64,000 bases of DNA from positions 1 through 64,000 of the forward strand of contig JAUCBJ010008087.1 in NCBI GenBank assembly GCA_032718475.1, read 5' to 3'. Shown piece after piece: positions 1-64,000 of this stretch; position 1 is the stretch's first letter, and every line of letters starts with the position of its first letter. This stretch comes from Nemertoderma westbladi. Taxonomy: Eukaryota > Animalia > Xenacoelomorpha. Under the pieces are notes generated by a model, which saw nothing but the letters and a program-made list of their open reading frames with translations, did not search any database and was not told where the DNA came from. Position numbers and translations under genes: made by a program.

Positions 1-2065
1 TTCTGGAGTTAATAAAAAGACCAACACTAGAAGCAGCATGTTATAATGAGCTGAGGAGCCGTTGGGCTCCCTCTAGTGATTCTGAGAGTACTCCTAAGTC
101 ATCAGCAAAGTCTAGATCAGTTAGGTACTTGGCAGGATTTCCTCGACTTCTGGAGCCAGTAGGTGGAGTTATCATCACCCCATCATCATTATGATGATCT
201 AAGGACATGCGTAGAACATAGTCAACCACAATTATGAACAAGAATGGTGCAAGTGTGTCTCCCTGGAGGACGCCCCATAACACTTCAAATGGTTCTGTGT
301 CACCGTCAACAGTAGACACAAATGTTGTCGAACCATCGTATACTGATCTGATTGCTGCAATAATTTCATCAGGAATCCCATATAATGAAAGTATGCTGAA
401 CATACGTGAGCGAGAGACTGAATCAAAGGCCTTGAAGAAGTCAACAAAGATAACAGCCAGTTGCCTGTCTTTCTTTTTTGATAACTCTTCAATTATCCTT
501 CTAAGTGCCAAATGGCACTTAGAGCCATGGTCCCACGACCTTTACGGAACCCATTCTGATTTCCAAGGACCAGTCTCTCAATGGGATCCCTGATGCGATT
601 TAATAGAATTCTATTGTATAGCTTTGCAGCAATCGAGATCAATGAGATTCCCCGAAAAGAACCATAGAGTGTTAGGTTGCCCTTCTTGGGAACTGGCACC
701 AACTTATTTGTTTTCATTTCTTGTGGGACTCTTGTTGTTCGGTACATGTCTACTATGATTGGATAGATGAGCTTTAAACACTCAGGTATTTTAACGACCT
801 CAGGGGGACACCATCTACTCCACTGGCACGATTGGTCTTAATGCTCTTTGCAGCAGCCTTCACTTCTGCAAAGGAGATATCACCAATGGGAAAATGTGGG
901 AGTACAGACTCAGACACTTTTACTTCTATAAAGTTATCAGGCAATACCCTGCCATTATTGAGGAGCTTTTCAAAGTGGGCCTTCCAACCATTGAGGCGAT
1001 CGGCTGGTGATTCAGCCTTAACCTTTGTGGTTGGTTGGCTTTTCCGCCCAGTAAGCAAGTTGATCGATTTCCATGCCTGGGATGATTGCCTGCTGTAGTC
1101 AGCATCATTGATGGCATCAACCTGTTGGTTTATTAGCTCCTGTAGATTAACAGAGTACTGTCTGTTCAGGGACCTAGATGCAGCCTTAACTGCATTCTTG
1201 GCAGCAGTAGTTTGTTTGAGTCGGGACTCTTTCTGCGCCTTATAGAGGTCATTTCGACACTTCTGAATTTTGTTGTCAATCCAGGGGGCCCTTTTCCTGT
1301 TGCGAGGGTATACAGGAACTGTTTCTGCAGCTGCTAACTTAACTGCTTCTGTGAAGGCAGTATAGCCCTCACAGTGACCTGCCGCCTCAGAGGCAAGAAC
1401 CTCATACCTGTTGCTCAGCTGTAGTGTGAAGCTGGATCTCACACTTGGCTGTTGCAACAGAGAGGACCAGTCATGCCGCGGCAAGGTAGATTTCGTTGTT
1501 CTGCTAGCACGCAGACTAAGTCTTACCTTGGCCACAATAAGGCGGTGATCACTGGAGAAGGGTCGAAGTGTAAATGCATTACAGTCTTGTATAGAGCTCC
1601 TGTATTTCCTTCGAAACAGAATATGGTCTATCTGGGACTTGTGACCACTGGGTCCACTATGAGTCCATAGCTTCCCAGTTTGCTTCTTGAACTGGGTTCC
1701 AGCCGAAAACAATCCATTTCCAGAGATAAAATCCTGAAGATGGACGGAATTTCGGTCAACACTATTGCTATAGACCCTAGGGCGATGTAGGTGATTGATG
1801 CAGACTTGCATTAAAGTCTCCCAGGAATGTTAAGAATGCATGCTGATCCACTCCATCAGTAGCTGCTTGTAGATTGTGGAAGAAATTTTCCACCTCCTCT
1901 ACAGGGGCAACACTAGTTGAAGAGTAGCACACAATCAGAACCACCTTAGGAAACTTCTTAGCCAGTCTTCCAGAACATGAGAAGTGGCAACGCATGATGC
2001 AGTTAGAGATTTGGAATATTTTGTCCAATGCTGCATGAGCAGTTGGTTTCATCAATAGACCAATT
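1..2065 (-). mobile_element. Degenerate RTE-clade non-LTR retrotransposon (APE endonuclease plus reverse transcriptase), frameshifted, running off the window start
   Basis: Consecutive minus-strand ORF pieces (1777-2055, 774-1811, 493-747, 41-511) carry APE motifs (GDFNA, QIDHIL, SDH) and RT motifs (PKKGNL, FRGISL, FVDFFKAFDSV, GVLQGDTLAPFLF, DLDFADD) typical of RTE. Confidence 0.93.
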
Positions 2066-2070
2066 AGCAG

Positions 2071-2917
2071 TCAGCTCACCTTGTCGCATTGGGGAACCGA
2101 GTGTTAGGGTGTTTGTTTACTGAGGCTAGTCTAGTAACTTGCCTCAGATTCACCAATGGCTTTGTTGGTCAAGGTGGAACATGAGAGTAGCCTCCAACTC
2201 CAGAATCCCTCTCCCCCTCACAATCTGGCCTCCCTGGTGACCCAGGGTTTGGGCCAGAAAGGTCACCAGGAAAGGGACTCAAAGAATTGTTGGCTGCTCT
2301 CTCTCCAGTAGGGGGTGAGACAGGCAGCCGGTAAGGAGATAACTGACGCCTGTAAGGCCGATTGTGTCCGGTAATTCCAATGGCCTCTAGTGGCCGGACC
2401 TCCGCATTACTAATGTAATCCATAGTGGGGGTTGGGGGTGCTCTTTGCCGAGTCAGCTCTCGGGGCAAATACCCACAGGGTGGGTGTCGCAGTGGAGTCA
2501 GATATGAGGCCCATCACCCATATCTACTCTGGCGCACATGACCCACCATTAGCTGTGCAGCTCATCTGCTGGGTCATGCCCTGTACCTCCCCCCCCCCCC
2601 CCCCCCCCCCCCCCTGCTGCAAGGTGCAGGTCGCAGTGAAGTGCACTCAGAGTGGACATGAGAACACTCTACTCCTGACCAGCCATTGGTAGATCACGAT
2701 CTACCTGGCCAGGCCATATACCCCTGCAGCCAAGTATATGGGTCCTTAATCCAGGACCAAGGGCGTCCTTATCCCAGAACGAAGAGGGTCCTAGTTACAG
2801 GACCAAATTTGCCCTAGTAAGAGGGTCTATGCAGCTACAGACAGGTGGCACCTCCTTTATGCTGCATGGAGGTTGCAAGTTTTCTTGATCAATGACCTAG
2901 AATACCTGACCTGACCT
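2071..2917 (+). mobile_element. GC-rich, hairpin-rich non-coding repeat ending in a short CCTGA-type tail; possible non-autonomous RTE derivative or RTE UTR
   Basis: Abuts the truncated RTE. Contains many local inverted repeats and ends ...tacctgacctgaccta. No TSD seen; boundaries and strand are uncertain. Confidence 0.35.
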
Positions 2918-4124
2918 ATAATGGCACGACCACTTTTTAACACATTTTAGTCATGTGAAGATGTCTTTTATCTTGTAGTTTTTGTTCTAGATCAAATAGT
3001 TGACCTTCTGGTTGAAATATAATAGCTAGTAATTTTGATTTTGTGTGAGCTAGTTATTTTTACGCAATAATTTTTATTGTCAGTTTTTATCCTTTTTTTG
3101 TCATTTTTTTTTGATTTTTTATGTCATCCAAAAGTCTAATGTTATTCTGTATTTTAGTACCGGTACCGGTACTGTAACCTGCTCCTTTCTCTCAATTGGT
3201 AATGTTATCGTTTATTGTTTTGGTTAGAAAATCCCGTCTCTGTAACCTGCTCCTTTCCCTCAATTAGTTAAAAGTTAAATTAGTTAAATTAGAAATCAGC
3301 AGTCTGACAGTTTGAAGAAATACATACATACAAAATGACAATAAAAGTCATTAAATGGACAACAAAAGTTATTATGCATAATTCGTAAAAAAAAATGACA
3401 AAAAAAGTCAAATAAAATGACATAAAAAATCACTGCCTTATTTTTATTAGCTAGTTTTTAATCCACAATTAAATCTTCCTGGAAATTACCTAAGGTGGGG
3501 TGTCAAAGAGAGGGTGCTATGATTGGCTAACAGATACCATATCTAATAATAATTAATTGGTGTCTGTCGAAATAGAAAAAGTAAGGTTTTCTTTTGATAG
3601 TTTGGTTTATAGTCTGGTGGTTCTTTTCATAGCAAAATCGTAGTGTTATGATCAAAATAATATATACTATACTGATCATAATACTAAGGATTTATAATAC
3701 TAAACTCTTAATAATAGTATGAGTTCAGCCCTTCTATCCTAAAAAAACGAGGATACATAGAAAACCATGGTTTATCTATCACGATAAACTACCAGTAATT
3801 GTTTTCCTTCATTTAACTTGCTTTTGTATTTCCAATTCATAGCTATTTATAAAATAAATAAAATATTCCAGAATTCTGTGTATTTATAAAATAGAATAAA
3901 ATTGCCCAGTGCGGATGCAAATACATGTAACTTTCTGGGTCCATGTACCAGAATAACGACACTATATTCCAGGACATGGTGTATATAATATGATATAGTA
4001 AAATACATTTTTAATGGTAGCTATAGCTATAAAAAAAATTTTTAATAAGACAATGTTTATTTTAGTTTCTATGATACTAGCTAGTATTTTCATTGGTAGT
4101 GTTTCATTCAAAAAATTATAGCTA

Positions 4125-4975
4125 ATTTTACTCGGGATATTTTTCATCACTCGATATTTTCACTCCGATATTTTTACTCTCGATATTTTTACTCTCGATA
4201 TTTTTACACTCGATATTTTTACTCTCGATATTTTTACTCTCGATATTTTTACTCTCAATATTTTTCTCTCGATATTTTTACTCTCGATATTTTTACTCTC
4301 GATATTTTTACTCTCAATATTTTTTTCTAGATATTTTTACTCTCGATATTTTTACTCTCAATATTTTTACTCTCAATATTTTTGTCTCGATATTTTTACT
4401 CTCGATATTTTCACTTTCGATATTTTTACTCGCAATATTTTTACTCTCGATATTCTTACTCTCAATATTTTTACTCTCGATATTTTCACTTTCGATATTT
4501 TTACTCGCGATATTTTTACTCTCGATATTTTTCAACCCTCGTTATTTTTACTCTCGATATTTTGACTCTTGATATATTTACTCTCGATATTTTTACTCTC
4601 GATATTTTTCAACCCTCGTTATTTTTACTCTCGATATTTTGACTCTTGATATATTTACTCTCGATATTTTTACTCTCGATATTTTTACTCGCGATATTTT
4701 TACTCGCGATAGTTTTACTCGCGTTATTTTTACTCTCGATATTTTTACTCTCGATATTTTTACTCTCGATATTTTTACTCTCGATATTTTTACTCTCGAT
4801 ATTTTTACTCTCGATATTTTTACTCGCGATATTTTTACTCTCGATATTTTTACTCTCGATATTTTTACTCTCGATATTTTTACTCTCGATATTTTACTCT
4901 CGATATTTTTACTGACGATATTTTTACTTTATTTTTCATTTCTCGATATTTTAACTCGCGATATTTAACACGCGA
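4125..4975. repeat. 15-bp tandem repeat (CTCGATATTTTTACT)n
   Basis: Directly visible. It accounts for the low-complexity ORFs at 4314-4968. Confidence 0.97.
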
Positions 4976-5154
4976 TAATTTATCAAGTCTCTATAGTTTC
5001 CAATATAACCGATATATTTGACCTGTCAATGTGATTAGCTATTCAAAATTCTAGAATTTCGGTGATATAAAACATAAGCCATAAATAGAGCCTAGCGAAA
5101 TCGGTCCTTAAAACTGTGGTTGTTTCCAATTAATTCACCGATTTATCATTGCAG

Positions 5155-5273
5155 ACAACCTGGGGGGAGATGATGCTATTCGCACCAGAAGAGCTGATGA
5201 GGGATCTTTAGAAGATATTTGTGAGGAATTTGCCGATTACGTCGATATACCTTTATGTCCTCCTGACTTGTGA
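5155..5273 (+). CDS. Candidate terminal coding exon of a small secreted propeptide (NLGGDDAIRTRR-ADEGSLEDICEEFADYVDIPLCPPDL*)
   Basis: Acceptor tttatcattgcAG at 5153-5154, open frame to TGA at 5271-5273, RTRR site followed by a two-Cys peptide. Upstream exons were not found. Confidence 0.45.
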
Positions 5274-6000
5274 AACTGTGAACTATTGATAATATATTTC
5301 TGGTGGCAGGGTTGGTATAATTGACTTGGTATTTCATGGGGAATATAATATCACAACCAACAGTGGTATATGAGTAACCACAAACCAGTCCAACTAGAGA
5401 TCGACCCCCCCCCCCCCCCCCCCCCCATTTAAGTTAATTGGGGGGGGGGGGGGGGGTGACAGTAATCCCATCTCGACCAAATAATAATATCTCTTTTTTT
5501 TAAAGATAAATTAAAAAAAATCTTCATATATAAAATTCTAATAAAAAGTCGACCGAAAAGTGAAATCCTGGTATTCTTCACATGGGCGCATTACGGTATC
5601 AAGGTTAAAGAAATGTTCCAAAATTTTCCACAAATAATATGACACAAGTATCTAAGCATAAGTTAATTCTGCCCGGGCCAGTCCACAATCGGAATATTAA
5701 AACGCCGGTGAATACCTAAACCCAGCAAACAAACCTCAGTATGATATTTTCCGTCTGTTTGGAATGGACTTCCTCTCTTAAGGGCGGTGTGGTGGTATAA
5801 ACTACTTCAGTTGACATCGCCATCACGTTGATCTTAAACCCAACGACCGCAGCTGTAAAGGAGATAATACGTCCATTACAAGCAAATTACAGTACAATAC
5901 TTTATGACTTTATAGTTTATTATTGGTGTTATGGGTGAATGACTGGTTTCATATTATTATAACTTTTGGTTGGCACAGCTTTTACAAAGTCGGCAATGAC

Positions 6001-6069
6001 GTCCAGGTGGGATCGAACTGGTGACCTCCGAGTTGGAAGTCTGACGCTCTAACCATTCAGCTAGAGGCT
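6001..6069 (-). mobile_element. tRNA-derived SINE head or tRNA pseudogene (anticodon-like TCC)
   Basis: Minus strand shows A box TAGCTGAATGG and B box AGTTCGATCCC at tRNA spacing. Acceptor and T stems do not pair, so it is not a functional tRNA. Confidence 0.7.
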
Positions 6070-8234
6070 CAGGTAAAAGATAGACCTGGAAATACTATCT
6101 GATACCTTGTATATCCGAAATTTGTACCTCTTCATGACCTCCCATCTTTCAATACCATCACATACGGCCACTGTGCTCAACCCTACTGTACTTGGTCGTC
6201 TTGAACCACTCGCTACAATGAAAATATTAACCATAACCATGCAACTGCATAACTCTGCAAATGTTAATATTGTTATTATTGTAAGTCGCTTTATGGCCAC
6301 TTTTTTTGATAAAGTAGCCGCAACGCAACCTTGAAAGTCGCGGTACGGCAGCTCGGAAGAGTTGCGTTACTGCTGCTCCCTTGTGATATTTTACTCAGAT
6401 AGTTCTCTACATGTGTAAGAGACTCGTTAAAAATTAACGCGACAGAAGCCGCAATGCGAATTTTCCTGGAAAAGTAGCGCGACTTTCCGAATTGTGAAAG
6501 TAGCCGAACCGCCACTGCGCCATAGTCAATAGGCCTAACATTAACACAATAAGTTATTGTTAACAACAATGGATGCTTGCTAATCTAATCAAATACAAGA
6601 AACATTTTAATAATGCTTGTCAAATTGCAACAACTTTTTCCCGCAAAAATCTACACAATATTTAATTTAATGTCCAATTTGTCCACAAAATAAGTGTAAG
6701 AAAAAACACGGAGTCCGAGTGGAAACAAGATTAGACTCGGTGTATTTTCAAGAAAATGGATTTCCTGATTGACATCCTGGATACATCGATCCGGTGTACA
6801 ACCTACATTGGATTTTCCGATACAATGTTGAAAGCTTGTGATTGAATTATTACTCCGTAGTTTTACTATTGTTAGTTTGTAACACATCTATGTGTATCCC
6901 AATTAGTGCTGAACACTGAAATTCATTTCAAAGAATTTCAGTTTCAGTTTACTATGCATAGGTCAAGTCTGTCACATTCAAGTTAACTCACATTAAACAA
7001 ATTCAGACGTGGATTTCATTTCAATTCAATTCAAATCCAATCAAAATTTATTTAATATATTCGGGAACACTCAAACCATCCATCAAACACTTTTATCTTA
7101 GTGAAAATAACTGGGTACTTCATGGTCGATTTGGGCAGTTATAAATTTTAAGATTGTTTAAGTTGGGTCGGTATTTTAGTGGAGGTTGGGGGCAGTAGGA
7201 AGCAGAAGCGTAGTTTGTTTTGATCCCTTTTGCCCACGCGCGTCCCTCGTGTAATAGTTTGATGCCTAATACTTTGTTGCGAACATACTGTTGGTTGAAT
7301 ACAATTTTATTTTGTGTACTATCTGCAATCATATTAACAATATCAGATGTCATACAAAAAAACAGCATAAATTTAAGTGTAAATCTCTCAATTTTTTATG
7401 TGTACTGCTGTAGAGGATAATTGAGAATAGTTGAATCGGAATCGGAGTCGGAGTAGGCCTAACTCCTTTTGTTGATTACATAACCAAATATTTTTTAAGC
7501 TTTTTCTTAGAAAGTTATATTAAATGTTGCTAAAATGTAAAAAAACTTAAGATTGTCGATTTATATTTCAATAATTTCAGTTTCAGTTAAATTTCAGTGA
7601 TCAGCAATAATTCGAATATATTAAAACGCATTTGCGGAATTAAAATCGTCATAATTATGCGGACTGGATACCTGGATAAGTGGATAACGGTATTGTACAG
7701 TACTAGGTAAAACCAGTATTCAGTATTACCACCGGTCAGCCGGTACCAGGGTAGGCCTGCTGCGGTAGGTACCGCACCGGTACCTACTTACTTTCTTCAC
7801 TTCATATGGTACTTTAGCTGTTTAGTTCTCGTTTATATTTCGAAGTCTGAAGTCAGCACAGCAAGAATTTGTGTTCAATATGGTGTGCACTCTGTGGAGG
7901 TGTGAGTTGCAGTTGAGTGTTCTCCGAGCTCCTCCATGCAGCCATGTACCACTATCTGACTATAACAGTAACTTAGTGCCTTCAGCTCTTCAGACTGTCA
8001 GGCTTTTGGATAGGACAGTAGGAGGCTACATCAGTAAGATAAGGCAGTAAGGGTAATACTGCAATAGTACTGTAATACAGCAGTACAGATGTACACAGTG
8101 CAGCAGTGCTGACTGTGCCCGGCAGTGCCGGTAGCTAGCTGATAGCTGAACCTGAAGTCTGAAAGGCGAGGTCGAAATAGTGTAAACAATAATTTATTTT
8201 AAATTTCCCTCCAATCAAAATGTATTTAATATTT

Positions 8235-11200
8235 GTGTCCCTGACTATGTTTGTATCCTTGATTAATGATTGTGCCCCTGATTAATTTTTATGTCACTGA
8301 TTAATGTTTGTGTCCCTGACTAATGTTTGTGCCCCTAACTAATGTTTGTATCCCTGATTAATGATTGTGTCCCTGATTAATGTTTTCTCCCTGACTAATG
8401 TTTGTGCCCTGACTAATGTTTGTGTCCATGACTAATGTTTGTGTCCCTGACCAATGTTTGTGTCCCTGATTAATGATTGTGCCCTTGATTAATGTTTGTG
8501 TTCCTCAGTAATGTTTGTGTCCCTGATTAATGTTTGTGTCCCTGACTAAATGTTTGTGCCCTGACTAATGTTTGTGTCCATGACTAATGTTTGTGTCCCT
8601 GACCAATGTTTGTGTCCCTGATTAATGATTGTGCCCCTGATTAATGTTTGTGTTCCTCAGTAATGTTTGTGTCCCTGACTAATGTTTGTGCCCCTAACTA
8701 ATATTTGTATCCCTGATTAATGATTGTGTCCTTGATTAATGTTTGTGTCCATGACTAATGTTTGTGTCCCTGACCAATGTTTGTGCCCTGATTAATGTTT
8801 GGGTCCCTTACTAATGGTTGTGTCCCTGACCAATGTTTGTGTCCCTGACTAATGTTTGTGTCCCTGACTATAATGTTTTTATCCTTGATTAATGATTGTG
8901 CCCCTGATTAACGTTTGTGTATTGTGTCCCTGATTAGTGATTGTGTCCCTGATTAATGATTGTGTCACTGATTAATGATTGTGTCCCTGATTAATGTTTT
9001 CTCCCTGACTAATGATTGTGCCCTTGATTAATGTTTGTGTCCCTGATTAATGTTTGTGTCCCTGACTAATGTTTGTGTCCCTGACTAATGTTTGTGCCCC
9101 TAACTAATGTTTGTATCCCTGATTAATGATTGTGTCCTTGATTAATGTTTGTGTCCATGACTAATGTTTGTGTCCCTGACTAATGTTTCTATCCCTGATT
9201 AATGATTGTGTCCTTGATTAATGTTTGTGTCCATGACTAATGTTTGTGTCCCTGACTAATGTTTGTGTCCCTGATTAATGATTGTGTTCCTGATTAATGT
9301 TTGTATCCTTGATTAATGTTTGGGTCCCTGACTAATGTTTGTGTCCCTGACCAATGTTTGTGTCCCTGACTAGTGTTTGTGTCCCTGACTATAATGTTTT
9401 TATCCTTGATTAATGATTGTGCCCCTGATTAATGGTTGTGCCCCTGATTAATGTTTGTGTATTGTGTCCCTGATTAATGATTGTGTCCGTGATTAACGTT
9501 TGTGTATTGTGTCCCTCATTAATGTTTGTATCCCTGATTAATATTTGTGTATTGTGTCCCTGATTGATGTTTGTATCCCTGATTAATGATTGTGCCCCTG
9601 ATTAATGTTTGTGTATTGTGTCCCTGATTAATGATTGTGTCCCTGATTAATGTTTGTATCCCTGATTAATGTTTGTGTCCCTGATTAATGATTGTGTTCC
9701 TGATTAATGTTTGTATCCTTGATTAATGTTTGGGTCCCTGACTAATGTTTGTGTCCCTGACCAATGTTTGTGTCCCTGACTAGTGTTTGTGTCCCTGACT
9801 AGTGTTTGTGTCCCTGACTATAATGTTTTTATCCTTGATTAATGATTGTGCCCCTGACTAATGTTTGTGTCCATGACTAATGTTTGTGTCCCTGACCAAT
9901 GTTTGTGTCCCTGACTAGTGTTTGTGTCCCTGACTATAATGTTTTTATCCTTGATTAATGATTGTGCCCCTGATTAACGTTTGTGTATTGTGTCCCTGAT
10001 TAATGATTGTGTCCCTGATTAATGGTTGTGCCCCTGATTAATGTTTGTATCCCTGATTAATGATTGTGTCCCTGACTAATGTTTGTGTCCATGACTAATG
10101 TTTGTGTCCCTGACCAATGTTGGTGTCCCTGACTAGTGTTTGTGTCCCTGACTATAATGTTTTTATCCTTGAATAATGATTGTGCCCCTGATTAACGTTT
10201 GTGTATTGTGTCCCTGATTAATGATTGTGTCCCTGATTAATGGTTGTGCCCCTGATTAATGTTTGTGTATTGTGTCCCTGATTAATGTTTGTGTCCATGA
10301 CTAATGTTTGTGTCCCTGACCAATGTTGGTGTCCCTGACTAGTGTTTGTGTCCCTGACTATAATGTTTGTGTCCCTGATTAATGATTGTGTCCCTGATTA
10401 ATGGTTGTGCCCCTGATTAATGTTTGTATCCCTGATTAATGTTTGTGTCCCTGATTAATGATTGTGTCCCTGATTAATGTTTGTATCCCTGATTAATGTT
10501 TGTGTCCCTGATTAATGATTGTGTTCCTGATTAATGTTTGTATCCTTGATTAATGTTTGGGTCCCTGACTAATGTTTGTGTCCCTGACCAATGTTTGTGT
10601 CCCTGACTATAATGTTTTTATCCTTGATTAATGATTGTGCCCCTGATTAACGTTTGTGTATTGTGTCCCTGATTAATGATTGTGTCCCTGATTAATGGTT
10701 GTGCCCCTGATTAATGTTTGTGTATTGTGTCCCTGATTAATGATTGTGTCCGTGATTAACGTTTGTGTATTGTGTCCCTCATTAATGTTTGTATCCCTGA
10801 TTAATATTTGTGTATTGTGTCCCTGATTGATGTTTGTATCCCTGATTAATGATTGTGCCCCTGATTAATGTTTGTGTATTGTGTCCCTGATTAATGATTG
10901 TGTCCCTGATTAATGTTTGTATCCCTGATTAATGATTGTGCCCCTGATTAATGTTTGTGTATTGTGTCCCTGATTAATGATTGTGTCCCTGATTAATGTT
11001 TGTATCCCTGATTAATGTTTGTGTATTGTGTCCCTGATTAATGATTGTGTCCCTGATTAATGTTTGTATCCCTGATTAATGTTTGTGTATTGTGTCCCTG
11101 ATTAATGTTTGTGTATTGTGTCCCTGATTAATGATTGTGTCCCTGATTATTGTTTGTGTTCCGGATTAATGTTTGTGTCCCTGACCAATGTTTGTATCCC

Positions 11201-11990
11201 TGATTAATGATTGTGTCCCTGATTAATGTTTGTGTTCCTCAGTAATGATTGTGTCCCTGATTAATGTTTGTGTCCCTGACTAATGTTTGTGGTCCTGATT
11301 AATGTGTGTCCCTGATTAATGTGTGTCCCTGATTAATGATTGTGTCCCTGATTAATGTGTGTCACTGATTAATGTTTGTGTCCCTGATTAATGTTTGTGT
11401 CCATGACTAATGTTTGTGTCCGTGACTAATGTTTGTGTCCCTGACCAATGTTTGTGTCCCTGATTAATGATTGTGTCCCTGATTAATGTTTGTGTCCCTC
11501 AGTAATGTTTGTGTCCCTGATTAATGTTTGTGTCCCTGACTAATGTTTGTGTCCCTGACTAATGTGTGTCACTGATTAATATGTGTCCCGGATTAATGTG
11601 TTTCACTGATTAATGTTTGTGGCACGGATTAATGTTTGTGTCCGTGACTAATGTTTGTGTCCTGACCAATGTTTGTGTCCCTGATTAATGATTGTGTCCC
11701 TGATTAATGTTTGTGTCCCTCAGTAATGTTTGTGTCCCTGATTAATGTTTGTGTCCCTGACTAATGTTTGTGTCCCTGACTAATGTTTGTATCCCTGATT
11801 ATTGCTTGTATCCCTTATTCATGTTTGTGTCCCTTATTGATGTTTGTGCCACTTAATTTGTGTCCCTGATTAATGTTTGTGTCCCTGATTAATGTTTGTG
11901 TCACTGATTAATGTTTGTGTCCCTGACTAATGTTTGTATCCCTGATTATTGCTTGTATCCCTTATTCTTGTTTGTGTCCCTTATTGATGT
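8235..11990. repeat. 19-bp satellite (CCCTGATTAATGTTTGTGT)n with 26-bp variants and higher-order blocks
   Basis: Directly visible tandem array of about 3.7 kb. Confidence 0.97.
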
Positions 11991-12801
11991 TTCTCTGTAA
12001 ATAAGTTTTTGCCCAGGTCACCGGTGGTATCATAATAGACAACGAGTTAGTGCGTTTAGAAGGACCTTTTTCTTAGTTATTTTCTTTTTAATTTACGGTA
12101 GTTGGTTAGGAACTGTCTCCGTAGTTGAAATCGTTAGTTTCTCCGCCGACATACTTTTTCACTAAGAAAAACGCACCAACTCATTGCTTAATGATGGTTG
12201 TGTCCATCCCCTATCATTAAAATTTGTTATTAGTGCGCAATGTTAGCGGATCCATTTAGTTCCATCCATGTAGATCCATCCGTTAGCGGATTCCAACCAC
12301 AAAATGGAGGGAGCCAATTTATCACATTGGCTACTAAGGTATCCTACAGGGCATAGCAGTAAGAGGTTGATGCAATAGAACCATCTGGACAGTGGATTAA
12401 CCATCCACCCCAGTGGACAGAGGCCAACTAAGGGCCTAAGGGAGGCAGGAACAGGGCGTGGTCAACTGGCCAATGGGAGGCCAGCACATGTCAGGGTTTT
12501 AGTAAGTGTATCGATTGGAGGGCCAACAAGTTTGGCACACTAGCATTTCCCCCTATATATATTACCGATCTTTGATTGTGTAACCAGTTGGCATTTTACT
12601 CATTATGGTAGAGGTGCAATAGTCTCCACTAAGCTACGTTGTTCTACCGCTACTACAGTAGTCAGTCAGTATATTTAACATCAGTCGATTAACGATAGTA
12701 AAGTTCACTAACAAACTCTTTTATTCACCGGCCTAAGGCCAAGTCAACCACCCAGTCAGTAGCCAGCGCGAGCGCGTAGGGACATCACCAGAGTCAACCC
12801 G

Positions 12802-14031
12802 TGTAAAAGCTTTTGTGGGATGTAACTGGCCCTTTTGCTTTGCAATCCAGTTCCCCCCCAGGCGCTGGAATACTCTAAAAAGCTCTCTAACTCGAATGAT
12901 GCAAAGCGACCGGCTGATTGGCTGATTTGTTATACGACGGGCTATTTGCAATGTTCTATCGGCCAACCAGAGCTATAGCAGCAGAGTATGCAACCAGGGC
13001 AACCGAGCGGAGTGACTCATTTTGTGTGTTGGCCAAGGGCTGCAAAAATCCTGATAGTTCGGCATTTAGATATTCATGGAACCTGTGGAATCTGGTGTTC
13101 TGCCAATGAGAGCTATTCCTCTCTGTGTAAAAAGATACCTGCAACGGTGTTAGAGTCAGAGAGTGTTTTTGTTACTGTTGTGTTGTTTCTATCTAGGCCA
13201 AGAACACCGGCTCTGGAGTCAATTGTTTCAGACTTTAGAAGAAACATAAGTAGGCTTAGATTATAGAACGTATAACTGTTATCTCGCCATAATTATCAAC
13301 TAACCAAACAATCATATCATATCTTAACCTACCGTCTTAATGCTATTTACTGTTGTTATTATTTGTATCAGTTGGTTGAATATTATTATTTGGAGAACAT
13401 CTATAAAGAACCCAAATTTCCCAATTTTCTTGATACACTACAGGTTAGAGAGACAGGTTACATATAGCGATTGCGACTTATATCATCGTGGTTTGTAGTG
13501 AGTTTAATGCTATTTGATAGGCACTACATGAGTCAATTGCTGTTCTCTTTATGATAAAATTCATTGACGGTCGGCAGATTATTGTGCAGTATTGTGTGGT
13601 ACCGGTAGTGTGCATGATTGTGGCTGATAACTAAGCATTTCCTAAAGAATGCGCCTCATACGTGAATCATAAGCCTTACCGACTTACCGTTGTGTTTAGT
13701 ACAAGTCATATCTCTGTTTACCTAGATAGAGCGCCACGTCCTAAAGGAACTGCTAATATTTCCCGAAAGTGAATAATATTGGTCAGAAATTATTTATTAA
13801 CGATCAATCGAATAATACAGTAAGCTTACACTGCAATAACAATCTAAGCCCCATCCGAATCCAGTCTCCCGGGTATATCCAGCGGGTGAATGGACGCGCA
13901 CTAGGCTGGCTTCGGCTAATGTTGTGTTTATTGGTATTAAATCCTTGTCATTTTCTAAAGTCTATTTATAAACCAAAAGACATATAAATTTTGGCAGGTT
14001 AAACTGCTAAAGGTCTTCAAAAGCGCGTACA
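12802..14031 (+). repeat. 5' LTR (1230 bp)
   Basis: TG...CA ends. Matches 29531-30764 apart from a few substitutions and a 4-bp ATAT indel. Confidence 0.95.
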
Positions 14032-14094
14032 ATAACAGTTATTGTCTTTATTGCAGTAAGCAATAAAGTTCAAAGTACCGGTCGACCGGTAAAC

Positions 14095-14335
14095 CTGAAC
14101 CGGTACTGCTGTAGGTCCGTAGGCCCAACTGCCAGAACCGGTACTGCTGTAGGTCCGTAGGCCCAACTGCCAGAACCGGTCCTGCTGTAGGTCCGTAGGC
14201 CCAACTGCCAGAATCGGTACTGCTGTAGGTCCGTAGGCCCAACTGCTTGAACCGGTACTGCTGTAGGTCAGTAGGCCTAACTGCCTGAACCGGTACTGCT
14301 GTAGGTCTGTAGGCCCAACTGTCCTAACCGGTACT
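14095..14335. repeat. 38-bp tandem repeat (about 6 copies) in the retrotransposon leader
   Basis: Unit CCGGTACTGCTGTAGGTCCGTAGGCCCAACTGCCAGAA. Confidence 0.92.
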
Positions 14336-14564
14336 TCCAGTACAAGTACATTAGTATTATTTCGATTGTGATCTATTGTATATTGTAGGCTGCCAGGGGA
14401 ATAGGGATTGATCACCCCTCATTCTTTTGTATAGTTTACTTATTTCTGTCAGTTTTATTTCCTAGTAAGTTAATATTGAGCTGAAGACGTGTAAGTCTGC
14501 TCAGATTGCTCAGATAACTGTAGGCCGGACTGTTGTCGGATTGTTGTTGGGTTTGGAGGAATTG

Positions 14565-15030
14565 CGGCGTGTGTAGAGTTTGTCTGATAAAGTGCCAGTT
14601 AGTAAGTTGGGGCAGCCAGAGCTGTAAGGTCAATCCCCTCTTAAAGAATAAGTCGTACTACCGTGTTAGAACGCATACTAACTAACCATTTTGGAATCTG
14701 CACATACTGTAGTTTATTTAGGCTTGACAGTATTCTGCCAGCGTTTTGGCCTGTGTTTGTTTGTGTGGTCTGTTCAGGTACCGTAATAGTTATTACTCAG
14801 ATATTTTGTAGGCTGGATTGTTGTCTAGCTATTATTAGGTCTGAAGAGATTGCTGCGTGTGTAGAGTTTGTCTGATAAAGTGCCAGTTAGTAAGTTGGGG
14901 CAGCCAGAGCTGTAAGGTCAATCCCCTCTTAAAGAATAAGTCGTGCTACCGTGTTAGAACGCATACTAACTAACCATTTCGGAATCTGCACATACTGTAG
15001 TTTATTTAGGCTTGGTGGTAGTCTGCCAGT
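14565..15030. repeat. Direct repeat of about 170 bp in the leader (about 14565-14740 and 14855-15030)
   Basis: Block gcgtgtgtagagtttgtctgataaag...gtttatttaggcttg occurs twice, about 289 bp apart. Confidence 0.88.
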
Positions 15031-16377
15031 GTTTGGTTTGTATTTTGTTTGAGTATTCTGTACGGGTAGCGTAATATTTATTATTCAGAGTTTATGCGAT
15101 TATTCGCAACATTCATGTCCCCAAGTTTATTCCTACAGTAATTGTGTTTGTTACACATACCGTTATAGTTAAATTAACCCCGGTACTACACGGGCTGCTT
15201 GGCGTAGGTAAAGACTGGTGACTTTGTGCTCCAGTCACTCCAGCAGATGCCGTGGTTCTTTTAACTGTTCAAGTATATTTAACTACTGATTATTTGTTGT
15301 ACCAGTACTTGTACCTAATTTAGGGTTTAGTGTACAGTGCTTTCCGAAAGTAATTAGTGTGTAGGCAGTATATTTGTGTTGTAAAGTGGTTAATAGGCAT
15401 GTTGGATCTGGTAGTCCGCGGTAATTAACTTCCAGGTAGGAACACTCCGTTATACATAACGTAGTACCTATAGCGATACGGCTATAGGTCGTCAGACGGT
15501 GGTATTTTTCCTATCTGGACAGTGCAATATATTTACTACTACTTATTATTTTCAAATACCGTAGTACCCTGTCCGTCGTAATAACCAGAAATCTAACCCT
15601 TTGTTAGACTGGTTTGTAGACTTCCTGTAAAATTACCCTAAAAATTTCGTACGTAATATTTTGTTGTGTTTAATTAGAGATTTAATCTCACCCGTATCTT
15701 AGGTAATTTGTAGTATTAAGTAACTTAGGTAAATTAGAATTATCTGTTTTAGTGTCCAATAAATAGCACTTCACTGAGAGCGCACAGCTTCTGTGTAGTG
15801 ACTCCCCCTAGAAATAATAACATTTATTTCAAATATTGACAAAACCCATTTTAAACGGGTATATATATATTATAAATCAACTCAAACGATTTATAAATAG
15901 TAGGCCTACCATACAACAATTAGGTCTCAATATCAGTTGGACTACTGCTTAAATAACGGTAATAAAGTAAGTTAAGGTAACTAAGTAACCTTTAAATTCA
16001 GAAATTCAATTATTTAAATAATTGATATACCGGTATTCACGATAGGCCTATTAACTTTATTTCTATAAATTTAGGCTGAAATTATACCGGTATTCTGTAA
16101 TTAATTCTAGTTCATAATTATACTTATATATACTATAAGTGTAAGCTGTATACCGGTATTCACGATAGGCCTATTATATATTTATATATTTGTGCTAAAA
16201 TTATATACCGGTACTCTGTGACAAACCTAGTTTACAATACTTATATATACTATAAGTGTATACCGGTATTCTAATATACTGTAATAAATTACCGGTACTA
16301 GGCCAACGGTCATACTGAATTACTAGACTTGCTTTAACTGTAACTATAGCAGTAAGCATTCAACTGTATAGCTAAAC

Positions 16378-19300
16378 ATGTCTGACACCCAGCAAAACCT
16401 GTCAGACAGTCTAATCGATACAACCATCTGTGACACAGATAGGACTGTGGAGCGATTAAGAAAGGAGTTCAGCTCACCTCCTACTGAAAGAAAGGTCATC
16501 CCTCCAGTAGTAGTATCAGATCCTAAGCTCATCCAACACCGTAGGTCTATCATCGGCACTCGGGCCCAAGTCAAACGGAACCAGGAAGCAGCTGTCCAAC
16601 AGCAGCAACATCCTAGTCAAGAAACTTGTTCCCAGAGATCCGATAGCTCCAGTAGTTCGGATACTGTAGAGCTGACCCCCAAACGCGGAGTGCAGATGGC
16701 GGCTACAGCCTACTCGGATCCCCTTCTCACCCTTCCTGCCGCAGTGCTAACTACTATATTGATTGAGGTGGAGGAACATCAAGCCGATTGGGCGAGAAGT
16801 AAGCGAGCGACCCAAGATAGTTATGCGGGATACGCCAGGGAAGAATTGATGTCTATTGTCGAGTCGCAATGGAACTTTCCCGGACCCGGACTCCCGTTGG
16901 ATTTGTCCGAAGCTACTTGGGAAGACATACACAGGATGGGAGTGACTAAAGATACGATGGATCCAGCTGTTTGGAAGAGGTCGGCAGCAGGATATGTGCA
17001 GGGATTCTTCGGCTCCTTAGAGCGATTAGAAGAACAACTGTTTCGACAACCCCAAGGACCTCAAGAGCAGGAAGAGCTGCTTTATCAAGTACGCGAAAGA
17101 ACCCTACGTATTAGACTAATCTTATCAGCCTTTGAGGAAACTTCCAAAAGAAGACAGGACACGTCGCTACAGGTTGCTGTCAAGACTTGGTTCCAGCGGG
17201 TCGGTCTCAAAGTTCAAGAAACGGCCCAGTGGAAATCCCAGCTGGCTGAGAGACCAACCTATGAAGAACCAACCAATGCCACCCTTTCTCAAGTGGAAAG
17301 CGAAGAGACAGCAGCAGAGAAGCCGCCCTCGAGAGACGCCATAGACATCTATCTGTCAGACTATCAACGTTTCTTGGGTGATGAGGAGTTGAGGAGACGA
17401 CTGGCTGGACTTCGCCCCAATAGTGAAGGAACCAAGCTTGTGTTGGACTCAATCGATGCGGAAATGTTAGCTGCGAACCAAGCTAAATTTGATGAAAAAC
17501 TCCGCCTCGCTAGAGTCCAAGAAGAACAAGTAAAGAAAAAACGGATAGAGGACCGAAAGGCAGCAGCAGTAACGGCGGCAGAAGCAGAAGCAGAAAGAAA
17601 GGCAGCAGCAGTAACGGCGGCAGAAGCAGAAGCAGAAAGAAAGGCAGCGGCGGCAGAAGCAGAAGCAAAAAGAAAAGCAATGGCGGCAGAGGCAGAAGCA
17701 AAAAGAAAAGCAACGGCGGCAGAAGCAGAAGCAGAAAGAAAAGCAGCGGTGGCAGAAGCAGAATGGAGAGCGTCTGAGGAGACTACCCAACTAGAGTTGG
17801 AAAATCTGCAAGAGACGCAAGACATCATAAATAAACAGTTAACTGCTAGTCACATGCAGATGATGAGAAGATCTACTCCCAAACGCCAGGGATACACATC
17901 ATCGGAGGAAAGCGAAACCACCGATCCTGAAGGCGGAGGAAATAGATCTCGTCTAAGCAGGCGTAGAAAAACATCTCACCGTTACAAATTGCCTGATTTG
18001 CCCCCAGCTGTGAGAAGACAACTAGCTAGCACAGACTTAAGTAGTATAGAACCTACAGACCTAATTATTAAGGTCAAAAAACTCCCTACTATAGTGGATG
18101 AGCCTGAAATAATTAGGCCTGTCGTTCCCAAAGTCACTCCTGTGCTAGAGACCCCTGTACTTCCAGAGCTTAACTCTAAATTCCCTTTACACAGTACTAC
18201 ACTGCCTGTACCCGGTAGAACAGTCCATGAGAATATCCCTGTCCTGGAAGCTGAGAGAGAAATCAAAGATTTGTCTCCCGTCGTCCCGCGTCAGCCCGCT
18301 ACAATGTTGGCGACTCCCGCTTCGGCGGTCGAGTGGGTAGAGGAGGGACGGCGGGGGATGAATCTCCTGCTCGGACAGATGCAGGAGACTGTCCACCAAC
18401 TTAAGGGAACAGTAAGGGAAGGTAGGGCCGAATTGCAAGAAGTGCAGCAAAGTATCGCGCTAGAGCGCGACAAATTAGTCAATATACAAAAAGGTATACC
18501 AATACCCCCTGTAACATTGTGTCAACCTGTTAGGTCTGAAGTATTACATGCGCAAGGTGTGGAGCCTACACACATCTATACTGCTAGTGAAGTAGAAACT
18601 CCTATAGCAAACCCTATTAAGGGTGATTATAAACCTGTTGTTAATGATATTCCCTATAGACCTGATAATGATCCGAGAAATTTATATACCGATAATTCGA
18701 TATTAAATAACACGATGGCCCAAGAAAGCTTTACGCGTCAGATGGCTAGAACAGAAGCCCGCCAAGCGGTCAAAGTGGGAGAGATCGTCAAATTCAATGG
18801 AGATGAGATGAAATGGTTACCTTTCAATGAATATTACAAAGACAGCATACAGAACTCTGTACTATCTAACAGAGAGAAACTTAGGTTCCTCATCAAGTGC
18901 TTGGAAGGACCTCCCAAGTTAATGGCGTTAAAGTTCATTGGACATCCAGAAGGATTAAGACAAGTTTGGGATACATTAAACATCAGGTATGGTAACAAGG
19001 ATAACATAGCTAAGTATTTGTATGCAAAATTAGTAGCCCCCCGAAACTTCCTTAGTAGCGGGATTATAGAGTTTTCCGATGAGATTCAGGAGATCTGTAG
19101 ACAATTGGACTGGTTAGGTAAGTCTCATGAATATCAGAGTTCCATGGTTATTGGAGCAGTAGTCTCTACTTTACCAAAGGGTGGAGTATGTACACGCTGG
19201 GACAAGAAAGTGTTGTATATGAATGAGCAGCAACGACGAAGCCCTACCATGGCTGATCTCATGTCCTTCTTAGATGGTGAAGTAAAACTACAACTCATCA

Positions 19301-22300
19301 AGCAGTCCAGAAAGAAAACATCGGAAAATAAGGTAAGTGAGAAACCCGTTTCTAGGAGAAGAGTCACACCGGTGTGTTACACTGACGACGGCGAAAGCCA
19401 AGTTTCTCAAGAAGAGGACAGCGGGAAAGACACTGACAAATTTTACTACGTTAACAAAACCCCAAAAGACGTAAGTAAATACAAGGCTCGAACCAACGAT
19501 AGGAGAGAACAGGTTGCCAAGACCCCTCCTCAGTCTCCTAACAGGATGCACGGAAGAAAGCCCGAAGAAAGAACGAGAGTGCATCAAGTTACCCAAGGTA
19601 AAGTGAGTAACATAAACCCTAACTGTGCGCTGTGCGACGGGACCCACCGTTTGAGTGCGTGTGCTGAATTTCTAAAGAAATCCCTTGTAGACAGACGTGC
19701 AGTCGTGTGGGATAAGCGGTTATGCTATAATTGCCTCAGATCAGGACACCAACGGCGAACCTGTTACTCCGACATAAAGTGTGCAAAGTGTGACGCGAAA
19801 CATCACATCTTGTTACACAGTGAGCTCGAACGAAACAACCCGAGTAAGGTAAGTGAGCCCGAACTACATGTCCAATTCAGTGATGTAAATGACACTGATC
19901 AAGAATCTGAGATGGAAGGATTCTATACTGACGAATTCTCCGACGCCAACGAATCCTGTTATCTAATCAATACCGCGGTGTATCGAGCACTTACTTATGA
20001 AAAGGACACCGACAATGAGTTCCCCCCAACTACTTTTGCCAGACAACCATCTTGGAAAGCTCCAACTTCCAACGTAGGAATCAGAGAATTTCCTGTAGTG
20101 CAGGTAAGAGTTCATGGTCCTACCAAAAGTTACATAGTGAATGCCCTCCTTGACTCCGGCAGCACAGGAACATTCATCGATCAAGAACTAGCCGAAGATA
20201 TCTTTGCTGGACAACCCAAATTCCGGACTAAATTGAATATGTCAGGAATTATGCAGGTTTGGAAATCTACCCTAACAGCAGATTACTATGTAGGTGTGTT
20301 GTCCACCCCCCAGGATAAATTAGGAGCACAAGGTATAAGGTCGGTAAAAATGGTGGCTATAAAGAACTTCGCTACTACCCAAGCAGACCTTTATAATTGG
20401 GACGAGGATGAGAGCATCCAACATCTTAAGATACCTCGATTCCAGACAGATTATCCTGGAGTGCAAATACTCATCGGCCAAAACGCGCATGAGGCGCTCG
20501 AGACATTGGAGAAACGGCCTGCTCAACCGCAGCCACTGCAAACCTATGCGGTAAGAACTAGAGTAGGTTGGTACTTTACTGGCCCTTCCCGCAGAACTCT
20601 CGAAGAGAGAATGCCACAAGAACGAATATACCAAGTAAACGATGGGGAAGTGGAGAGCAGTGAGGTGGACGAACTAACTGAGGGAACACCATACTCCTCA
20701 GATAATGACGACATCTACCAACTCTTCGATGAAGTGAACACAATCGACCTACTTACAGAAAACAAAACGTGGAAAAACCAGGTGAACCTATGTCAACTGA
20801 TTCGCCCATCGGGACCCATTGATTACAATGACGAACTAAATGATGAGATAGAGCGCTGCAACGCTAGAACTCGGGACGAACTCGCCGTACGATTCTTTAC
20901 TCAAGAACTGGTAGAGCCCAATTCATACGATAAGGCCCTATCGATAGAAGAAGAAAGAGCCAAGCAAATCCAGGAAACAACTACACGTTTTTTAAAGGAC
21001 CAAGGTAGATATGAAATCGGCCTACCATTTCGAAAACGAGAACCTAGATTTATAAATAACAGACCCTTGGCAGAGAAAAGAATCGCTCAATTACATCGAT
21101 GCCTTATGGCTAATGCTTCAGCTAAAGAAATGTACCAAATACAGTTGAAGAAATTTATAACAAAGGGATACGCGGAGCGAGTACCAGAAGGAACACCAGT
21201 GACTGAGAGAACGTATTACTTAACACATCATTACGTTCCCAAACCCGGTAAACCCCACGAAGTACGAGTCGTATTCAATGGCTCCGCCCTATATATGGGC
21301 CAATCCCTCAATTCCGAGTTGTTACCAGGATCCAACTTACTCCAATCTTTGTTGGGAATACTTTTAAGATCAAGACAATATTCCATCGCGTTCGCCTCCG
21401 ATATAGAAGGAATGTTCTTACAAGTCAAGGCGCTGGATAGAGATAGAGACAGCCTGAGATTTCTGTGGTGGCCTGAAGGAGACCTCAATCAGAAACCGGT
21501 AGAGTACTGGATGACCATCCAGTCTTTTGGGATCATATCTAGTCCTTCCAACGCCTGCTCCGTGGTGCGAACCACTGCGAATGACAACCGAGACGCCTTC
21601 TCAAAAGAGGTGATAGACAACATCAAGCGTAATATATACATGGACGATAATTTAAGGTCCCTTCCAACAGTAGAAGAAGCCATTGATGTCGCGAAAGGAA
21701 CGGTAGAGTGTTTGAAAAGAGGTGGATTTCGACTGACGAAATTCACTAGCAACTCCCGTGAGTTTCTGGAAGCGATACCGTTAGAAGACCGAGGAACGAA
21801 AGACCTAGACTTAATAAAGGACGATCTTCCTGAAACCAAGACGCTTGGCTTGAAGTGGGACACTGAAAGAGACATCCTGTTTTTTCAGTTAAAACAGCGA
21901 GATAATCCAGTTCGGACCAAACGGATTTGTTTAAGTATCCTGAGCACTTATTTCGACCCATTGGGATTTATTAGCCCAGTTATAGTGATTGCTCGGAGTT
22001 TAGTACAACAAATGTGGCTTGAAAACCACTCATGGGACGATCCGCTTAAGGGAGAACTGTTAAAGAAATGGATGAAATGGGAAGATTCTCTACCTGCCAT
22101 CGAGAACTTTATAATTTCCCGTGCATATTTTGGCCATGTTCTTCCTACGTATTCCTATCAACTCCATGTGTTTGGAGACGCCAGCGACATGGGAATAGGT
22201 ATAGTAGCATATCTGCGAGTCGAAACTCCGGATGGAATCAAAGTCGCCTTGGTTACCTCTAAGGCATTGATTAACAACAAGTTAAAGGTTCCTCGAGCGG

Positions 22301-23073
22301 AGTTAAAGGCGGCTTTATACGCTACAGCCATCGGCCGGAACGTAACAGAACAAATCGACTATCCACTGGAGAAAACGGTTTATTGGACCGACGCTTTACT
22401 CGTGTTGGAGTATCTAACCAATGAAGTCTGTCAGTTCAGCGTTTTTGTTACTAACAGGGTAGCTATTATTCTTAGTCGCACAAAGATAGATCAATGGAGA
22501 CATTGCCCTGGTACGATTAATCCAGCCGATATCGCCTCCAGGGGAGCAACTCCACAGGAACTGATAGATACTCCAGATTGGTTGGGTGGACCCGACTTCC
22601 TGAGCAAGGAAGAGGATGAATGGCCTCCTCACCTTACTACGGCGGAGATTAGACAAGCCAAGGGAGCGGAGACAGTCAAACCTAAAACCCGGGCGAGTAA
22701 ATCGAAGTTATTTAAACCGACGATCGATCTATCTGTATTACATACTTCCGGGAATGATGCTTCGGATCCACAATCCCTCGCCACAAATAAGTCTGTTGTG
22801 GAAATTAGAGATAGAGATTGGAAATCTGGAATACCAGACGTCTCGCAAGGAATCTCACCCCTGCTGCAGAGAGCAACGCATCACTACAGTTCCTGGAATC
22901 GGCTCTGTAAAGCCGTCACATATTTAAGGCGATGTTTTCATCATCACTACTCCAGGACGAAGACCACTAGTGATACCGCTCCATTGACATCTGCACAAGT
23001 TCATGTTATTAAAAATTTACCCAAATATAAGACATCTGACTGGTTTCTCAAGGAGAAAATAAGCAGATACTGA
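16378..23073 (+). CDS. BEL/Pao Gag-Pol polyprotein (Gag, three zinc knuckles, protease, RT, RNase H)
   Basis: DUF1759-like Gag (KFNGDEMKW...EKLRFL). Knuckles CALCDGTHRLSAC, CYNCLRSGHQRRTC and CAKCDAKHHILLH. Protease LLDSGS, RT DIEGMF and YMDD, RNase H LHVFGDAS, WTD and NPAD. Confidence 0.96.
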   Translation: MSDTQQNLSDSLIDTTICDTDRTVERLRKEFSSPPTERKVIPPVVVSDPKLIQHRRSIIGTRAQVKRNQEAAVQQQQHPSQETCSQRSDSSSSSDTVELTPKRGVQMAATAYSDPLLTLPAAVLTTILIEVEEHQADWARSKRATQDSYAGYAREELMSIVESQWNFPGPGLPLDLSEATWEDIHRMGVTKDTMDPAVWKRSAAGYVQGFFGSLERLEEQLFRQPQGPQEQEELLYQVRERTLRIRLILSAFEETSKRRQDTSLQVAVKTWFQRVGLKVQETAQWKSQLAERPTYEEPTNATLSQVESEETAAEKPPSRDAIDIYLSDYQRFLGDEELRRRLAGLRPNSEGTKLVLDSIDAEMLAANQAKFDEKLRLARVQEEQVKKKRIEDRKAAAVTAAEAEAERKAAAVTAAEAEAERKAAAAEAEAKRKAMAAEAEAKRKATAAEAEAERKAAVAEAEWRASEETTQLELENLQETQDIINKQLTASHMQMMRRSTPKRQGYTSSEESETTDPEGGGNRSRLSRRRKTSHRYKLPDLPPAVRRQLASTDLSSIEPTDLIIKVKKLPTIVDEPEIIRPVVPKVTPVLETPVLPELNSKFPLHSTTLPVPGRTVHENIPVLEAEREIKDLSPVVPRQPATMLATPASAVEWVEEGRRGMNLLLGQMQETVHQLKGTVREGRAELQEVQQSIALERDKLVNIQKGIPIPPVTLCQPVRSEVLHAQGVEPTHIYTASEVETPIANPIKGDYKPVVNDIPYRPDNDPRNLYTDNSILNNTMAQESFTRQMARTEARQAVKVGEIVKFNGDEMKWLPFNEYYKDSIQNSVLSNREKLRFLIKCLEGPPKLMALKFIGHPEGLRQVWDTLNIRYGNKDNIAKYLYAKLVAPRNFLSSGIIEFSDEIQEICRQLDWLGKSHEYQSSMVIGAVVSTLPKGGVCTRWDKKVLYMNEQQRRSPTMADLMSFLDGEVKLQLIKQSRKKTSENKVSEKPVSRRRVTPVCYTDDGESQVSQEEDSGKDTDKFYYVNKTPKDVSKYKARTNDRREQVAKTPPQSPNRMHGRKPEERTRVHQVTQGKVSNINPNCALCDGTHRLSACAEFLKKSLVDRRAVVWDKRLCYNCLRSGHQRRTCYSDIKCAKCDAKHHILLHSELERNNPSKVSEPELHVQFSDVNDTDQESEMEGFYTDEFSDANESCYLINTAVYRALTYEKDTDNEFPPTTFARQPSWKAPTSNVGIREFPVVQVRVHGPTKSYIVNALLDSGSTGTFIDQELAEDIFAGQPKFRTKLNMSGIMQVWKSTLTADYYVGVLSTPQDKLGAQGIRSVKMVAIKNFATTQADLYNWDEDESIQHLKIPRFQTDYPGVQILIGQNAHEALETLEKRPAQPQPLQTYAVRTRVGWYFTGPSRRTLEERMPQERIYQVNDGEVESSEVDELTEGTPYSSDNDDIYQLFDEVNTIDLLTENKTWKNQVNLCQLIRPSGPIDYNDELNDEIERCNARTRDELAVRFFTQELVEPNSYDKALSIEEERAKQIQETTTRFLKDQGRYEIGLPFRKREPRFINNRPLAEKRIAQLHRCLMANASAKEMYQIQLKKFITKGYAERVPEGTPVTERTYYLTHHYVPKPGKPHEVRVVFNGSALYMGQSLNSELLPGSNLLQSLLGILLRSRQYSIAFASDIEGMFLQVKALDRDRDSLRFLWWPEGDLNQKPVEYWMTIQSFGIISSPSNACSVVRTTANDNRDAFSKEVIDNIKRNIYMDDNLRSLPTVEEAIDVAKGTVECLKRGGFRLTKFTSNSREFLEAIPLEDRGTKDLDLIKDDLPETKTLGLKWDTERDILFFQLKQRDNPVRTKRICLSILSTYFDPLGFISPVIVIARSLVQQMWLENHSWDDPLKGELLKKWMKWEDSLPAIENFIISRAYFGHVLPTYSYQLHVFGDASDMGIGIVAYLRVETPDGIKVALVTSKALINNKLKVPRAELKAALYATAIGRNVTEQIDYPLEKTVYWTDALLVLEYLTNEVCQFSVFVTNRVAIILSRTKIDQWRHCPGTINPADIASRGATPQELIDTPDWLGGPDFLSKEEDEWPPHLTTAEIRQAKGAETVKPKTRASKSKLFKPTIDLSVLHTSGNDASDPQSLATNKSVVEIRDRDWKSGIPDVSQGISPLLQRATHHYSSWNRLCKAVTYLRRCFHHHYSRTKTTSDTAPLTSAQVHVIKNLPKYKTSDWFLKEKISRY

Positions 23074-23114
23074 GACTCCTGCAATGCTATGAAGATTCCG
23101 ATAAGTATTTCCTG

Positions 23115-24494
23115 TTGTTGAGAAATCCGCAGATGCGCTTACGGGATCGCTTCTCTAGCACAATGATAGATGGGTTAATACGTGTTGGAGGAAGGCTCAC
23201 CAATGCGCCATTATCCTTTGACACTAAATTCCCCATACTCATTAGAAATCTTGAAGTACAAATCAAGATGATTGTAGATGTTCACAGCAAACTTTATCAT
23301 GCTGGTAGAGAACGAGTTCTTAGCGAAATCCGAACTCGCTATTATTTTTATAAACCCCGTAGAGCTCTGAACCAAGTTCTTAGGAACTGCATACCCTGTA
23401 GGAAAGCATTCAGTAGGCCTTTAACACAGCGAGAGGCAGAATTACCTAGGGAACGAGTAAGCTTCTATGAACCACCTTTTACTAATACTGGTGTAGATTT
23501 ATTTGGCCCTATTGAAGTATATCGTGCTAGGACTATAGTCAAGAGATGGTGTGTCATCTTCGTATGCATGACTTGTAGAGCCATCCATCTCGATATGGTG
23601 AACGATCTATCTACCAACAGCTTCGTATTAAGTTTACGCCGACAGATCGCTCGCTTCGGGACGAGTAATACCATGAGATCGGATAAGGGAACGAACTTCA
23701 TTGGTGCCAACAACGAAATACAGGCTTACGTGAAGGACTGGAACCAAAGACAGGTGGACGATCAGCTAAGGATAACAGCGTCTAGCTGGACCTTCAACGC
23801 CGCCGACGCCCCTTGGTGGGGAGCAAGTTGGGAGATATTAATTAGAAGTGTTAAGACCGCATTTCACTTTATAGTGCCATGCCGCGCGTATCTCACCGAC
23901 GAACTTTTGCGGACGTTAATGGAGGAAATAGCTGCCTATCTTAACGAGAGACCGCTTATGCCAGTCTCATCGAGTCCCGATTCCCTGGAAGCGCTAACAC
24001 CCGCGCACTTCCTACTGAAGAAACCTGTAGCCATGCTCCCACGATCGGAGATTGCCGACGGAGACGAATACTGCCGTCGAACTTGGCAACTTATGCAGTT
24101 GCTATCCCGTCGTTTCGCTGACCATTTCGAGAAACATTATCTGCCCACGCTACAACTTCGAACTAAGTGGTTTGCACAGCAAGAAAACGTCAGCGCCGGA
24201 GATATGGTGCTTATTGTAGATCCAGACCTCCCACGTAAACGGTGGCAGACAGGTCGTATCATCGGGACTCACATCTCAAATGATGGTTTAGTACGCTCGG
24301 TAGAACTCGTCGTCATGCGGCGTAACTTCAAGAAGCCAGGCATAATCTTTGAGACGCAACAACTCAACCGCCCAGTTGGTCGTTTATGTTTACTGGAAAG
24401 AGACAGAGAACTCTCCGGAAACTATGGAAGGCAAGACACTCTTCCCACGACCACCTCCCTAATTCCTCAAACATCTAGGGACTCCCCAACGTGA
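23115..24494 (+). CDS. BEL/Pao integrase, frameshifted relative to the upstream polyprotein
   Basis: GLIRVGGRL, HHCC finger, GVDLFGP, SDKGTNF, WGASWE, LTPAHFL. The frame is open back to about 23040 and overlaps the end of the upstream ORF. The listed start is TTG, not a real ATG. Confidence 0.94.
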   Translation: MLRNPQMRLRDRFSSTMIDGLIRVGGRLTNAPLSFDTKFPILIRNLEVQIKMIVDVHSKLYHAGRERVLSEIRTRYYFYKPRRALNQVLRNCIPCRKAFSRPLTQREAELPRERVSFYEPPFTNTGVDLFGPIEVYRARTIVKRWCVIFVCMTCRAIHLDMVNDLSTNSFVLSLRRQIARFGTSNTMRSDKGTNFIGANNEIQAYVKDWNQRQVDDQLRITASSWTFNAADAPWWGASWEILIRSVKTAFHFIVPCRAYLTDELLRTLMEEIAAYLNERPLMPVSSSPDSLEALTPAHFLLKKPVAMLPRSEIADGDEYCRRTWQLMQLLSRRFADHFEKHYLPTLQLRTKWFAQQENVSAGDMVLIVDPDLPRKRWQTGRIIGTHISNDGLVRSVELVVMRRNFKKPGIIFETQQLNRPVGRLCLLERDRELSGNYGRQDTLPTTTSLIPQTSRDSPT

Positions 24495-26109
24495 TACGTC
24501 TGGAGTGGGCGCATGACTATATTATTTTATCTATTTTATTATATTTTATACGTGAACATTATTATGTACTTTATTATAATCGTTTTTATTCAATTTTATT
24601 TAGTAGAATGTTATTTTAGATTATTTAGTAGGTTAGTGCAATATATTAGTGTTTATTACGTAATTACCTATATATAATATATATTTAGTGTGAAGGCGAG
24701 AAATAATTTTTCTCTTTCCTTACTGTCCGTATCATATTATAAATACGTGACTACAGTAAGATGAAATGTCCGTGCTTATTAAAGTACAATAAAGCCCCTA
24801 CTATATTTAAGTATTATTGGTAGGCAGAGTATTAGGAATGCAAAGTTCAGATCCTCGTGTCTCGGCTAAACCAAGCTCTGGGTAGACCTTGGAAACGACT
24901 TGCCTCTTCACACTGACATTGCTTCGTGCGATATTGCTCTTCTACCTTATATTAAATAATACATATAGTAGCGTGATGTCCATATAACAGTAGCGTAAAA
25001 CGCAAATAAATCTGTTAAACCTTTTGACCATCTGTAATTCTAGTCGATTAAGATATCGCGGCACCCACCAATATACTTGAAAGACAAATTCTAGAATCAG
25101 TGGTTAACGTCCCCAGACAAGTTCTGGAATAAATCGGTGCCCATCTTAAATATTAATTTAATATTTATTAAAATCTGTAAAATTCAGATCCTTTAAAATT
25201 TCTAGTCAATTAAGATATCGCAGCACTTACAGAAACTCTTAAAAGACAATTTTCATATAATTAAGGATCCTATGTCCCCAGACCTGCTCTGGAATCAAAT
25301 TGTGTCAATTGTACTATCAAATAATAAAATTCACGGGAATAAATTTAAATTCATATTTTAAATGAATTTCATAAATTGTCATTTTGTGCAATTTATAACA
25401 TTCCCAAAATTCCATTAATTAATAGATCATGGGAGCGGAGATTCATCCTATTGAGTGTATTAGAGTGCGAGAATCTCCAACATATAGTCAATAGCTGATA
25501 AAATTAATAAAATCATGTATAAAGAGGATATTGACAATTAAAGAATTACTATTAAATAGCATTCCAGATCTGTATGCATGAGAATTACCCTAATTCTACC
25601 GCTAGCTTTCCATAATGTCACCATAGCAACACCCACGCTAGAATTAGAAGCAAGTTAAAAGAACAATAGAAAGCTTGTCACATTGCATAGCATAGAGAAT
25701 ACATAGCATACTGTTAGTATCCAAAGATACACAGTAATAACGTGACATTCTGGAAGGCACTGACTAACGGACAAATGGCCTGTATGTGTACAGTTGTGTG
25801 GAATTTGTGCGTTTATAGGTGAATGTTACTGCTAAAGTATGTTTACAGTAGCTAGTCGCAATTGTGAAAGTAGCCCAACTCTCCTATAGAAAGAACCTAA
25901 AGTGGATTCAAGCCTTTGGGACGGACAGTGGAGTGACTTGTGCCGGTTATCGTTGTCGTGCTGTTGCTACATGTTGGCGTAAACACCGCGACGACGGTAC
26001 ATCGGCGCTGAGGATCTTGCACTGTCTGGGGGCAAAGAGGGGTAGGCAGCGACGCCCGCTAGCCTAAAATATAAACTCATTACAATATTAATAAACTCAG
26101 ATAGCAGAT

Positions 26110-26835
26110 ATGACGGAGTTGATAGAAGATGATCTTGGTATCAGGGAGCGATATACTCTACCTTTACAAGCATTTGTGGATAGCTTGATACGCGGTGAAG
26201 CCGATCCAACCATTACGGAGGACGATGGTCGTTATATCGAACCGCCGATGTCCCAAGAGCAACTTACGCGTGAATTGGACTATCGAAAATTCACCGCTCG
26301 CTATACGCATCGTAATGGTACGTATATGGACTTCCTAACTACTGGCCATCCTATCGATTTACATGATACGGACGATGTAGACACCGAAAGGGAAATGGTT
26401 CTATTTAAATATCATACCCAGCGGCGTCGTAACGATAAACCGAGAATAGATCACGAAAATTCTATTCGTAACAGACTGGGAAGACGAACCAATATGCCTA
26501 GAATCTGAGGAGATTCAGCCTATCGCGCCCGGAACAGCGACAACGATTACATCCTAGAATGGTATCAAGGTCCACAGTGTCTCACTGCGTACGATTATCG
26601 CCATGCCAACTATGTTTCTCGGCAACGTTGTCGGTTATGCGCATCGAGAGACCATGTTACGCCCATGGACACAAACGTCCGCTGTTCCTATTTCCACGAA
26701 CAACCGGCGATGGAAATTTATTGCGCGTATTGCAGATTTAATAATTTGCACATTTTTGCGGTTTGCCCTCAATTTATGACTCAATGTCACCATTGTCAAC
26801 TAAAGGGACACGCCAGTTTCGATTGCCCTTTTTAA
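26110..26835 (+). CDS. Accessory ORF of the BEL/Pao element with three C-terminal CCHC knuckles, interrupted by one in-frame TGA (26506-26508)
   Basis: Manual translation past the TGA stays open for 108 codons and gives CRLCASRDH...C, CAYCRFNNLHIFAVC and CHHCQLKGHASFDC. Confidence 0.8.
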
Positions 26836-26860
26836 TCACGATTTGGAAAGCATAGATGAA

Positions 26861-27145
26861 ATGATCACACTACGTTACATCAGAGCTTGGGAAGCGAACG
26901 CTGATTTACATTGTGATTCGCGCCATCGTTATTATCCTGGACGCGCTTACGAAGGAATTTATGCGTTCCATCCTTATCTATTCGCTTCTGTCGAGCAGAA
27001 ATCACGCATATCGAGTTACGAACTACTGAAGCGCGTCGGAGAATGTATTTCAACCAAGTTCGTACGCAAATTTCTCAGGAGTGTTAATCCTAGCGACCTT
27101 CATTCCTATAACTTAATCAATTATATCCATCAGGATCCGGACTAG
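26861..27145 (+). CDS. Second small accessory ORF (94 aa), function unknown
   Basis: ATG at 26861, directly after the knuckle ORF, in a region richer in GC than the spacer upstream. No recognisable motif. Confidence 0.4.
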   Translation: MITLRYIRAWEANADLHCDSRHRYYPGRAYEGIYAFHPYLFASVEQKSRISSYELLKRVGECISTKFVRKFLRSVNPSDLHSYNLINYIHQDPD

Positions 27146-27180
27146 GAGACTTATTTGTTAACTCACACCCCGAGTTACAG

Positions 27181-27540
27181 GAAGTATACCGAGCCCGCGA
27201 ACGCGAGTTGGAAAGAACCATTAAACCCCGGAGGTTTCTAACTGCCTATGGTCCACCCACGGCTCTCGTTCAGACCACTCGTAAAGGACCCGTAAGAGCG
27301 GCTGTCTTAAAACGCGCTCTCAAAGCCGTTAGACCCCTCTCCCCCGACGTTGATGTCAATCAACCCGGCACTTCGACTGGCAGATACACCGACCATAATC
27401 CTACACCCTCTGATGCAATTATATTGCACCCTTCACCCAGGAGTTATAGCCCTCCTTGTAAAGTGGCTTGCCCCAAAGAGAAAAGGACTCTGGTCAGCTT
27501 TAAAAAACTGCGTAAACGCCGTCCGCGCAAGAAAGACTAA
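27181..27540 (+). CDS. Candidate spliced accessory exon encoding a basic, Pro-rich segment ending KKLRKRRPRKKD
   Basis: No ATG. Preceded by taactcac...ttacAG (27180). A second copy at 29075-29452 differs by an in-frame 18-bp indel. Confidence 0.5.
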   Translation, partial: EVYRARERELERTIKPRRFLTAYGPPTALVQTTRKGPVRAAVLKRALKAVRPLSPDVDVNQPGTSTGRYTDHNPTPSDAIILHPSPRSYSPPCKVACPKEKRTLVSFKKLRKRRPRKKD

Positions 27541-27618
27541 CTGTTTAGAGTATTTACATATATTAGAAACTGTGATTTTTGTATATTTATAAACTTGAAT
27601 CCCATTTTCTGGGAGCGG

Positions 27619-28739
27619 TGTAAAAGCTTTTGCGGATATAATCAGTCCCCCTCGCCCGCAAGGTACCGTTATAGCTGTTTTAATGGACATAAAAGTCATT
27701 CTTCTATATGTGTGCTTTGGCGGACATGGTAAGGCAAAAAACCCGCAATGCGTCAAATACCCTGGCACAGCTTAGCCTTGATGATTCAGATTACGACATC
27801 TAACAGCTGGTTGCTGACATGGAAACGGCCATTGGACACATGGTTCTTTGTTTAGCTTAACAGCCAATCAGAGCGATTTTTTCTGTCGATGTGGAGATAT
27901 TTAGCAGATCGTGCTAGGAGTGTTCAGTCTTACTGTTTTTCTTGATACTGTTGTGTTGTTTCTATCTAGGCCAGGAACACCGGCTCTAGAGTCAATTCGT
28001 TTCAGACTTTAGAAGAAACATTAGTAGGCTTAGATTATAGAGCGTATAACTGTTATCGGTCTAGTACAATCAGTGCAATCAGCAGTAGTCTTATATCACT
28101 GCAACATACATTATTATACTGCTTTTTACTGTTGTGTTATGGTTGAATATTATTATCTGGAGAACATCTATAAAGAACCCAAATTTCCCAATTTTCTTGA
28201 TACACTACAGGTTAGAGAGACGGGTTACATATAGCGATTGCGACTTATATTATTGTGGTTTGTAGTGAATTTAATGCTATTTGATAAGCACTACATGAGT
28301 CAGTTGCTGTTCTCTTTATATATGATAAAATTCATTGACGGTCGGCAGATTAGTGTGCAGCATTGTGTGTTAACGGTAGTGTGCATGATTGTGAATGATA
28401 ACTAAGCATTTCCTAAAGAATGCGCCTCATACGTGAATCATAAGCCTTACCGACTTACCGTTGTGTTTAGTATAAATCATATCTCTGTTTACCTAGATAG
28501 AGCGCCACGTCCTAAAGGAACTGTTAATATTTCCCGAAAGTGAATAATATTGGTCAGAAATTATTTATTAACGATCAATCGAATAATACAGTAAGCTTAC
28601 ACTGCAATAACAATCTAAGCCCTCCGAATCCAGTCTCCCGGGTATATCCAGCGGGTGAATGGACGCGCACTAGGCTGGCTTCGGCTAATGTTGTGTTTAT
28701 TGGTATTAAATACTTGTCATTTTCTAAAGTCTATTTATA
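27619..28739 (+). repeat. Internal third LTR of a different subtype, 3'-truncated
   Basis: Preceded by GGGAGCGG and starts TGTAAAAGCTTTTG. Different sequence to about 27945, then largely matches the terminal LTRs until ctatttata. Confidence 0.88.
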
Positions 28740-29068
28740 CGGTTGAATGGTGATATTAGGTGTCCGCGTCCCAATACGGCTAGGTAAGATGGGCGGCTAG
28801 CTAGAGCTCGCTGCCAGAGTGTTACCGATTAATTGTTAGGGTAGCACTAGATCTTTGAACAGTGAATACAGCTCGTGAGGATCTGGGATACCATCAGAAT
28901 CGAAAGTCTGAGGTCTAATCAAGGAACGAGGTGGTCTGACCGAGTATTCCGGAACTATGATCGTAGGTTTACTCAAGGATCGTCTGAGTCGAGCGAGCGT
29001 AGGTGATATGTCGAACAAGTTTCGGAATACTCGGTCAGACCACCTCGTTCCTTGATTAGACCTCAGAC

Positions 29069-29530
29069 TTACAGGAAGTATATCGACGGCCTTACGAATA
29101 CCGAGCCCGCGAACGCGAGTTGGAAAGAACCATTAAACCCCGGAGGTTTCTAACTGCCTATGGTCCACCCACGGCTCTCGTTCAGACCACTCGTAAAGGA
29201 CCCGTAAGAGCGGCTGTCTTAAAACGAGCTCTCAAAGCCGTTAGACCCCTCTCCCCCGACGTTGATGTCAATCAACCCGGCACTTCGACTGGCGGATACA
29301 CCGACCATAACCCTACACCCTCTGATGCAATTATATTGCACCCTTCACCCAGGAGTTATAGCCCTCCTTGTAAAGTGGCTCGCCCCAAAGAGAAAAGGAC
29401 TCTGGCCAGCTTTAAAAAACTGCGTAAACGCCGTCCGCGCAAGAAAGACTAACTGTTTAGAGTATTTACGTATATTAGAAACTGTGATTTTTGTATATTT
29501 ATAGACTCAAATCCCATTTTCTGGGAGCAG
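29069..29530 (+). repeat. Duplicate of the 3' internal segment (27175-27618), including the basic ORF and purine tract
   Basis: Near-identical sequence by eye; ORF 29120-29452 matches ORF 27208-27540. Confidence 0.93.
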
Positions 29531-30764
29531 TGTAAAAGCTTTTGTGGGATGTAACTGGCCCTTTTGCTTTGCAATCCAGTTCCCCCCCAGGCGCTGGAAT
29601 ACTCTAAAAAGCTCTCTAACTCGAATGATGCAAAGCGACCGGCTGATTGGCTGATTTGTTATACGACGGGCTATTTGCAATGTTCTATCGGCCAACCAGA
29701 GCTATAGCAGCAGAGTATGCAACCAGGGCAACCGAGCGGAGTGACTCATTTTGTGTGTTGGCCAAGGGCTGCAAAAATCCTGATAGTTCGGCATTTAGAT
29801 ATTCGTGGAACCTGTGGAATCTGGTGTTCTGCCAATGAGAGCTATTCCTCTCTGTGTAAAAAGATACCTGCAACGGTGTTAGAGTCAGAGAGTGTTTTTG
29901 TTACTGTTGTGTTGTTTCTATCTAGGCCAAGAACACCGGCTCTGGAGTCAATTGTTTCAGACTTTAGAAGAAACATTAGTAGGCTTAGATTATAGAACGT
30001 ATAACTGTTATCTCGCCATAATTATCAACTAACCAAACAATCATATCATATCTTAACCTACCGTCTTAATGCTATTTACTGTTGTTATTATTTGTATCAG
30101 TTGGTTGAATATTATTATTTGGAGAACATCTATAAAGAACCCAAATTTCCCAATTTTCTTGATACACTACAGGTTAGAGAGACAGGTTACATATAGCGAT
30201 TGCGACTTATATCATCGTGGTTTGTAGTGAGTTTAATGCTATTTGATAGGCACTACATGAGTCAATTGCTGTTCTCTTTATATATGATAAAATTCATTGA
30301 CGGTCGGCAGATTATTGTGCAGTATTGTGTGGTACCGGTAGTGTGCATGATTGTGGCTGATAACTAAGCATTTCCTAAAGAATGCGCCTCATACGTGAAT
30401 CATAAGCCTTACCGACTTACCGTTGTGTTTAGTACAAGTCATATCTCTGTTTACCTAGATAGAGCGCCACGTCCTAAAGGAACTGCTAATATTTCCCGAA
30501 AGTGAATAATATTGGTCAGAAATTATTTATTAACGATCAATCGAATAATACAGTAAGCTTACACTGCAATAACAATCTAAGCCCCATCCGAATCCAGTCT
30601 CCCGGGTATATCCAGCGGGTGAATGGACGCGCACTAGGCTGGCTTCGGCTAATGTTGTGTTTATTGGTATTAAATCCTTGTCATTTTCTAAAGTCTATTT
30701 ATAAACCAAAAGACATATAAATTTTGGCAGGTTAAACTGCTAAAGGTCTTCAAAAGCGCGTACA
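29531..30764 (+). repeat. 3' LTR (1234 bp)
   Basis: Matches the 5' LTR and ends AAAGCGCGTACA. Confidence 0.95.
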
Positions 30765-30948
30765 GTCGGGATCCCACGCCAACCAGGATCCCGTCACACA
30801 CAAATACAGTACAATCTTTAAATAAAATAATATAATAGTTTACAAGGAACACAAACAACCTAAATAAAGTTGGCTCAGAGTATATTATTTGATTTTGTAC
30901 TATTTCCTTAGAATCACTCCAAGTGTACTGGCAACAATGATCACAAGC

Positions 30949-31503
30949 CTATGGCACCGTAGCAGTAAAGATTGAGCTACTCCAATCAACTTCCCCATCT
31001 GCTCCGAGAGGATTATTCTCCCAAATAGTATCACAGGCTCCATCGCAGCATTGTGACTGACAGGCCACCTGGGGATCTTCTACCGTATTCTTGAATGCAT
31101 TTACAATGTCCGCCATCATGTTTGCCATAACGTTTCCATCGTCTTCATCATCATCTTTACTAACACATTCATCCTCAGATATTGATTTACACTGATCCAT
31201 CAACACATCTTCCCTCAAACACCCTACCATTCCCACATTCATGAGTATGTTGGCATCTACTTCCTTCATCTTCCCCCCTACTAGAGTCGACATTGTCATG
31301 CACTTCGCGCAATCTTCTGTAATTACCTTCGGTACTCCATCAGAAAGCGATTTGACCACCAGATCTTGAATTTTCTGTATTTGGGAATTGTCAGATTTTA
31401 TTACAAAAGTTAAACCTTCTTCACAAGTTGCGCCTTCACAAACTGAGTTAACGAAGATAACACAAAGACACACCACCACATGTATTAACTTGGGGTTATC
31501 CAT
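30949..31503 (-). CDS. Secreted cysteine-rich protein (184 aa), possibly a distant Ly6/three-finger-like fold
   Basis: Hydrophobic signal peptide, 10 Cys in the mature part ending C-x3-CC-x3-C, and a close paralog 2.7 kb away. Confidence 0.8.
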   Translation of the reverse strand: MDNPKLIHVVVCLCVIFVNSVCEGATCEEGLTFVIKSDNSQIQKIQDLVVKSLSDGVPKVITEDCAKCMTMSTLVGGKMKEVDANILMNVGMVGCLREDVLMDQCKSISEDECVSKDDDEDDGNVMANMMADIVNAFKNTVEDPQVACQSQCCDGACDTIWENNPLGADGEVDWSSSIFTATVP

Positions 31504-31644
31504 TCTTGTAAGGTGTTATGTGGAATATTTAATTCTTTATACAGTAAATTATTTTTGCTATTAGATTAAATAGGGTGAAATACAGTATTATTTGGAACCT
31601 ATTAATAATTATCTTTGATAAATACTACAGTAATTAAAAAATAT

Positions 31645-32500
31645 GAGATGCTACCCATAGAAACAGGGGACTTTACACCTGCCGAACTCCAGAGAAGCAT
31701 TAAAAGCATTTCCAATCATAAAGTGAGTGGATTAGATGAAATCCCTGCAGAGAGGTATGGAAAACAGGAGCCCTAACCAAAGCATTATTGGATGTTTGCA
31801 ACCGGATGCTAAAAGGGGAAATTCCACCACGAATTTGGACTAAAGGTCAACGAAAGCCTCTCCCCAAGAAAGGAAACCTCGGTGTACCAACAAACTATCG
31901 TGGGATCTGTCTTCCTGAAGTACAGTGGCTGCCAAAATATACAACAAAATTATTCTTAATAGAATTAGACCTCACATAGAGAAACTTCTTCGTTAAGATT
32001 CAAAATGGATTTCGACAAAATAGATCAACAATAGCTCAGATATTTGCACTTCGGAGACTACTATAGTTAAGGGAATTAATTAAGTTAAGAAAACCTTCCC
32101 TCAGTCCTGACCTTTGTGGATTTTCAAGAAATCATTTGAATCCATCTATATAGATAAAATTCTCGAAATCCAAAGAGTTTATGGAATACCAGAAGTAATC
32201 GACGCTGACATTGTGTTGTTATATTGTAACACAGAAGCTCAGGTAATCTTACCAGATGGTGAGACTGAGTCATTCTCCGTTATGGCTGGCGACTGCAAGG
32301 AGACACGTAGGCGCCATTACTATTCTTAAATGTAATCTGGATTACGCAATAAGGACGGCCAAAAGGGTGAAAATAATACAATCACAGACACCGACTTTAA
32401 GATGACATTGCCCTGTTTTCTAATACGCTAGCTGGTGCACAACTTATGTTGAATAAGGTGGAAAAGGCTGATAAAGTGGTTGAATTGCAGATTCAATTCC
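31645..32500 (+). mobile_element. Old RTE-clade LINE fragment (RT region)
   Basis: Broken frames with PLPKKGNL, NYRGI, YGIP and PDGETE, plus a DTDF.DDIAL-like motif near 32390-32415. Confidence 0.85.
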
Positions 32501-33712
32501 AATAAAGTAAAATCGTTGTCGCAGACATCAAAAGAAGAGACAGTTAAGTAGACCAATGAGTTGTAACATTTTTAAAGTATTGTAAGTTACTTTCTAAAAT
32601 ATGTTAAAAATGTTTTATTGATCAGAGAATGCTCCAATTACCTCCTATTTATATACATTAGACAAAGGCCATTACTAAGTAGCCTACCTATTGAAATCAA
32701 TAGAGACTCACTAAGTCAATTAACGTAGGCAATTTATATAACCTATTATAGGACAAATGTAGCAATTATAGGAGAAATGTAGCAAATACTACATAGGGAA
32801 CTACCCTGGTATAGCTAGTATTTAAATTATCATTTATTATTACAAACTTATGATTTGATTACATGATAATAATTATTGTTAAGAAAGTAACATGCCGACC
32901 CCGACACTACTACTCTACTACTGCATCCGTTACATACAGACTGCTGTCTGATGACGCATTCTACGACGTTAAGCCAATCATATATAAATATTACAATAAT
33001 TTTTACATGCTCTGTAATTGTGTGTTGAAGGGGACCACGTTTCATATTCGCCTTATACTTGTACTGTCTGGAGAGATCAACTAAAGAGGACTAAAGTTTT
33101 CACTTCACGATTGTCAGCCCTCTGGCGTCAGCCAATTAGGAGACCAACCCAATTCTATAACGTATCGAACGAGGGTTTATAATAAAATTAATCTAAATTA
33201 TATATAACTGAACAACGGGGGGATGCAAACGCGAGCGAATCTAGCTCGGAAAAAACTATTTAAACTTTTGTTTTTTCTGTAGCGTATTTTTTCCTAATGT
33301 GGTAAACCATAATAACAAAAGCAGTAACCTACAGTATATCGCAGACTGACCTTTCAATTCTGTATGTGTTAAAACAAGATGTCCTTACTCAAAGATCCTT
33401 CATTTTCTGCTTACATTTTGTGTTATTACATCATATTATGTAGCACCCATGTGAAGTATACCAGGTTTTCAATTCAGTATACATGTATGAAGAATTTGTA
33501 TTTTTGCAAACACAAACTACTTATGAATGAAGTATAATAAAACTAATCTGATACAAGTACAGTAGATAGGGTCATTAAATATAATATTGTAACAGTTTAA
33601 AATGAACACAAACAACATGAATAAAGTTTGCTTAGAGTATATTATTTGATTTGGTACTAGTTCCGGAGAATCACTCCAAGTGTTAAGTGTACAGGTAACA
33701 ATGATCACAAGC

Positions 33713-34261
33713 CTATGGCGCCGTATCAGTAAAGAATGCGCTACTCCAATCAACTTCCCCATTCGCTCCGAGAGGATTATTCTCCCAATTAGTATCACAG
33801 GCTCCATCGCAGCATTGCAACTGGCAGGCCACCAGGGGCACTTCTATCGTACTTTTTAAAGCATTTGCAACACCCACCATCGCACTCGCCATAACGTTTG
33901 CAACATCTGTATCATCATCTTCACCAGCACATTCAGCCTCAGATATTGATTTACACTGACCCTTCAACACATCTGTCACACACATAACAAATCCCATATT
34001 CATGAGTAAGTTGGCATCTACTTCCTTCATCTTCCCCCCTACTAGAGTCGACATTGTCATGCACTACGCGCAATCTTCTTTAGTTACCTTCGGTACTGCA
34101 TCAGAAAGCGATTTAACCACCTGATCTTGAATTTCCTGTATTTGGGAATTGTCAGATTTTATTACAAAAGTTAAACCTTCTTCACAAGTTATGCCTTCAC
34201 AAACTGAGTTAACGAAGATAACACAAAGACATACCACGATTAATAACTTGAGGTTATCCAT
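33713..34261 (-). pseudogene. Paralog of the 30949-31503 gene with a premature TAG (Lys AAG to TAG at 34064-34066)
   Basis: ORFs 34064-34261 and 33713-34060 are in frame and align to the intact copy (EDCAKCMT versus EDCA*CMT). Confidence 0.88.
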
Positions 34262-35199
34262 TCTTGTGAAGGAAATCTTAATTATTGATATAATTGTGAA
34301 ATACCATAAAATTGGGAGCTTAAAGTAGTTGCAGTATCTTTAATAGAATCTACAATATATAATAATAAAAAATGTATGGTTTTTGTTAACCAGCCTACCT
34401 CCCCAAGCCGGGTTTCTCCAGCCTAGCCAAAATTGTATTATTGACTAACATGTTAAATTACGCAAATTGTTAAAAATTTAAAAATAAATTAATGGGTACT
34501 ATATCTCCACTTCATAACAAATAGCCCCTTGAAAACGGTATGGGGGGGGGGGGGGGGGGGGGGGTAGTGGCAAATACAACCAAACGTTCTGATTGGTTAG
34601 TTTTCCGTGATTGTGTGTCCTCGATTCTCTAGAGCCATTATAAGGAGGAAGGGGGGGGGGGGGGGGGGGGGGTGGTGATAATTATTAGAACCGTTCCTAT
34701 GAATGGATTTCATGTACAGTAGGCCTATGAAAAGGAACGAAGGCGGGTATTGTTGTGAATAATTGGTAGCTATGATGAATGAGAAGGGGCACAATGGGCT
34801 CATGGTTAGGCCATGTTACTTACAAATAGAAATATGGTCCTGGTCCGGTTACATACAATGCCACCACTCTAACAATGGGCTCACTCAATAACAATATAGT
34901 GTTAAAGGGGATTAAGGGATGTCTATACACTCTATCTACCTTTTGGTTGTAAAAGTCTCACTTATTAAGGGCGACATTAATTGCTACTGTTTAGTAAACC
35001 TTTGTAGTCTGACAGCTACGGAGCCTCGTATGGGAAAGGCAAAAAATATTTATTAAATATTTAATTATTAAATAATTATTTAATAAATATATATTGTACT
35101 TAAAGTAGAACTACGCCCTATATATGTGAACTACGCACTATATATGCCCTATATATGTGAACTACGCACTATATATGCATATATAGAACTACGCACTAT

Positions 35200-35415
35200 A
35201 TATGTGAAGAATACCAGGATTTCATTTTTCGGTCGACTTTTTATTGGAATTTTATATATGAAGATTTTTTATTTTTTTTATATATCTTTATTTAGTGTTT
35301 TATAGTCTTTTCAGTCTTATAACCTGTACCTATACTAATTCGTTTATTGTTTTGGTTAGATTCAGCCCTTCTGTAACCTGTGGTCTTGGTGAAAACCTGG
35401 TATTCTTCGCATGGG
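35200..35415. mobile_element. Small MITE with (CCC)ATGTGAAGAATACCAGG-type TIRs; related ends at about 5560-5586, 33446-33470 and 35445-35468
   Basis: Inverted termini and shared internal sequence with 5500-5586. No TSD resolved. Confidence 0.55.
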
Positions 35416-36045
35416 GGTAACTGCAAAGTGAAATATAACGGCAGAAAATCTGGTATTCTTAACATGGGCCTTGTACTATATATTCAGTGCAAATATGCTG
35501 TATAATATAAAAGGAATTTTAGTAAAAAAAATCCTTACCGGTAGATACAGCAAGGACACGAGGCGTTAAAGTCTATACAAATCAATCCAGGTTTCAGCCA
35601 ATCACAAAGGAGATGACGTAGGGCCTATTACAAATGAATGTGGATTGATTTGTATAGACTTTAATGACCACCCATGTTCTGTTAGAATCTATACATTTCA
35701 ATTATTTTCATTTAAATACTGCTTTCCCACTACTATTTCCCATAATAGTACTAAAGTAAGTAAGATGGTCTCCAGTGTATAATTGTTTGTTGTGTGAAGG
35801 TCAGCACACCAGTCTGCCAGTACACACAGTAGGCAGGAGAGGATTGGAATACTGATCGCATATATATGGCAGGGTACTGTGTGTATGTAGTTACTGTAGG
35901 AGCTGTATTGAGAGCAATATTATTTAATATTAAGAGTGAGGGTCCATGACCTACACTATATACAGTAGTACTGTAGGTCATGGAAGAACTCTACAGTAGG
36001 TATCCCAACCAGTATACTGTTACTGTTAGGCCTTAGCGCCTAGCC

Positions 36046-38487
36046 ATGTCTAATATTCAATGCAAATATTGTTCTACTGGTCAAAGTTATAAATCTACGA
36101 ACTCACTTGGGTGTCATATTAGGCGATTCCATAAAAACTATATTCCTCGCAGTGATAACGGCAAAATAACTTTCTCATTATCATCAGAACAAGAATTTGA
36201 TTTATGGAAAGAAAATTTTGAAGATAAAACCATTTCAAAATTTATTAAGCGATCTGATGGCGCAACGATGAGGAAGGATGGTTCCAGTGTAACGCATTAC
36301 ATATGTAATAGAATTGGCAACTACAGTACCAAAGGGTGTGGGCAAAGAATCTTAAAATATAAGGGGTCATATAAAGCGGCTGTGAAATCATGCTCAGCAT
36401 TCATCAAAGCTGTAAAGTTGCCAAATGGGAATTTTGAAGTTGAGGCTGTAGGAACGCATGATTCACATGATGTTTCAGTTCACCAACTGCCATTATCGAA
36501 TAGAGATAAAGGTCAATGTGCGGAGTTACTTCAAATTGGAATACCAAAGGAACGTGTGTTGCATGATATTCGTAGAACCGCAAAACTTGACAGCAGAATA
36601 ATGTTTGTTAATCCACAGGATTTGAGAAATATATGCAAGAAAAACGGCATTAATTGTGATGAAAGGCGCCATGAAAACGATGCTATGTCGGTAGACATAC
36701 GTGTTGAGGAGCTGCAATCATTAGACGAAAATCCTATTTTACTATATAAACCACAAGGGTTAAACACTACTGTGAAACTTATGGATAGTCAATTATCTGA
36801 TGACGATTTCGCTTTAATTATACAGACAAAATATCAATCTGACTGCTTTAAATTGTTTTCCAAACATTTCGTATGTGTTGACTCCACTCATAAAACATCC
36901 GGCTATCAATTCCCACTAACAACCTTATTGGTATTGGTTGCGGACAGCTGGGGTGAAGGAATGCCTGTTGCGTGGTTGATCTCTAATAGAGAGGACTTCA
37001 CCATGATTCGGCTCTTCTTTAGATTGCTATATGAACAGAGTCCAGAGGTTACTACGGCGGCGCTAATGAGTGATGACGCAGAACAGTACTATAAGTCTTG
37101 GGTTGACGCATTTCCACAACTCGAACAACCACGTAAACTACTCTGTAAGTGGCATGTTAAGAGAGCATGGACTGAGAACATAGCTAAGCTACCGCTGGAA
37201 GATAGATCAGAAGTAATGAAGATATTACACATGCTATGTGATGAACTAGACGAAGCACTGTTCAATGAATCAATGAATAACTTCTTAGAATATCTTACTG
37301 CCAACGAACAGCGTCATGCATTTCGAGACTACTTTTGTAATTTCTATGCTAATCGAACCGAGACTTGGGCGAGTTGCCACCGTACCAATCTACAAATAAA
37401 TACGAATACGTATGTTGAATCATTTCACAAAGTAATTAAGTATAAATACCTCAAGGCGACTAATAACAAGCGCTTGGATATACTTATTGATAAGCTTTTG
37501 CTCTTTGTTCAAGATAAGAATGTAGAACATCAAATCAGAGATATTGAAGGGAAATATTCTAAAGCCCAGAAGGAAAACGTTGCGCGGCATCGCCGGGCCT
37601 TGGCTCAACTGGATATCTTCTCTATTGAAGCTGCAAATGAGTTTATATGGTCTGTGACAAGCGGAACAAATAAGTACACTGATACATGCAATGCAAAAGT
37701 GAACTGTTGCAAACAGATTTGTCCAATATGTAACATCTGTTGTCACCGTTACAAGTGTTCTTGTAAGGATGCTGTTTTCACGAAAAGGCGCATTTGTAAA
37801 CATATCCACGCAGTCTGCATTCAGTATCATGCTGGTAGAACAACATCTGTTTCGCAGGAAGATATTGGGGCTGTTTCGCAGGAAGATATCCCGTCTGTTT
37901 CGCAGGAAGATATTCCGTCCATTTCGCAGGAAGATATCCCGTCTGTTTCGCAGGGAGATATCCCGTCTGTCCATCATACTGTCCTTCCGTCAGTTCATGA
38001 TGCTGATATCGAACAACTATCCGAAACTGATTTATGCGAACCACAACTGGTTTCGGATTTTTGGGATTCTGGAATCCCTAAACAGTTCTGGGAGGCTACC
38101 TCCGCCATGTCTACGTCTAAGGAGGTAGGGTACCCCCTGCCTTGTCTGAACAAACTGAATTCTTTATTGCACAACCCGAAAATTACGCACAGCAATAAAT
38201 TAATGGCTCACAATGCCATTGACAACATTATAAAATCCTTAACACATCGATTACCACTACTCACAAAGTCGCCTAATAATAAACGAATTATCACCCAAAA
38301 CCGCCGAATTTCCTCAATCCGATGGCAATTGTACACAACGCGAAAAAAACAAATTAGAAAAAAGAAGAAATACCTAAGACCGACTAACATGGAACAAAAT
38401 AGTATGTCTGCATATCTCAATCGATTGCAGCCGGTTGTAATTGGACCGGGCCGCGATCATGATTACGCATTAACTAACTGTATCTGA
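36046..38487 (+). CDS. MULE transposase (813 aa) with C2H2 finger, WRKY/FAR1-like domain, DDE core and SWIM finger
   Basis: CKYC...HIRRFH, CVDSTH, MSDD, CKWH, ESFH, CSC...ICKH. Also 8-aa (24-bp) VSQEDIPS repeats at about 37845-37970. Confidence 0.95.
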   Translation: MSNIQCKYCSTGQSYKSTNSLGCHIRRFHKNYIPRSDNGKITFSLSSEQEFDLWKENFEDKTISKFIKRSDGATMRKDGSSVTHYICNRIGNYSTKGCGQRILKYKGSYKAAVKSCSAFIKAVKLPNGNFEVEAVGTHDSHDVSVHQLPLSNRDKGQCAELLQIGIPKERVLHDIRRTAKLDSRIMFVNPQDLRNICKKNGINCDERRHENDAMSVDIRVEELQSLDENPILLYKPQGLNTTVKLMDSQLSDDDFALIIQTKYQSDCFKLFSKHFVCVDSTHKTSGYQFPLTTLLVLVADSWGEGMPVAWLISNREDFTMIRLFFRLLYEQSPEVTTAALMSDDAEQYYKSWVDAFPQLEQPRKLLCKWHVKRAWTENIAKLPLEDRSEVMKILHMLCDELDEALFNESMNNFLEYLTANEQRHAFRDYFCNFYANRTETWASCHRTNLQINTNTYVESFHKVIKYKYLKATNNKRLDILIDKLLLFVQDKNVEHQIRDIEGKYSKAQKENVARHRRALAQLDIFSIEAANEFIWSVTSGTNKYTDTCNAKVNCCKQICPICNICCHRYKCSCKDAVFTKRRICKHIHAVCIQYHAGRTTSVSQEDIGAVSQEDIPSVSQEDIPSISQEDIPSVSQGDIPSVHHTVLPSVHDADIEQLSETDLCEPQLVSDFWDSGIPKQFWEATSAMSTSKEVGYPLPCLNKLNSLLHNPKITHSNKLMAHNAIDNIIKSLTHRLPLLTKSPNNKRIITQNRRISSIRWQLYTTRKKQIRKKKKYLRPTNMEQNSMSAYLNRLQPVVIGPGRDHDYALTNCI

Positions 38488-38829
38488 CTGTACATTTTAT
38501 ACTGTACGTATGATTAAATGTTCTGCGGCTTTCAGATAATGGTTTGCTTTCAGATAATGATTAACCTGTTAATTTACTATAAGCATAACATATGTATCTA
38601 TAATTATAATAATGTAGAACAAGTATGAGAGTGTCTAGCAAAGATTTTTCATATCCTTTCATATAGCCTATACGGTTGACTTGAACTTATAATTTAAATT
38701 ATAAGTAAAAAAATTGAAATGTATAGATTCTAACAGAACGTGGGTGGTCATTAAAGCCCATACAAATTAATCCACATTCGGTTGTAATAGGCCTACGTCA
38801 TCTCCTTTGTGATTGGCTGAAACCTGGAT

Positions 38830-41800
38830 GGTCTGGCTGCAACCGGAGAGCCCGAGGCTCGACAGAGAATTATGAGGTATAGATACTGCAGCCTATTTAA
38901 CGGAACATAGAACCCACCATCAACACCAACTTCAAACCTCATAATTTAACGGTCTAGTATCACTCCCTGAGAAGTAGGCATTTTGCTTTGATCTTTTTTA
39001 GGTGGATCTTTAAATGATTTTTCCAGGAGAACGGCGAAAGCTAGAACGATTCTGTTTGCGCGATCTGGTAGATGGCCCTAGCGCGCTAGCTAGGAGTTTT
39101 TGTGGAAAAAATCTGTTAATTAATTAATTAGTAATTAGCGATTAAAGATTTCTAATTGATTTTTCTCGAAAAGTATTTGATTTTTCCCCTAGCAACGGTG
39201 TTTCTTTTTGTTCATCTCGGTAAGATCTAAAAAAAGTTCAGTCATCGCTATGGCCCTCCTATTACTGTTAATTAGTACTAATTAGCCGAAAACTAATTAG
39301 CGTCGTAACTCGAAAACACTAAGAGCTATGAAAAAACGTAACATCACAAAGTTGTTCGGAATTTTATTCTACACAAAAAAGTCTCTAGCGCCGATGCCGT
39401 ATCTCCTACCGTTAATTAGTAATTAACTAATTACTTAATTACCTAATTGGCGGGGGGGCTTTGTCCCCCCCGCCCCCAAATCCTTATTCACAAGGTGTAT
39501 CAAAGCGGTTTACTATTTTACAAATGATAATTATTCTAAAATCTTTTGAATCGAACTAATTAACGATTTTACTAATTAGTAAAGTTTCCCAAATTAATTA
39601 ATAATTTATCCAATCCGGCTGCAATTAATTAAACAGCTGAGTCGTCAGCCTGGTTTGATGAACTTGATGAAATCATAAAGTCAGTAGTTGCTGTATGCCA
39701 TTACTGACTAAAACTATATCTGTATATACCAAGCACCTCTTGCCGGTAGCTATCTCCACAGTCTGTAGTGAGCACCGGTGCAGGTATGGTAGGCCTACAT
39801 GTATGGCATATTTAGTGGAGGTTCTTTTGGCAGATAGGCCTAGTCAAAACGTTACATCAGATGCCGTATTTTAGTCAAAACGTACCCTATCTTCATATAG
39901 TTGAGTATTGTCAATACAGGAATATCCAAGTACTGGGTACTCCTGTACTTAGTATACCCATCTGCCCATGTACAGTAACTGGCTGATAGTTACCCTTAGT
40001 TTGTAGGCTATAGATGATTGACGTTTCTAGCAATGTTCTTAACGTTGGGATTTTACTGGAAGTTATTAATACCATAGTTTACCCCAAAAAAACTAAAATT
40101 ACCCAAATCGCACCAAATCAAAATAAATCTTATAACAGCAACACGGGCTATCTGACGATATGGATTAGATCAATGTAGCGGATTGTGACCATTGAAGGGC
40201 TTCTTATGCATGCAAAGGAAAATATGATCAGACCCAAATCACACAGTCAGACCTGATCTTTTGCTGATCAAATACCGGTAGGTGACTTTGCTGATATGCA
40301 GTAACATTTTACGGTACAATTTGATGCGAAAATGTTTTGGCCAGTACTCTGAACCTTCCATTGGGGTCTCAGGTCATGCGCGTACCATGGTCACTGTATC
40401 TGGCACCTGATTGGCTCAAATATTCAAACGCTGAAAACTTACCTAGGCCTTGACAATTAGTGATAAGATTTTATGCGAATATGTTTTGGATGGTGTTCTG
40501 AATCTCGCGTTGAGGTCCCAAGTCACCCCCATACCGTGGTCATCAGATACGGCGCCTGATTGGCTAATGCTTTGAACGACGATAACTCGAGTTTGCTTCA
40601 CTTTGGGATGAAGTTTGAAAGCTAAGAATATTCTCTGGAGTATGCCCTGGCTGCAACCGGAGAGCCCGAGGCTCGACAGAGAATTATGAGGTATAGATAC
40701 TGCAGCCTATTTAACGGAACATAGAACCCACCATCAACACCAACTTCAAACCTCATAATTTAACGGTCTAGTATCACTCCCTGAGAAGTAGGCATTTTGC
40801 TTTGATCTTTTTTAGGTGGATCTTTAAATGATTTTTCCAGGAGAACGGCGAAAGCTAGAACGATTCTGTTTGCGCGATCTGGTAGATGGCCCTAGCGCGC
40901 TAGCTAGGAGTTTTTGTGGAAAAAATCTGTTAATTAATTAATTAGTAATTAGCGATTAAAGATTTCTAATTGATTTTTCTCGAAAAGTATTTGATTTTTC
41001 CCCTAGCAACGGTGTTTCTTTTTGTTCATCTCGGTAAGATCTAAAAAAAGTTCAGTCATCGCTATGGCCCTCCTATTACTGTTAATTAGTACTAATTAGC
41101 CGAAAACTAATTAGCGTCGTAACTCGAAAACACTAAGAGCTATGAAAAAACGTAACATCACAAAGTTGTTCGGAATTTTATTCTACACAAAAAAGTCTCT
41201 AGCGCCGATGCCGTATCTCCTACCGTTAATTAGTAATTAACTAATTACTTAATTACCTAATTGGCGGGGGGGCTTTGTCCCCCCCGCCCCCAAATCCTTA
41301 TTCACAAGGTGTATCAAAGCGGTTTACTATTTTACAAATGATAATTATTCTAAAATCTTTTGAATCGAACTAATTAACGATTTTACTAATTAGTAAAGTT
41401 TCCCAAATTAATTAATAATTTATCCAATCCGGCTGCAATTAATTAAACAGCTGAGTCGTCAGCCTGGTTTGATGAACTTGATGAAATCATAAAGTCAGTA
41501 GTTGCTGTATGCCATTACTGACTAAAACTATATCTGTATATACCAAGCACCTCTTGCCGGTAGCTATCTCCACAGTCTGTAGTGAGCACCGGTGCAGGTA
41601 TGGTAGGCCTACATGTATGGCATATTTAGTGGAGGTTCTTTTGGCAGATAGGCCTAGTCAAAACGTTACATCAGATGCCGTATTTTAGTCAAAACGTACC
41701 CTATCTTCATATAGTTGAGTATTGTCAATACAGGAATATCCAAGTACTGGGTACTCCTGTACTTAGTATACCCATCTGCCCATGTACAGTAACTGGCTGA

Positions 41801-43719
41801 TAGTTACCCTTAGTTTGTAGGCTATAGATGATTGACGTTTCTAGCAATGTTCTTAACGTTGGGATTTTACTGGAAGTTATTAATACCATAGTTTACCCCA
41901 AAAAAACTAAAATTACCCAAATCGCACCAAATCAAAATAAATCTTATAACAGCAACACGGGCTATCTGACGATATGGATTAGATCAATGTAGCGGATTGT
42001 GACCATTGAAGGGCTTCTTATGCATGCAAAGGAAAATATGATCAGACCCAAATCACACAGTCAGACCTGATCTTTTGCTGATCAAATACCGGTAGGTGAC
42101 TTTGCTGATATGCAGTAACATTTTACGGTACAATTTGATGCGAAAATGTTTTGGCCAGTACTCTGAACCTTCCATTGGGGTCTCAGGTCATGCGCGTACC
42201 ATGGTCACTGTATCTGGCACCTGATTGGCTCAAATATTCAAACGCTGAAAACTTACCTAGGCCTTGACAATTAGTGATAAGATTTTATGCGAATATGTTT
42301 TGGATGGTGTTCTGAATCTCGCGTTGAGGTCCCAAGTCACCCCCATACCGTGGTCATCAGATACGGCGCCTGATTGGCTAATGCTTTGAACGACGATAAC
42401 TCGAGTTTGCTTCACTTTGGGATGAAGTTTGAAAGCTAAGAATATTCTCTGGAGTATGCCCTAACTCACTGACGATGTTTTATAGCTGTTGGATTGTCGG
42501 GTTTTGCTACGTGGTCTATGATTGGTTAATTTTTTGAAAGGCTATATCTCAAGAAGTATTCACTTTGGAATGATGAAGTTTATTTTAAATGTTCTCTAGA
42601 GTGTTTCCGATCCTACTAAAGACATCCAATTGCTGTATGACTACCGGTTTTACGCTTTTGATTGTTTGAATATGCATGAAAATTTTGCATATAATATATC
42701 AAGAAGAATTAATTTTTGCACAAAGGAAATAATACTTACAATGCTCTCTGACATGTCTGGTGTATTTTAAAATCACTGGGGTTGAACAATTGTAATTGGA
42801 ATACACCTTTATGGGTTTTCTTTATGATTTTAGAGCTTTAAAAGTTCAATATTAAATTTTTTATTAAATAATTATTTTTGTGTTATTTGTTAATATGAGT
42901 ATATTTCTGTATTTGCTGGTATTATATTTTGGGTGTTTTTTTTGTTATTAGTTTTGGTATTAATTATTTTTTATCAATCCAGGGAATATCCTTATTAACT
43001 CTGGGTCCTCACTCGTTAATTCAGGGACCACCCTCGATAGCTCTGGGTCCACCCTCATCTCGTTAATTCAGAACCACCTTTGTCAATTCAACAAATTTGA
43101 ATAATTTTTTTTATTAGGTTTTCCAAGGTGCTGAATTAATTGATTGAAGATGGTTTTAAATGGCCTGCTTTTATTGTAATTCCATTTCGTGTGATGTGTT
43201 TCGTGCCACAAATTTTTGAAGTATAAATAATAATTTAATAATATGGTAGGCCTACATGTAGGGCAGATATAGTGGAGGTTCTTTTGGCAGATAGGCCTAG
43301 TCAAAACGTTACATCAGATGCAGAATTTTAGTCAAAACGTACCCTATCTTCATATATGGTAGTTGAATATTGTGAATACAGGAATACCCAAGTACTTCTG
43401 TAGGCCTACTAATGTACATGCGCAAGTAATATAAATTGGGGGGGTCTATGCGCCTGTCGATTCATACGAATCGACAGGCGCAACAAAAGTATTTGGAATA
43501 TTATGCCCATGTATACTTATATATGTAAGCCTTCAAGTAGAAACAAAACTGACCTTAACAAAATCAAGGTAGGCATTTGTTATTTTCCATCAGCAATATG
43601 GGCTTTAACTTTTAACTTTACATGGGATTAATAATACTGTAATATTCTAGAACAATACCACATGGCCAACGCCGTCGGCCATGCGCTCGCACGGCGCAAA
43701 TGCTCCATTTGCGCTCTCC
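38830..43719. mobile_element. Non-coding insertion in the MULE right TIR, with TSD ACCTGGAT (6-8 bp depending on boundary) and Helentron-like hairpins near one end
   Basis: ACCTGGAT at 38822-38829 and 43720-43727. Perfect 15-bp stem hairpin at about 43449-43482. Further hairpins at 43661-43714. Confidence 0.75.
38833..42462. repeat. Tandem duplication, period 1814 bp
   Basis: ctggctgcaaccggagag at 38833 and 40647. The copies look identical by eye, with CT microhomology at the junction. Confidence 0.95.
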
Positions 43720-44217
43720 ACCTGGATTGATTTGTATAGACTTTAACGCCTCGTCAGCAAGGACCAAATTGTGTAAATAAACTATTAAGCTTTAAAAAGA
43801 ATAAAACTGTACCTATACGTCCCAGTGATCGGTAGGTTTCGGCCCGCAGCTGAAGGCGTTCTCAAGAGGCCAAGCCAGCAAATGTGTTGCGTACTGTAAA
43901 TACTTCACTGACTCCTGCTACTACAAAGAAACTCTGTTCCCACAAAAATCTGTTCTTCCAGCCAATTAAAAATTGTATAAACTTACGATTCAATATGAAT
44001 GTATTTCTCTCTTCATAATTCTATATCGATTAAGTTCAAATATTCATACGGATACTGCGAAAAGTTATAGTACCCTACTCACAAGGACTGGACTACTACA
44101 TACAGTAAATAAAATACAGTAATGATAATAACCTTGTTTTACAGCCTACATCAATAACAGTACAGTTGTAGTTTCGGTGGTAAATCAATACAAGGTTGTG
44201 TGTTTTAAGTTTTGAGA

Positions 44218-45024
44218 ATGGGTAACACGGCTAGTATAGAAGAATACAAGTGGCAAATAGCCGGTTATTGCGTCGGCGCCGACTTCGCGATTCAATGGAT
44301 CGGTTGGTTGATCGCCAGCGCCTTAGGAACCGAACGATTCTACGACATTACCGGGTCTATTACCTTCGTAACTCTAGCCTGGGCGAGTATAATCCATGAT
44401 CTATCGCCCTCTAAGGTGGTCCAGGCCAGTCTCATAACAGCCTGGGCTTCCCGCCTAGGATTGCATCTGATCACCCGCATCATAAAGGACAAGAAAGACA
44501 GACGATTCGACGGCGTTCGCGACAACCCACGCAAATTCTTCATCTACTGGACTATCCAAGGCGTCTGGATTGCCATTACTTTAGCTCCCACCTTGATTAT
44601 GAACGTGAAGTCGAGTCACACTGATTGGATGAGTGCTCCCGCAGTGTGTGTGCGCGGAGTGGGCTGGTTGGTGTGGCTCGTTGGTTTCTCTCTCGAGGCC
44701 GTCGCCGACGCCCAGAAGAGATCGTTTCGCTCGGACCCCGCCAACGCGGGTGCCTTTATCTCCACCGGTCTCTGGTCCATCTCCCAGCATCCCAACTACC
44801 TCGGTGAGATCGTTCTCTGGTTCGGTCTCTACATCTCGTCTGCGGCACACTTCCGTACCTGGGAGTTCCTTTCGGTTTTATCTCCGATATTCGTCGCCTA
44901 CCTTCTCATTAACGTCTCCGGGATTCCCCTATTAGATAAAGCCGCTAAGGCCCATTGGGGTGACAACCCAGCGTATAAACGCTATTGCAAGGGAACTAAA
45001 AAGTTGGTCCCATTTATATGGTAG
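44218..45024 (+). CDS. DUF1295 / steroid 5-alpha-reductase-like membrane protein (268 aa), single coding exon
   Basis: ERFYDITGS, RLGLHL..RI...KDRRFD, EAVADAQK, TGLWSISQHPNYLGEI, SGIPLL and LVPFIW, with multiple TM segments. ATG at 44218. Confidence 0.93.
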   Translation: MGNTASIEEYKWQIAGYCVGADFAIQWIGWLIASALGTERFYDITGSITFVTLAWASIIHDLSPSKVVQASLITAWASRLGLHLITRIIKDKKDRRFDGVRDNPRKFFIYWTIQGVWIAITLAPTLIMNVKSSHTDWMSAPAVCVRGVGWLVWLVGFSLEAVADAQKRSFRSDPANAGAFISTGLWSISQHPNYLGEIVLWFGLYISSAAHFRTWEFLSVLSPIFVAYLLINVSGIPLLDKAAKAHWGDNPAYKRYCKGTKKLVPFIW

Positions 45025-46016
45025 AAAGTTGCATTCGTTTTTAGTCTTTTTAAATTTAAATTATTATAATAACTTATCAGACTCAGGAAACGTCAGTGTA
45101 ATTTGATCGATCAGTTCAGTTGATCAGGTTTATTTAATTTTTATAGATAATTCATTTATAACTATTATTATATATAATTATTGCTGATAATTATAACTAA
45201 TTATAAAATTAGTTATAGATAATTATAACTAATTATTAATGATAAATATATATAGTTATTCTGTAACTAATATGATACCGGTAGTTATAATTAAAAAAGG
45301 TAATAAATTTCAATAATAAAGAAAACTGGGAGGTCTGTTTGGAAAATAATGAAATTCTAAGTGTCGAATGGAATTTGTTTTTTCAATAAAGTTGGCAGCC
45401 TTTTTTCTAATAATTATGAATGATATTTGTCTTTGTTTGTTTGTTACATTAAAATATTAACTTAACCCCGTTCTGGTGGTACCCCCGCATCCGTGCGTTG
45501 TGGCCTATTACGATGGAACGCGCAAAGCATTCGTAATTTACATCATAACTTACATAATAATTTATAAAGTCGAGTGCAATTACTAACGTTTAATGTACAG
45601 GAGGCCTATATTATGAGGAAAAATACAATTTATTGAATTGAGAAAAAAATATGGAATTGAGTAAACTTCTAGAACACGTCGTGAGTATTCTCCATTGATG
45701 AAACCAATGTAGGCTAAGTGTAAGTTCCTCTAAATAATGAAGGTTGAACAACTTTTCGTGTAAAGATACCCTACCGAGGTTTGTAGTGCCCAAAAGTTAA
45801 AAATTTGAGTTACGGTAACAATTTGAGTTAGGGTAACAATTTGAGTTAAGGTAACAATTTGAATACTTGTTCATGAATCTGCACATATGGCGGGAAAACT
45901 TCCGTGTTCGTTCCAAACAATGTTTGAATCTCGTTGAGAAACAACTGCGCGAAATACGGTAGGCGTTCAATGATTGCAACTGTTATCGTTGGCTGGAGGC
46001 GATTTACAGTATAAAT

Positions 46017-47745
46017 GGGTGATTCTCACCGAAAGTGGCCAAATAGAACTGAAATATTCCTGAAATTTGAACTCCATTGAAACCATACAAAACTATATAT
46101 ATTCTGAAAGCATTTTTTAAGGAGAATTCAATGGTGACAATCTCCGAGATGTTAGATAAAATCTTAAAGAAATAATCAAGGTAAAGTATGTGTCCCGCCT
46201 GTAATGGTTTGTCCCTCCATGTAATACGAATTTTTAGGCTGTAAATTGCCCCTGTAATGCGATGTCCCAGCCCTGTAACAATATATTCATCTATTGGTAG
46301 GCCTACCGTGTAATGCGATGTCCCCACGTTGTAACAATATAATAGTCATGTACGTATGTATTTAGTAAATTTTCCATACATAACTTTTTAGTAAGTTTTC
46401 CGAGAAAGATAAGTTTTGTCAAAATTGTGTATTATTTTTAAAAATTAATATAATCGACCACAGAAAAGAAACCAAAATCAGACAATTCCAAACTATTCGT
46501 AAGTTGCTACAATAGCCTAGAAACAAAATTAGTTCGGACAGAGTGAATTCGAAATTCAATAAACTTCGAAATTATATAAAGTTTTCATTCAGACAAAAAT
46601 TGGAGAGAATCAATAATTGAGGGGTAAAGTTCAGCATCCGACATATCAAACCCTGTAAAATCCAAAATAGCGAAGTCTTTCACTGCACTTGAATGCTTCG
46701 TACATAATAGTTCGCATGGTGGAAGGCATGGTTTCGTGTTTCCATTTTGTAAATTTAACGGACCATACATAATTAATCTATGTTAGTAGAATGGTACGGT
46801 GTAAGTTAATTAAAACAGAAAAGTTAAGTCCTGAAATTAAATGACCAAATACAGATGCTTTTCAAATTTCCCACCAATTAGTGTGCCATAGAATCAATAC
46901 TAAATTTCCCATTACAGAGAAGGGACAGTCCCTCACTGTAATGGCATCTCGCACACGTAATTTGTGGGACAATTACAGGGCCATTACATGGAGGGACAAA
47001 TTGATCTTGATATTGAATGTGTAGGGAGCACACTTTAATATTGAAGTTGGAAGTAACAATGGCTGTATTGCCCATGTTTTAATCTGCTATAATAACTTTA
47101 TTTTGTTAATTCAAAATGTTACATGCAAATTTATATGCAGAATTAGTAATGGAAAACATGGGACAAAACATCTTGAACATACCGGGTTTGTCACATATAG
47201 ATGTTAAAATCTCGGCAACTACTGGATCGTTTTCAATAAGGTTTTTTTTATTGTGTTCTGTAATAATTGAGGCTGGATTTGCGCATCATCATACCGACTG
47301 ATAACTTCTTATAGCTTCTTTCGAACCTCTATTTAACATTTGGGACATTACAGGGGTCATATTGAAATTTAATAATATTTTATGCTGTTACTGGAACGGA
47401 AGTATTTGTATCCTCCAAAAACTAATCTGAGAATGTAGGAAAATTTTCAAGCTTCCGAATGATATATAGTTTGTACACCAAGGACCATAATGGGGTCATT
47501 CTACTGCTCTCTAAATGTTATGCAAATTCTTTAAACAAGTGTTAAAAATGCTATTTTTTAGCGTTTGACAGAGAAATATGGTAATATGCAGGGATTTTTC
47601 AACCCTGAAAACATGATGAGCAGAATTTTCAGGCCAAGTTTCATATATAAAACATTTTACCGTTTAAAAATTCACCAATCTAAACAGAAATTACGTTCCG
47701 GACAATTTCTAAGTCGGTTTTGGCCACTTTTGTTGAGAATGACCC
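46017..47745. mobile_element. Non-autonomous TIR element (GGGTGATTCTCA...TGAGAATGACCC), apparent 3-bp TSD AAT
   Basis: Imperfect TIR of about 27 bp. It interrupts a copy of the local MITE family. Confidence 0.7.
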
Positions 47746-47900
47746 AATATTTAAAAAACACAGCGTTCTGGTATATATGAAATCTTCTGTGGAGCTACAA
47801 TATCATGTCCTGGAATACTGTAGTGTTATTATTCTGACTGTACTGTACATGCGGGGGGGGGGGGGGGGGGATGTACTGTACAAGAATAAAATTTAGGGGG

Positions 47901-48323
47901 AGATAGATAGATAGATTTATTTATACATTATGTAAAAACAATAACAAATACACCAAACAATGTACCGGTATAAAGGTATTGTCCAACATAACATATAGGA
48001 TTACCCCTAAAGCTTTGCAGCTTATTTCCAAGGGGGTCCTTTATGTTACTTGGTTACAAATACAATATTACACTACGCTAACCTAAAACCAATATAAAAC
48101 GTAATTACACTATGTACATGTACAACTTTACCGAGAGCGTGACAATGCCCGACTCAACGATAAAGATGTAATGTACAGAACAATTTATTATAAAACGTAA
48201 TTACAGTATAAATAGTAAATAATTAATAAACTAATAACTTACTGTAGGACTATTGTACCTATTTTTACATTGCACACGGAGGTGAGATTTAACTGCAGAT
48301 TTAAAAGGAGGGAGTTTGTCTAC
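47901..48323 (-). mobile_element. 5'-truncated L2/Crack-like LINE 3' end
   Basis: Minus strand encodes FKSAVKSHL (ORF2 C-terminus-like), followed by a 3' stem-loop GGACCCCCTTGGAAATAAGC...GGGGTAATCC and a (TCTA)n tail. Confidence 0.7.
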
Positions 48324-49177
48324 AAATCTTATGAGGTTGCATGAAATAGAAAATAGATATGCACCATGAACCGTAATATAGTGTCATTTTCTGATGACAT
48401 GGACCTCCCCCAGATTTTTCTACAAATCTTAAAATTTGAAACACAACTACTGTAATTCCACTCACCTGTTATCCCATGAAGACGGAATTTTCGATTTTGC
48501 CTTTTATTTTTTTTAATTAGTTGAGAAACAGCTGAGATATAGGCGTTCAAAGATTGCAAGAAGTATCGTTCGCTGGAGGCCATTTATTCTATTTAATAAA
48601 TACACAATGTTCTGGAACATTTTGTTTAAGTATGAATAGCTACGCAATAGATATATACCATGTTCTGGAATATAGTGTCGTTATTCAGGTACCTGCCCCC
48701 CCCCAAAAAAATTTTTTTTTCTACAAATCGTAATGAGATTGCATGACATTTGAAACAGAGTCAGTTTCACCTCCCTCCTCGTTGCTGGGTGAGCCAGAAT
48801 TTTTATTTTCGCTTTCATTCTTTAGCTACTGTACAAGCGTTTGAAAAAGTTGGAAAAGGTGTTTCCGGCGATATTTCACAGGCCACAGTGCAATCATTCT
48901 TCAACCTTGCGAAGATGCAAACCATGCGACTTTCTAACACTCCTACTAGTCGAGTCAATCTAGCAAAAAAACCATAAGTATTTCGCAATCAATCCGAACC
49001 ACACATTTTGGATTCTATATTACCTTATTAATGACCAAAAAAAGTCTACAAAATTTTATTTTGCGGATCATATGTTTATTCATGGAAATTCTGCGTAAAT
49101 TTGCATAAAATAAGCCAAACAAAAGGAATAGTAGGGAACAGTAAGTAGCAAATTGGTGATGTTCCAGAATAATTTAA

Positions 49178-49418
49178 AGGTGTAATATTATGGTTTTGTT
49201 CAGAAATGGAATAAATGAGAAAGCGCGTCACTGGGGGTTGAACCAGTGCTATACGTACGTTTCAGCCTATCAGGCTTCATCAGTAGCGCTAACCAGTTCA
49301 GCCACTTGCCCCTGACATTCACTCTCCCACCTAATAATCCACTATTCATTTCTGAACAAAACCATAATATTACACCTTTAATTACAGTTGCATCAACAGC
49401 TCAACTCCAATTCATTTA
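49178..49418 (-). mobile_element. Short insertion carrying a tRNA-like Pol III promoter plus hammerhead, with a 35-bp inverted repeat and 12-bp flanking direct repeat
   Basis: A box 49293-49304, B box 49234-49244. Inverted repeat 49174-49208 and 49347-49381. AGAATAATTTAA at 49166-49177 and 49419-49430. Confidence 0.75.
49245..49290 (-). ncRNA. Type I minimal hammerhead ribozyme
   Basis: Minus strand AGCGCUA-CUGAUGA-AGCCU(GAU)AGGCU-GAAAC-GUAC-GUA-UAGCACU. Full core, stem I 6/7 bp, stem II 5 bp, palindromic stem III ACGUACGU, GUA cleavage site. Confidence 0.92.
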
Positions 49419-50569
49419 AGAATAATTTAATTAATTTCACAATAAGCTGTGATTCAATGAGAAATTAGTAATATTTACACTGGCGTGTTACACATTAATT
49501 GCTATATCTCGGAAACTAGAAGTCGCATCAAATTGTTAAATATTTCAAAAACTTCACGATATAATAAGGTAACCGTTGTATAAAAATTATACAATTCCAC
49601 TGCAAGGAAATTTCATATTTTCCATTAATGTTAGTGAAGATTTTTCACATAATTAAATTGTGATTGCTCTATTGATTTTAGGTGTAATTTATTTATTTGT
49701 TTTAGTTTAGAAACCACAATAGTTTATCATATAACAAATAAATATTTTGGGGATAAGGGTTTTTGAGGTCGATAAATCCGATGGGCGAGGATACATCAAC
49801 CCGTTTAGTAGAGAAGTTGTGTATAATAGTTGTGTAATCTTGTACCAGTAAAATTGGTATTAAAAATATGGTTAAATTATTAGACAAATTTCCGTTGCTC
49901 TGGAAACTAAATTGGTAACTATATAGAAGTGCATACTTCTGTCAATCGATAGTCATTAGAGTAAAGTTTGACTGTACCAAATTTCGAGAAAATCCCAACA
50001 ATCCAATAGACCTCTTGTTGCTATGTAAAATCCGTGTTGCTAAGGAAAGAAACAGGAAATTGAAGGTGATCCGCATAATATATTTTGATAGACTTTTTTG
50101 GGGGTATTAACAAGGTAATGTAGAATAAAAAAAGTTAGTTTGGATGAATTGCGAATTTGTTATGGGTTGACCCCCTTTTTCGGCTAGATTGACTCGTCTA
50201 AACTGTATCTCAGCTATTTGTCAACAACTGCACTACCAGTAACTGCAGTAACATGACTACCTCAGTACCTGAATACTTGATTACCGGTACCGTTACTGCG
50301 TTATATCAGTATGTAGGCCTACCGCTGTGGCGCTGTACCGTATGCCGTATTTCTGTATTTTGTTAGCCAGTACAGCAGTACCGGTAGCGCGGTAGGTTAC
50401 CGGTACATGTTAGCAGTTGTATCTATTTCGGTTCTAGTCTAATTCAACAGTTCAAAGCTGCAAGGTCTTTTTGTCAGGTGCCAGCTTGCTGCTCTGCTGC
50501 TCTGTCAACCTGCATGCTGGCATGGCAACGTCAGAACGTTGAACGTCTAACGGTCGATTGGATGATGCG

Positions 50570-50793
50570 ATGCAACCTGATCAAAATCAACAGCAAGGAT
50601 ACCTGATTCCTGTAGTTTGTGCTCCTCACGACCTGAAATTTTACCTGGACAACTTGAGTAGCCACAAACAGTTATTAACTATATATAATCCATGCGAATT
50701 TGTTCTTCATTACAAACTGCTTTCTAATGCGCGCGATAAATACATAGTCTCAGAACCAGAAGGAAAAATTAAACCTTATAAATGTATTGATAT
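50570..50793 (+). CDS. MOSPD1: Motile sperm domain-containing protein 1-like, coding exon 1
   Basis: IPVVCAPHDLKFY...SHKQLLTIYNP.EF...KY.V..EG.IKP..CID matches the MOSPD1 MSP domain. Donor GTAAGT at 50794 (phase 2). Confidence 0.9.
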
Positions 50794-50981
50794 GTAAGTG
50801 CAGAACATGATATAATTCCTGGGGTGTTTAGTACAATTACAATTAATTGCATGCATTCATTCGCCTTACAGCCTTACCACTTGCACTTAACCGTTCAGCC
50901 GTTGTACAATTTTTATTGATTTCACTCACCAACAGACTAAGGAGGAGGGAGGTGCGTGTCCCTGGATTACGACACTATCTA

Positions 50982-52206
50982 CACAATGGCTCAGAATATA
51001 CTTTCGTTATTAATGTACCTGCCCCACCCCCACCCAAAAAAAATTTCTACAAATCTTAAATGAGATGGCATGAAATTTGAATTTGAAACAAAGATAGTTC
51101 CATCTCCCTCCTCCTTAGTAGGTGAGCCAGAGTCAGAATTTTTATTTTTGCTTCATTCTTTAGCTGCAAGCGTTTAAAAATGGTGTCTCCGAGCTCCGAC
51201 GAAATTGCATCAGTTACACCCCTTGGCTGCTTGGTTACCGTTACACCGCAGATATTCTTCAAACCTGTAGTGAGTTGTTGGTAGTAGTGGAAAGCTGACC
51301 GTGCAAGGACTGCAAATATGTAAAAATATTTGAATTTGGTTGGTAAATACTGAAATAGCGGAGATATGGGCATTCGAATTTTGCATGTATTCAGGTATTA
51401 GCTTCCACTGCAGGCCATTTATTCCATTTAATAAATACACAATGTTCTAGAACGTTTTGTTTATCTCATAAGTAGCTTGGCAACAATGCAAAGCCTACAT
51501 AATAATACTAGTAAATTCATACATCAATACATAATCAAAAATGTTCTCGAACATTGTGTATTAATTAAATAGAATAAATGGCCTACCGGTACAGCGGAAA
51601 CAAATACATGCAACTTTCGAATGCCCATATCTCAGCTATTTCCCTACCAAATTCGAATATTTTAACATAATATTTGGAATGGGCGGGGTAGCTCAGTTGG
51701 TTGAGCGCCGGGCCTGCAATCTATTGGTTGTAGGTTCAGCCCCGCCAGGGTCCACTCAGCCTTTCATCCACTGGGGTCGATAAAATGAGTACCAGTTAAA
51801 TAACTGGGAGCAAATCTTGGGATAGGAGTAGCGCCCACCCCTACCCTCGGGTAGCCGAAAGAGGAGCCTTCGGGTCGCCTCCGGCTTCGGCCGACTATTT
51901 GCTTTTACTTGATTTGGAATGGAATCCTTGCACGGTCAGCTTTCCACTAGTACCAACAAATCACTACAGGTTTGAAGAGTAACTGCGGTGTAACTGATGC
52001 AATTTCGTCGGAGACACCTTTAAATGCTTGTAGCAAAAGAATGAAAACAAAAATAAAAATTCTGGCTCACCCACTAGGGAGGAGGGAGATGAAAGTATCT
52101 CTGTCTCAAATTTCATGCAATCTCATTAAGATTTGTAGAAAAATTTTTTGGGGGGAGGGGGAGGTACCTGAATAACGAAACGACACTATTTTTCCAGGAC
52201 ATGGTG
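50982..52206. mobile_element. Foldback MITE (TA-flanked, CACCATGTCCTGGAA-type ends, arms of about 500 bp) in intron 1; family fragments also at about 3860-3985, 45920-46010 and 48325-48850
   Basis: 50982-51480 is the degenerate reverse complement of 51540-52206 once the SINE is removed. Confidence 0.8.
51681..51911 (+). mobile_element. tRNA-derived SINE with a Ceph/Nin-like central domain
   Basis: A box TAGCTCAGTTGG, B box GGTTCAGCCCC, core ACTCAGCCTTTCATCC...GGGGTCGATAAAATGAGTACC, and TSD ATTTGGAATGG (51672-51682 and 51912-51922). Confidence 0.88.
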
Positions 52207-52644
52207 TATATTCAGATATTCCAGGACATGGTGCAATCGTGTACCGGTCAGCCGGTAGGCGGTAGCCTGTGTTGGACTTGGTTCCCTCAACTCAGATCTG
52301 TAACCTATATTTTATTGTCTAAACTGCGTGCAGTACGGTACAAATTCAATTGGTGTTACATGTTATCACGCTAAATGCTAACTCACCCTGAAATAAGGTC
52401 AAAATATCCCAACGATATCAGATATTATTAATGTATTGTTCGATTTGAAGAAAAGGTCGGAATGGTTGATAGCTTAGTTTTTGTAATTCACTAAAATGAT
52501 TGCATTAATGTATGTGGTTTAGTCATTGCATTATTATTGCTGATAACTTTGCGCTGTAGTAAATTTTAATGTTATTTGTATTTTTTATTGACCTATCAAA
52601 ATATTCGTTCAGTCATTGCATCCTGTGTCTATTATTGCTTTCAG

Positions 52645-52783
52645 TGTCATTAGACATGTGAACATACATACAGCCGATGTTGGTGTCGAAGATAAGTTTC
52701 GATTGATGGTGTGGCAGTCCGGAAATCGGTCACTAAGCAACCAGAAAGATGTCATGGTTACCTTATTTGCTACGGACGACAAG
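52645..52783 (+). CDS. MOSPD1: MOSPD1-like, coding exon 2
   Basis: Acceptor ctttcAG, phase-compatible with exon 1. Gives IVIRHVNIHTADVGVEDKFRLMVW...KDVMVTLF. Donor GTAGGG at 52784. Confidence 0.92.
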
Positions 52784-53084
52784 GTAGGGTTCTGAAGATC
52801 TGGGGTCTATCGAGTGAATGGGTTAATCATTTCATTATTAATATTTGGTTTAATTGTTATATTTAATGACATTGCAACAGCTTGGTGTTCAAGATCAGCA
52901 GAGTGGCAGTGCCAAATTTTGCCGAAAAAAAGAAATAAAATATTCACCGATAGCCGGAAAAGTGTGTACTTTAACTTTAAAAAAATTACTTACTTTCCAG
53001 CTATGGGACCCATAGCCTATGGGTGCACCTTGAATCAGGCATCATCATCTGATAATAATCAAGCGTAATTTATTATTATTTTAG

Positions 53085-53187
53085 CCGATGTCGAACAAGT
53101 TGGACGGCAGAAATACCCAGATATCTCAGGGATTGCTGTATAGCAGACGAGATGGAAGTGAAAGCGGCCCTCCAACCTTACAGTACG
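53085..53187 (+). CDS. MOSPD1: MOSPD1-like, probable coding exon 3 (linker)
   Basis: Acceptor ttattttAG, open phase-0 frame PMSNKLDGRNTQISQGLLYSRRDGSESGPPTLQY, donor GTACGT at 53188. Confidence 0.65.
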
Positions 53188-56100
53188 GTACGTCCAACCT
53201 TACAGTACGATAGGTCCAACCTTACAGTACGATAGATCCAACCTTACAGTACGATAGATCCAACCTTACAGTACGATATGTCCAATCTTACAGTACGGTA
53301 CGTCCAACCTTACAGTATGATAGGTCCAACCTTACAGTACGATAGATCCAACCTTACAGTTACAGTACGATAGATCCAACCTTACAGTACGATAGATCCA
53401 ACCTTACAGTACGATAGATCCAACCTTACAGTACGATAGGTCCAACCTTACAGTGCGATAGATCCAACCTTACAGTACAGTACGATAGATCCAACCTTAC
53501 AGTGCGATAGATCCAACCTTACAGTACGATAGATCCAACCTTACAGTACGGTATGTCCAACCTTACAGTACGATAGATCCAACCTTACAGTGCGATAGAT
53601 CCAACCTTACAGTTACAGTACGATAGATCCAACCTTACAGTACGATAGATCCAACCTTACAGTACAGTACGATAGATCCAACCTTACAGTACGATAGATC
53701 CAACCTTACAGTACAGTACGATAGATCCAACCTTACAGTTACAGTACGATAGATCCAACCTTACTGTACGATAGATCCAACATTACAGTACGATAGATCC
53801 AACCTTACAGTTACAGCGCGATAGATCCAACCTTACAGTTACAGTACGATAGATCCAACCTTACAGTTACAGTACGATAGATCCAACCTTACAGTACGAT
53901 AGATCCAACCTTACAGTGCGATAGATCTAACCTTACAGTACGATAGATCCAACCTTACAGTACAGTACGATAGATCCAACCTTACAGTACGATAGATCCA
54001 ACCTTACAGTACAGTACGATAGATCCAACCTTACAGTACAGTACGATAGATCCAACCTTACAGTACGATAGATCCAACCTTACAGTACAGTACGATAGAT
54101 CCAACCTTACAGTTACAGTACGATAGATCCAACCTTACAGTACGATAGATCCAACATTACAGTACGATAGATCCAACCTTACAGTTACAGCGCGATAGAT
54201 CCAACCTTACAGTTACAGTACGATAGATCCAACCTTACAGTTACAGTATGATAGATCCAACCTTACAGTACGATAGATCCAACCTTACAGTGCGATAGAT
54301 CTAACCTTACAGTACGATAGATCCAACCTTACCGTTACAGTACGACAGATCCAACCTTACAGTTACAGTACGATAGATCCAACCTTACAGTACGATAGGT
54401 CCAACCTTACAGTACGATAGATCCAATCTTACAGTACGATAGATCCAACCTTACAGTACGATAGGTCCAACCTTACAGTTACAGTACGATAGATCCAACC
54501 TTACAGTACGATAGATCCAACCTTACAGTACGATAGATCCAACCTTACAGTACGATAGATCCAACCTTACAGTGCGATAGATCCAACCTTTCAGTTACAG
54601 TACGATAGATCCAACCTTACAGTTACAGTACGATAGATCCAACGTTACAGTATGATAGATCCAACCTTACAGTGCGATAGATCCAACCTTACAGTACGAT
54701 AGATCCAACCTTACAGTACGATAGATCCAACCTTACAGTACGATAGATCCAACCTTACAGTACGATAGATCCAACCTTACAGTACGATAGATCCAACCTT
54801 ACAGTGCGATAGATCCAACCTTTCAGTTACAGTACGATAGATCCAACCTTACAGTTACAGTACGATAGATCCAACCTTACAGTACGATAGATCCAACCTT
54901 ACAGTACGATAGATCCAACCTTACAGTACAGTACGATAGATCCAACCTTACAGTATGATAGATCCAACCTTACAGTACGATAGATCCAACCTTACAGTAC
55001 GATAGATCCAACCTTACAGTATGATAGGTCCAACCTTACAGTACGATAGGTCCAACCTTACAGTACGATAGATCCAACCTTACAGTACAGTACGATAGAT
55101 CCAACCTTACAGTGCGATAGATCCATCCTTACAGTACGATAGATCCAACCTTTCAGTACGATAGATCCAACCTTACAGTGCGATAGATCCAACCTTACAG
55201 TTACAGTACGATAGATCCAACCTTACAGTTACAGTACGATAGATCCAACCTTACAGTACGATAGATCCAACCTTACAGTACGATAGATCCAACCTTACAG
55301 TACGATAGGTCCAACCTTACAGTACGATAGATCCAACCTTACAGTACTATAGATCCAACCTTACAGTACGATAGATCCAACCTTACAGTGCGATAGATCC
55401 AACCTTACAGTACAGTACGATGGATCCAACCTTACAGTACGATAGGTCCAACCTTATAGTACGATAGATCCAACCTTACAGTACAGTACGATAGGTCCAA
55501 CCTTACAGTACGGTACGATAGATCCAACCTTACAGTACGATAGATCCAACCTTACAGTGCGATAGATCCAACCTTACAGTACGATAGATCCAACCTTACA
55601 GTACGATAGATCCAACCTTACAGTACGATAGATCCAACCTTACAGTACGATAGATCCAACCTTACAGTACGATAGATCCAACCGTACAGTACGATAGATC
55701 CAACCTTACAGTTACAGTACAATAGATCCAACCTTACAGTACAGTACGATAGATCCAACCTTACAGTACAGTACGATAGGTCCAACCTTCCAGTACAGTA
55801 CGATAGATCCAACCTTACAGTTTGATAGATCCAACCTTACAGTACGATAGATCCAACCTTACAGTACGATAGATCCAACCTTACAGTACGATAGATCCAA
55901 CCTTACAGTACGATAGATCCAACCTTACAGTTACAGTACGATAGATCCAACCTTACAGTTACAGTACGATAGATCCAACCTTACAGTGCGATAGATCCAA
56001 CCTTACAGTGCGATAGATCCAACCTTACAGTGCGATAGATCCAACCTTACAGTACGATAGATCCAATCTTACAGTACAGCATGATAGATCCAACCTTACA

Positions 56101-59100
56101 GTACAGTACGATAGATCCAACCTTCCAGTACAGTACGATAGATCCAACCTTACAGTACAGCACGATAGATCCAACCTTACAGTACAGTACGATAGATCCA
56201 ACCTTCCAGTACAGTACGATAGATCCAACCTTACAGTGCGATAGATCCAACCTTACAGTACGATAGATCCAACCTTACAGCTCGATAGATCCAACCTTAC
56301 AGTTACAGTATGATAGATCCAACCTTACAGTTACAGTATGATAGATCCAACCTTACAGTTGCAGTACGATAGATCCAACCTTACAGTACGATAGATCCAA
56401 CCTTACAGTGCGATAGATCCAACCTTACAGTACGATCGGTCCAACCTTACAGTACGATAGGTCCAATCTTACAGTACAATAGATCCAACCTTACAGTACG
56501 ATAGATCCAACCTTACAGTGCCATAGATCCAACCTTACAGTACGGTACGTCCAACCTTACAGTATGATGGATCCAACCTTACAGTGCGATAGATCCAACC
56601 TTACAGTACGATCGGTCCAACCTTACAGTATGATGGATCCAACCTTACAGTGCGATAGATCCAACCTTACAGTACGATAGATCCAACCTTACAGCTCGAT
56701 AGATCCAACCTTACAGTTACAGTATGATAGATCCAACCTTACAGTTACAGTATGATAGATCCAACCTTACAGTTGCAGTACGATAGATCCAACCTTACAG
56801 TACGATAGATCCAACCTTACAGTGCGATAGATCCAACCTTACAGTGCCATAGATCCAACCTTACAGTACGGTACGTCCAACCTTACAGTATGATGGATCC
56901 AACCTTACAGTGCGATAGATCCAACCTTACAGTACGATCGGTCCAACCTTACAGTATGATAGATCCAACCTTACAGTACGATATGTCCAACCTTACAGTA
57001 CGATAGATCCAACCTTACAGTACGATCGGTCCAACCTTACAGTATGATGGATCCAACCTTACAGTGCGATAGATCCAACCTTACAGTACGATAGATCCAA
57101 CCTTACAGTACAATAGATCCAACCTTACAGTACGATAGATCCAACCTTACAGTACGATAGATCCAACCTTACAGTACAGTACGATAGATCCAACCTTACA
57201 GTGCGATAGGTCCAACCTTACAGTATGATAGGTCCAATCTTACAGTACGATAGATCCAACCTTACAGTACGATAGATCCAACCTTACAGTACGGTACGTC
57301 CAACCTTACAGTACGGTACATCCAACCTTACAGTACGATAGATCCAACCTTACAGTACGATAGTTCCAACCTTACAGTACGATAGATCCAACCTTACAGT
57401 GCGATAGATCCAACCTTACAGTACGATATGTCCAACCTTACAGTACGATAGATCCAACCTTACAGTATGATAGATCCAACCTTACAGTACAGTACGATAG
57501 ATCCAACCTTACAGTGCGATAGATCCAACCTTACAGTGCGATAGATCCAACCTTACAGTGCGATAGATCCAACCTTACAGTACAGCACGATAGATCCAAC
57601 CTTACAGTACAGTACAATAGATCCAACCTTCCAGTACAGTACGATAGATCCAACCTTACAGTACAGTACGATAGATCCAACCTTCCAGTACAGTACGATA
57701 GATCCAACCTTACAGTACGATAGATCCAACCTTACAGTACAGTACGATAGATCCAACCTTCCAGTACAGTACGATAGATCCAACCTTACAGTGCGATAGA
57801 TCCAACCTTACAGTACGATAGATCCAACCTTACAGTACGATAGATCCAACCTTACAGTTACAGTACGATAGATCCAACCTTACAGTTACAGTACGATAGA
57901 TCCAACCTTACAGTTGCAGTACGATAGATCCAACCTTCCTTACAGTGCGATAGATCCAACCTTACAGTACGATAGATCCAACCTTCCAGTACAGTACGAT
58001 AGATCCAACCTTACAGTACAGTACGATAGATCCAACCTTCCAGTACAGTACGATAGATCCAACCTTCCAGTACAGTACGATAGATCCAACCTTACAGTGC
58101 AATAGGCCCAACCTTACAGTGCGATAGATCCAACCTTACAGTACGATAGATCCAACCTTGCAGTACGATAGATCCAACCTTACAGTACGATAGATCCAAC
58201 CTTACAGTACAGTACGATAGATCCAACCTTACAGTACAGTACGATAGATCCAACCTTACGTTCAGTACGATAGATCCAACCTTCCAGTACAGTACGATAG
58301 ATCCAACCTTACAGTGCGATAGATCCAACCTTACAGTACGATAGATCCAACCTTACAGTACGATAGATCCAACCTTACAGTACGATAGATCCAACCTTAC
58401 AGTACGATAGATCCAACCTTACAGTACGATAGATCCAACCTTACAGTACAGTCGATAGATCCAACCTTACAGTACGATAGATCCAACCTTACAGTGCGAT
58501 AGATCCAACCTTACAGTACGATAGATCCAACCTTACAGTACGATAGATCCAACCTTACAGTACGATAGATCCAACCTTACAGTACAGCACGATAGATCCA
58601 ACCTTACAGTACAGTACGATAGATCCAACCTTCCAGTACAGTACGATAGATCCAACCTTACAGTGCGATAGATCCAACCTTACAGTACGATAGATCCAAC
58701 CTTACAGTACGATAGATCCAACCTTACAGTCAGTACGATAGATCCAACCTTACAGTTACAGTACGATAGATCCAACCTTACAGTTGCAGTACGATAGATC
58801 CAACCTTACAGTGCGATAGATCCAACCTTACAGTACAGCACGATAGATCCAACCTTACAGTACAGTACGATAGATCCAACCTTCCAGTACAGTACGATAG
58901 ATCCAACCTTACAGTGCGATAGATCCAACCTTACAGTACGATAGATCCAACCTTACAGTACGATAGATCCAACCTTACAGTACGATAGATCCAACCTTAC
59001 AGTACGTCGATAGATCCAACCTTACAGTACAGTACGATAGATCCAACCTTACAGTTGCAGTACGATAGATCCAACCTTCCAGTACAGTACGATAGATCCA

Positions 59101-62100
59101 ACCTTACAGTGCGATAGATCCAACCTTACAGTACGATAGATCCAACCTTACAGTACGATAGATCCAACCTTACAGTACGATAGATCCAACCTTACAGTAC
59201 AGCACGATAGATCCAACCTTACAGTACAGTACGATAGATCCAACCTTCCAGTACAGTGCGATAGATCCAACCTTACAGTACGATAGATCCAACCTTACAG
59301 TGCGATAGATCCAACCTTACAGTACGATAGATCCAACCTTACAGTACGATAGATCCAACCTTACAGTACGATAGATCCAACCTTACAGTACAGCACGATA
59401 GATCCAACCTTACAGTACAGTACGATAGATCCAACCTTCCAGTACAGTACGATAGATCCAACCTTACAGTGCGATAGATCCAACCTTACAGTACGATAGA
59501 TCCAACCTTACAGTATGATAGATCCAACCTTACAGTACGATAGATCCAACCTTACAGTTACAGTACGATAGATCCAACCTTACAGTTACAGTACGATAGA
59601 TCCAACCTTACAGTTGCAGTACGATAGATCCAACCTTACAGTGCGATAGATCCAACCTTACAGTTACAGTACGATAGATCCAACCTTACAGTACAGTACG
59701 ATAGATCCAACCTTACAGTGCGATAGATCCAACCTTACAGTTACAGTACGATAGATCCAACCTTACAGTTACAGTATGATAGATCCAACCTTACAGTTAC
59801 AGTACGATAGATCCAACCTTACAGTTACAGTACGATAGATCCAACCTTACAGTACGATAGATCCAACCTTACAGTGCGATAGATCCAACCTTACAGTACG
59901 ATCGGTCCAACCTTACAGTACGATAGGTCCAATCTTACAGTACGATATATCCAACCTTACAGTATGATAGATCCAACCTTACAGTGCGATAGATCCAACC
60001 TTACAGTACGGTACATCCAACCTTACAGTACGATAGATCCAACCTTACAGTACGATATGTCCAACCTTACAGTACGATAGATCCAACCTTACAGTACGAT
60101 CGGTCCAACCTTACAGTACGATGGATCCAACCTTACAGTGCGATAGATCCAACCTTACAGTACGATAGATCCAACCTTACAGTACGATAGATCCAACCTT
60201 ACAGTACGATAGATCCAACCTTACAGTACGATAGATCCAACCTTACAGTACAGTACGATAGATCCAACCTTACAGTGCGATAGGTCCAACCTTACAGTAC
60301 GATAGGTCCAATCTTAAAGTACGATAGATCCAACCTTACAGTACGATAGATCCAACCTTACAGTACGGTACGTCCAACCTTCCAGTACGGTACATCCAAC
60401 CTTACAGTACGATAGATCCAACCTTACAGTACGATAGGTCCAACCTTACAGTACGATAGATCCAACCTTACAGTGCGATAGATCCAACCTTACAGTACGA
60501 TATGTCCAACCTTACAGTATGATAGATCCAACCTTACAGTACGATAGATCCAACCTTACAGTACAGTACGATAGATCCAACCTTACAGTGCGATAGATCC
60601 AACCTTACAGTGCGATAGATCCAACCTTACAGTGCGATAGATCCAACCTTACAGTACGATATGTCCAACCTTACAGTACGATAGGTCCAATCTTACAGTA
60701 CGATAGATCCAATCTTACAGTACAATAGATCCAACCTTACAGTACGATAGATCCAACCTTACAGTACGATAGATCCAACCTTACAGTACGATAGATCCAA
60801 CCTTACAGTACGATAGATCCAACCTTACAGTGCGATAGATCCAACCTTACAGTACGATAGATCCAACCTTACAGTACAATAGGTCCAACCTTACAGTACG
60901 ATAGATTCAACCTTACAGTGCAATAGATTCAACCTTACAGTACGATATGTTCAACCTTACAGTACAGTACGATAGATCCAACCTTACAGTGCGATAGATC
61001 CAACCTTACAGTGCGATAGATCCAACCTTACAGTGCGATAGATCCAACCTTACAGTACAATGGATCCAACCTTACAGTGCGATAGATCCAACCTTACAGT
61101 ACGATAGATCCAACCTTACAGTACAATAGATCCAACCTTACAGTACGATAGATCCAACCTTACAGTACGATAGATCCAACCTTACAGTACGATAGATCCA
61201 ACCTTACAGTACGATAGATCCAACCTTACAGTACAGTACGATAGATCCAACCTTACAGTGCGATAGGTCCAACCTTACAGTACGATAGGTCCAATCTTAC
61301 AGTACGATAGATCCAACCTTACAGTACGATAGATCCAACCTTACAGTACGGTACGTCCAACCTTCCAGTACGGTACATCCAACGTTACAGTACGATAGAT
61401 CCAACCTTACAGTACGATAGGTCCAACCTTACAGTACGATAGATCCAACCTTACAGTGCGATAGATCCAACCTTACAGTACGATATGTCCAACCTTACAG
61501 TACGATAGATCCAACCTTACAGTACGATAGATCCAACCTTACAGTACAGTACGATAGATCCAACCTTACAGTGCGATAGATCCAACCTTACAGTGCGATA
61601 GATCCAACCTTACAGTGCGATAGATCCAACCTTACAGTACGATATGTCCAACCTTACAGTACGATAGGTCCAATCTTACAGTACGATAGATCCAATCTTA
61701 CAGTACAATAGATCCAACCTTACAGTACGATAGATCCAACCTTACAGTACGATAGATCCAACCTTACAGTACGATAGATCCAACCTTACAGTACGATAGA
61801 TCCAACCTTACAGTACGGTACATCCAACCTTACAGTACGGTACATCCAACCTTACAGTACGATAGATCCAACCTTACAGTACAATAGGTCCAACCTTACA
61901 GTACGATAGATTCAACCTTACAGTGCAATAGATTCAACCTTACAGTACGATATGTTCAACCTTACAGTACGATATATCCAACCTTACAGTACAATAGATC
62001 CAACCTTACAGTACAGTACGATAGATCCAACCTTACAGTGCGATAGATCCAACCTTACAGTGCGATAGATCCAACCTTACAGTGCGATAGATCCAACCTT

Positions 62101-64000
62101 ACAGTATGATATGTCCAACCTTACAGTACGATAGATCCAACCTTACAGTGCGATAGATCCAACCTTACAGTACGATCGGTCCAATCTTACAGTACGATAG
62201 ATCCAACCTTACAGTATGATAGGTCCAACCTTACAGTGCAATAGGCCCAACCTTACAGTACGATAGATCCAACCTTACAGTACGATAGATCCAACCTTAC
62301 AGTACGATAGAGCCAACCTTACAGTACAATAGGTCCAATCTTACAGTACGATAGATCCAATCTTACAGTACAATAGATCCAACCTTACAGTACGATAGAT
62401 CCAACTTTACAGTACGATAGATCCAACCTTACAGTATGATAGATCCAACCTTACAGTATGGTACATCCAACCTTACAGTACGATAGATCCAACCTTACAG
62501 TACGATAGGTCCAATCTTACAGTACGATAGGTCCAACCTTACAGTACAGTACGATAGATCTAACCTTACAGTACGGTACGTCCAACCTTACAGTACGATA
62601 GGTCCAACCTTACAGTACAGTACGATAGATCCAACCTTACAGTACGATAGATCCAACCTTACAGTACGATAGATCCAACCTTACAGTACGATAGATCCAA
62701 CCTTACAGTACGGTACATCCAACCTTACAGTATGGTACATCCAATCTTACAGTACGATAGATCCAACCTTACAGTACGATAGATCCAACCTTACAGTACG
62801 ATATGTCCAACCTTACAGTACGATAGATCCAACCTTACAGTACGATAGATCCAACCTTACAGTACAGTATGATAGATCCAACCTTACAGTGCGATAGATC
62901 CAACCTTACAGTGCGATAGATCCAACCTTACAGTGCGATAGATCCAACCTTACAGTACAATATGTCCAACCTTACAGTACGATAGATCCAACCTTACAGT
63001 GCGATAGATCCAACCTTACAGTACGATATATCCAACCTTACAGTACGATAGATCCAACCTTACAGTACAGTACGATAGATCCAACCTTACAGTGCGATAG
63101 ATCCAACCTTACAGTGCGATAGATCCAACCTTACAGTGCGATAGATCCAACCTTACAGTATGATATGTCCAACCTTACAGTACGATAGATCCAACCTTAC
63201 AGTGCGATAGATCCAACCTTACAGTACGATCGGTCCAATCTTACAGTACGATAGATCCAACCTTACAGTATGATAGGTCCAACCTTACAGTGCAATAGAC
63301 CCAACCTTACAGTACGATAGATCCAACCTTACAGTACGATAGATCCAACCTTACAGTACGATAGATCCAACCTTACAGTACAATAGGTCCAATCTTACAG
63401 TACGATAGATCCAATCTTACAGTACAATAGATCCAACCTTACAGTACGATAGATCCAACTTTACAGTACGATAGATCCAACCTTACAGTACGATAGATCC
63501 AACCTTACAGTATGGTACATCCAACCTTACAGTACGATAGATCCAACCTTACAGTACGATAGGTCCAATCTTACAGTACGATAGGTCCAACCTTACAGTA
63601 CAGTACGATAGATCTAACCTTACAGTACGGTACGTCCAACCTTACAGTACGATAGGTCCAACCTTACAGTACAGTACGATAGATCCAACCTTACAGTACG
63701 ATAGATCCAACCTTACAGTACGATAGATCCAACCTTACAGTACGATAGATCCAACCTTACAGTACGGTACATCCAACCTTACAGTATGGTACATCCAATC
63801 TTACAGTACGATAGATCCAACTTTACAGTACGATAGATCCAACCTTACAGTACGATATGTCCAACCTTACAGTACGATAGATCCAACCTTACAGTACGAT
63901 AGATCCAACCTTACAGTACAGTATGATAGATCCAACCTTACAGTGCGATAGATCCAACCTTACAGTGCGATAGATCCAACCTTACAGTGCGATAGATCCA
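53172..64000. repeat. 22-bp satellite (CCAACCTTACAGTACGATAGAT)n with 27/28-bp variants, >10.8 kb, running off the window end
   Basis: Directly visible tandem array with higher-order duplicated blocks. Confidence 0.98.

Follow-up and report, generated by a model that had tools for sequence, protein, structure and literature searches.

The SINE-like Sm-alpha and Sj-alpha elements of Schistosoma are high-copy, non-coding repeats in which a tRNA-type Pol III promoter is combined with a canonical type I hammerhead ribozyme with a weak helix III; as reviewed, Sm-alpha consists of the promoter and then the hammerhead, is often tandem, and has a tRNA-Gln head called by tRNAscan (PMC6765202, PMC2770079; published systems are described throughout from the available sections of the cited papers). 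In Penelope-like elements (PLEs), the terminal repeats (pLTRs) of Poseidon_Ac and Adineta Pen2a have a hammerhead approximately 70–115 nt before their 3′ ends, an optional tail, a head-to-head inverted truncated copy, an AT-rich duplicated target, and copies that extend across the cut (PMC11167929, PMC3846280, PMC8557442, PMC4209133). PLE insertions are described with an inverted 5′-truncated copy and an optional tail of 30–40 bp (PMC8557442), and one example has a 9-bp target-site duplication and a 31-bp tail (PMC3846280). The minimal PLE hammerhead has a long helix II, an extra base after A9, and no helix III (PMC4209133). Animal retrozymes of the non-LTR type are non-autonomous, with a canonical type I hammerhead, a palindromic helix III, a link to PLEs, and large target duplications (PMC7229834, bioRxiv 10.64898/2026.07.22.740005); although linked to PLEs, they are tandem (PMC7229834, PMC7761336, bioRxiv 10.64898/2026.07.22.740005). 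Helenus (TRIMp3) has a tRNA-derived promoter within the terminal repeat of a non-autonomous retroelement (PMC10886601). The function of the hammerheads of PLEs and SINEs has been called unknown (PMC8557442), and Poseidon transposes in vitro without cleavage (PMC11167929).

Here, we examined a 64,000-nt stretch of the genome of Nemertoderma westbladi (contig JAUCBJ010008087.1, positions 1–64,000; hereafter, the window). Within it is one member, slightly decayed, of a non-coding, multi-copy retroposon family; its hammerhead is positioned between an exact A box and an exact B box (Table 1). The element resembles Sm-alpha and Sj-alpha in its high copy number, non-coding nature, tRNA-type promoter boxes, and canonical type I hammerhead with a weak helix III but differs from Sm-alpha in that the ribozyme lies between the two boxes, no tRNA is called, its dispersed copies are uncut, and it has ends of the PLE type. 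It likewise shares the listed features of the pLTRs, whereas no RT/GIY-YIG frame was seen, its hammerhead is canonical, and the ribozyme is surrounded by exact A and B boxes and a T6 run. The features given for animal retrozymes also recur here; however, retrozymes are defined by tandem units and circular RNA, whereas no tandem arrangement occurred among the joints listed for this family, and its 5′ end is near the A box. Helenus is similar in the position of its promoter but differs in its LTR machinery, 4–5-bp target duplications, primer-binding site, and purine tract, and has no ribozyme (PMC10886601). Pol III boxes in a pLTR are unreported in the available sections of PMC11167929, PMC3846280, PMC8557442, and PMC4209133, and the terms “Pol III” and “SINE” are absent from PMC7229834. 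A hammerhead enclosed by A and B boxes, which a sequence-only reading of this DNA had set apart from the described families, was not found in the literature searched, and the element may have an earlier entry in a repeat database (Repbase, Dfam, or SINEBase) under another name. We conclude that this is a PLE-type hammerhead retroposon with the ribozyme inside, not behind, a likely tRNA-type promoter; in other words, a new layout of parts that also occur in other repeats with ribozymes.

Table 1. Features of the hammerhead retroposon and of related loci. Positions are those of the window unless a metagenome locus (L) is named.
Feature	Position	Strand	Remarks
Whole insertion, 241 bp	49178–49418	both	Minus-strand main copy and, head to head with it, an inverted 3′ fragment
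Left target-site duplication, 12 bp, AT-rich	49166–49177	plus	Identical to 49419–49430
Right target-site duplication, 12 bp	49419–49430	plus	Identical to 49166–49177
Main copy	49178–49346	minus	5′-extended relative to most copies; short, tail-less 3′ end
Upstream extension	49314–49346	minus	In a minority of copies; approximately 4–10% of plateau depth beyond 49318
Inverted 5′-truncated copy of the 3′ end	49347–49418	plus	Perfect 35-nt inverted repeat (49174–49208/49347–49381)
Optional tail, 41–44 nt	49375–49418	plus	Two 3′ end classes
Host foldback (MITE-like) repeat	48947–50200	both	Element inserted inside; inverted arms 48947–49070/50067–50200
Common family 5′ end, inferred	49311–49315	minus	Best fit 49313; from depth ramp and unitig simulations
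A box	49293–49304	minus	Exact; position 49297 is A or G in the family, either permitted
D-arm-like hairpin	49288–49302	minus	4 bp including one G-U; pair probability approximately 0.44 in the 104-nt unit; closure by chance, approximately 0.08
Hammerhead, type I	49248–49287	minus	Core, helices I, II, and III, and NUH site all present
Stem I	49287–84/49251–48	minus	4 bp in this copy
Core CUGAUGA	49283–77	minus	Read from the letters
Stem II	49276–72/49268–64	minus	5 bp
GAAA	49263–60	minus	Read from the letters
Helix III, palindromic, 8 nt	49253–49260	minus	Predicted dimer interface (cofold)
Predicted cleavage site after GUA	between 49252 and 49251	minus	From alignment to RF00163
B box	49234–49244	minus	Exact; 48 nt after the A box; sole strict B box in the window
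T-arm-like hairpin	49230–49247	minus	Loop of 8 nt; majority letters give two G-U pairs
T6 run, Pol III terminator-like	49210–49215	minus	Family majority; interrupted at 49212 in this copy
Fungal-looking element	L018:3001; L020:2213–2347; L023:1–125; L024; L027; L029:2167–2254; L030		Metagenome loci

The motifs named in the sequence-only reading, whose letters for 49312–49225 were as given, were all found in place on the minus strand, and the hammerhead it had recognized proved to be real. On a 93-nt stretch, Rfam Hammerhead_1 (RF00163) aligned over the full model with 21.8 bits and an E-value of 0.0017, although the score of this decayed copy was below the gathering score of 34; Rfam gave no hammerhead at gathering across the 64-kb window and none at E ≤10 on a 351-nt stretch. 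A type I descriptor found one hammerhead in the 64-kb window and none in 300 dinucleotide shuffles, which were made from bases 1–53170 and also served for the test of the A and B boxes. Helix III consists of 2 bp and a palindromic tetraloop within an 8-nt palindrome. As regards the loop 1–loop 2 tertiary contacts of the canonical metazoan hammerhead, loop 2 agrees with the Rfam consensus AUAGG, and an internal loop can be closed by a distal helix. Helix I is 4 bp in this copy and 7 bp (49290–49245) with the majority G at 49247. With majority letters, the unit agrees with the canonical metazoan hammerhead (helix I of approximately 6 bp, helix II of 4 bp, and helix III of 1–2 bp with a palindromic loop), whereas a helix II of 4–5 bp, no extra base, and the presence of helix III depart from the minimal PLE form. 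The canonical metazoan type is thus the better match for the ribozyme, not the minimal PLE type named in the sequence-only reading. As a monomer, helices I and III had pair probabilities of ≤0.07. The core cofolded as a dimer at −31.6 kcal/mol versus 2 × −10.4 kcal/mol for the monomers, with stems I and II in cis and the palindrome forming an 8-bp helix III in trans, as expected from the palindromic helix III already noted from the letters; when longer units were cofolded, the trans helix III was retained, and the short stem I of this copy was lost.

The A and B boxes were searched with strict patterns that we take to be their consensus. Strict A and B boxes 25–60 nt apart occurred once in the window, in this unit, and once in all 300 shuffles; the chance of the B box was 3.3e-6 per base, or approximately 1e-4 within 30 nt. 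With majority letters, the T6 run lies 18 nt downstream of the B box, and the local chance of a T6 within 40 nt was 0.085. The enclosure of the hammerhead by the two boxes was confirmed, and the boxes are kept across the family. Furthermore, the arrangement of the start, A box, B box, and T6 fits the geometry of a Pol III gene, and the boxes probably serve as an internal Pol III promoter of the tRNA type. The stretches of the two boxes are close to reverse complements of each other and able to pair as a distal helix I, so the boxes are not independent pieces of evidence. As in tRNA-derived SINEs, the boxes have type 2 spacing near the 5′ end, which is itself inferred by simulation. As a rule, tRNA-derived SINEs have no Pol III terminator ahead of their 3′ end; the majority T6 departs from this. 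Position 49212 was A on the plus strand in 153,692/155,054 of the depth in run X1, 90,284/91,279 in X3, and 3,420/4,783 in X4, and the T6 was approximately 99% fixed in X1–X3. It sits approximately 30 nt upstream of the first 3′ end, and the depth across it did not drop after the duplicated arm was added back, indicating that family copies run through it. With the T6 ahead of the 3′ end, efficient Pol III termination would strip the part required for copying.

The unit is part of a larger, 241-bp insertion that the sequence-only reading had missed; the insertion includes an inverted fragment and a tail and is flanked by a target duplication. Its bounds follow from an empty-site joint (49165 to 49419, with 12 letters in common) that matches the identical flanking 12-mers and was found in at least five contigs of X1, at least one of X2, and at least one of X3. 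The host foldback repeat itself showed multi-copy depth and empty sites. Among the contigs listed, loose ends with unrelated flanks occurred at 49181 in 23–29 contigs per run (X1–X3) and at 49418 in 33 (X1) and 25 (X2) contigs, placing the 3′ ends 71–74 and approximately 115 nt past the predicted cut, and opposite-strand joints were present in at least two further contigs. The head-to-head inverted 5′-truncated copy and the duplication of a target in AT-rich DNA are those of PLE-mobilized insertions, as is the optional tail, although its 41–44 nt is slightly above the quoted range of 30–40 bp. By analogy, the element was likely spread by Penelope-type retrotransposon machinery. No autonomous PLE RT/GIY-YIG frame adjoined this copy.

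Several other repeats were observed in the window. Related foldback (MITE-like) repeats with long inverted arms are nested one inside another at 48300–52250, and one foldback repeat contains a tRNA-derived SINE (51682–51910, plus strand; RF00005, 21.5 bits, E = 0.028) with a GC-rich hairpin tail and a conserved-looking middle that we take to be Deu/Nin-like. At 6063–6009 (minus strand), 34 nt separate the A box and the loose B box of another tRNA-like head, which has no Rfam tRNA match. The window also contains a BEL/Pao-type LTR retrotransposon (16372–24494, plus strand; frames of 2233 and 484 codons; PF05380, PF03564, PF18701, and PF17921), an 816-codon frame with weak MULE transposase-like matches (36037–38487, plus strand), a broken non-LTR retrotransposon remnant (41–1829, minus strand) with RVT_1 at 41–541 and an adjoining frame upstream, and an intronless 271-codon DUF1295/steroid-reductase-like frame (44209–45024, plus strand; PF06966, E = 8e-56). 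Satellite arrays occupy 53171–64000, 8226–11992, and 4126–4966, with units of 22, 19, and 15 bp in 465, 192, and 56 copies, respectively.

The family was characterized from assembled public DNA contigs of four runs (X1–X4), representing three samples from three studies; X1 and X2 are from one sample, and X1 may have the same source as the window. The stretch was present in four of the five public DNA runs listed, with 3435 (X1), 2080 (X2), 1821 (X3), and 164 (X4) contigs placed on 48950–49600. No family copy was found in viral contigs, in prokaryote genomes, or at any of the 16 metagenome loci that a broader pattern retrieved. The summed depth over 49192–49301 in X1–X3 was 0.8–4.3 × 10^5, versus approximately 4–55 for the listed single long contigs (X1 and X3). 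A figure of approximately 10^4 copies based on the raw depth was dropped when simulation showed that summed contig depth overcounts copies 9- to 29-fold. Because 400 simulated copies reproduced the contig number and plateau of X1 (approximately 1000 placed contigs and a plateau of approximately 195,000, versus 912 and approximately 260,000 observed), we estimate the family at roughly 400–500 copies, with X3 pointing to fewer. Both this number and the 5′ end come from simulations that approximate the contig-placement tool. From a plateau at 49290, the depth fell to 10% (X1) and 5% (X3) by 49318–49321. A fixed end at 49313 gave the best fit to this ramp (rms 0.04–0.05, in all three seeds), whereas clustered mismatches (rms 0.32–0.40) and random truncation (0.15–0.48) fitted more poorly. 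Most copies therefore likely begin near 49313, approximately 9 nt ahead of the A box, at the likely transcription start; this end coincides with the base of the long hairpin. Loose ends at 49316–49317 occurred in at most 14 contigs per run, and their consensus was still similar to the upstream extension. Those at 49335 (36 contigs in X1 and 26 in X3) had a shared upstream sequence, and some copies continue approximately 25 nt or more beyond this point. There was no excess of depth 3′ of the cut site (0.85–1.06 observed versus 1.0–1.4 if half of the copies started there), and most copies span the predicted cut site uncut.

This copy departs from the family majority at four places: 49247, 49232, 49276, and 49212. 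The majority G at 49247 and 49232 accounted for approximately 98–99% of the depth in X1–X3 and 87–91% in X4. At 49276, the majority G is G10.1, which is conserved in hammerheads (PMC4209133), and C11.1 was present in 46–83% of the depth. The majority letters thus strengthen the ribozyme (7-bp stem I and G10.1), weaken the T-stem, and complete the T6. In the table of variable places, which covers approximately 49255–49300 and changes of ≥1%, all seven places listed were tolerant ones (N7, loop 2, loop 3 twice, 10.1, 11.1, and A-box R15). X4 included contigs with changes in stem I (49250) and stem II (49267) and with an 8-nt loss at the cut site. One X4 contig over 49182–49311 (depth 1108) represents a divergent subfamily in which stem I is changed and the 5′ side of the core has a 4-nt insertion, which the placement tool put behind 49281.

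We consider it reasonably probable that the tRNA-type boxes set the start of transcription, that PLE proteins copy the uncut read-through RNA from two internal sites, and that the hammerhead cuts only as a dimer. TFIIIC would bind the boxes as DNA and fix the start near 49313, and most transcripts would end at the T6 as an RNA of approximately 104 nt, whereas read-through transcripts would acquire the AC-rich 3′ stretch. The PLE reverse transcriptase would then start internally at one of two sites in this stretch (tail-less or tailed), and reverse transcription of the uncut RNA to its 5′ end would produce copies of approximately 135 or 177 nt in which both boxes are retained. Longer RNAs begun upstream would be the source of a minority of copies, this one among them, so a longer PLE-type terminal repeat probably contains the unit. 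As a monomer, the hammerhead would be inactive; it would cut only when two RNAs pair via the palindromic helix III, and the cut would leave the A box apart from both the B box and the 3′ end. In anole Poseidon, reverse transcription starts 85–92 nt past the cut in an AC-rich loop at AT-rich targets, the uncut RNA is the main template, and the tail lies between two start sites (PMC11167929); the distances from the cut to the 3′ ends here (71–74 and approximately 115 nt) resemble these by analogy. Cleavage would carry a clear cost, as it would separate the promoter boxes of the element itself.

The near fixation of the T6 ahead of the 3′ ends keeps alive another explanation, namely that the unit is the Pol II-read terminal repeat (pLTR) of an ordinary protein-coding PLE and that the boxes are left over from a tRNA or result from an extended helix I with a GGU loop. 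The short copies would then arise from internal reverse transcription starts in the first repeat that run to the RNA 5′ end, which would explain, with no need for read-through, why the T6 and the 5′ end are fixed and why a minority is extended upstream. Internal initiation in a pLTR-ORF template has been shown for Poseidon (PMC11167929), promoters are present in pLTRs (PMC6765202, PMC3846280), and the near complementarity of the box stretches is likewise in its favor. However, it is at odds with an exact A box 9 nt downstream of the start, an exact B box 48 nt farther on (the chance of which within 30 nt is that given above), and a T6 another 18 nt later, and no long reading frame begins at the hammerhead, the ATG inside its core opening 26 codons only. 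We regard this explanation as possible, though on balance unlikely. The 35-nt perfect inverted repeat, which opens with TTAA, had at first suggested that a DNA transposon (MITE) specific for TTAA and bounded by terminal inverted repeats of 35 bp had captured a hammerhead, an identity that was dropped on the empty-site joint. This joint largely refutes it, the insertion extends 37 nt beyond the right arm, and the flanks are a 12-bp duplication, not TTAA; the symmetric form is particular to this locus, since most copies do not have 49318–49346, and the MITE explanation is hardly credible. An origin of the unit as a stray monomer from a tandem non-LTR retrozyme, spread via circular RNA produced by two hammerhead cuts, would be consistent with its canonical ribozyme architecture, which is typical of retrozymes (PMC7229834), and with the link of retrozymes, which are often monomeric, to PLE repeats (bioRxiv 10.64898/2026.07.22.740005). 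Yet the window contains a single hammerhead, the copies start approximately 60 nt ahead of the cut, and no head-to-tail unit junction was present among the joints listed, making this origin very improbable.

The sequence-only reading had proposed a tRNA/ribozyme chimera that possibly switches between tRNA and ribozyme folds; as an explanation of the unit, this would be a free-standing chimera with the function of alternating between a cloverleaf-like fold and the active hammerhead. The minimum-energy fold of the 104-nt unit (49313 to the T6) is indeed a cloverleaf-like four-way junction with a D arm, a T arm, and an outer helix; the D arm, the 4-bp stem I, and the T arm are compatible in one fold (−14.1 kcal/mol); CUGAUGA begins 4 nt past the D stem, near the expected place of the anticodon loop; and the two commonest outer-helix variants (49220 and 49225) preserve pairing. 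However, the stability of this fold was at the level of the shuffles (z = 0.03). The outer, acceptor-like helix is off register and at chance level (equalled by 438/2000 shuffles and 795/5000 random 16-mers), with three of seven acceptor pairs at the canonical place. The ACTGG/CCAGT T-stem pairs perfectly in this copy, as had been described, but only because of two minority letters (49247 and 49232); its loop has 8 nt instead of 7, and the majority has two G-U pairs, its letters lengthening stem I at the expense of pairs in the T and D stems. When the 3′ end was included, the D-arm probability fell to 0.01 and the cloverleaf-like fold was lost. ARAGORN called no tRNA for the unit and Rfam RF00005 did not match it, unlike the head of the neighboring SINE, so its tRNA likeness did not extend to the cloverleaf, acceptor stem, and anticodon arm of a tRNA gene. 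Because the cloverleaf-like fold is no better than chance, the switch is unsupported, and we consider it quite improbable; as the boxes work as DNA, a tRNA fold would be unnecessary.

A metagenome scan for a hammerhead with a B box gave 16 loci. Seven of these (four sequence types with fungal-looking flanks; Table 1) belong to an unrelated dispersed element of approximately 125 nt with a type III-like hammerhead, for which Rfam gave hammerhead E-values of 0.0015 and 0.024 in two of the four cases tested. All four types have a B-box/T-arm-like hairpin 17–24 nt past the hammerhead (the T-arm was identified by eye), and in four near-identical copies the flanks diverge approximately 13 nt past the B box. 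No clear A box was found in this element, and the search pattern itself required the B box. At two other loci (L017:1623–1711 and L028:1679–1767), ARAGORN called an 89-nt Ile(GAT) tRNA that has a long variable arm and a serine-type body and is presumably allo-tRNA-like; it bears both hammerhead boxes because its anticodon loop is CUGAUGA and its variable loop contains GAAA. A loose pattern also gave 16 viral loci, nearly all of which were attributable to chance: 14 of the 16 had at most one stem II pair, one had two at best, and L009 had five. The last, on a phage contig (L009:270–370, minus strand), is a plausible hammerhead with a 5-bp stem II and with stems I and III identified by eye; its stem I overlaps a chance B-box-like motif.

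Returning to the retroposon of the window, the unit might be a complete Pol III gene (A box, B box, and T6) that surrounds a dimer-dependent hammerhead and thereby acts as a density-sensing self-destruct of the repeat, a role that we propose tentatively and think doubtful. Scarce RNA would remain uncut and be copied with both boxes, whereas abundant RNAs of approximately 104 nt would pair via the palindrome with read-through or parent-PLE RNAs and cut the latter between A and B, so that any copy made from cut RNA would be promoterless. If the boxes are inactive, the element is an ordinary PLE-derived repeat. Otherwise, it would be a candidate for a Pol III SINE that depends on the machinery of a PLE, not of a LINE, as well as a natural tRNA scaffold in which a catalytic RNA replaces the anticodon region. 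In the unit of approximately 135 nt, the concentration dependence and trans action of cutting are directly testable. If density sensing is true and the fungal-looking family (L018–L030) is counted, a ribozyme inside a Pol III unit would be a recurring design.
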